Source: Bacillota bacterium
Lineage (GTDB): Bacteria > Bacillota > DTU025
DNA: 64,000 nucleotides
Direction of reading: 5' to 3'
Assembly (NCBI GenBank): GCA_050951805.1
Contig: JBMNJT010000004.1
Coordinates: 106,120-170,119 of the forward strand
Made by a program: the position numbers and the translations under genes
The notes under the pieces: model-generated
The model's input: only the letters and a program-made list of their open reading frames with translations
The model's database searches: none
What the model was told of the DNA's origin: nothing
Shown here: positions 1 to 64,000 of the stretch, in pieces
Layout of the letters: every line of letters starts with the position of its first letter
How positions within the stretch are numbered: the first letter of the stretch is position 1

Positions 1-56
1 CGCTGCGCTGCTAATATCTCATCGATGGGCTTGCCGTTGATGGTTGCGAATTTCAT
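1..56 (-). CDS. 5' end (first ~18 codons, MKFATINGKPIDEILAAQ...) of an unidentified gene that runs off the window start
   Basis: Reverse complement of nt 1-56 begins with ATG and stays open to the window edge. No product can be assigned. Confidence 0.25.
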   Translation of the reverse strand, partial: MKFATINGKPIDEILAAQ

Positions 57-311
57 TGTTGATTGTGTTCCGGTATTCCTCTCGGGCATCGAATGCATAT
101 ATCCCTCATTGAACTAGTAGAGCCCCTTACGGGATATGTGAAGCGGAACCCCGAGCTTGACCATCTGTTCTATATAGGTGTTCTGCTGTCTTGTTACTTT
201 AGCCCGGCCGGGCGACTCGCGGTCGTGGACAATTGGGAAATCAACAAGGAGTGGAATGCCGCGGCCTGCTGGTGTATGATGTATAAAACTTGCCAGGAGG
301 TTCTTACGGTT

Positions 312-2009
312 ATGACACAAATAAACTCAGTAGCAGCCAGAGTCTTCGGAGTTGTCCTCGCTATCGTGATAATTCCGGTCATAGCTGTATCGGGAGCTTC
401 TACGACTTCAGAAGTCGCTCCCGGGACGTCTGCCGTGGCTCCATCCCGAGCCGAGGTGGAGGCCTTTTATTCCTATGATGCAGGCATCCCCCTTGATGTC
501 AAAGAGATCCCGTTGGGATCTAGTCCCTGGTATCGGGAGTATGAGATCAGCTATGCTAACCTTGGAGACACCGTGTATTCCAGGTTCATGCTTCCATGGG
601 AGGCGGGGGCGTCTTTCGAAACGATGAACCCGATGCCCTGCCTAGTCGGCCTCCATGGCATGTTCTCTGACTCAGCGTACCAGTTTTGGACCATTGCGGA
701 CTTCTGTGCCAAGCGAAAAGTTGCAGTAATGACCCCCAGCCTTCCATACCACCACAAGCGCACGAAGGGGATGCCTCTCATACCAGGACAGCAGCTGATC
801 GTTGGTTCGCCTGATGCGATCAGAAACAATCTGCGTCGAGCGGTCATAGATGTCCGTCGCGCTGTAGATTGGCTTGCCACGCGTGACGATATCGACCAGG
901 GCGCTATATCGATTGCAGGCGTCAGTCTGGGCGGAATTGTTGCCTCGTTGGCCTTCAAGGTTGAGCCAAGGTTCGCAAATGCCGTGCTGGTAGTGGCTGG
1001 CTCAGGGGTTAGAGGCATACTTGAGAACGGGGATACGAGTGTCCTCGATGTCTTCCGCGCAGCCACCTGGGCAAACATGGTAAACCCCGATGATTTCGTC
1101 GATGCGCTTCAGATCGTCGATCCCATCAATGTGCCGGATTTCCAGCCCCGCCCGGCGCTTCTAATGAACGGAATTTCCGATGCGATCATGGTCCCCGATA
1201 ACGTGACGGCGCTTCGCCGTTCCATGGCTCGAGCTGAGCAGATATGGACCACGGGCGGGCACTATTTTCCGATGTACCCAGCGGAATACTTGCTCATGGA
1301 CTATTTGTCTAGGCAGTATGCGGAATCTCCGTCATTTGCTCAAGGCATTCGTGTGGATGTAGGCTCTGGATTCTGTTTCACCGAAAGGGTGTGCGCACCG
1401 GAAGTGGGGGCCGACAACTTGTGGGTAGACATCGCAGTTGAGCTTGGCAGTCCCGAGTACGTGGCTGCTCACCGGGTTTCGGTACCGATGGTTAACAGGT
1501 CGGTTCCGGTCATAATCCTGAGCAGGGAGACTTATTTGGCTCTCGAGCCTTTCTTGATGGGACGGCATCTTCCTGCGTTCATCTATATCATCAACGGTGA
1601 TTCTCCACTCCAGCTGTGCGCCGCCGTGGCATATGTACAGGCGTTGGGGCTTGGCGCCGACCCGCAGCTCTATTACGTCTCCCCTCTGGAGGATTCAGAA
1701 AACAACCCGGGCCAGGAAGGATATGCCGTCTGTGCTGCATCTCCCATGGATGTGGGGAGGGTCCGCAATATGTTAGAGTCGATCGCACGAGCTCCTGGTT
1801 CTAGGACCTCGGGGGGCTTTGAGAAGGCGAATGCCCGAATCCCCCTGACGCTCTTTGGCGAAGCAAAGCGTTTTCAAGGCCCGACTGCTCGTGAGGACAT
1901 CGGGTTGTGGTTTGCCAAGACGCTCTCGGTGAGCAAACTCAAGGGCATCCCTTGGTTCCCGAATTATCCCCATGATGACCCATGTTGGTCGGCGGGGCCC
2001 GACAGATGA
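312..2009 (+). CDS. Membrane-anchored alpha/beta-hydrolase (dienelactone hydrolase / esterase-like) with a long C-terminal extension
   Basis: ORF 63..2009. The likely true start is ATG 312 (MTQINSVAARVFGVVLAIVIIPVIAVSG is a hydrophobic N-terminal anchor), with a GGAGG-like RBS 12 nt upstream. A GVSLGG nucleophile-elbow (GxSxG) motif and the downstream D/H region are typical of serine hydrolases. Confidence 0.6.
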   Translation: MTQINSVAARVFGVVLAIVIIPVIAVSGASTTSEVAPGTSAVAPSRAEVEAFYSYDAGIPLDVKEIPLGSSPWYREYEISYANLGDTVYSRFMLPWEAGASFETMNPMPCLVGLHGMFSDSAYQFWTIADFCAKRKVAVMTPSLPYHHKRTKGMPLIPGQQLIVGSPDAIRNNLRRAVIDVRRAVDWLATRDDIDQGAISIAGVSLGGIVASLAFKVEPRFANAVLVVAGSGVRGILENGDTSVLDVFRAATWANMVNPDDFVDALQIVDPINVPDFQPRPALLMNGISDAIMVPDNVTALRRSMARAEQIWTTGGHYFPMYPAEYLLMDYLSRQYAESPSFAQGIRVDVGSGFCFTERVCAPEVGADNLWVDIAVELGSPEYVAAHRVSVPMVNRSVPVIILSRETYLALEPFLMGRHLPAFIYIINGDSPLQLCAAVAYVQALGLGADPQLYYVSPLEDSENNPGQEGYAVCAASPMDVGRVRNMLESIARAPGSRTSGGFEKANARIPLTLFGEAKRFQGPTAREDIGLWFAKTLSVSKLKGIPWFPNYPHDDPCWSAGPDR

Positions 2010-2101
2010 CTAAAAACCGGGCGGGAAGGCAGACAGTGTGCCAGCTCTCTCGCCACTGCAGGTCTTGCTGTGCTCATGGCCAATAGCGCGGTTGATCGCG
2101 G

Positions 2102-2140
2102 AGGTCTTCATTAACTGTCTGCCGCAGCTGATGAAGACCT
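2102..2140 (+). terminator. Inverted repeat (aggtcttcat ... atgaagacct) downstream of the hydrolase gene; possible terminator without a clear U-tract
   Basis: A 10-bp perfect inverted repeat separated by about 19 nt, seen directly in the sequence. Confidence 0.3.
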
Positions 2141-3627
2141 GACTAGATACTCATGGGGCTGTCTGCGGGGAGTATGCAATTGTGCGAATCAGCGAAGCGC
2201 GGAAGAGACCGCCACTGCGCGCTTAGCCATTTCCGCATGGAACGGAACTCGTCTCTCAAGATAGTTTGCACAGCTAATGCCACAGGCCCTGCGGGAGTCT
2301 TTGGGTTGTTCGAACGTCCGTGTTCCGATTCCCGCGGAAGATTCCCGGCAGAGGTGATTCTGGTTCGTTATAGGCGAGGGCTTTGGGTTCATGCACTAGT
2401 CGATGTGGGAAGAGCTGAAGCAGGCAATTGTATGAAGCCCTTGGAAGGACTCGTGGGTTATCGGTTATTCTCGATCCGTGGGGACTCGCATCACTCAAAG
2501 TTCTATCCTACACACATTCCACCCCAAGGTATCAGCGCGAACTTCACATACTCAGTCTCTATTACGCTGTTTTCGCCGAATAGCGTGATGACTATCTCTA
2601 AGAATCGAAAGGAGCTAGAAACAAGAGCCCATCGCATATTCCCGCGATCTTCACACTGCAAGCCTTCTTGCAGCATTGGCCGCACTTGAATTCTACGGGC
2701 CAAGGCCATCCGCCATTGAGCCGTCAAAGTCCCGATCGAATGGCGCCGCAGCGATTCCTTGGGTGTCTTGTTTGCATGATACTCGACTATCACCACGGTA
2801 TACACTGACGGAAGGGCAGGTTACCCCGGAAGTCATGGCTGATGCGGGGCTCTTCCTGTATGGTGCAGGTTCATGTTTCGAGTGCGCCCGACCTGTCCCT
2901 TGGTTCTTCTTGTCGCTCCCTGCTGGCCATGTATCTCGTCACGTAATTTGGTTTGCATGATATGTCTGACGAAGAGAAGCCCATGCACGCCATGATTGCC
3001 TGGCAAGGGCTGGCGCTCTGCCCTCAAGGCTGTTCGATACAGCCCTGCGACTGCTGGCTACACTATTCCGGAAAACCCATATCCTCCCTTCATGTCGAGC
3101 CCGGCGATTCTCGTGTGTTCGTTTCGATGAGAGGGCCTTCGAACCTCCTGCCTAGGCGATGCTTTTCCTTGCTGTGTGCTTCGCTCAGAGGTACTAGCTG
3201 GTTTTCCGGCCCCTATTACCCACAAGGTTGAGAGGCGAGGTGCGATTGGTACCAGTCGACACCCTCCTTCGTTTATATACATTTTCAAGAATCATCCCGT
3301 GTGATAGATCGCTGATGTTATATAAGAGCCAAGCAAGACCGCGCATTTCCGATAGTGGGCGACCGACAAGAAACGAATGACCTTGCATATCTCGGTACCT
3401 CGAGTGAAGATGGAGAAATATCGCGTAAAAGACAGGCTGTGCGAATCGCCAGATACAAACCATGTTTCGGAATGCACGTATCGGAATGCCTCGTTTGCGA
3501 ATCCATAGGATTCGACAAGCTGTCAATGGGATTTGCTATAGACTGCGATTGTCTCATCATGAAATGGCACAATTCAGCGTTTTCTAAAGAGAAGCTATGT
3601 TTCAGTGTAAGAAGGAGGTTAAGTATC

Positions 3628-4119
3628 TTGACTAGCAGATTAGCAGTAGGTTTGGGGATTTTTCTCACAATTATGATAGTATCAGCGGCTGTCTGCGGCG
3701 CGGTTCCACAGTCTGTGACTCACAATATCACAATATGTGTTCCAGCCGTGGACGTTGTTCGGCTGAGTTGCCCCGGCGTTCACGCTACTTTGCAGGCACG
3801 CAATGATAATACAGGATTTGTTCAGCATGTGCTGGAGGCGGGCGACCTCAGGTGGATAACAAACGATTCTCCAAGGGAGGTAACGGTGAATGCGCAATGC
3901 ATTCCAAATGGTCTCACACTTGAGGTGCTCAAATCGCTCAGCCCTGCCAATAAGTGGCTGGAGCTTGGTGCGTCCCATGTGCTTCTGATAGATGATGCAT
4001 CATGCCATCCAGGCACGAGCCTGCCCAGGGAATTCTCAATCTTCTATAGGATCCTGGCTACGTTGGAGGTCCGTCCTGATACCTACGAGATTGTTGTCAT
4101 TTATACGTTGACAGTTTAG
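3628..4119 (+). CDS. Small secreted/membrane-anchored beta-rich protein (paralog 1), TTG start
   Basis: AGGAGG RBS at 3613-3618 followed by TTG 3628. The N-terminal signal/TM is LAVGLGIFLTIMIVSAAV. The C-terminus (...TYEIVVIYTLTV) resembles the C-terminus of the next gene (...DHDVTVTYTITD). Confidence 0.5.
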   Translation: MTSRLAVGLGIFLTIMIVSAAVCGAVPQSVTHNITICVPAVDVVRLSCPGVHATLQARNDNTGFVQHVLEAGDLRWITNDSPREVTVNAQCIPNGLTLEVLKSLSPANKWLELGASHVLLIDDASCHPGTSLPREFSIFYRILATLEVRPDTYEIVVIYTLTV

Positions 4120-4262
4120 GCACACTTGACAATCCCACGGCAACGAGGGCGTGAGCCAGCCCGGTTACATACTGGCTAGAGGCTTAGGAGATTGAAGTGA
4201 GCGGGGTGGCCAACTGCGAACTTCAAATTGAGAATAGTCAAGAATGGGAGGTCTTTTGTCAA

Positions 4263-4742
4263 ATGTCCAGACGGAAAGTAATGTGGTCGGTCCTTCTCTT
4301 GGTGCTTCTGGGGTTCTCGGCGATTTCGTTCGCGGCGGATAGCGCCTCGCACACCGTTACGATCGTGGTTCCGGAAATCGACAAGATCTGGGCGGACGCT
4401 GGCGGGACGCTACAGCTTGACTGGCTGCCAATTGAAGAGGTCGACGACAACATGGTTGCGTACCCCCATACGCTCCTTCAGGTTTGTCTGATGTACGTCA
4501 CCAATGCCTCTAATAGGAAGATAACGGCTCAGGCAAGTATACCGTTTGCTGGCTTGAGCCTGAGCGTGAAGGGACCAGGAATGGGTTATTGCGAGGAGCT
4601 CGGCGCTGGTTCCGTAACTGTAGTAGATTCCTGCATACCTGGGTCAGTGCAGACAGTGACGCTCACCTATGATGGCAAGGCGGACATTACTGTCCCGGCA
4701 GGCGATCACGACGTCACCGTGACCTATACAATTACTGACTAA
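4263..4742 (+). CDS. Small secreted beta-rich protein (paralog 2)
   Basis: GGGAGG RBS 12 nt upstream of ATG 4263. The signal peptide is MWSVLLLVLLGFSAISFAAD. It shares the TVTIVVP.D and VTYTIT motifs with 3628..4119. Confidence 0.55.
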   Translation: MSRRKVMWSVLLLVLLGFSAISFAADSASHTVTIVVPEIDKIWADAGGTLQLDWLPIEEVDDNMVAYPHTLLQVCLMYVTNASNRKITAQASIPFAGLSLSVKGPGMGYCEELGAGSVTVVDSCIPGSVQTVTLTYDGKADITVPAGDHDVTVTYTITD

Positions 4743-4886
4743 CAGGCTAGATCACTTGGCTTTAAGATGTATGGGAGAGGCTGGGGGGTTCTTCCTCGGC
4801 CTTTCCCATCGGCAGCCCTGTGCGGGTACTGGCTGAAGAGGGAGGATGTCTCTGTGCACGGTTGAAGCGAAGGGAGCGATGTTGTC

Positions 4887-5747
4887 ATGATATATCCAAA
4901 TCGCAGATGTGTTGCAGGTGCCACTACTTTGGCTCTGGCTGTTCTGCTTTGTGTGATGATGCCACCTAGCGCCCATGCCTCGGTAAACGTGCTGAGTGGC
5001 CTCACTCAAATGCATGAGGTTGCTCTAGGCGGGGAGTATAGCGGGGTCATAGTACTGGAAAATCTGGGCGATGTGGTCGAGAGGGTGGAGCTTTATCAAA
5101 CAGATTACCGGTTTACTGCAGAAGGCTACACATATTATGAAGAGCCTGGCACTGTTCGACGCTCCAATGCAGCTTGGATTCGCCTGGGACAGTCTGTTGT
5201 AGAGATTCCGCCCAAATGCAGAATTAGCATCCCCTACAGAATCCTGATACCCAACGACACCGGACTCGTCGGCACTTACTGGAGTATGGTGATGGCAGAG
5301 ATGCTGGGCAGTGTAGACGAGGTCGACATTGACGAGCCTTACAAGAAGGACGAGAATGCGATTGTCCTAGGAGTGAAACAGAAGTTTAGATACGGCATCC
5401 AGATAGTAACCAATATCGGCGTTACGGGCAAGAAAAAAGTAGTCTTCAGCAACCCGGCACTCAGACGCATCGAATCTTCCGGCGCCCTTACATTGAGCGT
5501 AGACCTGGCCAACGCTGGCGAACGGTTGGTCAACCCGTCTGTATGGGTTGAGGTATACGACAAGACCGGAACGAAGATAGGACGGCTTGAGGGCAAGAAT
5601 GCCAAGATATACCCTGACACGTCCGTTCGGGCAACGGTCGAGCTCGGCGCGCTCGAGCCCGGAAGCTACAGGGTGATTATAGTGGCCGACAACCATGACG
5701 AGTACGTGGCGGCTGTTCGGTACAGCCTGGAGGTGCCGGTACCTTGA
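4887..5747 (+). CDS. Secreted protein of unknown function (signal peptide; beta-rich)
   Basis: ORF with N-terminal signal peptide (TLALAVLLCVMMPPSAHA). No recognisable catalytic motif. Confidence 0.5.
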   Translation: MIYPNRRCVAGATTLALAVLLCVMMPPSAHASVNVLSGLTQMHEVALGGEYSGVIVLENLGDVVERVELYQTDYRFTAEGYTYYEEPGTVRRSNAAWIRLGQSVVEIPPKCRISIPYRILIPNDTGLVGTYWSMVMAEMLGSVDEVDIDEPYKKDENAIVLGVKQKFRYGIQIVTNIGVTGKKKVVFSNPALRRIESSGALTLSVDLANAGERLVNPSVWVEVYDKTGTKIGRLEGKNAKIYPDTSVRATVELGALEPGSYRVIIVADNHDEYVAAVRYSLEVPVP

Positions 5748-5777
5748 CTCGGTGTGAGGAGAGCCAGCCTACTTCCG

Positions 5778-8420
5778 ATGATTGCTGTTGCACTCTCCGC
5801 CGTCTGCGCTTTTGGGGCATTCGCTGAAGAGTCGGAGCGCGTTGTCGATTCATCCTGTCAACAGATTGATTCAGGCAGATCCGGGCAGTGTTGTTACCAT
5901 TGTGGTGGCGATTGAGAACCACAGTGCGGAGGCGGTAGATGTTGACCTCGGTTCGGAACTGCCTCAGTCGTGGTTTGCGTTCTTCGGAGACGAAACGGTC
6001 AGGCTGGCGCCGGGCGAAACCGAAATTCTGCCCATAGCGGCAATGATTCCCAAGAATGCGCCTGGCCGGAAGCTACGAAGTCCTCGTCCATGCGAGGTAC
6101 ACATGTCCGCGCATGAACGATCGTCAATCCTCAGAAATCCGGTTCACTGTGTTGGTAAACGAAGTCAGGAGTATCAGAGTTACACTTGTCAATGCGCCGG
6201 ATTACGTTGTGGACACTGCTTACACAGCATCATTTCTCCTGAGCAACCATGGCAATGTCGTGGAGGACTTGAAGCTCTCGACCTGCGATATTCAGGGGGC
6301 GTACATCAAACTCGACCCTGCCTGGGTCAGCTTGGAGCCGGGCGGGAGCACTCCGATAGATGTGCATGTAATCTTGACTGCCGCTCCTGGAAGGGTCCTC
6401 GATCATACAGTACTTGTCAAAGCGGGAAACCGGGATTTGCTGTCGAACTGGGCGTCGGCCAGCGCTCGGGTGAAGGTGCTTCCGCAGAAGCTGAGCGATT
6501 CCGATGCCTACCACCATTTCCCCCTCAAGATCCAGCTGAGCGCAGGTGTGCTTGGGACATCTAATCGGGCGCAGCTCAAAGTGGCCGGGGCAGGCCCGCT
6601 TGCTCACGGGGGCAATGACAGACTACGCTTTGATCTATCAGATACGGGAGGGGTTGTCGAATACAGTGCTCCTGGAATGCGTCTGATATTAGGTGACGGC
6701 AGGTTCGGCCTGTCCCCGCTGACCGAATGGCAGGCCAAGGCGCGAGGCATAGGCGTGCAAATCAGTCAGGAAAGGGCGGGACTCGAGCTCTATACTCACG
6801 ATGGCGCTGGCTCTCCTAGGGTGGGGCTTAGGGCTGCCGCGACTTCTAGCAACGGGTCTTCGCTTTCCCTTCAGCTTTTGACACAAGTAGAGCCCGCGAC
6901 GAACATTCTCACAGTAAAAGGTGTGCACAGGATACCTGGCGTCGAAATCGATTGTGAGTATGGAATGCTGGCTAATGGGTCGAGTTCTGGCGCACAAGCG
7001 CTGCGTGCAAGCGGCAGGTCAAAACTTGGCCCGGTTGAGGCAGTTGTGACCGTTCAGAATGCGGATCGTGGCTACACCGCAATAGACAATCCCGGGATTG
7101 ACATGTCGTTGAAACTCAAAAGTCTCTCAAAGCTGCCCGTATCAGGCACCCTTCTGCTGCAAAAGCATGATGATGGGGAATTGCATAGCCGCAAATTGGA
7201 AGCTAATGCCGTATGGAAGTTGGATTCGACTGAACTAGGATTGAAATACTCCGATACGGCGAAATGGGACGACGGTTCGGATGATCTCGGCAGGTCTAGA
7301 CAGGCCTCAGTCTCTCTCAACGTCTTCGATAGCAGCAATGCCTCTCTCAAGGAGGAGATTTCTGTGCAGAACTGCTCCGGCATGTTGGGAAACCCCGGAA
7401 GTTGGACCGTGGCATATGCTCTCAAGAAGCAGTTGACTGAAAGCAGGTGGAAGTGGACCTCCTGCCTGAGTGCGAGTATGCCGTTGAGCCAAGGCGCTTC
7501 GGTACAGTGTTGGCTTGGGTGCAGACGCTTCATATCAAGTTGTGCCCGGGCTGGAGATGAGGGGCGGTTTTCGCGCAGGCACAATGGGGCAGAGCGGCTT
7601 GACTGTGTCTGCAGGAGCGACGTACAAGCCATCTGATTGGGCGGCCCTATCGATCGATGCATCCTGCAAGATAGTGGACGGCGGGGTGCGTGACTTGGGA
7701 GTGAAGGTTGGCCAGACAGCCTTCTTCGATATTCCCCTAGCCCGCCGCTCAGACGTGGGGGAGATATCGGGAAAGGTTGTGGGCGTGGACGGTAAGGGTA
7801 TGCCGGGTATCATAGTGAACGCGGGAGGGTTTTCGACCGTAACGGATTCATCCGGCACTTTCAGATTCCCTGCAGTGGTCGAAGGCGAGCAGTATGTATC
7901 GGTTAGCGTGCGTGAACTGGGCCCCGAGTATCTAGTGATGCCCTCGTCCGCCGTCAGTGTGAAGGTGGAACGGAACACCGAATCCACAGTGCAATTGACT
8001 GTTGCCAGGTCGGGAAGGATCGAAGGTATTGTCAGATTCTCTTCTGACGAGGGAAGCCGTGCAGTGCCTGATGAAATGATATGGCGTATTGCAGATGGTA
8101 TATCGACTCAAAGTGCGCCCAAGCTGCTGTCAGGGCTGCTGGTGGAAGTATCCGGAGCTAGGCGGTACGTGGTTCCGCTTGATTTCGAGGGCCGGTTTGC
8201 TATCGACCATCTCCCCCCAGGGGACTACAGGGTAACTATAGATCGGAGCTCTGTGCCTTCCCTTTACGAGCTGACTCCGTCAGCGATGAACATAACATTG
8301 GGCGAAGGTGAAAAGGCATCGGCTGAATTTGCTATCTACCAGGTACTTCGGGAATATGATTTCACTGAAGGTGGTGAGATTGGACACGAGCTAATAGTAG
8401 AGGGACAGCAAGAAAGGTAG
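5778..8420 (+). pseudogene. Large cell-surface protein (NEW3/CARDB-like repeats, CarboxypepD_reg-like domain) split by at least three frameshifts
   Basis: A signal peptide (MIAVALSAVCAFGAFA) at 5778 is followed by ORFs 5782..6564, 6056..7636 and 7515..8420 in three different frames, overlapping end to end. Repeated V.V.N.G and P.GET motifs are typical of surface adhesin/S-layer repeats. The segment GKVVGVDGKGMPGIIVNAGGFSTVTDSSGTFRF matches a carboxypeptidase-regulatory-like fold. Confidence 0.5.
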
Positions 8421-8759
8421 TTCAGGGAAATTGCGCGGGAGTTGAGGTGATCAGGCGACGCAGCGGTATCTGCTAATAGGGGTAAACCGCGTTCTGCATG
8501 TGGTATGTCTGCGAAGAAGGCCTTTCATCAAAATGGGACGTGCCATACCTATCCTCCATATGAGCAACGCCGACAAGGCGTTAGCCTCTCCAGATCACGG
8601 TGTTCAGCTCGAGGGCTGTACCGGGTTTTGCCTAAGAAATAGCCTTGTTCCCATGCTACACCCGGGGTATGATAAGAATTGGAATGAAATGATGTAGTTC
8701 GCTTGAATGGCTCCCTCGTTTTTGAAGAGCCGAGCTGTCTGATGAGGAGGAACACCATT

Positions 8760-10397
8760 ATGTCTGTAACAGAACTTCCGGCGTGGCGGGCTTTGGCTGA
8801 GCACCGTCTGGAGATGGAGAACATCCATATGCGCCAGCTGTTCGCATCCGACCCGGAAAGATTCGAGCGGTTTTCGATCGGGCTTGGGGATCTGCTCTTC
8901 GACTACTCCAAGAACCGCATTACAGACGAGACCATGTCTTTGCTATTCAACCTTGCCGAACAGGCCCGCCTTGCAGAGGCAATAGAGGCGATGTTCAACG
9001 GCGAGCGGATAAACACGACAGAGAATCGCCCAGCGCTTCACGTGGCCTTGCGGAATCGATCCAATCGGCCCATCCTGGTGGACGGCACGGACGTTATGCC
9101 TGAGGTAAATGCGGTGCTTTCTCAGATGCGCCGCTTTTCTGAGGCGGTGCGCAGCGGCGACTGGAAGGGCTACACCGGAAAGGCCATCACCGATGTTGTC
9201 AATATCGGGATTGGAGGATCAGATCTGGGTCCTCGCATGGTTGTGCACGCGCTAAAGCCCTACGGCCATGACCGCTTGCACGTCCACTTTGTGTCGAATG
9301 TAGATCCCACGGACATTTCAGAAACCCTATCCGACCTTGCCCCAGAGACGACGCTCTTCCTCATCGCTTCGAAGACTTTCACTACGCAAGAGACCATGAT
9401 GAACGCCAATACGGCTCGAAATTGGCTTTTGCGCCATGCCGGAGAAGATGCAGCTGTAGCCAAGCACTTCGTGGCGATCTCCACCAATCGCGACGCGGTT
9501 GAAGCGTTCGGGATCGATCATCGCAACATGTTCGTCTTCTGGGATTGGGTTGGCGGCCGCTACTCGCTCTGGTCGGCCATTGGACTTTCGATAGCTCTCT
9601 ATGTGGGCATGGACGATTTCGAATCTCTGCTCGCAGGCGCGCACAAAGTAGACGAGCACTTTCGCACTGCGCCCTTGGACCGGAACATCCCGGCTATAAT
9701 GGGGTTGCTCGGCATATGGTACAACAACTTCTGGGGTGCCGAGACCTGCGCTGTTCTCCCTTACGATCAGTACTTGGCTTATTTCCCCGATTACCTGCAG
9801 CAAGCGGACATGGAAAGCAACGGCAAGAGCGTGACCAGGACGGGGGGGCCGGTGGACTATCAGACTGGGCCAGTACTTTGGGGACAACCAGGAACCAACG
9901 GGCAACACGCTTTCTATCAGCTCATTCACCAGGGCACGAAGCTGGTCCCGTGCGATTTTCTGGCTGCAGCTCAGAGCCATAATCCCATTGGCGACCATCA
10001 TGAAGTGCTTGTAGCCAACTTCCTGGCGCAGACAGAGGCGCTCATGAAGGGCCGAACTTCCGACGAGACCCGGGCGGAGCTTGCGGCTCAAGGCTGCACT
10101 GGTCAAGAGCTGGAGTTGCTGACCGCTGCGAAGACCTTTGAAGGAAACAAGCCTACGAACACGTTCCTTTACAAGAAGCTTACTCCTGAAACCCTTGGCA
10201 TGTTGATCGCTCTGTACGAGCACAAGATATTCACTCAGGGCGTTATTTGGAATGTGAACAGTTATGACCAGATGGGGGTCGAGCTAGGGAAGGAACTCGC
10301 CAGCAAGATTTTGCCCGAGCTGAAGGACGTCAGGCCCGCAGTCGGTCATGACAGCAGCACTGTCGGGCTAATCAATGCGTTCAAAAGCATGAGATAG
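8760..10397 (+). CDS. pgi: Glucose-6-phosphate isomerase
   Basis: Full-length similarity to bacterial PGI, including [10 protein letters not shown], the catalytic region [11 protein letters not shown] and the C-terminal [27 protein letters not shown] precedes ATG 8760. Confidence 0.9.
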
Positions 10398-10588
10398 CCG
10401 ATGATGTCATCCGTTTGGCAGCCGGAGAGTTCGTAGTTCGGCGGTCAAAATGTGCATAGCTAACTATGCCTGGGGCCAGTGGTTGCTCTCCATTCTTAGC
10501 TATATATGCATGCAAGTCTGTGCGAGTTGGCGGCGAAGCATCCTTGAAAAGAAAAGCCGAGAAGAACGGAGGCGTGCCGGTGAAGTTC

Positions 10589-11800
10589 ATGTCGAACATT
10601 ATGGCCTTCATAAAGAGGTCGGAATCGAATGTGATAGCAATCAGGCCCAATGAGTACCTGTTTCTTTGTGATGAGAATGGACACGATATGGCTGCTCTGA
10701 TCGCGTATTCGCCTGAAATGAAGATGGACATGCTAAGCGAGTTCAAACAAGACGCAAGTGCCCAGTATGCGTCCGGTTACAGCGCAGTGACTGGAGCGAT
10801 AGTCGACAAGCTTGGCGCGGTGGGACCGGTCATGATGAGCGGGGCGAGAGCCGGCGAATTGATGCAGATTGTTGCGCCCCCCGAGATTGTGAAGGCTTTG
10901 GCGGATGGATCGGTGAAGCTGATGCAGACGCCGACTGGGGCTACAAGCAGCGTGGTAGCTGAGGGATCCTCGAGAATAGTGGGCCAGGTTAGGTTAGCGC
11001 CGGCAAATGTTGCGCCAATAGTTGCTCCTGTTGTTCTCTATCAAATTCTAAATGCCATTGCAGGTGCGCATCAACTGAGCAAGATCAACGCTCGTTTAGA
11101 CAGCCTTCAAAGGGCTATAGATTCCGTAATCTTCCGTCAACAGGCGAACTCATATGCCCGACTCTATGCCGCCATCGATGCGTTGCAAGAACTGGATAGA
11201 GAGTATTGCGCTATCGGAATGTTTACGGATGACATGCGCTGGAGGCTTTCTATAGCTACGAATGATATTCAGGCTGTAAACTATGAAAGCAGCTTTATCA
11301 TTGGCCGCTTTAAGCGCATGAGCGAAGATCTGATAAGATCATCCCATAAAAGGCAGGGTGCGATACAGGCGAATACAATGCTGAACGAAGAGTCGAATGT
11401 GTACATGTTGGATGCGGCCATATACGTGACTGCGGTCAAGGCGGGGCTCATGGCTGAGCAGATGTGGATAAGGCACGATCTTCAGTTTGTCCCTGAATAT
11501 GTTGGGTATAGGCTTGCCGACTTGAATTGCGAGATTGAAGAGCTGAAAGAGACTGTTCCGCCAATGCGTTATATCGAGGAGCTTCAGGATCACGCGGATA
11601 GCTGTTTGCGGGAAATGCGGTCGTTACAAAGATGGACCAGCCCGCGGCTGAGTAAGGAGATACGAAGCCGCTCTGAGCAATTTGCGTCAATGCAGGAAGA
11701 TGATTCTCGGCAATATACTGCTCAATCGTTGTTCATATGGGAAGACGATAAGGGCGAAATCAAAGCCTTATCCGGAGTGGAGGCGATCGATACAAAATAG
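10589..11800 (+). CDS. Hypothetical protein (about 400 aa, predicted mostly alpha-helical), no recognisable domain; start uncertain (10574/10589/10601)
   Basis: A long ORF in a locally lower-GC stretch. No motif I can assign to a family. Confidence 0.45.
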   Translation: MSNIMAFIKRSESNVIAIRPNEYLFLCDENGHDMAALIAYSPEMKMDMLSEFKQDASAQYASGYSAVTGAIVDKLGAVGPVMMSGARAGELMQIVAPPEIVKALADGSVKLMQTPTGATSSVVAEGSSRIVGQVRLAPANVAPIVAPVVLYQILNAIAGAHQLSKINARLDSLQRAIDSVIFRQQANSYARLYAAIDALQELDREYCAIGMFTDDMRWRLSIATNDIQAVNYESSFIIGRFKRMSEDLIRSSHKRQGAIQANTMLNEESNVYMLDAAIYVTAVKAGLMAEQMWIRHDLQFVPEYVGYRLADLNCEIEELKETVPPMRYIEELQDHADSCLREMRSLQRWTSPRLSKEIRSRSEQFASMQEDDSRQYTAQSLFIWEDDKGEIKALSGVEAIDTK

Positions 11801-12401
11801 ACGTTACCGCTGCCACAGCGCTTCGGTTCGGCTACAGTTCGTCTGCTTCGTCGATGTTGCATGCGATGCAAAACTCCGCAGTGTGATGAGGACCCTCTGA
11901 CGGTTGGCCATTCGACGGGCACTGCAACCGGATCATAATTCTCTTTGCCGTATTGCATAGAAAGGCCATTGATATAATAGTGTGTGCCGCTTCCCAGCTG
12001 GACGCCATGGGCAGAATCGATGTGGCCAGAGCAAAAGGAATGCCAAATGGGATGGCGAGTTGGCTCCCGATCATCCTATTTCCAAAGATCGGGATGGATG
12101 TCTCTTGGTCAAGCCCTGCGTCTTTTGGAATATCGTAGTCCTCACGGAATGGCGGGCTACGCGAATCTGCCCAAAAATAGTGAACGAGTCTGATCGTATT
12201 AGGAAAGTCAATGCCACAAAATGTTTCATGTGAAACATTTGACTATGCATTATGCACATAGATGTCCAGAAAACTCTGCTTTTCATGGCATAAACTCGGT
12301 CTGCTCCCGTCTGGCACCTGGGCGAGTTGTTGGCCTCAGCAAGGAGCTGAGGTCCGGACGCATATGCCCTTCTAACATGAGCGTTCGGGGACGCTGCACG
12401 G

Positions 12402-13122
12402 TCAGAACGACCAGTCTTCCCTGGCGAAGCCCCAGCCTGTCTTATCCATCTCCTTGAGGAATCTCGCCAGATAATCTGAAAGAGCTCCTATCATCTTCTC
12501 GCCTTGCTCCCGCGTATCCCCGGTCGCTTTGGTCCTGGAGATCTGGGGTATCGTGGTCTTGATGCTCACTTCAGCCGGGCTGGCCGGCCACTCGCCCCGT
12601 GCTGCATCCATATCAACCAGGTCAGGCACGATCGCCAGCCCTGCAGCTGTTTTGGCTTCGCCGGCGTGCCCAAGGCCGTTCTCTAGGCCAAAGGTTCCCG
12701 GCGGACACAGGCGCGGCCCCGATATCCACCAAGCGTACGACACTGCCGCCTTGGCTGAAGGATACTCTCGGCCAAGGCGTCTCAAGGCGATGTCGATGGC
12801 AGAGTTGTTCCCGCCATGGCCGTTTATGAGGAGAAAACGATCGATGCCTTGGACGATACAGGACTCCAGTAATTCGAAGACTACTTGGGAGAGGGTTTCA
12901 GGACGGAGACTTAAGTTAAAGGGATACGGCATCAGCGGTCCGTTCTGCTATGGCGTATGCGGCGTAGGTGTCCATGCCCATGGGAAGATGATAGCCGTGG
13001 CTCTCGGTTGCGCCGATAACAAGAATAGCTTTGTTGAAGTGGGATGCTTCGAACCTGTGCCGGTTGAGCTTTTCCAGTCTGAATTCGTTTACCTTTGACA
13101 TCTGCGCTGCCTCCTCAGTCAA
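12402..13122 (-). pseudogene. Creatininase-family amidohydrolase (creatinine amidohydrolase / MftE / ArfB-like fold) interrupted by a frameshift near 12925
   Basis: ORF 12916..13122 carries the N-terminal part (ILVIGATESHGYHLPMGMDTYAA) and ORF 12402..12932 the remainder (LLINGHGGN ...). The two frames overlap by 17 nt. The conserved His/Asp/Glu metal-ligand regions are present. Confidence 0.6.
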
Positions 13123-13954
13123 GCCTGGCCATGACCATTAACTCTATCTCATCCATCAAAAGAGGACGACGCCCCCAATTTCCTGCAGTGCCGCCCCAGA
13201 TGTGCTCCACGCTGAACCCCGTTATGTTCAGCATCAGCGTCAGCTCCATTGGGGTGAAGGCTTTCTCCCTTATCACGGAGGATAATATGTTTTCCGGCAG
13301 TTCGTTGCGGATGTCGTCGGCTATGAACGAGCCTATGGGATGGATTTGGCACAAGGCAATGTTGTCGAATCTTCCTGCGGCTACATCATCATCGCTGTAC
13401 ATGCGTATAGTCCTGAGGGCGTTGAGAGCAGTAAGAAGGAAGGGGCCCTTTGGAACCAGGGCTGAAGCGATGCCCCTCAATATGGAGATGTCGCGGTCTG
13501 CGGCGTTTTCGCCTGAGTTGAGGAGGCCGAAAGCTCCTTCGCACAAGCATATGCATGCATCGTAAGTGCGGTCCAATTTGAGCTCGGTGGCATCTTGGCG
13601 CAGCCACTTCACATCGACTCTCGCCTGTTCTGCTCTGCGGGCAGCCTCATGAAGCATTCCTTCGGATATGTCTACGCCAGTGACCTGATATCCCCGGTTG
13701 GCAAGTTCAACGCTATGCCGTCCGACACCGCAACCTACGTCGAGCACCGATGCGCCAGGCTCAAGGGCCATTATTTCTATTATGAAGTCAACCTCTCTGC
13801 AGGTGTTGAGGGTGAAAGGCTCGTCCATGTAATAGGGCGCATAGATGTCGAAGAAGCTTTTCCATTCACGGGTCGAATCGTGCTCAGGCAAAGCTATTCC
13901 TCCTCGCGTTATCTTTACCCTGTTTGTTCTGTGTGCGGAGGTCTCTTCCTGCAT
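13115..13954 (-). CDS. Class I SAM-dependent methyltransferase
   Basis: Motif I LDVGCGVGRHSVELANRGYQVTGVDISEGM and post-I acidic motifs. Confidence 0.75.
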   Translation of the reverse strand: MQEETSAHRTNRVKITRGGIALPEHDSTREWKSFFDIYAPYYMDEPFTLNTCREVDFIIEIMALEPGASVLDVGCGVGRHSVELANRGYQVTGVDISEGMLHEAARRAEQARVDVKWLRQDATELKLDRTYDACICLCEGAFGLLNSGENAADRDISILRGIASALVPKGPFLLTALNALRTIRMYSDDDVAAGRFDNIALCQIHPIGSFIADDIRNELPENILSSVIREKAFTPMELTLMLNITGFSVEHIWGGTAGNWGRRPLLMDEIELMVMARLD

Positions 13955-14283
13955 CGCCCTGACGATGTTGACACCGTTGTGCCAAGGGCAATCCGGGATT
14001 CCCCTGAGCTCGATGAGCAGCTAGCCGAGGCAACCGGGCGTTTTGAAAGGTGTATCGCCGTAGAGGTTTTATTAGAGTATGGAGTCAAGCTCGACAGAAA
14101 GTTGATCGGAACGAGAACCCTAGGGATAAGCGCGGCAAGGTTTGGTTTGATTGGGCCAGTGCCAGATGCGCCTGGGATGCTTCGTGGCCTCCGAGCTATG
14201 TGCCAGGCATAATCTCTCAGGCGTTTGCTGATGATCCGAAGTACTGTTGGCGCCTTCGGGCCGCTGTGCATCGACGGAGGAGG

Positions 14284-14306
14284 CCAGAGGCGGCAGCCGC
14301 CTCTGG
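14284..14306. terminator. Perfect 10-bp stem / 3-nt loop hairpin (ccagaggcgg cag ccgcctctgg) downstream of feoB
   Basis: Seen directly. Lies about 30 nt beyond the feoB stop on the minus strand, but has no strong U-tract. Confidence 0.35.
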
Positions 14307-14336
14307 CTCGGTTACGAGCATAGCATAACGAACTGC

Positions 14337-16457
14337 TCAGGCCAGCCCAAAAAGGCGACCCACTTGATAGATTATGACTGCAAGCGTCCACCCGAGCACG
14401 AGAGTATATGCCACGGCGAAAGCCGTCCATCGCCGAGAACCTGTCTCCCTGCGTATGGCCGCAATCGTGGCTGTGCACGGTATGTATGTGAGGGCCATAA
14501 CCATGAATGAATAGGCCGCGAGCGGGGTCCAGCTGGCTCTGATCGCAGCGATGAGTCCCGCTTCCCCTGTTGTGCCGTAGAGGACTCCCAGGGTGCCGAC
14601 GATGAGCTCCTTGGCTATCACCCCAAAGAGCAAGGCCGCTGCTGCTTGCCATTGGCCGAAGCCTGCGGGGGCAAGAATGGGAGCTATTGCCTTTCCAATT
14701 CTCCCTATCAGCGAATCCGGGCTGCCGGGATCGACGCCTGGCGGCAGATTGGACAATGCCCATACCAGGACGACTGAGAGCAGGATGACTGTGCCTGCCT
14801 TCTCCAGGAATTCCTTTCCCCTTTCCCACGTCTGAATCAGGACCCCGGATATTCTCGGCATGCGATACGGCGGCAGTTCAAGGACGAATGTGGCCTCGTC
14901 ATCCGGTTCCACAAATAGGCTCAATACCTTGGCAACGATGAAAGCTAGCACAACTCCGAGGGCGTACAAGGAGAAGACAACCAGTCCGCGGCGGCTTTCG
15001 AAGAAAGCTGTGGCGAACAGTACGTACACAGGTAGACGCGCTGCGCAGGATATTAGAGGGTTAATCAATATGGATATAAGGCGGTCGCGCTTGCTGTCCA
15101 GGCTTCTGGTGGCCAGAATGCCCGTGACGTTGCATCCGAACCCGAGGATCATCGGGATGAAGGCTTTCCCGTGAAGCCCGACTGACCGCATCAGCCTGTC
15201 TGATAGCACTGCAGCCCTTGCCATGTAGCCCACGTCTTCAAGAAGTGAGATCATCAAAAAAAGCATGAATATTGGCGGTGCGAACTCCAATACGGCCCCT
15301 AGTCCCCCGACTACGCCTTCTACGAGCAAGCCAATAACGATATTGGGTGTTCCCGCCGCTTCCAGAGAACCTGCAAGCCAGGTGCCGAATGTTGCAAATA
15401 AGCCGCTGAGTGCGTCTGCAATTGGCTCGCTGAGGGTAAATGTTATCTGAAACATTAGCCATACTACGACGAAGAATATGGGATATGCGAGCCACGGATG
15501 GAGCACGAACTTGTCGATACGCTGCGTAGGAGTGATCTCGGCGTCATCTGGGCGTGAGACTATGACGGACGCGGAGATGCTTGCCGCAAGTTCGTAGCGC
15601 TTTTCGGCAATCAAGTCCACAGCTTCACGGCCTGCTGCCTTCTTTACGCGCGCGCAGGCCTCCTCTGCTGCGACTTCGAGTTCGGCAATTAGCTTTCCAT
15701 AGGCCGTGTTGGCCTGTTCATTCGCTGAATTCCTGATTTCCTGCAAAATGTCGGCGTCTTTTTCAAGCAGCTTTATGGCCAGCCACCGCGCAGATCGTCT
15801 ACGGCAGAGATCCGGGACGCCGGCAAGTGCCTGCTCGAGCAGGGCAATTTCCTTCTCCAAAATGGGGCCGTAGTCTATCCAGTATGAAGGCGTTCCGGCA
15901 TCGGCGGGTTTTTCTACATCTTCGAGGCCTTCAGCCCCGGCGACCGCATTGGCAGTCTTGAGGGCGAGATCGACTAGTTCCTCGACTCCTCTTCCATGAA
16001 CGGCAGCTGTGGGCACGACCCCGACTCCGAGGTGGTTCGACAGCTCATCTATGTCTATATCGAGGCCGAGCTCTTCAGCCTCGTCTATCATGTTCAGTGC
16101 CACAATGGTGGGCACGCCCATCTCCAGCATCTGAAGGGTTAGGTAGAGGTTTCTTTCGAGATTCGTAGCGTCAACGACGTTTATTGCCACGTCTGGGTGC
16201 TCGTGCATGATGAAGTTACGGGCAATTACCTCATCCAGCGCTCGCGAGCTGAAAGCGTAAGTACCCGGCAGGTCCACGACTAATGCTGAGGTGTCGCCTC
16301 TTGTCAATGTGCCCTCTTTTCGCTCTACTGTGACTCCGGGCCAATTGCCCACGTGTTGTCTTGACCCTGTCATTGCATTGAAAAGGGCTGTCTTCCCTGA
16401 GTTGGGGTTGCCCGCAATTGCTATGACAGGCCTAGAGTGTGCACTTGAATGGTTCAT
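14337..16457 (-). CDS. feoB: Ferrous iron transporter FeoB (N-terminal GTPase plus polytopic membrane domain)
   Basis: G1 motif GNPNSGKT, G-domain motifs, then a long hydrophobic permease region. 706 aa is typical of FeoB. Confidence 0.9.
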   Translation of the reverse strand: MNHSSAHSRPVIAIAGNPNSGKTALFNAMTGSRQHVGNWPGVTVERKEGTLTRGDTSALVVDLPGTYAFSSRALDEVIARNFIMHEHPDVAINVVDATNLERNLYLTLQMLEMGVPTIVALNMIDEAEELGLDIDIDELSNHLGVGVVPTAAVHGRGVEELVDLALKTANAVAGAEGLEDVEKPADAGTPSYWIDYGPILEKEIALLEQALAGVPDLCRRRSARWLAIKLLEKDADILQEIRNSANEQANTAYGKLIAELEVAAEEACARVKKAAGREAVDLIAEKRYELAASISASVIVSRPDDAEITPTQRIDKFVLHPWLAYPIFFVVVWLMFQITFTLSEPIADALSGLFATFGTWLAGSLEAAGTPNIVIGLLVEGVVGGLGAVLEFAPPIFMLFLMISLLEDVGYMARAAVLSDRLMRSVGLHGKAFIPMILGFGCNVTGILATRSLDSKRDRLISILINPLISCAARLPVYVLFATAFFESRRGLVVFSLYALGVVLAFIVAKVLSLFVEPDDEATFVLELPPYRMPRISGVLIQTWERGKEFLEKAGTVILLSVVLVWALSNLPPGVDPGSPDSLIGRIGKAIAPILAPAGFGQWQAAAALLFGVIAKELIVGTLGVLYGTTGEAGLIAAIRASWTPLAAYSFMVMALTYIPCTATIAAIRRETGSRRWTAFAVAYTLVLGWTLAVIIYQVGRLFGLA

Positions 16458-16584
16458 CTCATTGTGCCTCCGTAGATGATTCGTGTAAATAATGTATAAA
16501 GCCTAAAAGACGCATAATAGTTACCAACGCCTAACTTTTGGTCCAAAAAGAGTGCGCCCAATGGACGCCCGTGCGAGTATTTCT

Positions 16585-16977
16585 CTATTCAGTGCAATCT
16601 GCTTTCCTGTGTTGATGGCGCCCGCTTTCCCGCAGGCATTTATCGCCTGAGGCCGCCACCTGTCCATGTCTGTGGCGTCGACGGAACGGCCCGTGATTTT
16701 CCAGCTTGCATGCTTCCGAGCAGGGCCTGTCAGCACACGGTATGACGGATATGCCTGCCGCTTCGCCTCTTCGCAGACCGAGGCGGCAGCCGCGGGCACA
16801 CACTATCAGGGGATCTCCGAAGGGCGCTGTCCCTTCTATGCAGACTTCTGTTCCAGGGGTCAAGCCCATATCCATCAACCGTCTCCTGAGTGGTCCCTCA
16901 CAATCTATGCTCAGGATTGTTCCCCGATCGCCCGGATTGAGTTGGCTGAGGGATATTGCTCCGTTAGCATCGCTCAT
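16585..16977 (-). CDS. feoA: FeoA-domain protein with an unusual Arg/His-rich C-terminal tail of about 50 aa
   Basis: The SH3-like FeoA core (LSQLNPGDRGTILSI ... GLTPGTEVCIEGTAPFGDPLIVCARGCRLGLRRGEAAGISV) is clear. The extra tail could be genuine or a read-through caused by a frameshift. Confidence 0.6.
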   Translation of the reverse strand: MSDANGAISLSQLNPGDRGTILSIDCEGPLRRRLMDMGLTPGTEVCIEGTAPFGDPLIVCARGCRLGLRRGEAAGISVIPCADRPCSEACKLENHGPFRRRHRHGQVAASGDKCLRESGRHQHRKADCTE

Positions 16978-17363
16978 TCCGCGTCTCTCCTCTCCATGAA
17001 TTCAACTAGTCCGTTCATTGTGTCTTTGCTGACTACATGCTCTATCTGGCACGCATCTTCTTCTGCTATGTGTTCGGCCACGCCTAGCACCGATACGAGA
17101 AAGGCTTTGATGGTGTGGTGGCGCCTGGACACGGCTCGAGCCTGTTCGTCCCCGGAGTCTGTGAGAAAGACTGGACCGTACTTTTCGCGCTCAATTAGGC
17201 CGCGATCGACCAAAAGCCCCATTGCCTGATTGACGCTGGCTTTCGATACGCCGAGCTTATCAGCTATATCGGTGGTACGGGCAGCACCGCTTTCGTCCGC
17301 CACTTCCAGCACGGCTTCGAGGTAATCTTCGAGCGACGGCGATATTGGCGTTGAGTTCTTCAC
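16974..17363 (-). CDS. DtxR/MntR-family metal-dependent transcriptional repressor
   Basis: The N-terminal HTH (TTDIADKLGVSKASVNQAMGLLVDRGLIERE) and metal-binding helix are typical of IdeR/DtxR/MntR. Its stop overlaps the feoA start by 4 nt, so this is a dtxR-feoA-feoB operon. Confidence 0.8.
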   Translation of the reverse strand: MKNSTPISPSLEDYLEAVLEVADESGAARTTDIADKLGVSKASVNQAMGLLVDRGLIEREKYGPVFLTDSGDEQARAVSRRHHTIKAFLVSVLGVAEHIAEEDACQIEHVVSKDTMNGLVEFMERRDAE

Positions 17364-17915
17364 TTCTTTCTCCCACCTTCATACTGAGGCGGCCGATCTG
17401 GATCAGCCGAAAGCTAAGTAAGGCATGACTAACTTGCCCTGATAAGAATCTATGCCATTTTTCAGGAGATGTCAAGAGCTTTCTGACGCGTATTGACATG
17501 TACGTGCCGTAGCGGGAAAATAATTATGGACATATGACCAATATGCAACGATATAATCTACCCGTCTCGACTGGCCTTTATCAACTCTATCCAGGTGCGA
17601 TACGTCCTGGGACGGGAAGGCAGTTTGAAGGACTCATGTGCGTTCAGTGCAGGTTAGCCATAGTCAATTGCGTGCTCAGGGGATGGGTGTAGATGGGATG
17701 AGAGGGCACCTGGTTGTCTCTTTGCAAGTTGCAGTTGAGCCTGGGGCTTTCCTTTGTAGCCTTAAAACATCGCCTTGGGCGACTATATCGCACGCGGGCC
17801 CTAACCCTAAGGAACGTGAATTTCAGGATCCCGCAATATTCGATTGTAAGCGGCTCAGATTGCTGTTGCGCCGATTGAAGAAAACTTGAAAGATCTCTGA
17901 CTAGGAGCTGATATT

Positions 17916-18404
17916 ATGCCGAGGCCTCCAAAATGCAGAAGAGTCGAGTTCATGCCCGAAGTGACTGTCTTCAAGCCTGCTGGCGTTCGATTGGCGGAGA
18001 TGGAAGAGGAGATCCTCCTCCTGGAAGAACTGGAGGCTCTGCGCCTCAAGGATGTTGAAGGGCTAGAGCAAGAGGAGTGCGCCGATAGGATGCAAGTGTC
18101 CCGGCCTACATTCCAGAGGGTGCTCTCTTCAGCCAGGGAGAAGGTGGCCCGGGCGCTGGTCGAAGGTAAGGCTATCCGGATCGAAGGCGGAACCTACCGT
18201 CTTGCTGCGCGGAAGCTGCGGTGCGAGGATTGCAGTTATGAGTTCGAGGCACCCGTTGCCATGTATCGCCAAGGCGCCGGAGCGGCTTGCCCTAGGTGCG
18301 GTGCGCGTCATGGGCGACGTAACGACGGGGACCAGACAGCAGGCGGCATGATGCACCACGGGCGCTGTGGCAGGGGGTGGAGGAATACCGAAGGCGACGA
18401 ATAG
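17916..18404 (+). CDS. DUF134/UPF0251-family predicted DNA-binding protein (sigma-70 region-4-like HTH) with a C-terminal CxxC...CxxC zinc ribbon
   Basis: MPRPPKCRRV ... LEALRLKDVEGLEQEECADRMQVSRPTFQRVL is characteristic of DUF134. CEDC...CPRCG forms the zinc ribbon. Confidence 0.7.
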   Translation: MPRPPKCRRVEFMPEVTVFKPAGVRLAEMEEEILLLEELEALRLKDVEGLEQEECADRMQVSRPTFQRVLSSAREKVARALVEGKAIRIEGGTYRLAARKLRCEDCSYEFEAPVAMYRQGAGAACPRCGARHGRRNDGDQTAGGMMHHGRCGRGWRNTEGDE

Positions 18405-18527
18405 AGGTTAAAGCTTCAAGGTGCATCCAAAGCGGCCACATGCCAGGCAACTGACCTTTACACCTTGCCAAAAACCTTTGCTTGTTTCGCCGGGGCCAAA
18501 TGAGGCAACCAGAGTATACGGGGGGCG

Positions 18528-19502
18528 TTGAGTTTGAAATACATCTTTGGTCCAGTTCCCTCAAGACGGCTGTGCCGTTCGTTGGGGGTCGACTTGATTC
18601 CGTACAAGCATTGTTCCTTCGACTGCATCTATTGCCAGCTCGGCGCGACCGTCCACAAGAGGGCGGAGCGCCAGCAATTCGTCGAGACAGGCGAGGTCAT
18701 CGCCGAGCTCGAGTCGGCTTTGCCCTGTGTGGAAGCCGACTACGTCACTTTGTCGGGGTCGGGCGAACCCACCCTATGCTTGGGGATAGGGGAGCTGATC
18801 GAGGGGATAAAGGAATTGACAGAGATTCCTGTGGCGGTTCTGACCAATAGCTCGCTCATGTCATGTGCTGAGGTCCGAAAAGAGCTCCTTGGCGCGGACC
18901 TTGTGATTCCTTCTGTTGATGCCGCAACGCAAGACGTTTTTGAAAGGATAAACCGCCCATGCTCCGGATTGAGAATCGAGGACATCCTCTGCGGCTTGGA
19001 GGAGTTCTCGTATGAGTACTCGGGGAAGCTTTGGATAGAAGTGATGATGGTCAGGGACATAAACGACAGTGATGATGAAATCGACAAGATAGCCTCTGCC
19101 CTAACACGCATAAGGTGTGAAAAGATCCAGCTCAATACGGTGGAAAGGCCTCCCGCCGAATCCTTTGCCCGCGCACTGACACAGGGGGCGCTGGAAAAAG
19201 CGAGAAGACGGTTTGACGATCGGGCGGAGTTGATCGTGGCGTCCGGGATTTATCAGGACGCTGATGGGTCTTTTCATAGCCCAGCCGGGGCCGGGCTGGG
19301 GGCGCCCGGGATCGAAGCGGACTGTGGGCGGGTGCTTGAGCTCCTCAAGAGACGGCCGTGCACCGTCAGGGACATAGCCGAAGGGCTCGATCTCAACATC
19401 AATGAGGCCGCTAAGTTTGTGGGGATTCTCAAGGGAGAAGGACTTATCTGCGCCATCCGCCGAGAAGGACGGGCCTATTTCTTCGCCAACGATGGAAACT
19501 GA
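18528..19502 (+). CDS. Radical SAM protein (COG0731-like) with a C-terminal winged-helix domain; TTG start
   Basis: The CSFDCIYC motif (CxxxCxxC) follows FGPVPSRRLCRSLGVDL. The C-terminus ...VGILKGEGLICAIRREGRAYFF is wHTH-like. Confidence 0.75.
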   Translation: MSLKYIFGPVPSRRLCRSLGVDLIPYKHCSFDCIYCQLGATVHKRAERQQFVETGEVIAELESALPCVEADYVTLSGSGEPTLCLGIGELIEGIKELTEIPVAVLTNSSLMSCAEVRKELLGADLVIPSVDAATQDVFERINRPCSGLRIEDILCGLEEFSYEYSGKLWIEVMMVRDINDSDDEIDKIASALTRIRCEKIQLNTVERPPAESFARALTQGALEKARRRFDDRAELIVASGIYQDADGSFHSPAGAGLGAPGIEADCGRVLELLKRRPCTVRDIAEGLDLNINEAAKFVGILKGEGLICAIRREGRAYFFANDGN

Positions 19503-19714
19503 ACCATTGCGGGCACATTTCTGCGCTCAGATTATTGACATATGCTCATAACCACGGGTATACTGATAATGAACATATGCCCATAACCCTACAACAGCAA
19601 TTGATGGCGTCAAGCCAAGCACGTATTCAATCCAACCGGAGGATGGGCATATGAAAAAGCCGTGGAGGTAGTCGTTCGATCAAACCCCAAGGCTTTGGAG
19701 AGGAGGTGCTTTAC

Positions 19715-20125
19715 ATGCCGAGAGGAGATGGAAGAGGACCAACTGGTTTCGGTCCTATGACAGGCAGGGGCGCAGGCTTCTGCACCGGATATGATGTTCC
19801 TGGATATGCTAATCCCGCAATGGGCAGGGGGCCGGGATTTGGACGCGCTCCGCGCTGTTATGGGGGAGGCGGATTCGGACGAGGGTACAGAAGGATGTAC
19901 TACGCGACGGGACTGCCGAGATGGATGCGTTCTGGAGCAGGGGCATGGGGTCAGGCCGCGTACGGGCCTGCTTACAGCCCTTACGCCCAAGAGGCCATGA
20001 GGCCGTCGAAAGAACAGGAGATAGGCTATCTAAAACGACAGTCAGAGTTTCTCATGGAGGAGCTCGAGGCCGTCCGGGGGCGTCTGAGCGAGCTTTCTGG
20101 TTCCCAAGAGTACGATGAAGGCTAG
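19715..20125 (+). CDS. DUF5320-family Gly/Arg-rich protein with a C-terminal coiled coil
   Basis: AGGAGGTG RBS 6 nt upstream of ATG. The sequence MPRGDGRGPTGFGPMTGRGAGFCTGY is the DUF5320 signature, which commonly neighbours NifX-like genes in anaerobes. Confidence 0.65.
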   Translation: MPRGDGRGPTGFGPMTGRGAGFCTGYDVPGYANPAMGRGPGFGRAPRCYGGGGFGRGYRRMYYATGLPRWMRSGAGAWGQAAYGPAYSPYAQEAMRPSKEQEIGYLKRQSEFLMEELEAVRGRLSELSGSQEYDEG

Positions 20126-20249
20126 TCCTTCGAGGCGAAGGGGTGAGAGAGGTCGGATTTGAGCGTCCTTCGGCTCCTTCGCCGGCCAGCAATCGACCTG
20201 TACCGAGGATAGTGGACAAAGTTGCCGGAGGTTAAGGGGAGATGGTAGT

Positions 20250-20636
20250 TTGAAGCTAGCAGTAACGGCGCAGGGAACCAGCCTCTCAGCCGGGTTGGAC
20301 CCGCGTTTCGGCAGGTGCGAACATTTTGTGATCATAGACGTCGATACCGAGGAATTCGAAGCATTCTCCAACGAGAGCGTTATGGCGTCAGGCGGAGCGG
20401 GAACTGAAAGCGCCCAGTTTCTTGCTGACAAGGGCGCAGAGGCGGTCGTTACCGGAAATGTTGGTCCCAATGCAGCGATGGCTCTGGAAGCCGCGGGCAT
20501 AAAGGTCTACAGAATGTCTTCCGGGACAGTGAAGGACGCTTTGGAGGCTTTTAAGTCAGGGACGCTCGAGGCAATTTCCGGACCTACAGTCAATTCCCAT
20601 CATGGAATGGGCGGGCATGGCCGCGGGGGTCGCTAG
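20250..20636 (+). CDS. Dinitrogenase FeMo-cofactor-binding-domain protein (NifX/NafY-like, PF02579) 1
   Basis: MKLAVTAQG ... GRCEHFVIIDVD ... GAEAVVTGNVGPNAAMALEAAGIKVY matches the NifX/NifB-C-terminal fold. Confidence 0.75.
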   Translation: MKLAVTAQGTSLSAGLDPRFGRCEHFVIIDVDTEEFEAFSNESVMASGGAGTESAQFLADKGAEAVVTGNVGPNAAMALEAAGIKVYRMSSGTVKDALEAFKSGTLEAISGPTVNSHHGMGGHGRGGR

Positions 20637-20749
20637 GCTCAAGGGCTGGGCCAGCTGGCAAGTGGGGCAGACCCCGTCGGCGCAAACGGAGCTTCCCACG
20701 ATAGGATCGAGCAGAATTGGTCTTTTCACATTTAAGGGGGTAACCATAG

Positions 20750-21157
20750 ATGAAGATTGCTGTGGCAACTGACGGTTCCACCGTCTCGCCTCATTTCGGG
20801 CATTGCTCTGAATTCACCATAGTCACAGTGGAAAACGGCAAGGCCGTCGATTCGGCCATTCTTCCAAACCCCGAGCATCAACCCGATTTTCTCCCTCAGT
20901 ACCTTTCTGAACACGGAGTTTCATGCATCATCGCAGGCGGAATGGGTCCAAGGGCCCAGCAACACTTTGCTGCTAGGGGCATTAAGACCGTGATAGGAGC
21001 GTCCGGGAGTGTGGACGATGTCGTCCACGCGTATCTTGCGGGATCTCTTGAGGTGGGCGAGAGCGCTTGCGATCACGGCCACGGACATGAGCAGCACGGT
21101 GAATGCGGACACGGGGAAAACGGGGGAACCCATAGGCGCGGCTGCGGCCACAACTAG
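20750..21157 (+). CDS. NifX/NafY-like FeMo-cofactor-binding-domain protein 2 with a His/Gly-rich tail
   Basis: MKIAVATDGSTVSPHFGHCSEFTIVTV ... VSCIIAGGMGPRAQQHFAARGIKTV, followed by HGHGHEQHGECGHG. Confidence 0.75.
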   Translation: MKIAVATDGSTVSPHFGHCSEFTIVTVENGKAVDSAILPNPEHQPDFLPQYLSEHGVSCIIAGGMGPRAQQHFAARGIKTVIGASGSVDDVVHAYLAGSLEVGESACDHGHGHEQHGECGHGENGGTHRRGCGHN

Positions 21158-21228
21158 CGGGGGATTGGCGGGCAGGCCCGTTAGAGCCTGCCTGTTTTTG
21201 GAAGGACAAAATACGCGAAGTTGGGGCA

Positions 21229-22154
21229 TGCACGATGAATGGTGGCGATGGAATGTGATTGTTTCAATAGCGAGCGGCAAAGGAGGAACGGGCAAGACTA
21301 CTGTCGCGGTCAACTTGGCGTTGGCCTTGGAGGGGGCTATGCCGATACGCTTTTTGGACTGCGATGTTGAGGAGCCCAATGCCCATCTTTTCCTCCATCC
21401 CGAAATCGAGCGCTCCGAAAAAGTAAGTTTGCCAGTTCCGGTTGTGGACGAGAGCAAGTGTAACGGATGCGGAAAATGCGCCCGGGTGTGCGCTTTCCAT
21501 GCGATCCTTGCCTTCAGCTCCCGGACGATCGTCCTGCCCGAGCTCTGTCATGGATGCGGGGGGTGTGCGCTTCTTTGCCCGCAGGGGGCGATAACGGAGA
21601 GCCCGAAGGTGATCGGGGAAGTGGAGACGGGGCGCGCAGGAGATATCAGGTTTGCCCATGGACGGACAGGGATCGGAAGCCCTCTGGCACCGCCTGTGGT
21701 GAAAGCGGTGAGGGAGGCGTTGGACAAGGAAGGCCTAGGGGCCGGGTTGACGATCATAGACGCGCCCCCCGGGACGTCCTGTCCGGTTGTGGCTTCGATC
21801 AAGGGCAGCGATTACTGCGTGCTGGTGACGGAGCCTACGCCCTTCGGCCTCAACGATCTTGGGCTGGCCGTTGGACTGGTTCGGGAGCTAGGCATACCCT
21901 GCGGCGTAGTGATTAACAGGGCCGGGTTGGGGGATGAGGCCGTTTCAGCCTATTGCAGCCGCGAGGGCATCCCTGTGTTGCTTGAAATACCATACGACAG
22001 GAAGTACGCCGAATGCTACGCTAAGGGCGGAAGGCTTGTGGATGACTTTCCAGAGCTCCGAGGCGCTTTGAAGGGGTTGTGGCGCAAGATCAGTGCGAGC
22101 GGCGAATCTGGCGCAGAGGGAGAGGATGGGCGAAGGGAGATGGGTGAGATATGA
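21229..22154 (+). CDS. MinD/ParA-superfamily P-loop ATPase with an inserted 2x[4Fe-4S] ferredoxin domain (COG1149-like) 1; start uncertain (ATG 21229 or GTG 21254)
   Basis: Deviant Walker A SGKGGTGKTT, then CNGCGKCARVC and CHGCGGCALLCP cysteine clusters. Confidence 0.75.
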
Positions 22155-23074
22155 AGGAGTTGCTCGTGATAAGCGGCAAGGGAGGCACCGGCAAGACGAG
22201 TGTAGTTGCGTCATTTGCGGCTTTGGCGGAGAACAAAGTCTTAGTCGACTGCGATGTGGATGCTGCCGACCTTCACCTCTTGCTTTCGCCAGAGGTAGTT
22301 GAATCCCATGAATTCATGGCTTCGCGACAGGCAACTGTCGATGTGAGCCGATGCACGGGGTGCGGTCATTGCAGCGAAGTGTGCCGCTTCGGCGCTATAG
22401 CCATGGCCTATGGGCATCCAACCATCGATCCGATTTCCTGTGAAGGGTGTACTGTGTGCTCCCATATTTGTCCCGAGGGTGCTATAACCATGGTCGACGT
22501 CATGTCAGGGCACTGGTACGTATCCCATACCCGGTTTGGGCCGATGGTCCATGCCAAGCTCAAGGCGGCTGAAGAGAACTCAGGGAAGCTCGTATCCCAA
22601 GTGAGGCGCAAGGCGCGGGAGATAGCCGAAAGCCAGGGGCACGAGTTGATCATTACCGACGGGCCGCCTGGGGTGGGATGCCCCGTCATATCCTCCATCT
22701 CCGGAGTGGATCTTGCCTTGATCGTAACGGAACCCACGGTGGCGGGGGTCCACGACATGGAGCGGGTCCTCGACCTTACGTGCCATTTCGGTGTAGAGTC
22801 GGCGGTATGTATCAACAAGTGCGATCTTGATGGGGCTAATGCTGAGCGCATAGAGGATTACTGTTGTGCAAGGGGAATCGAGATTGCGGGGAAGATCCCG
22901 TTCGATGAGGATATGGTAAGGGCGGTTGTAAGGGGTGAGCCGCCTGTTCTGTACGGAGATGGTGCTCCTGATTGCGCGGGCCCAGATAGCGTTGCGGGCG
23001 AAGCCGCGCAGGCTATACGCCAGCTTTGGGATAGGGTCGCTGTTCTTCTCGCGCGTGATGCGGGCTCTTTCTAG
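22151..23074 (+). CDS. MinD/ParA-superfamily P-loop ATPase with an inserted 2x[4Fe-4S] ferredoxin domain 2
   Basis: MKELLVISGKGGTGKTS, CTGCGHCSEVC, CEGCTVCSHICP. Its start overlaps the stop of the preceding paralog (ATGA). Confidence 0.8.
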   Translation: MKELLVISGKGGTGKTSVVASFAALAENKVLVDCDVDAADLHLLLSPEVVESHEFMASRQATVDVSRCTGCGHCSEVCRFGAIAMAYGHPTIDPISCEGCTVCSHICPEGAITMVDVMSGHWYVSHTRFGPMVHAKLKAAEENSGKLVSQVRRKAREIAESQGHELIITDGPPGVGCPVISSISGVDLALIVTEPTVAGVHDMERVLDLTCHFGVESAVCINKCDLDGANAERIEDYCCARGIEIAGKIPFDEDMVRAVVRGEPPVLYGDGAPDCAGPDSVAGEAAQAIRQLWDRVAVLLARDAGSF

Positions 23075-23084
23075 GAGCGGAGGC

Positions 23085-23669
23085 TTACCCGAACAGTGAA
23101 AAAAGGTAGCTGAGGATGGCTCCAACAACGGCGCCGACCACGTATTCCATGACCTTGCTTTGCCAGCTGCGCTCCTTGGCGAGGGCTGCGTCGAGCTCCT
23201 CGATCATCCTCGATTGCTCTGCTATGGCTCTTGAGAGAACCTCAATCTGGTTCGGCTGGTCTGCCAGGGCCTGCACGAGCACGCGCGAGATATCGCTTGC
23301 AGTCATGGGTTCGACAGAAGACCCGACTTGAGCATACGCGCTGCTGTCGGCGAGGACGAGACTGTCGGCTTCCTCGACAGTTATCACAGCGACGTCTTTT
23401 CCTTCAACATTTACGATTTCGAAAGAAGTTCGGGGCTTAGGCTCCAGTTTTTCGAGGGCGTCTACATACAGTCTTCGCGCCTTTTTGATGTCGGTGCCTA
23501 TGATTTCGCCTGACTCTTCTATGCCAACGAGGATCGTGCCGCCAGACGTGTTGGACAGGGCACCTATCAGCCTCGACAGGTCCTTAGGCTTCTTGGGCTT
23601 AGCTCTGAATTCAACCTTTTCATTCTGCCCCTGGGCGATGAGATCGCAAATCTTTTGAGACTTTGTCAC
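23085..23669 (-). CDS. AlbA_2 (Schlafen-like / divergent-AAA) putative DNA-binding domain protein with a C-terminal transmembrane helix
   Basis: The N-terminal region (E..KVEFRAKPKKPKDLSRLIGALSNTSGGTILVGIEESGEIIG) matches the AlbA_2 signature. The C-terminus VVGAVVGAILSYLFSLFG is hydrophobic. Confidence 0.55.
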   Translation of the reverse strand: MTKSQKICDLIAQGQNEKVEFRAKPKKPKDLSRLIGALSNTSGGTILVGIEESGEIIGTDIKKARRLYVDALEKLEPKPRTSFEIVNVEGKDVAVITVEEADSLVLADSSAYAQVGSSVEPMTASDISRVLVQALADQPNQIEVLSRAIAEQSRMIEELDAALAKERSWQSKVMEYVVGAVVGAILSYLFSLFG

Positions 23670-24852
23670 ATTAATGGCCCCCTAAGCAGCACATTGCGCC
23701 AATACCATTTCCAGTTCTGCCGTGAGCTTACTCAATTTCCAGTAAGAATGCAAGCAGTTGATTCCTGCCCCAAAGTTTGCCAGCCGCATACCGTTGGAGC
23801 GGGGCAAGGTCAACCATCTTGTCGGCCTGTCCGTATGATCCCGGCGGCACGATCATCTTCTCCCCCGGACGCCAATCTGCCGGGGTGGCCACTTTCTGCC
23901 CGTCAGAAGTGTGCACGGCGATGAGCAGGCGCTTGATCTCGTCGAGGGTAGGCCTATGTCACCCGCTGACGGCTGAATCATCCCTCACTTCTTTGCCACC
24001 TCCATCTTCAGATCGACAGATGAGCGGGAACTTGATTTTCTCTTTGATGGTTCTTGGCCAAGCGATGTGGCTGAAGAGTATGCCCACTTGTTCTCGTAGT
24101 CATTGGCGAAAGAGACTGTGCCACGGCTTCGAAGCTCGGGGCCTTCTCTTTGATAAGCGGAATCCGCACGGTCTCTTCACAACAAGTTGAATTGGCGGTT
24201 TCTCTCATATCTGCTTTTCACACAGTCTGCACACGCCACGCCATTATACATGGATTGCGTGGCGCGGCCGATCTCTTCAATGGTTGTTATCAATCCCATG
24301 TCGTCAAGAATCCACAAGGTTCGATAGACTGTAGTTCTCGTGGACGTGGTGATATATGGTTTCCGCGTCGGTGCGGTCACTCGACTCTGCTAATTCCTCA
24401 CAAGAATCACTAATATGTCTGGGGTGTCAATGGTTGCCTCCATTCTTATTGTCCCATCTGCTGTTTGTGGAAAGCACAATTGAAGAAGCTTGCTCGACTT
24501 CATGCATGCTGGTTTAGCTGCCTGATCCCGAATCGAACTCGGAAAGGTTAGAGGATTCCAGAGCTAACCTTTTTGCAATGCAGATGCTCCTCAGCCATCT
24601 CCTATTAGAACCTGAGGCGGGTATGAGACCCCTTCCATCGCGGTGATGTTCAAACTGAATCTGCTATGGCTATTGCCAGTTGGCGCCTTAATCTCAGACC
24701 GATGCAGATATGGAGGATTATGGTGATATACCTCGAAATACACGTTCATGGTCCTGGGCTTGGGCGCACAACAAAGTGCAGAGGCACCCGAGTCCATGAA
24801 CACGAATCTTAACCTTTGGGGTTAATATACGATTTGACTTGGGGGACGTAAT

Positions 24853-25097
24853 TTGCGTATAATGTTCAGGGATGAAGACCTCCAATTGGCATGCACAGAT
24901 CCTGATGTTGGCAGACGTAGATGGGGAGAATCTTGTGCAAAGGTGATCAGGCGAAGACTTGATCAGCTTCGGGCTGCAGAAACACTTGAAGACATGAGGA
25001 ATCTGTGGAATGTCCGCTGCCGCGGAAACCGGATGGAGGTTTGGACTGGACGAAAGTGAAGGAAATTGTCGTAATTGGGGTGGTGGACTACCATTGA
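24853..25097 (+). pseudogene. Decayed HigB-family (RelE/ParE superfamily, COG3549-type) toxin gene with an internal deletion and frameshift
   Basis: Frame 1 gives MRIMFRDEDL ... AKVIRRRLDQLRAAETLEDMRNL ... RGNRMEVWTGRK and then stops. A different frame (25014..25097) gives ...KEIVVIGVVDYH*, matching the canonical HigB C-terminus (...DYH). The central SIRIN..WRI segment is missing. Confidence 0.55.
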
Positions 25098-25114
25098 CTG
25101 AGAAGGGCATAGGA

Positions 25115-26203
25115 ATGTACGAGTACGTGCCAGATGTGGTATCACCGCCTGGTTCCACGCTGCTGGAGACGATTGAGGCGTTGGGGATGACTCAAGCAGA
25201 ATTGGCACGGCGAATGGGCCGTCCGGTAAAGACGATAAATGAGATTATCAATGGGAAAACCGCAATAACTCCGAAGACGGCCTTGCAGCTTGAACGCGTT
25301 TTAGGCATTCCTGCACATTTCTGGAGAAATCGTGAGGAGCAGTATCAGCAGTATCTTTTGGCCCAAAGGGACGAAAAAGAGCTGGCTGAGTATAGCTATT
25401 GGCTGGAGGAGATACCGTTCAGGTATCTTGTGACAAGTGGCTGGGTAAAGGATGGCGCGAATGATGCCGAACGAGTCAGGCTTGGCTTGGAGTATTTCGG
25501 AGTAGCGTCAGTCGATGCATGGCGCTCGACATGGGGTTCGCCGACCGCAGTTTATCGCCGGTCGCCGGTTTTTGAGGCCAAACCCGGAGCGGTGGCCGCA
25601 TGGCTGCGGAAGGGTGAGATAGAAGCAAGGACAATAGAGTGCAGCCCTTACAGGAAGAAGGCGTTTGCTTCGGCTCTTCAGGATATTCGTATTCTCACAG
25701 TGGAGCAGCCAGAGGTTTTCATTCCGAAAATGCAATCCTTGTGTGCCCAAACTGGTGTGGCAGTAGTTTTCGTGCCTGAAGTGCCCGAAAGCCGCGCATC
25801 GGGTGCTGCTCGATGGTTGAACAGACAGAAGGCCCTTATTCAGCTGAGCTTTCGCTACAAGACCGACGATCAACTTTGGTTTACATTTTTCCATGAAGCA
25901 GCCCACGTACTGGGCGGCTACCAGAGCAGTGCATTCATTGACAATTTCGAACCCAACGATCTCGCATCAGAAGTAGAGCTTGAGGCGGATCGCTTCGCTG
26001 CCGACATCCTCATGCCGCCGACTGAGTATCGCAAGTTTACCGAAGGCATTCAGGGAGGGCGAATAAGTCGGAACAAGGTTTCAGCATTTGCCAAGTCAAT
26101 CGGCGTGGCCCCGGGAATTGTTGTCGGACGTCTGCAACATGATGGGCTACTGCCGTACACTCATCTTAACGGGCTCAAAGTGCGTCTGAAATGGCCTACA
26201 TGA
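25115..26203 (+). CDS. HigA-like XRE-family HTH antitoxin fused to an ImmA/IrrE (COG2856) zinc metallopeptidase domain
   Basis: The N-terminal HTH (GMTQAELARRMGRPVKTINEIINGKTAITPKTALQLERVLG) is followed by a peptidase domain with the HExxH motif (FFHEAAHVL). Confidence 0.7.
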   Translation: MYEYVPDVVSPPGSTLLETIEALGMTQAELARRMGRPVKTINEIINGKTAITPKTALQLERVLGIPAHFWRNREEQYQQYLLAQRDEKELAEYSYWLEEIPFRYLVTSGWVKDGANDAERVRLGLEYFGVASVDAWRSTWGSPTAVYRRSPVFEAKPGAVAAWLRKGEIEARTIECSPYRKKAFASALQDIRILTVEQPEVFIPKMQSLCAQTGVAVVFVPEVPESRASGAARWLNRQKALIQLSFRYKTDDQLWFTFFHEAAHVLGGYQSSAFIDNFEPNDLASEVELEADRFAADILMPPTEYRKFTEGIQGGRISRNKVSAFAKSIGVAPGIVVGRLQHDGLLPYTHLNGLKVRLKWPT

Positions 26204-27091
26204 TTTGAGGCTTGATCCGTTTTCCGGCGTATCTGCCGATGACTAGATTGTGTCGCATCACAGCCACACCCCTGTTGGGTTTTTGACTTTCCCCTGGATC
26301 TTGAGTCTAAAGACATATTCCATGCGCCTATTGACGTCCTTGTTGGGATCCCTGACATAGCTCTGAATTGCCTAAGCACAGATTTCTGCATCCATTTTTG
26401 TTGAATGCCTGATTGCATCACAGACGGCCCGTCGTGCCATTGACCACCTGCTCGGAAAGCCCAATGTTGATGAGACGGGGCTTAACGAAGTATGCCTTTA
26501 GAGCGGGGTATTCAAGCTTAAGTTTCGTTTTGTTGATCAGGTGTCAGGGGTTTGGTCAATATACCCGTGAAAGTGGAGTGCGCTGTCCATGCAGAGCATT
26601 GCTTCGGGAATCAGCCGGAAGATGATCTTCATCTCTGAGGCCGTCTGCGGTCCACTCGTAGACCACTCTCTTTACTGCATCATGTTTGCTCATAGAAAAC
26701 ACCTCGTCAAAAGTATCCGTGGCATCTATAAACAAGCTGACACTTTTGACAAAGCAGACGGCGGCTGTGGCGTCAATGGTGAAGCGCAGGTGCAGGTTAA
26801 TAGGCTAGCCATTACGGGGGCCACGTGCTCTGTCAGGCAGACAAGTTCAGTGGATCCATATTTGAGCCCGGTTTTCTATTGTGAGGCCAATTTCTGCATT
26901 GAGAATATCCACAACAAGGGAAGTACCAGTTTGACGTTTCCGGTGGGGCAAGTCCATATTTGCGCAGGGAGCATCCTCCGCAGTCAGAGGCAGGGATAGG
27001 ATGTCAACCGAATTGGGCAGCATCACAAAAAAGGAAACCTGGGGGCAAATGAACCAGCATAGCGCCAGCGATTAGGGAGTCCGGGGCGAGG

Positions 27092-27275
27092 CATATCTGG
27101 TCAGGTTTGCGGATAGCTTCGTGGTCTGCTTCGAGCACAAGCAGGATGCAGAACGGTTTTATCGAGCGTTGGTGGAACGTATGGGGGAAATTCGGGCTGG
27201 AGCTTGCGGAGGAAAAGGTGCGCTTACTGCTCTTCGGCCGATTTGATATTCATCTCAAGCTATTGGGCTCTTGAT
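27092..27275 (+). pseudogene. Remnant of a reverse transcriptase (group II intron/retron-type; fingers-palm motif 5-7 region), frameshifted and truncated
   Basis: ...LVRFADSFVVCFEHKQDAERFYRALVERMG, then after a +1 shift KFGLELAEEKVRLLLFGRFD. This parallels the F/YxDD-...-LGLEL.PEKTRL region of bacterial RTs. FADS replaces the catalytic YADD. No upstream RT domains are present. Confidence 0.4.
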
Positions 27276-27400
27276 TCTGCGTCCACCTGGGGATGGATCT
27301 TCAGGATAAAAAACGCTTCGCCCTGGCAGTTAGCCTGGGCGAAGCGGCAGTTGCGCGAGAAATCGAGGTTCGAGTCAGTACTCATCTGACGGTTATTGGC

Positions 27401-28231
27401 TCAATAGACTAGATCCTCTACAGAATTCATGACAATGTCAGGTCGGAATTCTATCGGGTAAGCATCTGGAGCGCTCATGTCGAGGCCCTTGGAATTTCCG
27501 CTGAGCACGAGAATGGTGCTCAACCCCAATCGATTCCCGGCAAGGATATCTGTTTCAAGAGTGTCGCCTACAATGGCGCACTCCGCTGCGTCGAGCCCAC
27601 TTTGTTCCAAGGCCATTTCCAGCAACAGGGTTCCAGGTTTTCCTACGATTACGTCAGGATCGCGATTAACCATGGCCGTTATAGCTGCTACTATTGCCCC
27701 CGCTCCTGGTTCCAAGCCGTCTTGCGAGGGAACTGTTGGGTCACAATTCACGGCTACAAAACGTGCACCTGACTGGAGAACGCGCAGGGCACATGTGAGC
27801 CGAGCAAAGCTTAGATCATTATCCTTGCCGGCAATGAGGTAGTGGGCTTTTTCAGGATTTCTGGTTGAGGCATTACGCGCATCCAGGCCAGCAGCTAACG
27901 CCTCTTCCAGAAGCCCTTCAGATCCCAACACGTATGTTACGGCGCCCGGCATCTGACTTGCCACATACTTTGCTGCACATTCGCTTGCTATGAATACTTC
28001 GCTGCTGTCAACGTCCAGACCCATGTGCTTGAATATTGAAAGGCATTTCGCCTTTGAGCGCGAGCTAGTATTGGAGACAAACATGAGTTGTTTGCCTTCT
28101 CTCCTGAGCTGTTTAAGCGTATTCGCTACGCCTGGAATGGGATGGTCGCCAAGCCACAACACTCCGTCGAGGTCAAACATGAAACCTTTGATGTCTCTGA
28201 TAACGTTGTTCCTGTCAGTGATCTGTGTCAT
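27401..28231 (-). CDS. HAD-superfamily subfamily IIA hydrolase (NagD/p-nitrophenylphosphatase-like)
   Basis: Motif I FMFDLDGVLW, FVSNTSSRS, and C-terminal GDTLETDILAGNRLGLSTILVLSG (motifs III/IV). Confidence 0.75.
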   Translation of the reverse strand: MTQITDRNNVIRDIKGFMFDLDGVLWLGDHPIPGVANTLKQLRREGKQLMFVSNTSSRSKAKCLSIFKHMGLDVDSSEVFIASECAAKYVASQMPGAVTYVLGSEGLLEEALAAGLDARNASTRNPEKAHYLIAGKDNDLSFARLTCALRVLQSGARFVAVNCDPTVPSQDGLEPGAGAIVAAITAMVNRDPDVIVGKPGTLLLEMALEQSGLDAAECAIVGDTLETDILAGNRLGLSTILVLSGNSKGLDMSAPDAYPIEFRPDIVMNSVEDLVY

Positions 28232-29315
28232 CCCCAATTCTCTTCCCTGTTTCTGCATCATAGATGTTGATCTGTGAGCGGTCCAGCTCAAGCCAGACTT
28301 GCTGGTTCCCTTGGAATGACGTGCCTCTGTCGGCACGAATAACGATCTCGATTCCGTTTGAGTCGGCATATACGAGCACCGATGGACCAACTGGCAATGT
28401 TGCGTATACCACAGCTGGAATCCGACCGGGCTGATTATCGTTGCAAAGAGTCAGGCCCTCAGGCCTTATGGCTAGCACAACTTGGTCTGGCCAACCAGGT
28501 TGAGCTGGCCAAAGTACTGTATCACCTACAGCTAGGTAAGGTGAGTCTCCGTTGCGAACGACCTTTGCGTCTAGAAAGTTAGTCTGAGGGTTGCCGGTAA
28601 ACTCCGCGACGAAATGCGTGGCAGGACGTTCATATACGTCTTCTGGGGGCGAATACTGCTCAAGCTGTCCATGGTTCATCACGGCAATCTTGGTTGAAAG
28701 CGTGAGCGCCTCTTCTTGGTCGTGCGTCACGTAGACTACAGTGGTGTTTGCCTCCTGATGCATCCGTTTCAGGCTTGCTCGCATCTGCATTCTGAGTCGA
28801 GTATCCAGATTTGATAGCGGCTCATCCATCAGAAGCAGCTCGGGTTCGACTATTACCATGCGGGCTAGTGCTACGCGTTGCTGTTGGCCTCCTGAAAGCT
28901 CTGATGGATACCGATCGGCTAGGTCTTCTAACCCTACCTGCTTCAGAGTGCCAAATACCTTGGCCTCGATTTTATCGCGTGGCATTTTTTGCTGAACGAG
29001 ACCGAATGCCACGTTGTCAAAGACTGTCATATGCGGCCACAGAGCGTAAGATTGAAAGATTATCCCCAGGCCACGGGCGGCTGGAGGAAGGTTGATTCCC
29101 TGACTTGCGGAGAAAACAAGTTTCCCGTTTATGTATATGTCTCCAGCGTCGGGATCTTCGAGCCCTGCAATCATTCTGAGCGTGGTGGTCTTCCCACAGC
29201 CAGACGGTCCGAGCAAGGTAGCGAAATCCCCTTTGCCGATGTCGAAACTGAGGTTGTCCACAGCCTTTACTCCTGGCCATTCCTTGGTTACGCCGACCAG
29301 TTTGACTGCTTCCAT
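28215..29315 (-). CDS. ABC importer ATP-binding subunit (PotA/FbpC/MalK-type with a C-terminal TOBE-like domain)
   Basis: Walker A GPSGCGKTT, Q-loop, LSGGQQQRVALARM signature, Walker B LLLMDEPLSNLD and H-loop. Confidence 0.85.
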   Translation of the reverse strand: MEAVKLVGVTKEWPGVKAVDNLSFDIGKGDFATLLGPSGCGKTTTLRMIAGLEDPDAGDIYINGKLVFSASQGINLPPAARGLGIIFQSYALWPHMTVFDNVAFGLVQQKMPRDKIEAKVFGTLKQVGLEDLADRYPSELSGGQQQRVALARMVIVEPELLLMDEPLSNLDTRLRMQMRASLKRMHQEANTTVVYVTHDQEEALTLSTKIAVMNHGQLEQYSPPEDVYERPATHFVAEFTGNPQTNFLDAKVVRNGDSPYLAVGDTVLWPAQPGWPDQVVLAIRPEGLTLCNDNQPGRIPAVVYATLPVGPSVLVYADSNGIEIVIRADRGTSFQGNQQVWLELDRSQINIYDAETGKRIGDDTDH

Positions 29316-29317
29316 AT

Positions 29318-31126
29318 CTACATGCCTCCTAAGCCTTCAGCAATATCCATGTTTTGCCAAGCTTTAATCGCCCAGGTCATTAATAGTACCAGAAGGGTGA
29401 GAAGCACGGTCATGGCATTGCTGAATTGCGTGTAGCCCACTTCTATGTACCTGTAAGTAAGTGTAGTAAGCATGCGATTGGCGGGCGTAACCAGCAGTAT
29501 GTATAGACTGAGTTCGCGCATGCTGGTGATAAGGACTATGAGCGCACCAGACACAAAGCCACTCTTTGTTAGCGGAAGCATTATCCGGCGCATGCGCTCT
29601 CTCCATGACGCGCCAAGAATTACTGCTGCCTCTTCTAGCTCGTGAGATACTTGGAGCATCGATGATACGCCGGATCGCACGGTATAGGGCAATTGCTTGG
29701 CAATGGTAACGAGAACTAGTAAAGTGAATGTGCCGTAGAGTGCGGGGATCGGGCCTCGTCGCACGGCAAACAAAGTCAGGTACAGGGCTCCAAAGACTAT
29801 GCTTGGCACGAGCATCGGGGCGAATGAGATCTGCTCAAGCATGTGAGCGATCGGTGAGTTCCGCGATTTCACTACGACATAGCCAATCAGCATTCCGAAT
29901 AGGCCGCATATCAACGCTGAAATAAGTGATAAGCGGACGCTGTTCCAAGCCGCTCCCCGTACTGCTTCGTTACGGAGGATACCCGGTTCACCAGCAGCAA
30001 ACCTGGGATTGCTGGCGCCTATCCAGTAATGCGACGAGAGATTGGATATGCTGTAGTCGCCTGCGTTCAGGCAGAAACTGCTCCATACAAGGAAGCCCAG
30101 AGGGAACACGGATACCATGAACAGAAATATCAAAGTGATCACTGCTATGGGCGTATTCCACTTTCCCAGCTTTACTTTTCGCGACTTTACTCCTTTTCCC
30201 CCTATTGTGGCGTAACTGCGACGAGAGCTGATGAGCTTCTGGTTGAGATACAGGCCAGTGCTGGATATCAACAGCAGAACAATTGCTAGTATGTAAGCTT
30301 GTGCTTCTCTTTGAGTGTGAATGAGAGAGTATATCTGCGTCGATAAAGTATAGTATCTAGCAGGCAGGCCAAGGATTGCCGGAGTTCCGAAAGTGCCCAT
30401 GGAACGCGCTATGCCTAGTAATGCAGTGGAAAGCAAGGCGGGACTTACTATGGGCATGGTTATGTGACGCCCTATGAACCGTTGGTTGGCGCCGAGGATC
30501 TCTGCTGACTCTTCTAGCTGAGAATCTACAGTAGACAGAGCTCCGGATATCAATAGATAGCCAAAGGGATAGTAGTGCAAGCCCAAGGTAATCATTATGG
30601 GGATCGGACCGTAAACCAGCCACTCAGGAGCATTTTTGCCTGTGAGGAAGAAAAGTAGACCATCCGGCAATGCAACAGCACTGTTCTGGAAGATCTGTAG
30701 CCAAGACAACGACAATACCCAAGAAGGGAGGATATAAGGTACAATGGCTAAGGCGTTGATAAGCTTAGCCCACCGAATGTCAGTGCGCACTACTAGATAT
30801 GCCAGGAGAGTGCTTATAAGCAGTATGATGGCTACGGCGCCAACAGTGATTGTAAGAGTATTGAGCAATGGTTTGTAGAAAACAGATTTTGCGAAATCTC
30901 CAGTTAGCATGCGTCGCCAGTGATACAAAGTGAATTTGCCAGGCTCTACATTTTCACCCTGGATGCGAAGATCGCCAGTCCCCCATACAAAGGTTCTGCA
31001 TATGAGTGAGATGAGCGGAACTATTATTAGGTAAGCCAAAATGATCAAGAACAAGATCGATAAGATCGATTCTGGCTTACGAAGCTGATTCCATGCCTTG
31101 CGACCGTGTAATTTCACATTGTTCAT
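29318..31126 (-). CDS. ABC importer permease, fused tandem two-domain type (FbpB/AfuB-like Fe(III) or polyamine family)
   Basis: 602 aa with two sets of about six TM helices and two EAA-like loops. Located between an SBP gene and the ATPase gene. Confidence 0.75.
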   Translation of the reverse strand: MNNVKLHGRKAWNQLRKPESILSILFLIILAYLIIVPLISLICRTFVWGTGDLRIQGENVEPGKFTLYHWRRMLTGDFAKSVFYKPLLNTLTITVGAVAIILLISTLLAYLVVRTDIRWAKLINALAIVPYILPSWVLSLSWLQIFQNSAVALPDGLLFFLTGKNAPEWLVYGPIPIMITLGLHYYPFGYLLISGALSTVDSQLEESAEILGANQRFIGRHITMPIVSPALLSTALLGIARSMGTFGTPAILGLPARYYTLSTQIYSLIHTQREAQAYILAIVLLLISSTGLYLNQKLISSRRSYATIGGKGVKSRKVKLGKWNTPIAVITLIFLFMVSVFPLGFLVWSSFCLNAGDYSISNLSSHYWIGASNPRFAAGEPGILRNEAVRGAAWNSVRLSLISALICGLFGMLIGYVVVKSRNSPIAHMLEQISFAPMLVPSIVFGALYLTLFAVRRGPIPALYGTFTLLVLVTIAKQLPYTVRSGVSSMLQVSHELEEAAVILGASWRERMRRIMLPLTKSGFVSGALIVLITSMRELSLYILLVTPANRMLTTLTYRYIEVGYTQFSNAMTVLLTLLVLLMTWAIKAWQNMDIAEGLGGM

Positions 31127-31221
31127 TGGCTCAACCTCCGCCAGTGCTACATTGGCTAAGGCGGATAGTTCCCAAGACGGGCGCCTCCGCCTTAGCCTTC
31201 AGATTTCTTGGTAGTTGTCCA

Positions 31222-32442
31222 TTAGTTGATGTTTATCATCCACCATTCCTGAACTTCGGCCGAAGTTTTCCATATCCCGATCGGGTCAAGCATCCAGAAC
31301 TTCATGCTCTTTAGAGGCAAAGAAAGATTGGGCAAAAACTCGTTCTTCGGCTCGGCCAGCATGTCAGTGCGGGCTGGCCAATTACCCACTATAAAGAACG
31401 GTTTCATGCCAAGTCCCCCGTATTGATCTCCGAACAAGTATTTGATCAGCAGTTTAGCAGCGTTAGGATGCGGAGCCTTGTATGTGATGTTCATAAGGCT
31501 GGGATATAGTAGCCCCACAGTAGGCGTGATATTAGTTGTCGCCATGAGCTTGAGGCTGCCTCTAGCTGGGTCTTCTGCGTATCCTAGGCTGGAAAAGGGG
31601 ATTGATATCCCAATCGGCGGATTCTTGTTAGTAGGATCGCCCACTACGTTTATTAGATCTGTGTGTCGAGAGTATATGCGAGGTTTGTTTGCGATGATGC
31701 CTTTGAGAAGTTCGTATCCTGCATTTGGCGTGGTGAGACGAATGGGGCGTCCAAACACTCGCTGGTAATCACTGGCTAGATCGTCGGCGTTGAGCACTAT
31801 GGTTGTGATCAGGTCCAGACTAGATGCATCATTCACAGGATCAACCATTGCTATTTTGCCGCGCCACTCAGGCTTGGTCAGATCCCACCAGCTGTTGATG
31901 GGGCATTTCGGGTAGACCTTGGAATTATAGAAGATGGTTCGCGACTCGTATCGCTGGGCAACCAAGGGCTCGCGAAATGCCCGCGGGATCACGGATTCGA
32001 GCTCGGGCGGGTAGAACGGGAACAACATGTTCTTGTTGTAGAGGAGATGGAGTTGGTCCGCATAACCTGAGGCATGAAGTATGTCAGCATTGTATACGCC
32101 TGCTAATTGTTCTCGTTCGACCTTCTCGATGGCGCCTGTGGTTCCCAGCTCGTATACTTCCATGGTCACGCCCGGATAGAGTGATTCAAACTCTGACTTT
32201 AAGCTGATCGTTCGCGAGGAACTTGTGTAGATCACCACCTTGCCTTCGCGTTTAGCTGCTTGGTAAACTTTGTCCCAATCTACCTTAGCAGGTTGGTAGG
32301 GGCCGATCTCAACTTGCTTAAGCCATGCATCCACATCAGCAGGAAGTTTGGGGGCAGAATAGGCTCGTGGTGCCCCAACGTACGCTCCAATCATTCCAAC
32401 GAATACGCACAAGATTACTAACTTGATTATCCGTTGACTCAT
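31222..32442 (-). CDS. ABC transporter periplasmic/extracellular solute-binding protein (family 1; Fe(III)/polyamine-type)
   Basis: N-terminal signal/anchor MSQRIIKLVILCVFVGMIGAYVGA, then a typical SBP fold (GKVVIYTS ...). Confidence 0.7.
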   Translation of the reverse strand: MSQRIIKLVILCVFVGMIGAYVGAPRAYSAPKLPADVDAWLKQVEIGPYQPAKVDWDKVYQAAKREGKVVIYTSSSRTISLKSEFESLYPGVTMEVYELGTTGAIEKVEREQLAGVYNADILHASGYADQLHLLYNKNMLFPFYPPELESVIPRAFREPLVAQRYESRTIFYNSKVYPKCPINSWWDLTKPEWRGKIAMVDPVNDASSLDLITTIVLNADDLASDYQRVFGRPIRLTTPNAGYELLKGIIANKPRIYSRHTDLINVVGDPTNKNPPIGISIPFSSLGYAEDPARGSLKLMATTNITPTVGLLYPSLMNITYKAPHPNAAKLLIKYLFGDQYGGLGMKPFFIVGNWPARTDMLAEPKNEFLPNLSLPLKSMKFWMLDPIGIWKTSAEVQEWWMININ

Positions 32443-32466
32443 ACGATTCCCTCCTATTTTTGATAA

Positions 32467-33321
32467 TCATAGACAGTCATAGCGTTGGCGTAATGTATCT
32501 AAGCGACTGAGCTGCTCTACAGCATCATCGCCTTTTGCGAGCATAACGCCGAGGATCAATGCATCTACCAACGCAAGGGGGGCCCCCATGGGTCTGAAGG
32601 CCTCCATCGGACCGCGTTGAACAAGGAATACTTGGGTTGCCAGAGGATGCATTTTGGAATCAATGAGATCGGTGACGAGCAGGCTTTGTCCACCTTCTTG
32701 ATTGAGGTGTTCAAGTATAGCCATGGCTTCTAAGGTTACCCGGCGGAAAGCAAAAACTATAGCCAGATCTTCTGATCCTGCTTGGAATATCTTGTCGAAC
32801 AGACGCCTTCCGGTCTGGTTTACGCGGACTACCTGGCAACCAAGGCGCGATAGCCAGAAATCCGCAAGCACTGTAATGCTGGCCGGAGCGCCCTCGCCGA
32901 AAACAATCACTCGCCGAGCGCTGATTATTCTTTGCACTGCTTCTTCAACTTGTGCATCATTGACGCTTTGAAGGAGAAGCTGCAAGCTTTTTATGGTTTC
33001 ACTTACTACCATGGTCAATGGGCCTGCATTATCCGATTGTGCGTGGACCATTGCAGCAACTCTGCTGGATGAGCGAAACTGCTTCAGCAGTTCTGTTTGT
33101 AGCTGCTGTCGCATGTCGGGGTATCCGTTGAATTCGAGCATCTGGGCAAATCTGACTACCGTGGCCTCGCTAAGATCCATGCAACAAGCGAGATCAGCAC
33201 TGGACATCATGGCGACTTCCGGCATGTTTTGCAGTACGAAGTCGGCGAGACGCTGCTGACTCTTGGTCATAGAAGCATATTTTGAATGGATTCGCTCAGT
33301 GACAATCCCGAGGTTTTCCAC
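32467..33321 (-). CDS. RpiR/MurR-family transcriptional regulator (HTH_6 + SIS domain)
   Basis: N-terminal LTKSQQRLADFVLQNMPEVAMMSSADLACCMDLSEATVVRFAQMLEFNGYPDMRQ, with a C-terminal SIS phosphosugar-binding fold. Confidence 0.8.
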   Translation of the reverse strand: MENLGIVTERIHSKYASMTKSQQRLADFVLQNMPEVAMMSSADLACCMDLSEATVVRFAQMLEFNGYPDMRQQLQTELLKQFRSSSRVAAMVHAQSDNAGPLTMVVSETIKSLQLLLQSVNDAQVEEAVQRIISARRVIVFGEGAPASITVLADFWLSRLGCQVVRVNQTGRRLFDKIFQAGSEDLAIVFAFRRVTLEAMAILEHLNQEGGQSLLVTDLIDSKMHPLATQVFLVQRGPMEAFRPMGAPLALVDALILGVMLAKGDDAVEQLSRLDTLRQRYDCL

Positions 33322-33572
33322 GCTAATTCACCATCCTGTTGGAGAATGGCCGACATGGGCTAAAGTTTATATTCAACATATCTTGCAACATTCCTTCTTG
33401 TGCAAGATATATTACATATACATGGCTGGAGGAGACGAATGCCTGATAGATAAAGTTCATTTTGATGATAACAGGGCAACAGAGCGTTGGGTCGGGTGGA
33501 CCGATTAAGGAAAAGGAACACCTCCGGGGCGCACCGCCCCGAAGATGTTCCTTTTATGCTTTACCTTAAAGC

Positions 33573-35522
33573 TTACACCGCTTCATCGTACGCCCCGGCA
33601 AATTGGCTGTTGTAGAGGTCGTAGTAGAATCCGCGGGCTGCCATGAGCTCCTCATGGTTGCCCTGCTCCACGATGCGTCCATTATCCATTACCAGGATAG
33701 TGTCGGCATTGCGTATTGTCGAGAGGCGGTGGGCTATAACAAAGCTTGTTCTGCCACGCATCAGCTCTGCCATGGCCTCTTGTATCAGTACCTCGGTACG
33801 GGTATCCACCGAGCTTGTAGCCTCGTCGAGAATGAGGATATCGGGGTCGGCGAGGAAAGCTCGGGCGATTGTGAGCAGCTGTTTCTGCCCTTGGGATATG
33901 TTGGATGCCTCATCGCCCAGCTCGGTATCGTACCCTTTAGGCAGAGTCCTGACGAAGTGGTCGACATGGGCCGCGCGGGCCGCGGCCAGTATCTCCTCTT
34001 CGGTGGCATCCTCGCGCCCGTAGGCGATGTTGTCGCGTATGGTCCCGTTGAAGAGCCATGTGTCCTGAAGGACCATCCCGAATAATCTCCTCAGGTCGTT
34101 TCGGGCCATGTCGCGGATGTCAATGCCGTCTATGGAGATGCTTCCCCCATCCAGCTCGTAGAATCTCATCAAGAGGTTGACTACGGTGGTTTTGCCAGCG
34201 CCAGTGGGCCCGACTATGGCTACTGTCTGTCCTGGCTTAACCTCGAGGTTCATGTCCTCAATCAGCGGCACATCAGGCTTATATCTAAACGAGACGTTCT
34301 TGAAGACCACATGGCCTTCTACCTTTTCCAGGACTACAGGGTTTTCGGTGTCAGGCGTCTCCTCTTCCTCGTCGAGGAGCTCGAACACGCGCTCAGCTGA
34401 GGCCACTGTTGACTGAAGCACATTCATGATGCTAGCTGTCTGGACTATCGGCTGAGTAAACTGCCTTGAATACTGGATGAAGGCTTGGACGTCTCCGAGG
34501 GAGAGGACGCCATTGGCGACCTTCATACCCCCTATCACGCAGATTGCCACGTAGTTTAGGTTATTGATGAACTGCATGGCCGGCTGGATAGTGCTTGAGA
34601 TAAAGTGCGCCTTGAAGCTGGCCTGGTAGAGGCGGTCGTTTTCCTTATCGAACTCGTCGATCGCCTCTTGCTGGCGGTTGAAGGCCTTTACTATCCGATG
34701 GCCGGTGTACATTTCCTCTATATGTCCGTTGAGCGCGCCGGTGCTGTCCCATTGCTCCGCAAACTGCTTCTGGGAGCGTTTGGCGATGAACAGCGTGACG
34801 ATAACGCCCAAGGGCAATACTACCAGAGCAATTGCGGCAAGCAGCGGGCTGATGGAAAACATCATTATCAACACGCCGATTACCGTAAACGTCGCCGTAA
34901 CCAGCTGCGTCAGGCTTTGCTGAAGCGTGCTGGCGATGTTGTCTATGTCATTTGTCACCCGGCTCAGGATCTCTCCCCGCGTGTTGCTGTCGTAGTATTT
35001 CAGAGGCAGCCTCCCAAGTTTTGCATCCGCCTCTTTGCGCAGGCTGTACACGGTGCGCTGGGAGATTCCGGCCATGATGTAGTGCTGCAGCCAACTGAAC
35101 AAGGCGTTGGCGATGTATATTCCGACAAGTATGAGCAGTATTCGCTTGATGGCCTCGAAATCGACGCCGGCGCCGGGGACGATGTTCATTCCCGCCACCA
35201 TATCGGCCATCTGGTCCTTGCCGGCAGCCTTGAGCATGCTAATGATCTGTTCCTTGCCAAGTCCAGGAGGAAGCTGCTTCCCGATGACTCCTTCAAAGAG
35301 GATGTTCGTGGCTTTGCCCAGGATCTTCGGCCCAGCAATGGTCAGGACGACGCAGACTATGGATAAAACCATGACGATGATGAGCTGCGTCTTGTGCGGT
35401 TTGAGATACCCGAACAGCCTCTTCAACGACCCCTTGAAGTCGCGCGCTTTTTCTCCGGGCATCATGGCGCCTCGGGGACCATGTCCTCGCTGGCGTCGTG
35501 CTGCTGTTTTCTCTTCACTCAT
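33573..35522 (-). CDS. ABC exporter, fused permease-ATPase (type I exporter; heterodimer partner B)
   Basis: Six-TM N-domain, Walker A GPTGAGKTT, signature LSQGQKQLLTIARA, Walker B ILILDEATSSVD. Confidence 0.85.
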   Translation of the reverse strand: MSEEKTAARRQRGHGPRGAMMPGEKARDFKGSLKRLFGYLKPHKTQLIIVMVLSIVCVVLTIAGPKILGKATNILFEGVIGKQLPPGLGKEQIISMLKAAGKDQMADMVAGMNIVPGAGVDFEAIKRILLILVGIYIANALFSWLQHYIMAGISQRTVYSLRKEADAKLGRLPLKYYDSNTRGEILSRVTNDIDNIASTLQQSLTQLVTATFTVIGVLIMMFSISPLLAAIALVVLPLGVIVTLFIAKRSQKQFAEQWDSTGALNGHIEEMYTGHRIVKAFNRQQEAIDEFDKENDRLYQASFKAHFISSTIQPAMQFINNLNYVAICVIGGMKVANGVLSLGDVQAFIQYSRQFTQPIVQTASIMNVLQSTVASAERVFELLDEEEETPDTENPVVLEKVEGHVVFKNVSFRYKPDVPLIEDMNLEVKPGQTVAIVGPTGAGKTTVVNLLMRFYELDGGSISIDGIDIRDMARNDLRRLFGMVLQDTWLFNGTIRDNIAYGREDATEEEILAAARAAHVDHFVRTLPKGYDTELGDEASNISQGQKQLLTIARAFLADPDILILDEATSSVDTRTEVLIQEAMAELMRGRTSFVIAHRLSTIRNADTILVMDNGRIVEQGNHEELMAARGFYYDLYNSQFAGAYDEAV

Positions 35523-37258
35523 GCGACTTCCTCCTCTGAAAGCTGTGAGAGGACGATCTCACGATATACGGAACAGAGCTTCATCAGTTCCTCATGTGTC
35601 CCCATTCCCACGATCTCGCCTTTGTCGAGCACGATTATGCGTTCGGCATTCATGATAGTGCTCACACGCTGCGCCACGATGAAGACTATGGCGTCATCCA
35701 CTTCGTCATTGAGCGCGGCGCGAAGTGCGGCGTCGGTCTTGAAGTCAAGTGCGGAGAAGCTGTCATCGAAGACGTATATCTTCGGCCTTTTCACCAAGGC
35801 TCGCGCGATGGCTAGGCGCTGCTTCTGCCCTCCCGAGAAGTTCGTTCCTCCCTGAGAGACTGGGGCTTCAAGCTGTCCGGGCATCTCGGCGACGAAGTCG
35901 GCTGCCTGGGCTATGCGCAGGGCATGCCAGAGTTCGTCGTCGGTGGCATCGCGCTTTCCGTAGCGCAGGTTGCTGGCAATTGTCCCGCTAAAAAGGAAGG
36001 CTTTCTGTGGGACAAAGCCTATCTTGTTCCTCAGGTCCTCCTCAGGTATTTCCCGTATGTCTACTCCATCTATGAGCAGGCTGCCGCCGGTCACATCGTA
36101 GAAGCGGGGGATGAGGTTGATCAGAGTGGACTTCCCGCATCCTGTGCCGCCGACGATGGCGGTGGTTTCGCCCGGATAGGCGATGAAGGAGATTCCGCGC
36201 AGGACCGGAGTCTCTGCGCCCGGGTATGTGAACTCTACATCCCTAAATTCGACGCTCGCGTCGGAGTCGGCGGTGCCTGGGTTGAGCGCGGCCGGCGCCT
36301 TGGGGGCGGAGATAGACGGCTCAGTCTCGAGAACTTCGAGGATTCGTTCGGCCGAGGCACTGGCCCGCGGGATCATGATGAACATCACTGTGGCCATCAT
36401 CACCGCAATGAGGATTTGCATGGTGTAGGCGATGAAGGCTGTAAGGTTTCCTATGGGCATGGCCCCGCTGTCGATTCTGTGTGCGCCGAACCACATAATG
36501 GCTGCCATGGAGATGTTGACTATGAGCATCAGCAGCGGCATGGTGATGGCGACCATCCTGTTGATCTTCAAGGCTGTGGTTGTGAGATCGAGGTTGGCCT
36601 CATCGAATCGCGCCTCTTCGTAGTCGGTTTTAACAAAGGCTCTGATGACCCGGACTCCGGCAAGCTTCTCGCGGACTACCTGGTTGAGCCTGTCTATTTT
36701 TACCTGCATCGACTTGAATAGCGGCAGGGCGCGTCGCATGATCACACCGATGACCACGGCCATTACCGGCACAATGATGATGATGGATATGGACAATGGC
36801 ACGTCCTGGCGGAGAGCCATGATGATGCCGCCGATGCACATTACAGGGGCGGAGATCATGACGTTTAGGGTTATGAGGACTGCCATCTGTACCTGCTGCA
36901 CGTCGTTGGTGGTGCGGGTTATGAGTGAGGGTGTACCGAATTGGTCCACCTCTGCCTGGGAAAAACTCTGCACCTTGCGGAAAACGTCGCTCCTGAGGTC
37001 TCGGCCGAAGGACATTGCTGTTTTCGATCCCCAATATACCGAGACCACGGAGCATGCCGCCAGCAGTAAGGTGACGAGCAGCATGAACCCGCCTGTCTTC
37101 AGGATGTATTCGGTGTCGCCCCTAGCGATGCCGTTGTTGATGATATCGGCATTGAGGTCGGGCAGGTACAAATTGGCAATAGCCTGGACCAGAAGGAGTG
37201 CCATTACGAGGAACAGCTGCTTTTGGTAGGGCTTGAGGTATTGAAGTAGTTTTGTCAT
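35519..37258 (-). CDS. ABC exporter, fused permease-ATPase (heterodimer partner A)
   Basis: Six-TM N-domain, GGTGCGKST, LSGGQKQRLAIARA, IYVFDDSFSALD. Overlaps the downstream partner by 4 nt. Confidence 0.85.
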   Translation of the reverse strand: MTKLLQYLKPYQKQLFLVMALLLVQAIANLYLPDLNADIINNGIARGDTEYILKTGGFMLLVTLLLAACSVVSVYWGSKTAMSFGRDLRSDVFRKVQSFSQAEVDQFGTPSLITRTTNDVQQVQMAVLITLNVMISAPVMCIGGIIMALRQDVPLSISIIIIVPVMAVVIGVIMRRALPLFKSMQVKIDRLNQVVREKLAGVRVIRAFVKTDYEEARFDEANLDLTTTALKINRMVAITMPLLMLIVNISMAAIMWFGAHRIDSGAMPIGNLTAFIAYTMQILIAVMMATVMFIMIPRASASAERILEVLETEPSISAPKAPAALNPGTADSDASVEFRDVEFTYPGAETPVLRGISFIAYPGETTAIVGGTGCGKSTLINLIPRFYDVTGGSLLIDGVDIREIPEEDLRNKIGFVPQKAFLFSGTIASNLRYGKRDATDDELWHALRIAQAADFVAEMPGQLEAPVSQGGTNFSGGQKQRLAIARALVKRPKIYVFDDSFSALDFKTDAALRAALNDEVDDAIVFIVAQRVSTIMNAERIIVLDKGEIVGMGTHEELMKLCSVYREIVLSQLSEEEVA

Positions 37259-37288
37259 TCAGAAACTGACACCTCTCATGTAAGCAAA

Positions 37289-37840
37289 TCAAAGCTCCTG
37301 TGATATGTTGGAACACAGGGCGCTCAGGAGCCTGTCGAATTCTTCGCGGTCGCCGGAAGGCATTTTGCCGAAGGTGGCGTTGACGAAGTCCGCAAGCGCC
37401 TCGTTCATCTCTTCCTGTATTTTGCGTCCTGCATCAGTCAAGTATATGCGGGACAGTCGTTGGTCCTCCTCATCCGTTTTTCGGACTATCGTGCCTGCAG
37501 CCTCCATCTTCTGAAGCATCACGGTTACCGTGGATGACGCCACATGAAGCTTTCGGGCTAGGTCCCGCTGGGCAATGCCGTCATGACCGCTGAGGACCCA
37601 GAGGCATCCGGCTTGTCCGGGGTAAATTTCCTTTTCAGACAGCACTTTGAAGATTAGCTGGCGATACAAGCGCATTGCCTTGAAAAAGGAATGGAAGACG
37701 CGCAACGATAGAGGATCGACTCCATAAAGCTCTGTGACGGGCGTGGGATCATATGTCGATGAATGCACTGTTAGACCCCCTTTCAGCGATCGTAGGCCAG
37801 GCCCCGAGCACATAATCGTTGCCATGCTAATAGGTAGCAT
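37289..37840 (-). CDS. MarR-family transcriptional regulator
   Basis: wHTH region GQAGCLWVLSGHDGIAQRDLARKLHVASSTVTVMLQKMEAAGTIVRKTDEEDQRLSRIYLTDAGR. Immediately upstream of the ABC exporter pair. Confidence 0.8.
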   Translation of the reverse strand: MLPISMATIMCSGPGLRSLKGGLTVHSSTYDPTPVTELYGVDPLSLRVFHSFFKAMRLYRQLIFKVLSEKEIYPGQAGCLWVLSGHDGIAQRDLARKLHVASSTVTVMLQKMEAAGTIVRKTDEEDQRLSRIYLTDAGRKIQEEMNEALADFVNATFGKMPSGDREEFDRLLSALCSNISQEL

Positions 37841-38399
37841 GCTAACTATATGCGTAATGTATTGTAGCGCGTCTTGGCTGCGAGGTCAACAGGGATGTGT
37901 TGAGGGTGGCTGGGAATCAGTAGTATGAAGCTCTTAGCGTCTGGGCGGGCTCCGTGGGAGGGGATTTCGCGTCCCCGTACACGCTGCAAACTCTATCCGC
38001 TGCTAATAGAGGGGTTTAGGTCCGTTTCGCCAACGCCTGCTGCGCTCAATTCGAATGCTCTCCCTCCTGACCTTTTCCGGCTATACTGCGAATCGTCAGA
38101 TTTGCCCCGCATAGCATCGGTATGTCCAGTCCGAATGCTTCTATGAGCTTGGATAGATACTCTACTGCCTGTAGTATGCCTTTTTGTTTCCCACAGCGGA
38201 GCTATTCGATTGTCCGTATAAGACTTTGAAAGCTCAAAGCTTCGGTGTTCGCACCAACGTGTTCGCGTGGCCGAGTTGAGATTCTTCCATTACAATGACA
38301 GTTGACAAGCGGCATCTTTAGGGGCGGGAGCCATGCTCCGATGTTCTGCCTTTTAGTCTCAGGTGGCATATTGTCCACTTTGCCAAAGGGGGCTCCGAT

Positions 38400-38954
38400 A
38401 TGAACGGGGAATTGGAAAAAATGCTCTCGGGCGAGCTTTACGACGCCGGCGACCCTGAGTTGTACCGTATGCGTCTCAGAGCTCGCCGGTTGACCCGGGA
38501 GTTTAACGCCACAACGGAAGAGGAACACGACTTGCGTGCGACGATTTTGAAGGAGCTGTTTGCATCGGTGGGCAGCGCCTTCATTGAGCCGCCTTTCTAC
38601 TGCGATTATGGAAGTAACATATGCGTCGGCAAGAACTTCTACATGAATTTCAACTGCGTCATTCTTGACTGCGCTGCAGTTGAGATCGGTGACAACGTCA
38701 TGGCCGGTCCCGGGGTTCATATCTACACTGCATACCACCCGCTTGATGCCGCAGTGAGGGTGCAAGGCCTTGAACTTGCGGCGCCAGTCAAAATAGGAAA
38801 CAACGTCTGGATAGGCGGAGGGGCCATAATATGCCCTGGGGTTGTCATCGGCGATAACACAACGATCGGAGCGGGAAGCGTGGTGACTAGGGACGTTTTG
38901 GCCAATGTGTTCGCAGCGGGGAATCCCTGTCGGGTGATGAGAGACTTGGAGTAG
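38400..38954 (+). CDS. maa: Maltose/galactoside O-acetyltransferase (left-handed beta-helix, hexapeptide-repeat family)
   Basis: Typical Maa/LacA N-terminus (LSGELYDAGDPEL ... R.RA..L...FN) and hexapeptide repeats (IGDNVMAGPGVHI ... IGNNVWIGGGAIICPGVVIGDNTTIGAGSVV). Confidence 0.8.
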   Translation: MNGELEKMLSGELYDAGDPELYRMRLRARRLTREFNATTEEEHDLRATILKELFASVGSAFIEPPFYCDYGSNICVGKNFYMNFNCVILDCAAVEIGDNVMAGPGVHIYTAYHPLDAAVRVQGLELAAPVKIGNNVWIGGGAIICPGVVIGDNTTIGAGSVVTRDVLANVFAAGNPCRVMRDLE

Positions 38955-39100
38955 CGCTCATTTTTCCGGCTCGGGAACGGCGGCGGATTCGTCACTGGGC
39001 GGGGAATCGATTGTTGATGGAGGAGAAAGGAGTGGGCTGCCCGAACGCTTATCAGAACTGATGCAGCCTTTCGATTGTATATATTTGATGGGGGACGTGT

Positions 39101-39829
39101 ATGGATCTTCTTGTTGATGCCGACATTCTGGCGTGCCAGTACGCGTACGTGTATGAAGCGAGCCGTGGATGGGACGCGGGCGATGACTTTGATATAGATG
39201 ACGCAGGCTGGGCGATTTCTGGGTTTGATTCGGCGGTTGTTCGGATGATGAACGAGACGGGAACGGAAAATGCGATCCTTTGCTTTACCGGCAGGGATAA
39301 CTTCAGGTACTCGATACTGCCTACATACAAATCGAATCGGCGGGGCAAGCCCAGGCCGGTGCTTCTGGATGTGCTTATTGAACATGCGTGGGATATATGG
39401 AACTGCAAGTCAGTCGATTGCCTTGAGGCGGATGATGTGATGGGGATTATGGCGACTAGGTGGCCTGGGCGCTATGTAGTGGCCAGCACCGACAAGGATT
39501 TGAAGCAGATTCCCGGGCTCCATTACAACTGGAAGAAGGAGAGGGTTGCAGAAGTCGATCAGCGCCGGGCTGATTACTGGTTCTACTTTCAGGTGCTCAC
39601 CGGTGATTCTACAGATGGGTATGCGGGGTGTCCCGGCATTGGCGAATGCAGGGCCAGGCGGGTTTTGGAGGATGCTGCTCCTGACATGTGGGCGCGGGTT
39701 GTGGCCGCCTTCGAGTCCCGGGGGTTGACTGAGGAGGACGCTCTTATTCAGGCAAGGGTAGCCCGAATCCTGCGAGCAGATGACTACGATTTCGAAGAGA
39801 GCCAGCCTATCCTCTGGAGCCCGGCTTGA
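39101..39829 (+). CDS. xni: Standalone 5'-3' exonuclease / flap endonuclease (FEN/PIN-like + H3TH; Xni/ExoIX- or phage-type)
   Basis: Motifs LLVDADILACQYAY, TFRYSILPTYKSNRR, LEADDVMGIMAT, YVVASTDKDLKQIPGL and GDSTDGYAGCPGIGECRARRVLE correspond to the conserved FEN blocks, including H3TH GDxSDNIPGVPGIG. Confidence 0.7.
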   Translation: MDLLVDADILACQYAYVYEASRGWDAGDDFDIDDAGWAISGFDSAVVRMMNETGTENAILCFTGRDNFRYSILPTYKSNRRGKPRPVLLDVLIEHAWDIWNCKSVDCLEADDVMGIMATRWPGRYVVASTDKDLKQIPGLHYNWKKERVAEVDQRRADYWFYFQVLTGDSTDGYAGCPGIGECRARRVLEDAAPDMWARVVAAFESRGLTEEDALIQARVARILRADDYDFEESQPILWSPA

Positions 39830-40135
39830 ATGTGTAATAAGTCTGCTCCCGTCGGTGGCTTCGGTGCCGATCTTAGCAGTGATAAACCACATTGTCTGTA
39901 CCGATTTTCTGCCTTCCCCGCGGCTTTGCTGCAGATATGCATGACGCGGGTTTTGTTTTGCCTTCCGGCGCTTGTCTCTTGCAAGGCGTTGACGGGGATG
40001 GTTTTGATTCTCCTTCAGATGCCTGAGGATGTGCGGCCCAACTTATTTCTAGCTTTGATTGGGAAATACCGGATTCGGCTCACACTCAACTAATGGGGCG
40101 CTCGTCGCGGCCACCTGGGATTGAAAACCCAACCT

Positions 40136-41645
40136 GTCAACCGACTGTGAAAATGTCACCCCTTTTGGGGGTTAATCCGTCTGAGAAAATGTCACCCCCT
40201 GTGGTTGTGTTCCGCTGGCGAGCCCGCGCATTATGCGCAGGCTCGCGGCCGATTGAGATTAGGGTGCCGCCAGCGGGAAACTGTTGTTTTGTCTGTTTTT
40301 GGTCTGGGTTGCCTAGCGTGCTTGTTGAATGCGTTGTTGACGCTCGTAGCTCGCATGTTTCCAGGGATGATCATCCGGGGGCTTCCATGGCATCCTCGGG
40401 GCTTTAGGCTCTTGGGCTGCAGCCGAGGCTGAGTCTTCGATCGCCGGTGTGGAGTTGAACTCGGCTAGGCTGTAGCATTTTCCCTTGTAGAGTGCGTTGA
40501 TTGACCCGTCCATGTGCGTAAGCACGAAAACGGGATCCCTCCTGGCCAATCCGACAACATGGCCGTATGCGTCCAGAAGACGGAACTTGGTGCCATGGTA
40601 GGATATGAGTGATCCTCCCAGCCCTTGACGAGATTCCCTGATCGAAAGAATCATGTCGAGATCCATGTCGGGGGGCGGGTGTCTCATCAGCTGCAGGAAC
40701 GGCAAAGCGGGCGTTGTACCTGGGGATATATCTGAGGAGGAACTCATTTGCCTGTTCGATTGTGTTGATTCCGGCGAGGCGCATTTCAATAGGCAGTCTT
40801 CCCTGAAGCGTCTCCCATGCGCGCTCAATGCGGCCCTTTGCTTGAGGCGAATGCGCTGGTATGTGAGTGATCTGTAGTTCGTCGAGAATGCGGCCTATCT
40901 GGGTAAGGTTGACCCGTTTGCCCTGGAGTTGTTCTTCGATGGTGAGCTTGTCCATCTTGGGCGAGAAAAACATGGTATGGCGGTCAGAATACAAGCACAG
41001 CGGTATGCCGTTGTTCTCAAGCACCTGACGGAACACATGGAGGTATCCTATGATGTCTTCCTGAGGCCTGAAATACAGGCCCAGGATGGCTCCGGTGGCG
41101 TCGTCGATGATCCCATGAAGCGACATAGCTGGGCCTCTTCCTTCGAGCCAGTCGTAGGGACTGGCGTCGCATTGGAGCAAGATGCCCGATTGGGGTTTTC
41201 GCTCTCGCATGCGTCTGTGGCGCGGGGCTCTTTTGGTGGAGCACACTATCCCGGCTTTTTTCAGCAATCGTTGTACAGTGCGTGGACTCACCGAGATCTG
41301 ATAGCCCTCTGCCATGAGCTCGGACATATGGGTGCAATTTGCGTCTTTCAGGTCGGTCTGAGCTAGCTCTATGATGCGTGATGGGTCTAAAGGCTTGCGT
41401 CCGGCATTGCCATGCCCCAGGGCCTGGACCCCGTTACTCTGCATCTCCTTTTTGATCCGTTTGATCTGGCGGACACTTAATCCAAGCATCTTGGCAGCCT
41501 GCGCGTTTGTGATTTGCCCGGCGGCAAGCTGATCCATTACGAAGACCCTCTTCCGTACTTTTTCCGTCAAGATGACGTCCCCCTTGTTCATGGGTGACAT
41601 TATCTCAGACGCGTTATGGGGTGACAATATCACAGACGCGTAACA
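40136..41645 (-). mobile_element. IS element copy A (about 1.5 kb, rve/DDE transposase, IS481/ISNCY-like), transposase frameshifted
   Basis: Imperfect terminal inverted repeats (left ctgtgaaaatgtcacccc...; right ...ggggtgacaatatcacag), each end carrying a second inner copy of the motif. Near-identical to copy B except for a 14-nt deletion that shifts the transposase frame near 40690. Confidence 0.7.
40404..41633 (-). pseudogene. IS transposase, copy A (N-terminal HTH + rve integrase core), C-terminal part out of frame
   Basis: The N-terminal 330 aa are identical to copy B. The C-terminal region continues in another frame (ORF 40313..40828 encodes the expected ...ILSIRESRQ ... tail). Confidence 0.6.
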
Positions 41646-41662
41646 GATTGAAAACCCAACCT

Positions 41663-43240
41663 GTCAACCGACTGTGAAAATGTCACCCCTTTTGGGGGTT
41701 AATCCGTCTGAGAAAATGTCACCCCCTGTGGTTGTGTTCCGCTGGCGAGCCCGCGCATTATGCGCAGGCTCGCGGCCGAGTCAAGGATCGGCCTGCGGCC
41801 TGCTTTGCTCCTTGACTCGGCCTCTGCGCCTGCTCGAGATTAGGGTGCCGCCAGCGGGGAACTGTTGTTTTGTCTGTCTTGGCTCTGGGCTGCTTTGCGT
41901 GCTTGTTGAATGCGTTGTTGGCGCTGGTAGCTTGCACGTTTCCAGGGATGATCGTCCGGGGGCTTCCATGGCATCCTCGGGGGCTTGGACTCTTTAGCTG
42001 CAGTTGAGGCGGAGTCTTCGACCGCCGGTGTGGAGTTGAACTCGGCCAAGCTGTAGCATTTGCCCTTGTAGAGTGCGCTGATTGACCCGTCCATGTGCGT
42101 AAGCACGGAAACGGGATCCTTCCTGGCCAATCCGACAACATGGCCGTACGCGTCCAGAAGACGGAACTTGGTGCCATGGTAGGATATGAGTGATCCTCCC
42201 AGCGCTTGACGAGATTCCCTGATAGAAAGAATGACGTCCAGATTCATCTCTGGGGTCAGAGCACGAAAAGCGGGTGTCTCATCAGCTGCAGGAACGGCAA
42301 AGCGGGCGTTGTACCTGGGGATATATCTGAGGAGGAACTCATTTGCCTGTTCGATTGTGTTGATTCCGGCGAGGCGCATTTCAATAGGCAGTCTTCCCTG
42401 AAGCGTCTCCCATGCGCGCTCAATGCGGCCCTTTGCTTGAGGCGAATGCGCTGGTATGTGAGTGATCTGTAGTTCGTCGAGAATGCGGCCTATCTGGGTA
42501 AGGTTGACCCGTTTGCCCTGGAGTTGTTCTTCGATGGTGAGCTTGTCCATCTTGGGCGAGAAAAACATGGTATGGCGGTCAGAATACAAGCACAGCGGTA
42601 TGCCGTTGTTCTCAAGCACCTGACGGAACACATGGAGGTATCCTATGATGTCTTCCTGAGGCCTGAAATACAGGCCCAGGATGGCTCCGGTGGCGTCGTC
42701 GATGATCCCATGAAGCGACATAGCTGGGCCTCTTCCTTCGAGCCAGTCGTAGGGACTGGCGTCGCATTGGAGCAAGATGCCCGATTGGGGTTTTCGCTCT
42801 CGCATGCGTCTGTGGCGCGGGGCTCTTTTGGTGGAGCACACTATCCCGGCTTTTTTCAGCAATCGTTGTACAGTGCGTGGACTCACCGAGATCTGATAGC
42901 CCTCTGCCATGAGCTCGGACATATGGGTGCAATTTGCGTCTTTCAGGTCGGTCTGAGCTAGCTCTATGATGCGTGATGGGTCTAAAGGCTTGCGTCCGGC
43001 ATTGCCATGCCCCAGGGCCTGGACCCCGTTACTCTGCATCTCCTTTTTGATCCGTTTGATCTGGCGGACACTTAATCCAAGCATCTTGGCAGCCTGCGCG
43101 TTTGTGATTTGCCCGGCGGCAAGCTGATCCATTACGAAGACCCTCTTCCGTACTTTTTCCGTCAAGATGACGTCCCCCTTGTTCATGGGTGACATTATCT
43201 CAGACGCGTTATGGGGTGACAATATCACAGACGCGTAACA
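41663..43240 (-). mobile_element. IS element copy B (intact; contains an extra 48-nt palindromic insertion in the transposase 3' region)
   Basis: Same ends as copy A. The 48-nt insert ccgagtcaagga ... tccttgactcgg lies at about 41776-41830. Confidence 0.7.
41840..43228 (-). CDS. IS transposase, copy B (HTH + rve/DDE integrase core), apparently intact
   Basis: rve core with D..D..E context (LLQCDASPYDW, LYSDRHTMF, HSPQAKGRIERAWETLQ). The start is set by identity to copy A (MILSPHNASEIMSPMNKGDV...). The ORF track extends it artificially upstream to 43576. Confidence 0.75.
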   Translation of the reverse strand: MILSPHNASEIMSPMNKGDVILTEKVRKRVFVMDQLAAGQITNAQAAKMLGLSVRQIKRIKKEMQSNGVQALGHGNAGRKPLDPSRIIELAQTDLKDANCTHMSELMAEGYQISVSPRTVQRLLKKAGIVCSTKRAPRHRRMRERKPQSGILLQCDASPYDWLEGRGPAMSLHGIIDDATGAILGLYFRPQEDIIGYLHVFRQVLENNGIPLCLYSDRHTMFFSPKMDKLTIEEQLQGKRVNLTQIGRILDELQITHIPAHSPQAKGRIERAWETLQGRLPIEMRLAGINTIEQANEFLLRYIPRYNARFAVPAADETPAFRALTPEMNLDVILSIRESRQALGGSLISYHGTKFRLLDAYGHVVGLARKDPVSVLTHMDGSISALYKGKCYSLAEFNSTPAVEDSASTAAKESKPPRMPWKPPDDHPWKRASYQRQQRIQQARKAAQSQDRQNNSSPLAAP

Positions 43241-43289
43241 GATTGAAAACCCAACCTTGACATCCGCTACACGGGGGTATATACTGTCT

Positions 43290-43630
43290 CCAAGTTTAAA
43301 ATCGCAGCTAAACGCAATGACGGGGATGAGTACTCGCACAGTACCGGGCACAGAGAGCCGGCCTCGAGCTGAAAGCCGGAACCGCGGAAATGCGACGAAC
43401 ATGGCCCCTGAGCGGCCGTCCGAACTTCCTCCGCTTTGCTCCTTGATGGGCAGGGAGGGAAAGTAGGCGCGGACGTGTGCGCACGTTAAAGCGCCGGGGT
43501 CTAGCGAATCGGATGGATTCGCCGCACCTGCCGAGGCGCGGTATCGTGAGAACCGCGTGAACCTGGGTGGTACCACGAAGGATTAGTCCTCTCGTCCCAG
43601 GCATTTTGCCTGGGGGAGAGGGCTTTTTGC
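43290..43630 (+). promoter_or_regulatory. Putative T-box riboswitch leader (probably Met-specific) with antiterminator/terminator, upstream of metF-metH
   Basis: A near-consensus T-box sequence GGGTGGTACCACG (43565-43577; consensus AGGGUGGNACCGCG) sits immediately 5' of a strong terminator hairpin (cctctcgtcccagg cattttg cctgggggagagg, 43588-43620) followed by cttttt. Upstream helices (cgtgtgcgcacg, gcgaatcggatggattcgc) could form stems I-III. The specifier codon was not identified. Confidence 0.5.
43588..43628 (+). terminator. Rho-independent terminator of the leader (14-bp stem, T-tract)
   Basis: cctctcgtcccagg / cctgggggagagg followed by gctttttg. Confidence 0.6.
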
Positions 43631-43709
43631 ATTTGCCCTTCTTGGCTTGGGCGGCTAAAGACTTTTCAGCAGAGATAAGTAGAGAAAGCTCGCGCAGGAG
43701 GGAGTTTTT

Positions 43710-44645
43710 ATGGCAAGATTATTGAACAGGTTGAGGCAGGGCAGCTTTGCGGTTACGGTGGAGGTTAACCCCCCGAAAGGTGCGGATGTTTCCAAGACGC
43801 TTGCGCTGGTTCGCCGGTTTTCTGACCGGGTGGACGCCGTGAATGTGGCGGACTGCCCTATGGCAAATGTGAGGATGAGCCCTATTACCTTAGCCCACCT
43901 TATCCAGCGCGATGTAGGGGTAGAGGCCATTTTCCACCTTACGTGCCGTGATCGCAACACCATAGGGCTTCAGGCGGAGCTTTTGGGTGCCTCCGGGCTC
44001 GGAGTCAGGAACATACTGGCCCTCAGGGGCGATCCGCCGTCGAGGGGGGATCATCCGGAGGCCCATGGAGTGTTCGAGGTAGATGCTGTTGGGCTAATCA
44101 GCTTGGCCGCCGCGCTCAACTCGGGACACACGGTAGGCGGCGGCGAGCTGGGTGAAGGGACCGATTTCGCCATCGGTTGCGTAGCAAATCCCAACGCCGA
44201 AGATCTTGAGGCCGAGATATCGAGGCTGGAGGAGAAGATCGCAGCTGGAGCGCACTTCGTCCAGACCCAGCCCATTTTCGACGTCCGCGCCTATGAAAGG
44301 TGGGCTAATGCCATAGACGGGCGGGTGAGCATCCCTATCCTCTACGGGATACTCCCTATCAAAGATGCTGCCTTTGCTGTGCACCTAAAGGAGAATGTTC
44401 CTGGCATGGCGGTGCCCGACTGGGTTATCGACCGGATGCGCTCCGGGGGAGACGGTGAAGGGTACAGGCTGGCTGCGGAGTTGCTATCGGAGATAGGGAA
44501 GGATATCGCCGGGATACACATCTTCCCCATGAACAGTTCCAAGCGGGTTGTAGGCGTGCTGGACGCCTTGGCCGAGGAGGGGTTTGCGGTGCCCCCGGTA
44601 CAAACGGCATGCGACGGCCTGCGGAAGGTGGCTCCGAACGGATGA
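43710..44645 (+). CDS. metF: 5,10-methylenetetrahydrofolate reductase
   Basis: MTHFR (TIM-barrel) family motifs: FAVTVEVNPPKG, VNVADCPMANVRMSP, LTCRDRN, LALRGDPP. Confidence 0.8.
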   Translation: MARLLNRLRQGSFAVTVEVNPPKGADVSKTLALVRRFSDRVDAVNVADCPMANVRMSPITLAHLIQRDVGVEAIFHLTCRDRNTIGLQAELLGASGLGVRNILALRGDPPSRGDHPEAHGVFEVDAVGLISLAAALNSGHTVGGGELGEGTDFAIGCVANPNAEDLEAEISRLEEKIAAGAHFVQTQPIFDVRAYERWANAIDGRVSIPILYGILPIKDAAFAVHLKENVPGMAVPDWVIDRMRSGGDGEGYRLAAELLSEIGKDIAGIHIFPMNSSKRVVGVLDALAEEGFAVPPVQTACDGLRKVAPNG

Positions 44646-47107
44646 GTGTGCGTGTGGAGGATCTGATCCGTGGGGACGAGGTGTTCGTGTTTGACGGGGC
44701 ATTTGGGACGATGCTTCAGGCGCGCGGTCTGCCTCCCGGAGCCTGTCCTGAAGTGTGGTGCCTAAAGTGCCCGGAAGAAGTGGAGCGGGTTCACCGCCAG
44801 TATATTGATGCCGGCGCGCAGGTGATCGAGACTTGCACTTTCGGGGGCACAGCTTTGCGGCTCGGACATTTCGGGCTAGCTCATGCGGCGCGGGAGATCA
44901 ACCTGGCTGCCGTCGAGATTGCCCGGAGGGCTGCTGCCGACCGCGGAACGCTTGTGGCGGCTTCCATGGGCCCCCTGGGGGCATTGGTGGAGCCTTTGGG
45001 CGAAGTCAGTTTCGATGAAGCCTATCTGCAATTTGCGGAGCAGGCGGAGGCGTTTGCCCTGGCGCGACCGGACCTTATCATCATCGAGACCATTGCCGAT
45101 CTCAACGAGATGCGCGCAGCGCTCCTCGCGTGCCGCGATCGTGCGCCAGACATCCCGGTAATCGCCCAGATGACATTCGATTCCACAGGCCGAACCTTCA
45201 CCGGCACTCCGCCGGAGTCGGCCGCGCTCGTCATGGAGTCGATGGGGGCGTCTGTCGTGGGCGTCAACTGCTCTGTCGGCCCGGACCTGCTCGCAGATGT
45301 TGTAGCTCGGATGGGGGCTGTTACATCAAAGCCAATATCGGTCCAGCCCAATGCTGGACTGCCGCATGTGGGCCCATCGGGGCGGGGCGAGTATCCAATG
45401 GGGCCTGAGGAATTCGCGTCCTACGGCCCTAAGCTGGTGTCGGCGGGAGCCTCTATCGTAGGGGGCTGCTGCGGAACTACCCCGGAGCACATCGCAAGGC
45501 TTCGCAGTGCGCTGGAGGGGCTCCGGCCGATCGTGCGAAGGCGCGAGCCTGAGCTTGGTATAACTTCCCGGACTCAGCCTCTGTTTTTCGCCGATGCGGA
45601 GCTGCCCGCGATTGTGGGCGAGAGGATTAACCCAACTGGCAGGCGCAAACTTGCCCAAGACATTGTCGACGGCAGCTTCGAGCTAGTTCGGAAGGAAGCG
45701 GTTGCTCAGGCTAAGGCGGGAGCGCAAGCTCTCGATGTGAATGTGGGCACGCCTCTTGCGAACGAGCCGTGGGCGATGTATGAAGCAGTGAAGGCGATTG
45801 AGGCGACCACTCGTCTGCCGCTCTGCCTCGACTCTTCATCTGCCGAGGCTCTCGAAGCAGGGCTTCGGGCTTATGCAGGCCGAGCCTTGGTCAACTCCTT
45901 CTCGCTGGAGCGTGGCAGGGAAGAGGACGTGCTGAGGCTTGCAGCCAGATACGGCGCGGCGGTGATAGGCTTGCCTATCGACGAGAACGGGATTCCGGCG
46001 ACGGCAGAGGACCGGCTGAGACTGGCTGAGCGGCTCGTCTCGAGCGCACAATCTCATGGAATCCCCCAAAATGCGGTGATCATCGACGCTTTGGCGATGC
46101 CTTGCGGGGCAAAGCAGGAACAGGCTGTGGAGACTCTCAAGGCCATAGAGATGATCCGCAAAGAGCTGGGCTGCAAGACTTCTCTGGGGATTTCCAATGT
46201 ATCGTTCGGGCTTCCGAGCAAGCCCGTGTTGAACACTGCATTCTTGATGCTGGCCATCGCTGCCGGGTTAGACATGGCTATAGCTAACCCCCTTGATGAG
46301 GCGATGATGGCTCAGGTGCGGGCGGCAAGGGTCCTTCTCGGGCGGGATGTTAATGCGGAAAGATACATCTTGTGGGCGGGCGCGGCGTCGCCTGCACCTC
46401 ATGGCGTTGCTGCCGATCCAGGCGGGAAGAAGAAGTTGACCTTGATCTATGATGCGGTCCTCGGGGGCGACAAGGACCTCGCCGTAAGGTTTGTGGAGGA
46501 GGCGGTTTCGGAGGGAGAGGATCCGTCTTCTATCCTAAACGACGCGCTCATCCCGGCTATAGAAGAGACCGGACGGCGCTTCGCCTCAGGCGCTTACTTC
46601 CTCCCTGAACTGATGCTGTCGGCAGGGGCCATGCAGGCTGCAACTGAAGTTATCAGGTCCAGGGTAGGCAGCGCAGAGGATGCGCCGGCATCCCGAGGAA
46701 CTGTGGTGATTGCCACAGTCGAAGGGGATATCCACGACATAGGCAAGAACATCGTCTCCATGTTCCTCGAAAGCAACGGCTACAACGTAGTAGACCTGGG
46801 AAAGAACGTTAAGGCCAGGGATGTTCTGGCAGGGGCCAAGAAGGCAGGGGCCGACGTGGTCTGCCTGAGCGCGCTGATGACAACGACGGCTCCGAAGATG
46901 CGCGAGTCGATAGAGCTTTTTTCAAGCGAGGGGTACGATTGCCCAATCATCATTGGAGGCGCAGCTACATCACGGGAGTACGCCATACGCATAGGAGCGG
47001 ACGGATACGGCAGTGATGCCGTGGAAGCGGTCTTCGAGGTAGAAAGGCTTTTGGCAAGAAAGCGTGCTTTTGGGCGGCAAAGCGATCAAGTGGGAGGGAA
47101 AGAGTAG
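44642..47107 (+). CDS. metH: Cobalamin-dependent methionine synthase, short form lacking the C-terminal reactivation domain (Hcy S-methyltransferase + pterin-binding + B12 cap + B12-binding)
   Basis: Hcy-binding domain (VFDGAFGTMLQ ... GGCCGTTPEHI), pterin domain (IVGERINPTGRRK ...), B12-binding DxHxxG-like (VEGDIHDIGKNIV). ATG 44642 overlaps the metF stop (ATGA). 821 aa. Confidence 0.85.
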   Translation: MSVRVEDLIRGDEVFVFDGAFGTMLQARGLPPGACPEVWCLKCPEEVERVHRQYIDAGAQVIETCTFGGTALRLGHFGLAHAAREINLAAVEIARRAAADRGTLVAASMGPLGALVEPLGEVSFDEAYLQFAEQAEAFALARPDLIIIETIADLNEMRAALLACRDRAPDIPVIAQMTFDSTGRTFTGTPPESAALVMESMGASVVGVNCSVGPDLLADVVARMGAVTSKPISVQPNAGLPHVGPSGRGEYPMGPEEFASYGPKLVSAGASIVGGCCGTTPEHIARLRSALEGLRPIVRRREPELGITSRTQPLFFADAELPAIVGERINPTGRRKLAQDIVDGSFELVRKEAVAQAKAGAQALDVNVGTPLANEPWAMYEAVKAIEATTRLPLCLDSSSAEALEAGLRAYAGRALVNSFSLERGREEDVLRLAARYGAAVIGLPIDENGIPATAEDRLRLAERLVSSAQSHGIPQNAVIIDALAMPCGAKQEQAVETLKAIEMIRKELGCKTSLGISNVSFGLPSKPVLNTAFLMLAIAAGLDMAIANPLDEAMMAQVRAARVLLGRDVNAERYILWAGAASPAPHGVAADPGGKKKLTLIYDAVLGGDKDLAVRFVEEAVSEGEDPSSILNDALIPAIEETGRRFASGAYFLPELMLSAGAMQAATEVIRSRVGSAEDAPASRGTVVIATVEGDIHDIGKNIVSMFLESNGYNVVDLGKNVKARDVLAGAKKAGADVVCLSALMTTTAPKMRESIELFSSEGYDCPIIIGGAATSREYAIRIGADGYGSDAVEAVFEVERLLARKRAFGRQSDQVGGKE

Positions 47108-48271
47108 ATGGGCTACAGGAGCTTTGAAGAGATAAACGAGAAGATACGCAGCAAAAAGGCGGTTGTTGTGACTGCTGAGGAGATAATAGAGATTGTGGAC
47201 GAGAAGGGGGTAGAGGGGGCCTTTCGCGACGTGGATGTCGTGACTTGCGGCACTTTCAGCCCGATGTGTTCCTCAGGGGCTTTTCTCAACTTCGGCCACT
47301 CTGATCCTCCCATAAGGATGAGCCGCGTGTGGCTAAATGACGTGCCGGCATGCGCTGGGCTTGCTGCTGTAGACGCCTATATCGGTGCAACGGAGCTCTC
47401 GGAGACCGCGGGGATGGAATACGGGGGAGCGCACGTCATCGAAGACCTCATAGCAGGCAGAAAGGTGAGGCTTAAGGCCACTTCCTACGGGACAGACTGT
47501 TATCCTCGGCGCGCGCTCGAGGCATGGATTACCAAGGATTCAATCAATGAGGCCTACATGTTCAACCCCCGCAACTGCTACCAGAATTACGGGGCGGCGA
47601 CCAATTCCTCGGACCGCACTATTTATACGTACATGGGAACACTCCTGCCCCACTTTGGGAATGTGAACTACTGCACTGCAGGCGAGCTCAGCCCTTTGAT
47701 AAACGACCCGTTCTACCGCACGATCGGGTTGGGTTCACGGATATTCCTCGGAGGCGCCCAAGGGTACGTTGCGTGGCAGGGAACCCAGAACAACCCGTCG
47801 CAGCCTCGGGCGGAAAACGGGGTTCCTATCGGCGGAGCGGCATGCCTCGCTCTTATAGGCGACCTAAAACAGATGGATCCGAGATACATAAGGGCCGCCA
47901 GGTTCGAAAAGTATGGGGTGACCATGTTTGTCGGAGTGGGCACTGCCATTCCTCTGCTGGACGAGGAGATGGTCAGATTCGTCGCGGTGCAAAACCGCGA
48001 CATAAAGACGAAGGTCTTTGATTACAGCGTCGGTCGTCGATCCAAACCTGCATTGGCCGAAGTCTCCTACGAGGAACTGCGGAGCGGGAGTGTTCAGATT
48101 GGGTCGCGCACGATCCCTACCGCGCCTCTTTCCAGCCTGAAGGTGGCGCGGGAGATAGCCCAGACGTTGAAAGGCTGGATTGCCCGAGGAGAGTTCCTGT
48201 TGCAGCAGCCTGTGGCGGCTCTTCCGCTCGAAGGCTCGCCGACTACACTAGATAACTGTGAGGGGGAGTAA
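47108..48271 (+). CDS. COG1900/DUF39 homocysteine-biosynthesis protein (methanogen MA1821-type, sulfide-dependent)
   Basis: Length and N-terminal region (KAVVVTAEEIIEIVDEKG ... VDVVTCGTFSPMCSSGAF) fit the DUF39 family. The tight gene order with an NIL-ferredoxin supports the assignment. Confidence 0.65.
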   Translation: MGYRSFEEINEKIRSKKAVVVTAEEIIEIVDEKGVEGAFRDVDVVTCGTFSPMCSSGAFLNFGHSDPPIRMSRVWLNDVPACAGLAAVDAYIGATELSETAGMEYGGAHVIEDLIAGRKVRLKATSYGTDCYPRRALEAWITKDSINEAYMFNPRNCYQNYGAATNSSDRTIYTYMGTLLPHFGNVNYCTAGELSPLINDPFYRTIGLGSRIFLGGAQGYVAWQGTQNNPSQPRAENGVPIGGAACLALIGDLKQMDPRYIRAARFEKYGVTMFVGVGTAIPLLDEEMVRFVAVQNRDIKTKVFDYSVGRRSKPALAEVSYEELRSGSVQIGSRTIPTAPLSSLKVAREIAQTLKGWIARGEFLLQQPVAALPLEGSPTTLDNCEGE

Positions 48272-48273
48272 GG

Positions 48274-48732
48274 ATGACCGTGGAGAGGACTGTTGGGGCC
48301 GATGGCATAACTGATGCGACGACGGCAAAGAGAGTTAAGGCGTTGCTGACCTACCCTCCGGGCGCGGCAGGCAAGCCCATAACTTACTCCCTGATCCGCG
48401 AGTTCGATCTGTGGATCAATATTCTCCACGCCGAAATCGCCGCGGACAAAGCCGGCAAGCTCATCATGGACATACAGGGAAGCGTTGAAGATGTGGATCG
48501 GGGCTTGGAGTTCCTCGACGAAGAGGGCATTGGGTACGAGATCCTAAATGGCAGCATCGTTTGGGATGAGGACAAGTGCGTGCATTGTGGAGCATGCACG
48601 GCTGTATGCCCTTCGCACGCGCTCACTATGGATAACTGTGATTGGAGCCTTGTATTTGACAAAGAGAAATGCTATCTTTGCCGGTTGTGCGCCCGCACAT
48701 GTCCCGTGGGGGCAATGAGCTCGCCCATATAG
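48274..48732 (+). CDS. NIL-domain + 2x[4Fe-4S] ferredoxin protein (MA1822-type partner of COG1900)
   Basis: N-terminal NIL-like domain, then CVHCGACTAVCP and CYLCRLCARTCP clusters. Confidence 0.7.
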   Translation: MTVERTVGADGITDATTAKRVKALLTYPPGAAGKPITYSLIREFDLWINILHAEIAADKAGKLIMDIQGSVEDVDRGLEFLDEEGIGYEILNGSIVWDEDKCVHCGACTAVCPSHALTMDNCDWSLVFDKEKCYLCRLCARTCPVGAMSSPI

Positions 48733-48742
48733 AGGGGGCGGG

Positions 48743-49609
48743 ATGGGCAAAGATAGGTTGGGGGAAAGTTGCGTGAGAGAAGCCTACGAACCGAGGAAAT
48801 ACAGGGAGCTTTTCAGCGCTCAAGATGTAATCTATTTCAGATGCGCCGTGGGGCAGACTGATCTTCAAGTCGGCGTTGGCTTCTCTTGCCCTGATTTTCG
48901 CGGGAAACTTCCCGAAGAGAGCTTTCTTCGGGATCATGTCTCGGGCGTTGTTCTTCGCGCCCGCAGAGATATCGAAAACTACATCGCCACTCACCCCGAG
49001 TTTCTCACTAGCCTCATCCCGGTGATTCCGCGGCCATGGGCGCCGCCTATTGTCAGATGGATGTGCGCCTGTGCTGCGCAGGCAGGGGTGGGGCCCATGG
49101 CCGCCGTGGCCGGCGCCATAAGCGAGACGGTTGGGATCAGCCTCCTGTCGGAGGATAGCCTTTCTAAGCTGTGGCAGCGCGAGCCTGACATTGGGAATCC
49201 TGATGGGCATCGAGCGAGGATAAGTGAAGTGATAGTGGAGAATGGGGGAGACGTGTTCATCGCCTCCAGCCGTTTGCGCAGGGTTGGAATCTACGCGGGC
49301 ACGTCCCCTTTGAGTGGCAAGATTGCCCTGGAGATTGCTCCGGGCCAGACCCCTTGCGGCATCTGTACGTCTTCTGGAACGGTCGGGCATTCGCGCAGTT
49401 TCGGTAGATGCGACGGAGCCGTGATCGTTGCGAAAGACACAGCCCTCGCCGATGCCGTTGCCACTAGGGTCGCAAATGTCGTGAAATCGAGGGAGGACAT
49501 TGAAGAGGCGTTGGACACGGCTTCGAAGATTCCCGGCATAGTCGGGGCTGTTATCGTCATCGGCGATGCCTTGGGGGCATGGGGCGATATCAAGCTGGCG
49601 CCGGCGTGA
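48743..49609 (+). CDS. UPF0280/COG2122 ApbE-superfamily protein (third component of the anaerobic homocysteine biosynthesis set)
   Basis: Family-typical regions PMAAVAGAISETVG and GICTSSGTVGHSRSFG. Last gene of the operon. Confidence 0.55.
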   Translation: MGKDRLGESCVREAYEPRKYRELFSAQDVIYFRCAVGQTDLQVGVGFSCPDFRGKLPEESFLRDHVSGVVLRARRDIENYIATHPEFLTSLIPVIPRPWAPPIVRWMCACAAQAGVGPMAAVAGAISETVGISLLSEDSLSKLWQREPDIGNPDGHRARISEVIVENGGDVFIASSRLRRVGIYAGTSPLSGKIALEIAPGQTPCGICTSSGTVGHSRSFGRCDGAVIVAKDTALADAVATRVANVVKSREDIEEALDTASKIPGIVGAVIVIGDALGAWGDIKLAPA

Positions 49610-49709
49610 AGAAACATAGCAAATCGCAACATGGCTGACATTGAGCCCGGTTCCATTTTATCTGGGGCAACATAGAATAAGCCAGACCTACCTCAGGAGG
49701 TGACCGGAC

Positions 49710-49820
49710 GTGGCCGACGTGACTGCCAGCCAGTGCTTCTGCCCTTGGTGGTTCTGGCTTTGGGTTGCGATCATCGCATTCATCGTGTGCTGCATCTGCC
49801 GTTTCGTGCTTTGCTGGTAA
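49710..49820 (+). CDS. 36-aa Cys/Trp-rich hydrophobic small protein (sORF 1): VADVTASQCFCPWWFWLWVAIIAFIVCCICRFVLCW
   Basis: AGGAGG RBS (49695-49700) 9 nt upstream of GTG 49710. A paralogous copy lies 197 bp downstream with mostly conservative or synonymous substitutions in this frame. Confidence 0.5.
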   Translation: MADVTASQCFCPWWFWLWVAIIAFIVCCICRFVLCW

Positions 49821-49906
49821 GGCACGATTTTCCTCCGCGCAAGTAAGATCAAGTTCGCTTCAGGCGTCATAGTATGGACCAGACATGCATCAGGAGGTGA
49901 CCGGAT

Positions 49907-50017
49907 GTGGCCGAAGTGACTGCCAGCCAGTGCTGTTTTCCTTGGTGGATTTGGTTTTGGGTAGTGGTAATCGCATTCATCGTGTGCTGCATTTGCCATT
50001 TTATGCTTTGCTGGTAA
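49907..50017 (+). CDS. 36-aa Cys/Trp-rich hydrophobic small protein (sORF 2): VAEVTASQCCFPWWIWFWVVVIAFIVCCICHFMLCW
   Basis: Same AGGAGG RBS and 9-nt spacing to the GTG start; same length and stop. Tandem paralog of sORF 1. Confidence 0.5.
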   Translation: MAEVTASQCCFPWWIWFWVVVIAFIVCCICHFMLCW

Positions 50018-50085
50018 GAACCAGCTCGTCCCCACGCTGGCAAAACAGCTCATCGCCTATATCGAGCTTGGACAACGGCCCACGC

Positions 50086-50115
50086 GCCATCCGCCCGCCA
50101 CGGTGGGCGGATGGC
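50086..50115 (+). terminator. GC-rich 14-bp hairpin (gccatccgcccgcc ac ggtgggcggatggc) downstream of the sORF pair
   Basis: Seen directly; about 70 nt after the sORF 2 stop. No clear U-tract. Confidence 0.35.
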
Positions 50116-50515
50116 GTTGGTGATGCGTCCCGCCGCACCTGTTAAAAGAAAGGACGGACCCGTTGCAAGGACTGATATCCTTGACCACACAAAAGATGAC
50201 AGGAAAGGTTGGAGATGAGCTTTTATCAGAAGGCGCGCGGCAGGGTCTTCCGCGAAATGGTCGTCACATATTGGCGCCGTGACCGCGTTGATGTTGATAG
50301 CGATAATCGCGTGCTGGATTCTGAAGCCCGAGCGGAAACCCGGACGTGTCTATAGAGCCGATTGTGGGTGCCGCTTTGGCTCCTGATCGATGATGATCAG
50401 CATTTCCGCCTCGCACAAGAACAGAGCAGCAGGACTGCGGCATCGGTGGTCTCTTTCCCTGCGCGATTTAGAGCAGGGAAGGGCGTCGTGCCGCAGTCAG
50501 CTTTGTCTCCACTCA

Positions 50516-51220
50516 TCAGCCAGCGTTTCCGCTCATCAGCTCCTCGAGTTCCTCAGAGTCTTTGCAGGCATACACGGCCTTGTAATAGGCCACATCCGCC
50601 ATGCGGGCGCATTCTGCAAGGGTTATCTTTCGGCCGGCAGCCGCAAGTTCTCTGGCGGCTTCGAGTATCTTCTCTCTCGTCTGTTCTTTGGGCACTCTCT
50701 CATACTTCCCTCGCGGTTTCGACGGGGTCGCAGCGCGTCCCCCAGTTCCCGGACCCGCGGTGCCGATGGCTGAAACCTGTGAGGCAGGGAGGCTGGGTGT
50801 GGGAAATGATGTGACTGCCAATCCTTCCTGAGGTTCGATTCTCTTCAGAAGCTCGAGAAGAGCCCTGTCTGTTCTGCTGGCCAAGGCCGCAAGGTCGCGG
50901 CGGACTAAGTCGAGGGATGCCACAACGGTGGCCAGCTGCTCTCCGATTCGCCTTTCCAGACCTACGGGATCGGCAAGGGCAGGCGAAGTCCTTGCGCCCG
51001 ACAAGATGTCGAGTAGATTTGAGAATGCTGCTAGAGACTTCTTTCCAATCTCTTCGTAAGTGCCATTGTCCACATTAGAGACCTCCTCGTACGACGGTGT
51101 TTCTTCTCTACTGCGCTTGAGTGCCGCTTCTTGCACAATAGCGGCATAATAGCGCTGTTTCCCACGAGAGCGCAATTGGGTTGCACCTCCTGCCATATTA
51201 TTATTTCCAAACTCGTTCAT
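50516..51220 (-). CDS. Hypothetical protein with a possible C-terminal HTH (…KITLAECARMADVAYYKAV…)
   Basis: ORF only; no family recognised. Divergent from the HD-GYP gene. Confidence 0.35.
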   Translation of the reverse strand: MNEFGNNNMAGGATQLRSRGKQRYYAAIVQEAALKRSREETPSYEEVSNVDNGTYEEIGKKSLAAFSNLLDILSGARTSPALADPVGLERRIGEQLATVVASLDLVRRDLAALASRTDRALLELLKRIEPQEGLAVTSFPTPSLPASQVSAIGTAGPGTGGRAATPSKPRGKYERVPKEQTREKILEAARELAAAGRKITLAECARMADVAYYKAVYACKDSEELEELMSGNAG

Positions 51221-51378
51221 AATGTGTCATATGGATGGAAGATCGTCTGGATGACGCCTGCCCCGAACCGTGTTGGCTCGGGAAGGGTTGTCTCAAAGTG
51301 TTTATTGCGCCTACAATATACTAGCCGGGGAGAGTCGGCGCTATTCATCTTTATCTTCAGAAGACGGAGGGGTGAAGG

Positions 51379-53205
51379 GTGAAAGCGGAGATCAATCTGC
51401 CTTCGACAGCGGTGGTTTTGAGCCTTGATCCACGGCTCGAGGCTTCAATCCGGGTTGCTGTGTCATTGCGCAGAGAGCCCTTTCCTTCAGACGCGGATAT
51501 GAGAATCATAACTTGCAGTACTCGGGCAGGGGCTGCGGAAGCCTTGGCCCGATATGTGGGGCAGCCCGTTCTCTCCATTGTCCTTGTTGACGTGTCGCCT
51601 GGAGGCGGCTTTACCCTGGATGACGTTACCCTCATGGCGCGGCAGTTTCCTACGATTCCGGTGGTGGCTGTTGTGCCTCGCAACAAGGAGGACTTGGAGT
51701 ATGAGGCGCTTCGCGCCGGGGCGTGCGACTACTTGATAAAAGGGGTCATCACTCCGAGCATATTCGCGAGGATGACAAGGAGCGCAGAAAACTACTGGTC
51801 TGCAAAGAGCCTGGCCTTTGAGGGACTAGAAAAGGCCAAGACCTTGGCGCAAGCGATTCCCATAGCTCTGATGCTCGTTGATGATCGGGGTATCGTGATA
51901 GGTGGCTGGAACCCGGCGGCTGAAGAGGTGTTTGGCGTTGCGAGAAGGGACGCTCTCGGCAGACCGATGCCTGCGGTGAAATGGACTGGCAAGGAAGAGA
52001 CTGCAGCCATTCTGGCGAGGGCTGTTGCCGGCGACTCCATATCTGGAATCGAGGTCCAGTGTCGGCGCGCGGACGGGGAATTGATAGATGCAATTGCCTT
52101 CTTTACCGCGCTTTACGAGGGGGACGAGCTCAAGGGCATACTGGCTCTTTTTGAGGATATCACCCAACGAAAGCGGGCGGAGAACGCGCTGCGCGACAGC
52201 GAGGTGCGGTTCAGGGGAGTTTTCGAGGGAAGCCAGCTTGGGATGGCGATTGCGGACACAAATATGCGGATTATCCACGCAAACCCCGCTCTTGGGGAGC
52301 TGTTCGGATGTCTGCCGGAGGACTTGGCCGGGGTCATGGCAGAAGAACTGATCCACCCGGACGATGAAGCGGATATTGCGTCGCGTGTGAGCAGGCTTCT
52401 GCGGGACAGGATAAGCTTTTTTACAGCGGAGAGCCGGTATGTGAGGATGGACGGCACGGTCTTTGTAGGCAGGTTGCTTGCGACTCTGTTCAGCGTCAGC
52501 CTGGAAGGGCCGCACTATGTCCTTTTTGCTCTGGAGGACATTACATTGCGCAAGATAGCCCAAGATCAGCTCGAGGCCAGCCTGGTCAAGCTCGCGCAGA
52601 CTACGGAGGGAGCCATCCATGCAATGTCGCGGGTTGTGGAGATGCGCGACCCTTATACCGCGGGCCATCAGGAACGCGTGGCTTGCCTGGCACGGCACAT
52701 CGCAATGGAACTGGGATACCCCAAGGACGCCGTGGACGGGATTTACTTCGGCTCGCTGGTGCATGACATAGGCAAGATCGTGGTTCCGGGGGAGATACTG
52801 ACTAAACCGGGCAAACTGAGCCCAATTGAGTTTTCGTTGATCAAGGCCCACCCTGAAGAGGGTTTTAAGGTGGTCAATTCGATAGAATTTCCCTGGCCCA
52901 TTGCGGACATGGTCCTTCAGCATCACGAGAGGCTGGACGGGTCGGGTTATCCAGCCGGCCTAGCCGGGGACGCGATCTGCGAGGGGGCAAAGATAATTGC
53001 AGTTGCCGACGTGGTGGAGGCAATGTCGTCGCACAGGCCTTACAGGCCTTCTTTGGGAATGGATGCAGCATTGGACGAGATAGTGAGCAAAAGTGGTATA
53101 CTGTACGATCCTGAAGTGGTCCAGGCTTGCGTAAATGTAATCGCGGTCCATGGCGACCGCGCTCTCATGGGAACGGTTTCGGATTTGAATGGAGAAATGC
53201 CCTGA
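51379..53205 (+). CDS. Response-regulator-like (degenerate REC) - 2xPAS - HD-GYP c-di-GMP phosphodiesterase
   Basis: N-terminal REC-like fold, PAS blocks, C-terminal HD-GYP: HDIGKIVVP ... HHERLDGSGYP. Confidence 0.75.
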   Translation: MKAEINLPSTAVVLSLDPRLEASIRVAVSLRREPFPSDADMRIITCSTRAGAAEALARYVGQPVLSIVLVDVSPGGGFTLDDVTLMARQFPTIPVVAVVPRNKEDLEYEALRAGACDYLIKGVITPSIFARMTRSAENYWSAKSLAFEGLEKAKTLAQAIPIALMLVDDRGIVIGGWNPAAEEVFGVARRDALGRPMPAVKWTGKEETAAILARAVAGDSISGIEVQCRRADGELIDAIAFFTALYEGDELKGILALFEDITQRKRAENALRDSEVRFRGVFEGSQLGMAIADTNMRIIHANPALGELFGCLPEDLAGVMAEELIHPDDEADIASRVSRLLRDRISFFTAESRYVRMDGTVFVGRLLATLFSVSLEGPHYVLFALEDITLRKIAQDQLEASLVKLAQTTEGAIHAMSRVVEMRDPYTAGHQERVACLARHIAMELGYPKDAVDGIYFGSLVHDIGKIVVPGEILTKPGKLSPIEFSLIKAHPEEGFKVVNSIEFPWPIADMVLQHHERLDGSGYPAGLAGDAICEGAKIIAVADVVEAMSSHRPYRPSLGMDAALDEIVSKSGILYDPEVVQACVNVIAVHGDRALMGTVSDLNGEMP

Positions 53206-53230
53206 GCTGTCAGGGCATTTCTCATGCGAT

Positions 53231-55093
53231 CTATGCTAGCTTGAACCTGGCTGCAAGCTGCTGTAGCCTTGCTGCCATGTCGGCAAGGGAATGGGAAGCA
53301 GAGGACATCTGCTGCAGCGAAGCGGTGATTTGCTCCGTTGAGGCCGCCACTTCCTCTACTGAAGCCGCGTTTTCTTCGGATATGGCAGCTACGTTTTCGA
53401 TAGCTTTTTGCACTTGTTGTATGCTCGCTGCCATCTGCTGGGATGCCGCGGCGTTCTCGTCAGCCACTGCTACAACTTCTACAGTGGCCTCGTTCACATC
53501 GCTCGCTCCCTCCATCAAGCTGTTGCTAGATTCGACTACTGAATGCGCAAGCTCTAGGTTGTTCGCGGCGTGGTTGCTTATGTTATGCAAAACCTCTGTG
53601 GATTCGATTACCAGTGGAAGGCTCTCTTCTACGAGATCGTTTGTGCCTCTGATGGCCGATGCCACTTTGCCTACTTCTGCCAATGTTTGCTCGATCAGTC
53701 CCGAGATGACCTTCGTTTCATTTAGCGAGCCCTCTGCGAGTTTCCGCACTTCGTCCGCTACCACCGCAAAACCGCGGCCCTGTTCGCCGGCGCGCGCCGC
53801 TTCTATGGCGGCGTTGAGAGCCAGAAGATTGGTCTGATCCGCGATATCCTCTATTACCTGCACCACCTGGACCATCTGGCGCGAACTTGCCTCTAGGTCT
53901 GCCGCCGCCTGCTCCACTTCGTTTGACGAGTTCTTTATCCTTTCCATGCTGGCGGCTACTTGGGCGACTGACCGGTCTCCCTTTTCGGCCTCTTTTGCTG
54001 TGGCATTTATGGCTTCTTCCATTTTCATAACGAAGTCATTTACATGGTCGAGCTCTTGCCCCATTTGGGCTATGAGGCGGGATACGTTCTGCAATTGCTG
54101 CGTTTGCTGGCCCGCTCCATCGGCTATCTGCTCGATTGCTGCAGCCACCTGCTGCGCGCCTGCGGCGGTCTCGCCGGCATTGGCGCTCTGTTGCTCGGCC
54201 CCTGAGGCCATCTCCTGGATTGCCGCGGAAATCTGCTGGGCAGCGTGGGCCGATTCCTCTCCGGATGCGGAGAGCTCTTCGCTGGTGCTCGCAACCTGCT
54301 CAGCTTCGTTTTGCATTTCGCTCAGCAAATTGGTTAGGTTTTCAACCATTTTCCTGGTGGATGTGGCAAGGTCTGCTATTTCGTCGCCTGTGTTGAGGAT
54401 CGGCACTGAGACTGTGAGGTCTCCCTGGGCTACCGACTCCGCGGCGACCTGGATTGTCTTCACCGGTTTGGTGATGTTGCGGTTGAGGAGAATTGTCATG
54501 ATAACCGCTATTGCTATGTTGGCTATCATGCCGACTAAGGAGATTAGATCGTTTATTCTGCTCGCGGACTCTGCTTTGGCAATTGACTGTCTGTTCTGAT
54601 CCTGTATGAGCTGGATCCAATTATGGATTGTCTGGTCAAGTTCGTCTATGAGGAATACTTCTCTTTCTTCGATCAAAGCATAGGCCTCATCCATCATTTC
54701 GAATTCGACAAAGACGGAAATATCGTCTGCGAAGCTGTTGTAACGATTATTTATGTCGGTTAGGAGCTCCAACGCTCGCTGAGATTCCTTATCTTCGCAC
54801 AGCGGCTGCATTTCATCGAAGAGCTGTAGAACGTCGTCATCTATGGTGTAGAACTTGACGATGGTGGCCGGGTCGCCTGTCATTACGTAGCCGCGCAAGG
54901 CTATGCCTTTTTCCAAGATCTCGCTTCGAACTTTCCAAACTATCGTTTCTAGGGGAAGATTTTGCTCAACAAGGTTTGCGTAGTGCTTCGTCGTTACCCT
55001 GTCAGTGTAGATGTTCGCCATGCTCATGATTAGCATGACCAAGAGGACGATTATGTAGGAAAAGATGATCTTGCCTCGTATTTTGAACTTCAT
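53231..55093 (-). CDS. Methyl-accepting chemotaxis protein (4HB-type sensor, HAMP, MCP signalling domain), paralog 1
   Basis: Start at the ATG preceded by GGGAGG (minus strand). The TM-flanked sensor, HAMP and conserved MCP hairpin region are identical over about 460 aa to the next gene. Confidence 0.85.
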
Positions 55094-55295
55094 AGCCTGG
55101 CCTCCCATTACTTCCTGCATATTAATTATATCGACAGGAATGAGGGAAATATTAGGGAGGAAGACGCTCATGAGAAGAATCCGGCTTTTTGTGTGGATTG
55201 GCATAGTCTCGGAGGCCCTTTAGCAGAACCGAGAGAAGTAGTCACAATAGGAAATGAGAAATGCCCTGAGCTGTCAGGGCATTTCTCGATTCGAT

Positions 55296-57158
55296 CTATG
55301 CAAGCTTGAACCTGGCTGCAAGCTGCTGTAGCCTTGCTGCCATGTCGGCAAGGGAATGGGAAGCGGAGGACATCTGCTGCAACGAAGCGGTGACTTGTTC
55401 TGTCGAGGCTGCTACCTCCTCTACTGAAGCCGCGTTTTCTTCGGATATGGCAGCTACGTTTTCGATGGCCTTCTGCATTTGCTGTATACTCGCTGCCATC
55501 TGCTGGGATGCCGCGGCGTTCTCGTCAGCCACTGCTACAACTTCTACAGTGGCCTCGTTCACATCGCTCGCTCCCTCCATCAAGCTGTTGCTAGATTCGA
55601 CTACTGAATGCGCAAGCTCTAGGTTGTTCGCGGCGTGGTTGCTTATGTTATGCAAAACCTCTGTGGATTCGATTACCAGTGGAAGGCTCTCTTCTACGAG
55701 ATCGTTTGTGCCTCTGATGGCCGATGCCACTTTGCCTACTTCTGCCAATGTTTGCTCGATCAGTCCCGAGATGACCTTCGTTTCATTTAGCGAGCCCTCT
55801 GCGAGTTTCCGCACTTCGTCCGCTACCACCGCAAAACCGCGGCCCTGTTCGCCGGCGCGCGCCGCTTCTATGGCGGCGTTGAGAGCCAGAAGATTGGTCT
55901 GATCCGCGATATCCTCTATTACCTGCACCACCTGGACCATCTGGCGCGAACTTGCCTCTAGGTCTGCCGCCGCCTGCTCCACTTCGTTTGACGAGTTCTT
56001 TATCCTTTCCATGCTGGCGGCTACTTGGGCGACTGACCGGTCTCCCTTTTCGGCCTCTTTTGCTGTGGCATTTATGGCTTCTTCCATTTTCATAACGAAG
56101 TCATTTACATGGTCGAGCTCTTGCCCCATTTGGGCTATGAGGCGGGATACGTTCTGCAATTGCTGCGTTTGCTGGCCCGCTCCATCGGCTATCTGCTCGA
56201 TTGCTGCAGCCACCTGCTGCGCGCCTGCGGCGGTCTCGCCGGCATTGGCGCTCTGTTGCTCGGCCCCTGAGGCCATCTCCTGGATTGCCGCGGAAATCTG
56301 CTGGGCAGCGTGGGCCGATTCCTCTCCGGATGCGGAGAGCTCTTCGCTGGTGCTCGCAACCTGCTCAGCTTCGTTTTGCATTTCGCTCAGCAAATTGGTT
56401 AGGTTTTCAACCATTTTCCTGGTGGATGTAGCAAGGTCGGCTATTTCGTCGCCTGTGTTGAGGATCGGCACTGAGACTGTGAGGTCTCCCTGGGCTACCG
56501 CGTCCGCGGCGACCTGGATTGTTTTCACCGGTTTAGTGATGTTGCGGTTGAGGAAAATTGTCATGATAACCGCTATCGCTATGTTGGCTATCATGCCGAC
56601 TAAGGAAAATAGATCCTTTGATTGGCCGGTTGCCTTGGCTGTGTTTACCCAATTGTCATTCAGGCCCTCAATGAACTCGACCCACTCAGCGATGACATCG
56701 TCAACTTGTCCGAGGATCAAAGCGCCTTCATCAGCCATCAATGCGGTTGCCTCTTCTGTCATCCCAAGCTGAACAAGGTGTGAGATGTCTTCGGCGAGCA
56801 AATCATAGCGGTCGTTAATTTCGGCCAATAGCTCCAACGACTGCAATGATTTGCCAGCCTGGCTCAGCATGCGGGCCTTATCCATGCTCTGCTCAACGTT
56901 CTCATCGAGCAGATGGAATCTTTCGATTTCTGCGGGATTGCCCGAGAGTATGTAACCGCGCAGGGCCAGCCCTTTTTCCAAAAGCTCGCTGCGAAGCCTG
57001 TATATTATGGTCTCTCCGGGCAAGCTCCGCTCGATCAGGTTCATATATTCGTTCGTTATCTTACGATCAGCTTGAATGCCGAGTATGCTTATGGCAGCCA
57101 TGACTAAAAGGACGACTGTGTACGACAGTACGATCTTCCCACCTATCTTGAGCTTCAT
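55296..57158 (-). CDS. Methyl-accepting chemotaxis protein, paralog 2 (different sensor domain, identical signalling module)
   Basis: Same as above; start preceded by GGAGGTAGG. The N-terminal 200 aa differ from paralog 1. Confidence 0.85.
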
Positions 57159-57341
57159 TGGCCTACCTCCTGTTGCGTCATGCAATAATCTTATCGGCAA
57201 ACGCAAGCACCGATATTAGGTACGACATCAAAATTTTCGATATAATTTGATATAGACTGACACGGTTTATGCCGATATAGATAATGGGGCATTGGCATCG
57301 CTCATCTACCAAACCTGCGGTAAGGTGGGGAGGTACCAAAC

Positions 57342-59554
57342 GTGGGGAAGATTAATGTTTCAAGTCTGCGCAACCGTTTCGCGCTTGTTCTCATAATTGT
57401 CCTTTTGCCGTGGATTGTAGTGAATGTCAGAAACAATCTAGCTGAACAAGAGGAATTGATGAGGGATGCAGAAGAGCGAAGCCTGAAGCTTCTTGACTAT
57501 CTCGACGAAACAGAGCGTCTCAATCTGAGGAGCATCATGAGGATCATCGAAACCGCGCTGCTGGGCAGAGATGGGCAGGATGGGGGCCACGTTGACCTTA
57601 TGAAGGTTCAGATGCTTGTCGATGTATTTGGATGCGAATTGCCGGTAGCAATAACGGATTTTGGAGGCAATGTGTTGGCGTCCTCTTTTCCCTTGGACAA
57701 TGAAGAGCTTGTGCGTGAAAACCCGCAGGTTCGCGCCGCCGCCGATACAGGCAAGATCTCGTTCGGCAGCTTCCAAGGGATTCTCGGCCCTGATAAGTAT
57801 GGGGTCGTAGTGGCCTATCCCGTGATTGATCCGAGCTATGGCATCCGCTCAATCATAGTAGGTTTCGTAGATGAAGAAAGATTGGCCGATCCCATTGCGC
57901 GAGTCTCGAGCTACCGGCAGACGCTGTTTTCGAGGTGGCTGACCTGGACGGGAACGTGGTCGCGCGCTATTCTCGTGCAAAAGAGGATATGAGGCGTGGC
58001 GAAGCTATGGAACAAGCGATGCTTAAATCCGGGGCAGCGGAAATCAGCGAAAGAAGCCGCAGTGGGTTCATGAAGTTGGAGGATGGCTCAATGCAGCTCG
58101 TTGCAGAAAAGATAATAGTTGATCCCTGCGGCAGGCCAACGCTGCGCGTCGCCGTTACAACTCCGGCTGCCTCTTCTCTTTCTCGCATGAATGACCATAT
58201 CTTGCGCGACCTGAAAGCGCTTTTGGTGGTAGCTGCGATCATCACCCCTGTTCTGTGGGGCATATTCCGTGCAGAAGTAGTGGTGCCTGTAGAAAAATTG
58301 GCGAACTTAGCCAGTCGGCTAGCACAAGGAGAATTCGGAATCAGGCACGGCGAGCCTTACCGCCGTGGGGAACTTGGGCTTCTTGCGAGGACTCTTGACC
58401 AGATGTCAACAGCATTGGAGAGACGCGCAAATGAACTCATCTATCTCAGCCATCACGATTCGTTGACCGGTGCCTATAATCGAACCTACATCGAAAGCAT
58501 CGAAGAGGATTTGAACGCTGAGGACAAGCTTCCTACTACAGTGATTGTGGGCGACATAAACGGGCTAAAGAGGATAAACGATATTTACGGGCATTCAGTC
58601 GGCGATGAGGTTGTGATTGCGGCCGGGAACATCTTTCGCGAATATGTTGGAGAGAAGGGAATCGTAGCTAGGTGGGCAGGGGACGAGTTCATTGCCATTT
58701 TACCAAACACCGACTGGAAAGAGGGCCTGGCAGTGTGCAGGGAGATCAGTCATTCCTGCAGCCAGATGGAGCCTGATCCAGTAGCGCCCAACATAGCCTT
58801 GGGGGTTGCCACACGCGCCACACTCGAGCAGAGTTTGAGAGACACGTGGATTGCGGCTGAGGACCGGATGTACACAAACAAGCTTGCAGGATCAACATCT
58901 GGCAGAGGAAGGTTGCTCCATTCGCTGAGGCAAGCATTGGCTGAAAGCACACATGAGACGCAGCAGCATTCAAGCAGATTGCATTTTCTCGCCACTGAAC
59001 TGGGGAAAGTTATGGGGCTTTCTGCAGGTGCCCTCGATGATCTAGCGCTGCTCGCGGACTTCCACGACATAGGGAAGATCGGGATTCCAGATGCTATACT
59101 TCAGAAGCCCGGTCCGCTCACGCCTCCGGAGTGGGATATGATGATGGCGCACCCTGAGATAGGGGCGAGGATTGTTGGTGGATGCTACGAACTAGAGCAT
59201 ATCGCAGACGCCATCTTATCCCATCACGAAAGGTGGGATGGCACGGGATATCCTAATGGGCTTGCGGGGGATGAAATTCCTCTGATCTCGCGGATCCTTG
59301 CAATTGTTGATGCCTATGATGCCATGACCAGTGACCGTCCTTATCGTACAGCGATGAGCAGGGAAGAGGCGCTTGAGGAGATACAGAGGTGTTCGGGAAC
59401 GCAGTTCGACCCGAATTTAGTTGAGGTATTTGTGAAGATGATGGAAGAGATCGACTTGAAGGAGGAATACGAGAAGAACTGGTTTGAAGGAGACCCATAC
59501 TGGCTGTGCACAACGTTTGACGAGTCCAAGCTTATTGGCGACGGTGATTCTTGA
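57342..59554 (+). pseudogene. Sensor (periplasmic domain + TM) - GGDEF (AGDEF variant) - HD-GYP protein, interrupted by a frameshift near 57935-57990
   Basis: ORFs 57342..57992 and 57935..59554 together are colinear with the intact paralog at 60389..62605 (shared LSHHDSLTGAYNRTYIESIEE, FHDIGKIGIPD, HHERWDGTGYP). The GGDEF motif reads AGDEF. Confidence 0.6.
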
Positions 59555-59685
59555 TCAGATCCTATTGCTTTGCTGTGTTACCTTATCCGGCAGTGTGACG
59601 TCGGTTTGACGAATTGCTGTTCACGTGATATCATAGCTGAGCAAAAGACTTATGCGTTAAGTTAAGATTTGCCATATATGTTTGC

Positions 59686-59761
59686 GCTCCCATGGTCTAG
59701 TGGCCTAGGACATCGCCCTTTCAAGGCGGTAACACGGGTTCGAATCCCGTTGGGAGCGCCA
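59686..59761 (+). tRNA. tRNA-Glu (anticodon TTC)
   Basis: GCTCCCATGGTCTAGTGGCCTAGGACATCGCCCTTTCAAGGCGGTAACACGGGTTCGAATCCCGTTGGGAGCGCCA. Cloverleaf with 7-bp acceptor, anticodon loop CTTTCAA, GTTCGAATC T-loop and encoded CCA. Nearly identical to canonical bacterial tRNA-Glu. Confidence 0.9.
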
Positions 59762-60388
59762 TTATTATGCCCTTTTTTCATCTCTCCTTGGCCGTATGAG
59801 GAATGTCGGATCATCCTCGGGCTTCTCCTCTGCCTTTTCCCTGTGTTCAAGCGGGGCAACCTGCTACTGAGCCGTTGTGACGCCATATGACCCTCTTATC
59901 GGCAGATTCACTCAAACACTGTCAATTGTTGATTGCGGCGTGCACAGCACCGCCAGGGAGATTACGCTTCGTTCAACCTTGTTCTGGGACAGGCCGCTGA
60001 CTATAGGGAACGAGTCTGGTTGGCATCGGCGCTTTCATCGCAAAGAATATCTGCTCCATTCCGGCGTTTGCGCGTTTATGTGCACAAGAGCGATTCCGCC
60101 AGAAGATCTCATGTGACAGGAAGAGCTCGTGCACGGCATGTGCAGGTTTTGCTTCTGCGGGCAGAAACAGTCAACGAGGATATTTGATAGAGTTCGCAAG
60201 TGTAGTATAATAAGTTCTGGAAAGACACACATTTTTTATTTGACATCAGTGGGCAGAAGCTCTCCGAGGTTGGCTCAACGGATTGCCGATATGTGCCGAT
60301 ATATACAAATGGGCCCACAAATTGTACCGAATGCGTCGATTACCCTTCTTGAGCATGGCCAATGATCTGGAAGGAGAAGAAACCTGCT

Positions 60389-62605
60389 ATGAAGGTGAAT
60401 ACGTCGCGTCTGCAATGTAGGATGATGCTGTTGATCCTGTTGATGGCTGTGCCATTGCTTGCAGCCAGTGTCCAAAATGGCTTTTCCCAGAGGAAGGCAA
60501 TGGTTCAGCAGATAGAAATGCAAGGCCTTGATCTGCTAGGATATATGGAGTCAGCGATGAGCATGGGCCTGAAGCGGAACATCGAGACGATAGCGATGGT
60601 TGTGTTAGGGGAAGGGGAAGACTTCGATATCGAGGCCAAACAGCGAGCCATCGACAAGATCGTTGCTAAGACAGGAAACAGGTTGGACATAGCCATTATT
60701 GACGACCGAGGCAGGATTCTTGCTTCCTCCACAACTCAGTTCGACTCCGCATTACTCGCGGATAAGGAGCGCCTTCAGGAAGCGCTCCTTACAGGTCAGA
60801 TCTCCTTCGGTGTGCATAAGCCGGACCATGCAGGCGGCAGGCCGGGGGTGCTTTTGTTATATCCAGTCTTCGACGCCGATAATAGTGCTACTTTTGTTGT
60901 TGCAGCGCTTCTTTATGAAGAACTGCTTTTTTCTTCCCTGAGCAACGTTGATCTTCCCGCTGATGTAGCTTTCGAACTCGTCGACCTCAATTGGGATGTT
61001 GTAGCGCATCGCGAGACATCTGATAGGGCTTTAGGCCTTACTGCAAGCCCAGACCTGGGCGATGTCAGGCAGAAACTGGCATTCAGTGTAGATGGAGGCT
61101 TGAGCGAGGTTAGCAAATGGGAGGACGGGGTCAAGCGCCTAGCGGGCATCAAGACAGTTACAGACTATCGCGGGAATCCTGTTTTCTATGTTACCGCCAC
61201 TATGCCGATTGGGGCAGATCTGACCCGCGCGACGATTTTGTCCTTCTATCAAGTTGCGGTGATGCTTGGAGTATCGTTGATCGTTATTCCTGTAACATGG
61301 GGATTGATGAACAAGCAGTTTGTGGAACCAGTCAACAGACTGGTCGACTTGGCAGAAGATCTTGGAAGCGGCCACATGGATGCGAGGCACGGCGAACCCT
61401 ACGAGGCGGGCGAGGTTGGCGAGCTTGCGAAGGCTTTCGATGAGATGGCGGAGGCGCTTAAGGAACGCAGTGAGGAGCTGGAGTATCTCAGTTTCCACGA
61501 CAGTTTGACCGGAGCCTATAACCGCACTTACATCGAAAGCATCAGCGAGGAATTGGCTTGTGAGGAGAACCTTCCGACAACGATAATATTGGGCGATATC
61601 AATGGCCTGAAGATGGTGAACGATACCTATGGCCATCAGGCCGGAAACGAGCTAATAGTGAGGGCTGGCGCCATCATCCAGCAGTGCGTCGGGGATAGCG
61701 GCGTTGTTGCCAGATGGGGCGGTGACGAATTCATAATAGTCTTGCCCAACGCGCCCATGCGAAGCGGCCTCTTGCTGTGTAACAGGATACGTTCGGCTTG
61801 CGAGTCGTCCGGCCATTATCCGGCGGCGCCAAGCATAGCTTTGGGTGTTGCCACCCGGATGGCTGCCGAACAGTCGATAATGGACACGCTTGTGAGCGCC
61901 GAAAGCCGTATGTACAGGAATAAATTCCTCGACACGTCATCAGCCAGGGGCACTCTGCTTTACTCGCTCCGAAGGGCTCTCGCGGAAAGCACCCATGAGA
62001 CGGAAGAGCACTCCAGCAGAATGTGCTTTCTCGCTCTGGAGTTGGGCAGTATGATTGGCCTGTCATCCAATACCTTGGACGACCTGGCTATCCTCGCGAG
62101 TTTCCACGACATAGGGAAGATCGGGATACCCGACAGTATCTTGCAGAAGCCCGGGCCTCTCACTGATGAAGAATGGAAGGTGATGAAGGCTCATCCAGAG
62201 ATAGGCGCCAGGATTGTGGGGGGATCATACGAGCTTTCGCATATTTCGGAATCCATTCTCTCCCATCACGAGAGGTGGGATGGGGAGGGGTACCCTGAGG
62301 GGGTTGGCGGAGACGAGATACCGCTTATCTCCCGAATCCTCGCGATTGTCGATGCGTATGACGCGATGACCAGTGATCGGACATACAGAAAAGCCATGTC
62401 GAGGGAGGAAGCTTTGGCCGAGATAGCGCGTTGCTCCGGAACTCAGTTCGATCCCGACTTGGTGGAGATGTTCCTCACTATGATGGAGGAGATGGCCAGG
62501 TCGGAGGAGGACGAGATGGACTGGTTGACTGCGGGGATGCAGTGGTACGAAGGTTTGGGCGACTGTGATTCCGGCGTGCCCAAGATGCCCGAAGATGAAG
62601 CGTAG
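60389..62605 (+). CDS. Sensor (periplasmic Cache-like domain, TM, HAMP-like) - GGDEF diguanylate cyclase - HD-GYP phosphodiesterase, intact paralog
   Basis: AAGGAG RBS before ATG 60389. Signal/TM LLILLMAVPLLAA, GGDEF motif RWGGDEFIIVLPN, HD-GYP FHDIGKIGIPD ... HHERWDGEGYP. Confidence 0.8.
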   Translation: MKVNTSRLQCRMMLLILLMAVPLLAASVQNGFSQRKAMVQQIEMQGLDLLGYMESAMSMGLKRNIETIAMVVLGEGEDFDIEAKQRAIDKIVAKTGNRLDIAIIDDRGRILASSTTQFDSALLADKERLQEALLTGQISFGVHKPDHAGGRPGVLLLYPVFDADNSATFVVAALLYEELLFSSLSNVDLPADVAFELVDLNWDVVAHRETSDRALGLTASPDLGDVRQKLAFSVDGGLSEVSKWEDGVKRLAGIKTVTDYRGNPVFYVTATMPIGADLTRATILSFYQVAVMLGVSLIVIPVTWGLMNKQFVEPVNRLVDLAEDLGSGHMDARHGEPYEAGEVGELAKAFDEMAEALKERSEELEYLSFHDSLTGAYNRTYIESISEELACEENLPTTIILGDINGLKMVNDTYGHQAGNELIVRAGAIIQQCVGDSGVVARWGGDEFIIVLPNAPMRSGLLLCNRIRSACESSGHYPAAPSIALGVATRMAAEQSIMDTLVSAESRMYRNKFLDTSSARGTLLYSLRRALAESTHETEEHSSRMCFLALELGSMIGLSSNTLDDLAILASFHDIGKIGIPDSILQKPGPLTDEEWKVMKAHPEIGARIVGGSYELSHISESILSHHERWDGEGYPEGVGGDEIPLISRILAIVDAYDAMTSDRTYRKAMSREEALAEIARCSGTQFDPDLVEMFLTMMEEMARSEEDEMDWLTAGMQWYEGLGDCDSGVPKMPEDEA

Positions 62606-62660
62606 TGGGCATCGCGGCGTCCGGGCCATGGGCCCGGACTTGCCTTTTCAGCCCGGTGTG

Positions 62661-64000
62661 CTAACTCCGCTCTAGCTCCCTGAGTGCTCTCATGATCTCC
62701 GGTGCGAACTGCTGTTTTCTTGACACTACGCCCGGCAGCCAGAACGATTCTGCTCCCGCTTCCACCCCGGCGTGGCCGAAGGCGCGCTCTGCCAGGCTTG
62801 CGTCACGCGCTGTCCACAGTATTTCTGAACCGTCTGCCGCCACATCTGTGAGCATGAGCGCTACCATAGCGTAGCCTGCATCTTCCATAAGGCTTCGCGT
62901 GGCGTCTAGAAGTTGGCGCTTGAGGTCGGAGCTGAACCCTCCGGAAGTGGTAGCCTGCCCTATCCCCACTTTGAACTTGCCCACAGTGAACTCCTTGAAG
63001 TCGGATCGCAGTATTTCGGCGGGATCGGCGTCTTCTATATGGGTCTTCGCCGTGAGCACCAGATCGGCGAGGCTCTTCAGGTCGACGTCGGCTCCTGAGG
63101 CCAGGCGTTCCGCTTCCAGCCTGTCTTGGGGTGTAGATGTGGGCGACTTGAAGGCCAGGGTGTCGGAGATGATTGCGGATGCCAATAGTCCTGCCAGGGC
63201 AGGGCTGAGGGTGACTTTGTTCTGGCGCGCCAGGGCGCTTATTATCGTCGAGGTGGATCCCCATGGCCTGTTCACGAAGAGTATGGGATGATCTGTCTCA
63301 ATCGACCCTATTCGATGGTGGTCGATCACTTCCAACACTACGGCCGTGTCGATCCCTTCCACTGATTGGGTTTTCTCGTTGTGATCCACCAAGATCACTC
63401 GCTTGCGGGGAGGGTCGGCCAGATGGTTTCTGCCGATCATGCCTGTGGGTCTTCCGTGCTCGTCCATGACCGGATAGAGCTTGAACGGGCGAAGCCTCAT
63501 TTCCTCTCTCACTTCTGACACCAGGTCATCAAGGGTGAATGTGGCCACGTCGGCGCTTGTCATCACTTGGTCTACGGGGACTGCCTGCCACAGAAGCCCG
63601 AGGCAAGCGAGGGTGTCTGCTGCCGTTGACAGCACGGATGTGCCGCGCGAGCGCGCCAGTTCGAGCGTGTCGCGGGAGACGGGGGCCCGATGGGCATCTG
63701 TCACTACGAGCACAGCGACCCCCTCTTCGACTGCGATTCGCTGGAGGTCGGGCCTATCGGAAACGATCAGCATGTCGTGGGGGGTGATGGCGCGACGGGC
63801 CCAATCTATTCCGATGTCGCCCACGAATACTCGGCCATCGAACTCGGGCTGGCCTTCTGCTACGAGTTGGGCGTCGAGGGCGCTCACGAGGTTTTTTATG
63901 GGGAACGAATAGTGGCTTCTCTTTGCTGAGGCGTTAAGCTCGGCCCTGGCGATATCGCCCAAGGTGGCAAGGCCCTGAAGCTTCCCGTCCTCGTCCACAA
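62661..64000 (-). CDS. ppaC: Family II (DHH) inorganic pyrophosphatase with DRTGG/CBS insert (CBS-PPase), 5'-truncated by the window end
   Basis: DHH-family motifs (ILVDHNE, VIDHHRIG), DHHA2 C-terminal region, inserted regulatory domains. The ORF is open to the window edge. Confidence 0.65.
   Translation of the reverse strand, partial: VDEDGKLQGLATLGDIARAELNASAKRSHYSFPIKNLVSALDAQLVAEGQPEFDGRVFVGDIGIDWARRAITPHDMLIVSDRPDLQRIAVEEGVAVLVVTDAHRAPVSRDTLELARSRGTSVLSTAADTLACLGLLWQAVPVDQVMTSADVATFTLDDLVSEVREEMRLRPFKLYPVMDEHGRPTGMIGRNHLADPPRKRVILVDHNEKTQSVEGIDTAVVLEVIDHHRIGSIETDHPILFVNRPWGSTSTIISALARQNKVTLSPALAGLLASAIISDTLAFKSPTSTPQDRLEAERLASGADVDLKSLADLVLTAKTHIEDADPAEILRSDFKEFTVGKFKVGIGQATTSGGFSSDLKRQLLDATRSLMEDAGYAMVALMLTDVAADGSEILWTARDASLAERAFGHAGVEAGAESFWLPGVVSRKQQFAPEIMRALRELERS

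Follow-up and report, generated by a model that had tools for sequence, protein, structure and literature searches.

What do two short reading frames encode that lie in tandem just downstream of an amino-acid operon and whose products combine a predicted transmembrane (TM) helix with an unusually extreme enrichment in Trp and Cys, and are they genes at all? The locus was studied within a 64-kb stretch of DNA (64,000 nt, hereafter the window) from an uncultured member of the Bacillota. Both 36-aa reading frames, designated sORF1 and sORF2 (Table 1), are present as described in the initial annotation and lie within a direct repeat (49666-49821 and 49863-50018) with a period of 197 nt, the copies of which are 83% identical. 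The similarity begins ~44 nt 5' of the start codon and ends at the stop codon, and no further sequence resembling either sORF was found in the 64-kb window. The AGGAGG reported 9 nt before each GTG start codon is exact for both copies. The composition given for the peptides was right for Cys (six in each), but not for Trp, of which each contains five instead of three to four. The two frames had also been called unannotatable, and this fits the records: sORF1 has been called as a gene on just one recorded contig, the neighbouring UPF0280 protein is found in 219 index blocks, and the sequence of sORF2 is missing from the protein collection searched. Two clearly selected genes are hence invisible to standard annotation. 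Some pipelines call a spurious antisense ORF of 101-121 aa across the sORFs.

Table 1 Features of the sORF locus, with positions counted in the window.
Feature	Position	Strand	Description
Upstream motif, copy 1	49671..49687	+	CATAGAATAAGCCAGAC; -10-like (TAGAAT); the 5' leader probably starts after it
Shine-Dalgarno, sORF1	49695..49700	+	AGGAGG, 9 nt before GTG, read from the sequence
sORF1	49710..49820	+	36 aa, product MADVTASQCFCPWWFWLWVAIIAFIVCCICRFVLCW; predicted single-pass membrane microprotein, paralogue type 1 (PWWFWLWVA…)
Terminator-like hairpin	49804..49827	+	overlaps the stop codon of sORF1, with UUUU after it; -11.9 kcal/mol, z = -2.9
Upstream motif, copy 2	49868..49884	+	CATAGTATGGACCAGAC; conserved
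Shine-Dalgarno, sORF2	49892..49897	+	AGGAGG, 9 nt before GTG
sORF2	49907..50017	+	36 aa, product MAEVTASQCCFPWWIWFWVVVIAFIVCCICHFMLCW; predicted single-pass membrane microprotein, paralogue type 2 (FPWWIWFWVVV…)
Conserved 3' UTR block	50061..50076	+	ATCGAGCTTGGACAAC; kept in L130 and L133, surrounding spacer not kept
GC-rich perfect hairpin	50085..50116	+	-35.9 kcal/mol, z = -5.7; 68 nt 3' of copy 2; no U tract

Homologues and selection on the reading frame

Homologues at the corresponding chromosomal site were found in uncultured Bacillota/Clostridia of six further species-level lineages, and the reading frame is under purifying selection. Start codons (GTG or ATG) align throughout the family, reading ends at TAA or TAG, and the two indels comprise whole codons and preserve the frame; the sORF2 orthologues of two loci, L130 and L133, contain one extra in-frame codon and reach their stop two codons earlier. 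The sense frame is the sole frame open in nine of nine copies checked. Variable sites number 15, 12 and 27 at codon positions 1, 2 and 3, respectively (36 sites each), and the pooled dN/dS amounts to 0.17 (Fisher p = 6e-11), while the two shifted frames give 1.13 and 1.07. Orthologue pairs yield values of 0.08-0.17, and the flanking genes 0.07-0.28. Coding selection in this frame had been proposed from the substitutions between the two copies, which were said to be mostly synonymous or conservative; they are indeed conservative, but not mostly synonymous (~7 synonymous, 9 non-synonymous; dN/dS 0.24), and it is the orthologues that strongly confirm the proposal.

At the protein level, the peptides are 89% identical across species whose UPF0280 proteins are only 70-74% identical, and 67-75% identical where UPF0280 and p234, a neighbouring protein of ~230 aa, reach 52-55%, i.e. 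they are better conserved than most neighbouring enzymes. Their similarity persists despite diverged DNA in the distant loci L135, L147 and L150. Copy 1 shares 89% identity with its orthologue and only 75% with copy 2; the two paralogues therefore predate the split of three species, and both were retained. Seven near-identical contigs that other samples yielded for this organism differ by at most one intergenic position each and show no difference within the sORFs, so that they are uninformative with regard to selection. An apparent frameshift of copy 2 in L001 and L156, both low-coverage contigs (0.5x and 1.3x), was treated as an assembly error and not as a sign of decay. As far as can be judged by comparing sequences, it is strongly confirmed that both sORFs are real protein-coding genes under purifying selection.

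Could the repeat instead be non-coding, or a structured RNA that contains ORFs only incidentally? Such an element would explain the high nucleotide conservation of the 5' flank and of parts of the ORF, the conserved potential for pairing between leader and ORF (see below) and the rarity with which gene callers pick up these ORFs. It would explain neither the frame-specific substitutions with their excess at third codon positions, nor the in-frame indels and the conserved start and stop codons, nor a protein similarity that outlasts the DNA similarity in L135, L147 and L150. With no Rfam match above threshold, no significant fold and a covariation contribution of just -0.4 kcal/mol (RNAalifold), we regard this explanation as scarcely probable. 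The only Rfam hit, a sub-threshold one, paired the hairpin of copy 1 with a terminator-like sRNA model (21.9 bits, cut-off 50), and nothing in the region reached a gathering score.

A putative transcription unit of its own

The pattern CATAGWATRRRCCAGAC of the upstream motif occurs only twice in the window, at the copy-1 site and at 49868, compared to 0.1 occurrences expected by chance. The motif precedes the sORF in most loci of the family, including the distant L135, L147, L150 and L155, and is more diverged upstream of copy 2 in L130 and L133, while GGAGGTGA is invariant in 10 of 10 aligned copies, 8-9 nt before the start codon. CATAG(A/T)AT resembles -10 elements, including the sporulation-type CATAnnnTA. 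As no canonical -35 element was found for the motif, a sigma-70 scan was without match at the sORFs and sporulation genes are absent from the window, naming a sigma factor for CATAG(A/T)AT would be speculation.

The sORFs follow a met or a his operon; the upstream gene lies 77 nt away in L135, 100 nt in the window and 178 nt in L150. No terminator was found between the upstream operon and the sORFs, hence their transcription could also depend on read-through. A strong hairpin had been reported after each copy. The two are not equivalent: copy 1 ends in a terminator-like structure, copy 2 has only a weak hairpin at its stop codon (-9.2 kcal/mol), and the strong one is located 68 nt further on. 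The copy-1 hairpin is not conserved in L130 and L133 and is thus specific to the lineage of the window, whereas the hairpin at 50085-50116 is kept in both with a single change from G-C to G-U. L150 and L155 contain non-homologous stable hairpins at the same position, directly followed by the next gene's own promoter (TTGACA/TTGACC-17-TAGAAT/TAAAAT), and all four lineages that were folded show a stable hairpin after the sORF unit. The hairpin at 50085-50116 probably closes the unit, either as a stop for transcription or as a stabiliser of the 3' end. Following this layout, the sORF pair is best read as a small transcription unit of its own.

The leader (CCAGACC…AGG) can pair with the stretch of Pro and Trp codons in all 10 copies, and this pairing would include the first bases of the Shine-Dalgarno sequence. 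In this leader:ORF pairing, 88.5% of the cells are paired compared to 32-68% in slid controls; its covariation is not above that of shuffles (30/500). The structure of the sORF mRNA as a whole does not exceed that of shuffles either (single-sequence z = 0.12).

Conserved core, cysteines and a putative role in the membrane

Members of the family are 35-37 aa long and share the core M-A-[DE]-V…P-W-W-x-W-x-W-V-x-x-I-A-F-x-V…[RH]-F. In line with the single TM helix predicted initially, both hydrophobicity (Kyte-Doolittle maxima of 2.5-2.7 over 19 residues) and AlphaFold2 (one helix from residue 2 to 35, pLDDT 81) point towards one hydrophobic helix. The peptides thereby combine the generic features of small bacterial single-pass membrane proteins, namely an ORF of at most 50 codons, a ribosome-binding site, purifying selection and a predicted TM helix. 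Database searches did not assign them to any family: there was no match in Pfam, NCBIfam, PHROG, PADLOC, Rfam or the PDB, and scans of Pfam and of NCBIfam, the latter with eight family members and E-values up to 10, returned nothing but noise at E <= 10, including no toxin family. No relatives were detected among viral contigs, phages and plasmids, and a megablast of the region against plasmids was also empty. A protein search with the concatenated peptides gave no match, short proteins apparently not being word-indexed in it, and a scan of genome contigs with a degenerate Trp/Cys-codon pattern revealed no relative among the matches listed, which were off-frame in GC-rich genomes. The best reading of these data is that the sORFs encode bona fide single-pass membrane microproteins of a previously undescribed, small and lineage-restricted Trp-rich family.

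How might such peptides act? They would span the cytoplasmic membrane once; according to the positive-inside rule, the short N-tail, which is acidic (MA[DE]V…), would face outwards and R/H31, the sole basic residue, inwards. The invariant Pro-Trp-Trp-x-Trp-x-Trp collar would then be placed at the outer membrane-water interface, and the invariant V-x-x-I-A-F-x-V stretch might serve as helix-packing face. Action would take place inside the bilayer via helix-helix contacts, either among the peptides themselves, the two paralogues having been kept together, or with a larger membrane protein whose gene lies elsewhere, and the peptides would be constitutive small components or modulators of the membrane and not killers. 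We infer both this topology and the non-toxic mode of action from the features described above. We give a probability of roughly 55% to the reading that the sORFs are paralogues of a small, lineage-restricted and undescribed family of predicted constitutive bilayer components or modulators, not killers. Its motif, consisting of the PWWxWxW collar, the IAF helix face and R/H-F, is sharply defined and makes the family tractable. Conserved families of hydrophobic microproteins are common, and the sORF family does not yet indicate a new principle.

Well-known examples of small membrane modulators are AcrZ, MgrB, MgtS, KdpF and CydX of E. coli, single-helix proteins of 30-50 aa which pack against a larger membrane protein. 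The sORF peptides share with them the single helix, the purifying selection and normal ribosome-binding sites. In contrast to the sORFs, the E. coli genes usually either sit within or next to their partner's operon or form part of a defined regulon, and a further difference is the tandem duplication of the sORF gene. Among the lineages examined, no partner gene co-occurs consistently with the sORFs, and the neighbours that recur are limited to p234 and a secreted alpha/beta hydrolase. The hydrolase is missing from the window and is separated from the sORF by insertions in L135 and L147. Both genes were considered and rejected as an obligatory partner, since the window lacks the hydrolase and L148 and L152 possess the two genes with neither a sORF nor an analogous hydrophobic ORF beside them. 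The tiny TM proteins YhzE and YjcZ of Bacillus, to which a relationship had been considered, are likewise very small single-TM proteins of Firmicutes, often duplicated in tandem and rich in aromatic residues; for these, an antisense RNA was seen, but no toxicity on overproduction (PMC2887945). Their termini are rich in Gly and aromatic residues and of variable length, whereas the sORF peptides have a conserved N-tail (MA[DE]V), a fixed PWWxWxW collar and conserved termini that are not Gly-rich. No HMM of this group matched any of eight family members, even at E = 10, which speaks against membership.

A metal- or redox-active peptide and a RiPP precursor were among the roles initially proposed. 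The number of Cys per family member is 6, 6, 4, 5, 4, 3, 2, 2 and 1, there is no invariant Cys column, and the variation arises via exchanges between Cys and Phe, Leu or Tyr. The decrease from six to one disfavours the metal, redox and RiPP readings, and the best explanation is that Cys chemistry is not a conserved feature, the residues probably being lineage-specific replacements of Phe, Leu and Tyr at lipid-facing positions. Were the peptides instead precursors of the SCIFF, sactipeptide or ranthipeptide-like type, or thiol peptides tied to the sulfur amino-acid operon via metal or redox chemistry, this would suit the six Cys among 36 residues in the window, the adjoining homocysteine/methionine operon and the occurrence of Cys-rich variants (IVCCIC) beside met operons and of Cys-poor ones beside his operons. 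The latter correlation is confounded with phylogeny, as it involves just two clades, and homologues with 2, 2 and 1 Cys are under equal purifying selection. At the loci examined, there is neither a conserved Cys pattern nor an adjacent maturase; no radical-SAM, cyclase, protease or exporter gene adjoins the sORFs in any lineage examined, the nearest radical-SAM ORF being 30 kb away. No precursor model of NCBIfam or Pfam matched, and the predicted TM helix continues to the last residue, leaving no organisation into leader and core. We hence consider Cys-dependent chemistry very improbable. The family rather offers a natural experiment, in which one clade appears to have swapped lipid-facing Phe, Leu and Tyr for Cys while the constraint was kept.

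Toxin-like and leader-peptide alternatives

Of the roles initially proposed, 'small membrane regulator' and 'type I toxin-like peptide' are the two that remain viable. A type I toxin-antitoxin-like locus is a live rival: the sORFs would encode membrane-damaging peptides, the translation of which is checked by an antisense or nearby sRNA and/or the fold of the mRNA, and the tandem copies would be the usual duplication of such loci. The sORFs indeed share with ibs-sib, ldr-rdl and zorO-orzO (PMC2887945) a size below 40 aa, one predicted TM helix, tandem intergenic copies with similarity reaching into the 5' flank, omission from annotations and a narrow, vertical distribution, precisely the features by which Fozo et al. 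2010 (PMC2887945) searched for such loci. With 35-37 aa, the hydrophobic peptides fall below the usual size limit of 60-70 aa for such TM toxins. The criteria of the same study also comprise isolation by at least 400 nt upstream and at least 250 nt downstream and a polar, charged or bulky C-terminal cluster; the sORFs lack isolation from flanking genes, their upstream gene being only 77-178 nt away, and their C-termini (CRFVLCW, CRFIF, RFWIFI, RFVLCI) contain one basic residue each and no polar or charged cluster. Unlike the known loci, the sORFs possess a short leader (~25 nt) with an exposed consensus Shine-Dalgarno sequence. The ability of this leader to pair with the Pro/Trp-codon stretch in all copies would suit a silenced toxin mRNA, but neither the covariation of this helix nor the mRNA structure exceeds that of the shuffled controls. 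Similarly, dS of the sORFs (0.32-0.72) is below that of the upstream operon genes (0.9-1.9), but equals that of the p234 neighbour (0.57). No opposite-strand promoter or terminator was detected in the window, L130, L135 and L147 by a scan that is insensitive and misses the sense promoter, too, and no conserved inverted repeat points towards a trans-acting sRNA. Searches in Pfam, NCBIfam, PADLOC and PHROG did not place the peptides in Hok, Ldr/Fst, TisB, Ibs, ShoB, TxpA/BsrG or other toxin families, and no plasmid or phage homologue was found. We thus consider a toxin function possible, with the odds against it. Rather doubtful is a further scenario, in which the long-retained paralogues would form a hetero-oligomeric, Trp-collared membrane assembly, for instance a type I-toxin-like pore of a new kind, the mRNA of which is silenced when its 5' leader pairs with its own cluster of Trp codons, or in which replacements of Phe by Cys would have generated an intramembrane CCxC thiol site for redox or metal chemistry in the clade linked to met operons; if either were true, the sORFs would represent a mechanistically new family of small proteins.

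But could translation itself be the purpose of these sORFs, rather than their products? As leader peptides of a ribosome-mediated attenuator, for which trpL is the model, their Trp and Cys codons, which occur in runs, would respond to charged tRNA-Trp or tRNA-Cys and thereby control a downstream hairpin and gene. The sORFs do contain WW and CC codon pairs, the terminator-like hairpin overlaps the stop codon of copy 1 in the window, and in relatives a hairpin and then the hydrolase gene on the same strand follow the sORF. Cys-rich leader sORFs have been documented as attenuators in mycobacteria (bioRxiv 10.1101/834739), and the sORFs have in common with these polycysteine leaders that they are short, unannotated, contain clustered Cys codons and are located near sulfur amino-acid genes. 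The mycobacterial leaders are leaderless, lie upstream of the operon they regulate and depend on their Cys codons only, whereas the sORFs lie downstream of amino-acid operons and have a strong Shine-Dalgarno sequence. Their Cys codons are not conserved, while purifying selection acts on the entire peptide, including the N-tail and the aliphatic face of the helix. The window lacks the gene to be controlled; in L135 and L147, insertions lie between it and the sORF, and in L150 and L155 it has a consensus promoter of its own. The copy-1 terminator is not conserved. Upstream location, a coupled terminator and conservation of regulatory codons only, by which leader-peptide attenuators are recognised, are thus not seen here, and we attach minimal probability to this mechanism.

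A minor observation concerns the C-terminal end of the coronavirus spike S2 model in Pfam (PF01601), to which five of eight family members gave sub-threshold matches (best E-value 0.72, ~6-10 bits, cut-off 40). This is evidently a compositional resemblance and not homology: spike S2 is a large viral fusion protein with palmitoylated cysteines, a modification not expected for the sORF peptides, but both display the same order of a Trp-rich interfacial stretch (WPWYxW in the spike protein, PWWxWxW here), a TM helix and a Cys cluster.

The sORF pair and its homologues

Two tandem open reading frames of 36 codons (sORF1 and sORF2, or copies 1 and 2) begin 100 nt past the stop codon of the gene for an ApbE-like UPF0280 protein. 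The initial annotation had described the tandem pair, with GTG starts and AGGAGG 9 nt before them, and the sequence agrees; its count of six Cys per peptide was likewise correct, but we counted five Trp instead of three to four, and of the strong hairpins it placed after both copies only that of copy 2 is strong, the hairpin of copy 1 being modest. Both sORFs lie in a direct repeat of 156 nt (83% identical, period 197 nt), in which similarity sets in at CATAG(A/T)AT…CCAGAC, roughly 44 nt ahead of the start, and lasts until the stop codon; the two peptides share 75% identity, and no further copy was found in the window. Among seven near-identical contigs from other samples, the intergenic region carries one substitution each in two, outside the sORFs, and none in the other five. 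An antisense ORF covering both sORFs is annotated as a gene by some pipelines (contigs L004 and L007). Since it is broken in related species, where the longest open stretches span 61 and 70 codons, it is a spurious gene call hiding real genes.

Features of the window around the sORFs and elsewhere
Feature	Position	Strand	Description
Peptidase_S9/alpha-beta hydrolase	63-2009	+	648 aa, at window start
CbiA/ParA-type pair	21009-23074	+	two adjacent P-loop proteins with inserted 4Fe-4S ferredoxin domains
ORFs with HTH_29/HTH_28/HTH_23	40404-41633; 41840-43576	-	same N-terminal domains, just upstream of the met operon
Met/homocysteine operon	43710-49609	+	MTHFR, cobalamin-type methionine synthase, HcyBio/DUF39, NIL-ferredoxin, UPF0280
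UPF0280/ApbE-like gene	48743-49609	+	last gene of the operon
Antisense ORF	49688-50053	-	121 aa
sORF1	49710-49820	+	36 codons, GTG start, AGGAGG 9 nt before
Copy 1 hairpin	49804-49827	+	terminator-like, overlaps stop, -11.9 kcal/mol, then UUUU
sORF2	49907-50017	+	36 codons, GTG start, AGGAGG 9 nt before
Copy 2 GC hairpin	50085-50116	+	68 nt downstream, -35.9 kcal/mol, z = -5.7, no U tract
Segment without counterpart	50115-50469		355 nt
p234 gene	50516-51220	-	convergent, 234 aa, no Pfam family
MCP genes	53231-55204; 55296-57206	-	adjacent; both CHASE3, HAMP, MCP signalling domain

Neither the sORFs nor their peptides matched Pfam, NCBIfam, PHROG, PADLOC, Rfam or PDB, and an exhaustive HMMER run of a profile built from both peptides against 1.84 billion representative proteins returned only sORF1 and P0136, a homologous protein of 37 aa (E = 3e-5). 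By fetching contigs of relatives via neighbouring genes and via P0136, we found homologues in six more species-level lineages. A DNA pattern scan across metagenomes, built to exclude the window clade, matched only the L135 and L147 types. The sORF peptides form a sequence family that is new but belongs to a well-known class, small hydrophobic proteins of bacteria. Two low-coverage contigs (L001, 2568-2667, 0.5x; L156, 2872-2964, 1.3x) share what looks like a frameshift or the loss of two codons towards the end of sORF2 (…CCICH--LCF); assembly or sequencing error is the probable cause, although a genuine variant allele is conceivable.

Homologues in relatives and the operon upstream of them (met/homocysteine in the window)
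Loci	Copies	Peptides	Upstream operon	Remarks
L129-L132	two	MADVTTSQFFWPWWFWLWVAVIAFIVCCICRFVLCW; MADVTASQFCCFPWWIWFWVVVIAFIVCCICRFIF	met/homocysteine	UPF0280 70-74% identical to the window's
L133/L134	two	copy 1 as in L130; copy 2 MADVTTSQFFCFPWWIWLWVVVIAFIVCCFCRFIF	met/homocysteine	UPF0280 70-74% identical to the window's
L150/L151	one	MADVVISQFWRPWWIWVWVAVIAFIVCCICRFWIFI	met/homocysteine (L150)	Clostridia MAG; UPF0280 52%, p234 55%
L135-L144 (P0136)	one	MAEVGANIFLIWPWWVWVWVAVIAFLVFLFCRFVLCI	his	
L155	one	P0136 peptide with V17L, F28Y	his	
L145/L147	one	MAEVGASQFFWPWWFWIWVAVIAFLVYLFLRFVLCI	his (L147)	

Coding and predicted membrane character of the peptides

Start codons of the homologues (GTG or ATG) are in register and preceded at 8-9 nt by an invariant GGAGGTGA; every stop is TAA or TAG, and both indels comprise whole codons. 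Variable sites number 15, 12 and 27 at codon positions 1, 2 and 3, and in the nine copies checked only the sense frame is open throughout. Orthologues have a Nei-Gojobori dN/dS of 0.08-0.17, paralogues one of 0.19-0.24 and flanking genes one of 0.07-0.28. Pooled over four independent pairs, dN/dS is 0.17 in the sORF frame (Fisher p = 6e-11) compared to 1.13 and 1.07 in the shifted frames. The coding selection suggested initially is thereby borne out, as is the conservation in related genomes proposed as its check, and we consider it established with high confidence, short of direct detection, that the sORFs are protein-coding. Copy 1 is closer to its own orthologues (89% identity) than to copy 2 (75%), hence the duplication is older than the split of three species and both copies were retained.

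Hydropathy of the peptides lies far over TM thresholds and AlphaFold2 yields a single continuous helix of residues 2-35 (mean pLDDT 81), in line with the single membrane helix read from the sequence at first. Under the positive-inside rule, and because Trp prefers membrane interfaces, the peptide would span the membrane once in N-out/C-in orientation, its PWWxWxW located at the outer interface. All copies share M1, A2, V4, P12, W13, W14, W16, W18, V19, I22, A23, F24, V26 and F32; D or E occupies position 3, and R position 31, except for H in one copy. Cys numbers per peptide across the family are 6, 6, 4, 5, 4, 3, 2, 2 and 1; Cys positions of the window are elsewhere occupied by Phe, Leu, Tyr, Trp or Ile, and many of these exchanges (Phe, Tyr or Trp with Cys) connect single-nucleotide codon neighbours. 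Cys richness is thus a matter of clade-specific replacement of hydrophobic residues and not the conserved functional feature; the conserved feature of the family is the Trp collar.

We favour the reading that the sORFs encode constitutive single-pass membrane microproteins, which would act by helix packing, together or with an unlinked membrane protein (probability about 0.55). A type I toxin-like locus, by the criteria in Fozo 2010 (PMC2887945), would likewise account for peptides of this size and hydrophobicity, for the tandem duplication, the narrow range and the missing annotation; however, neither an antitoxin nor a long structured leader nor a polar C-terminus was detected, the sORFs are not isolated from their neighbours and homology to toxin families is lacking, so that we regard a toxin as a possible but rather unlikely explanation. 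The Cys-centred roles considered initially (metal, redox or RiPP peptides) appeal to the six Cys of the window peptides and are highly improbable in view of a count that drops to one within the family. When tested, these roles were disfavoured, as were leader-peptide attenuation and a non-coding element, the latter two of which we deem more improbable still. The only recurring sub-threshold HMM resemblance, to the aromatic-TM-Cys-rich C-terminal segment of coronavirus S2 (best E = 0.72, five of eight members), reflects analogous composition and order rather than homology.

Genomic neighbourhood

The operon upstream, whose 832-aa methionine synthase has S-methyl_trans, pterin-binding and B12-binding domains, represents the sulfide-dependent homocysteine route known in methanogens and certain anaerobes; the region ahead of it gave no hit to a riboswitch or any other Rfam element. 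In general, an amino-acid biosynthesis operon lies on one side of the sORFs and, on the other, a module made up of a secreted alpha/beta hydrolase (~550 aa) and p234, whose two genes are always convergent. In the window, the segment without counterpart in relatives stands in place of the 1.85 kb that carry a hydrolase gene (~560 aa) in L130/L133; the window lineage has lost the hydrolase but retained the sORFs and p234. In L135 and L147, sORF and hydrolase are set apart by inserted genes. L148/149 and L152 have hydrolase and p234 without an sORF or an analogous hydrophobic ORF, and L153/154 have the met operon only. Since sORF-less loci retain the module and the window lacks the hydrolase, none of the neighbours qualifies as an obligatory partner. 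Inheritance of the family seems vertical, within one narrow clade. p234 is itself lineage-restricted (only 28 clusters among the 8,000 candidates sharing words with it that were scored out of 5.8 billion sequences); its model has a long helix in the centre, a linker that is disordered and, predicted with confidence, a C-terminal domain of three to four helices, for which the best fold matches, TetR-type HTH DNA-binding domains, are not significant (E at least 0.15).

Putative transcription unit and further observations

Every clade has the motif CATAG(A/T)AT(R)(R)(R)CCAGAC at 38-39 nt ahead of the start, in a more diverged form at copy 2 of L130/L133; in the window it occurs at the two sORFs only. 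It holds good -10 hexamers (TAGAAT, TAAAAT, TAGTAT); no canonical -35 was found upstream of it, a consensus promoter scan reported nothing, and the his-linked clade has TCGCCA at 17 nt. As no terminator separates the upstream operon from the sORFs, read-through is possible. A stable hairpin follows the sORF unit in all four lineages folded, non-homologous between clades. The copy 1 terminator is restricted to the window lineage. In L150 and L155, the next gene has its own textbook promoter after the hairpin (TTGACA/TTGACC-17-TAGAAT/TAAAAT), indicating that the sORF unit ends there. In 10/10 copies, base pairing is possible between the non-coding leader (CCAGACC…AGG) and the stretch of Pro/Trp codons (88.5% of cells paired vs 32-68% in slid registers). 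However, coding fixes the 3' side of the pairing, covariation does not exceed that of shuffles (30/500), alifold gives it a term of -0.4 kcal/mol, and folding of the single sequence is no better than for shuffled controls (z = 0.12). Such pairing may explain the conservation of the leader and could partly mask the SD. The UPF0280-sORF spacer of L150 (9920-9992) contains a 15-nt tandem repeat (~4 copies, 83-89% matching), missing in other lineages.

Past p234 follow a PAS/HD-GYP protein gene and the two MCP genes, in which identical off-frame stretches at 54072 and 56137 (tblastn) suggest a recent tandem duplication. The ORFs with HTH_29/HTH_28/HTH_23 domains resemble transposase genes, perhaps paralogous ones belonging to insertion sequences. 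The hydrolase at the window start had no tblastn match at 1e-5 to the hydrolase of the sORF locus in relatives and is not a close relative. The CbiA/ParA-type pair also occurs in L149, where it adjoins the hydrolase/p234 module beside genes with Nitro_FeMo-Co (dinitrogenase iron-molybdenum cofactor family) domains.
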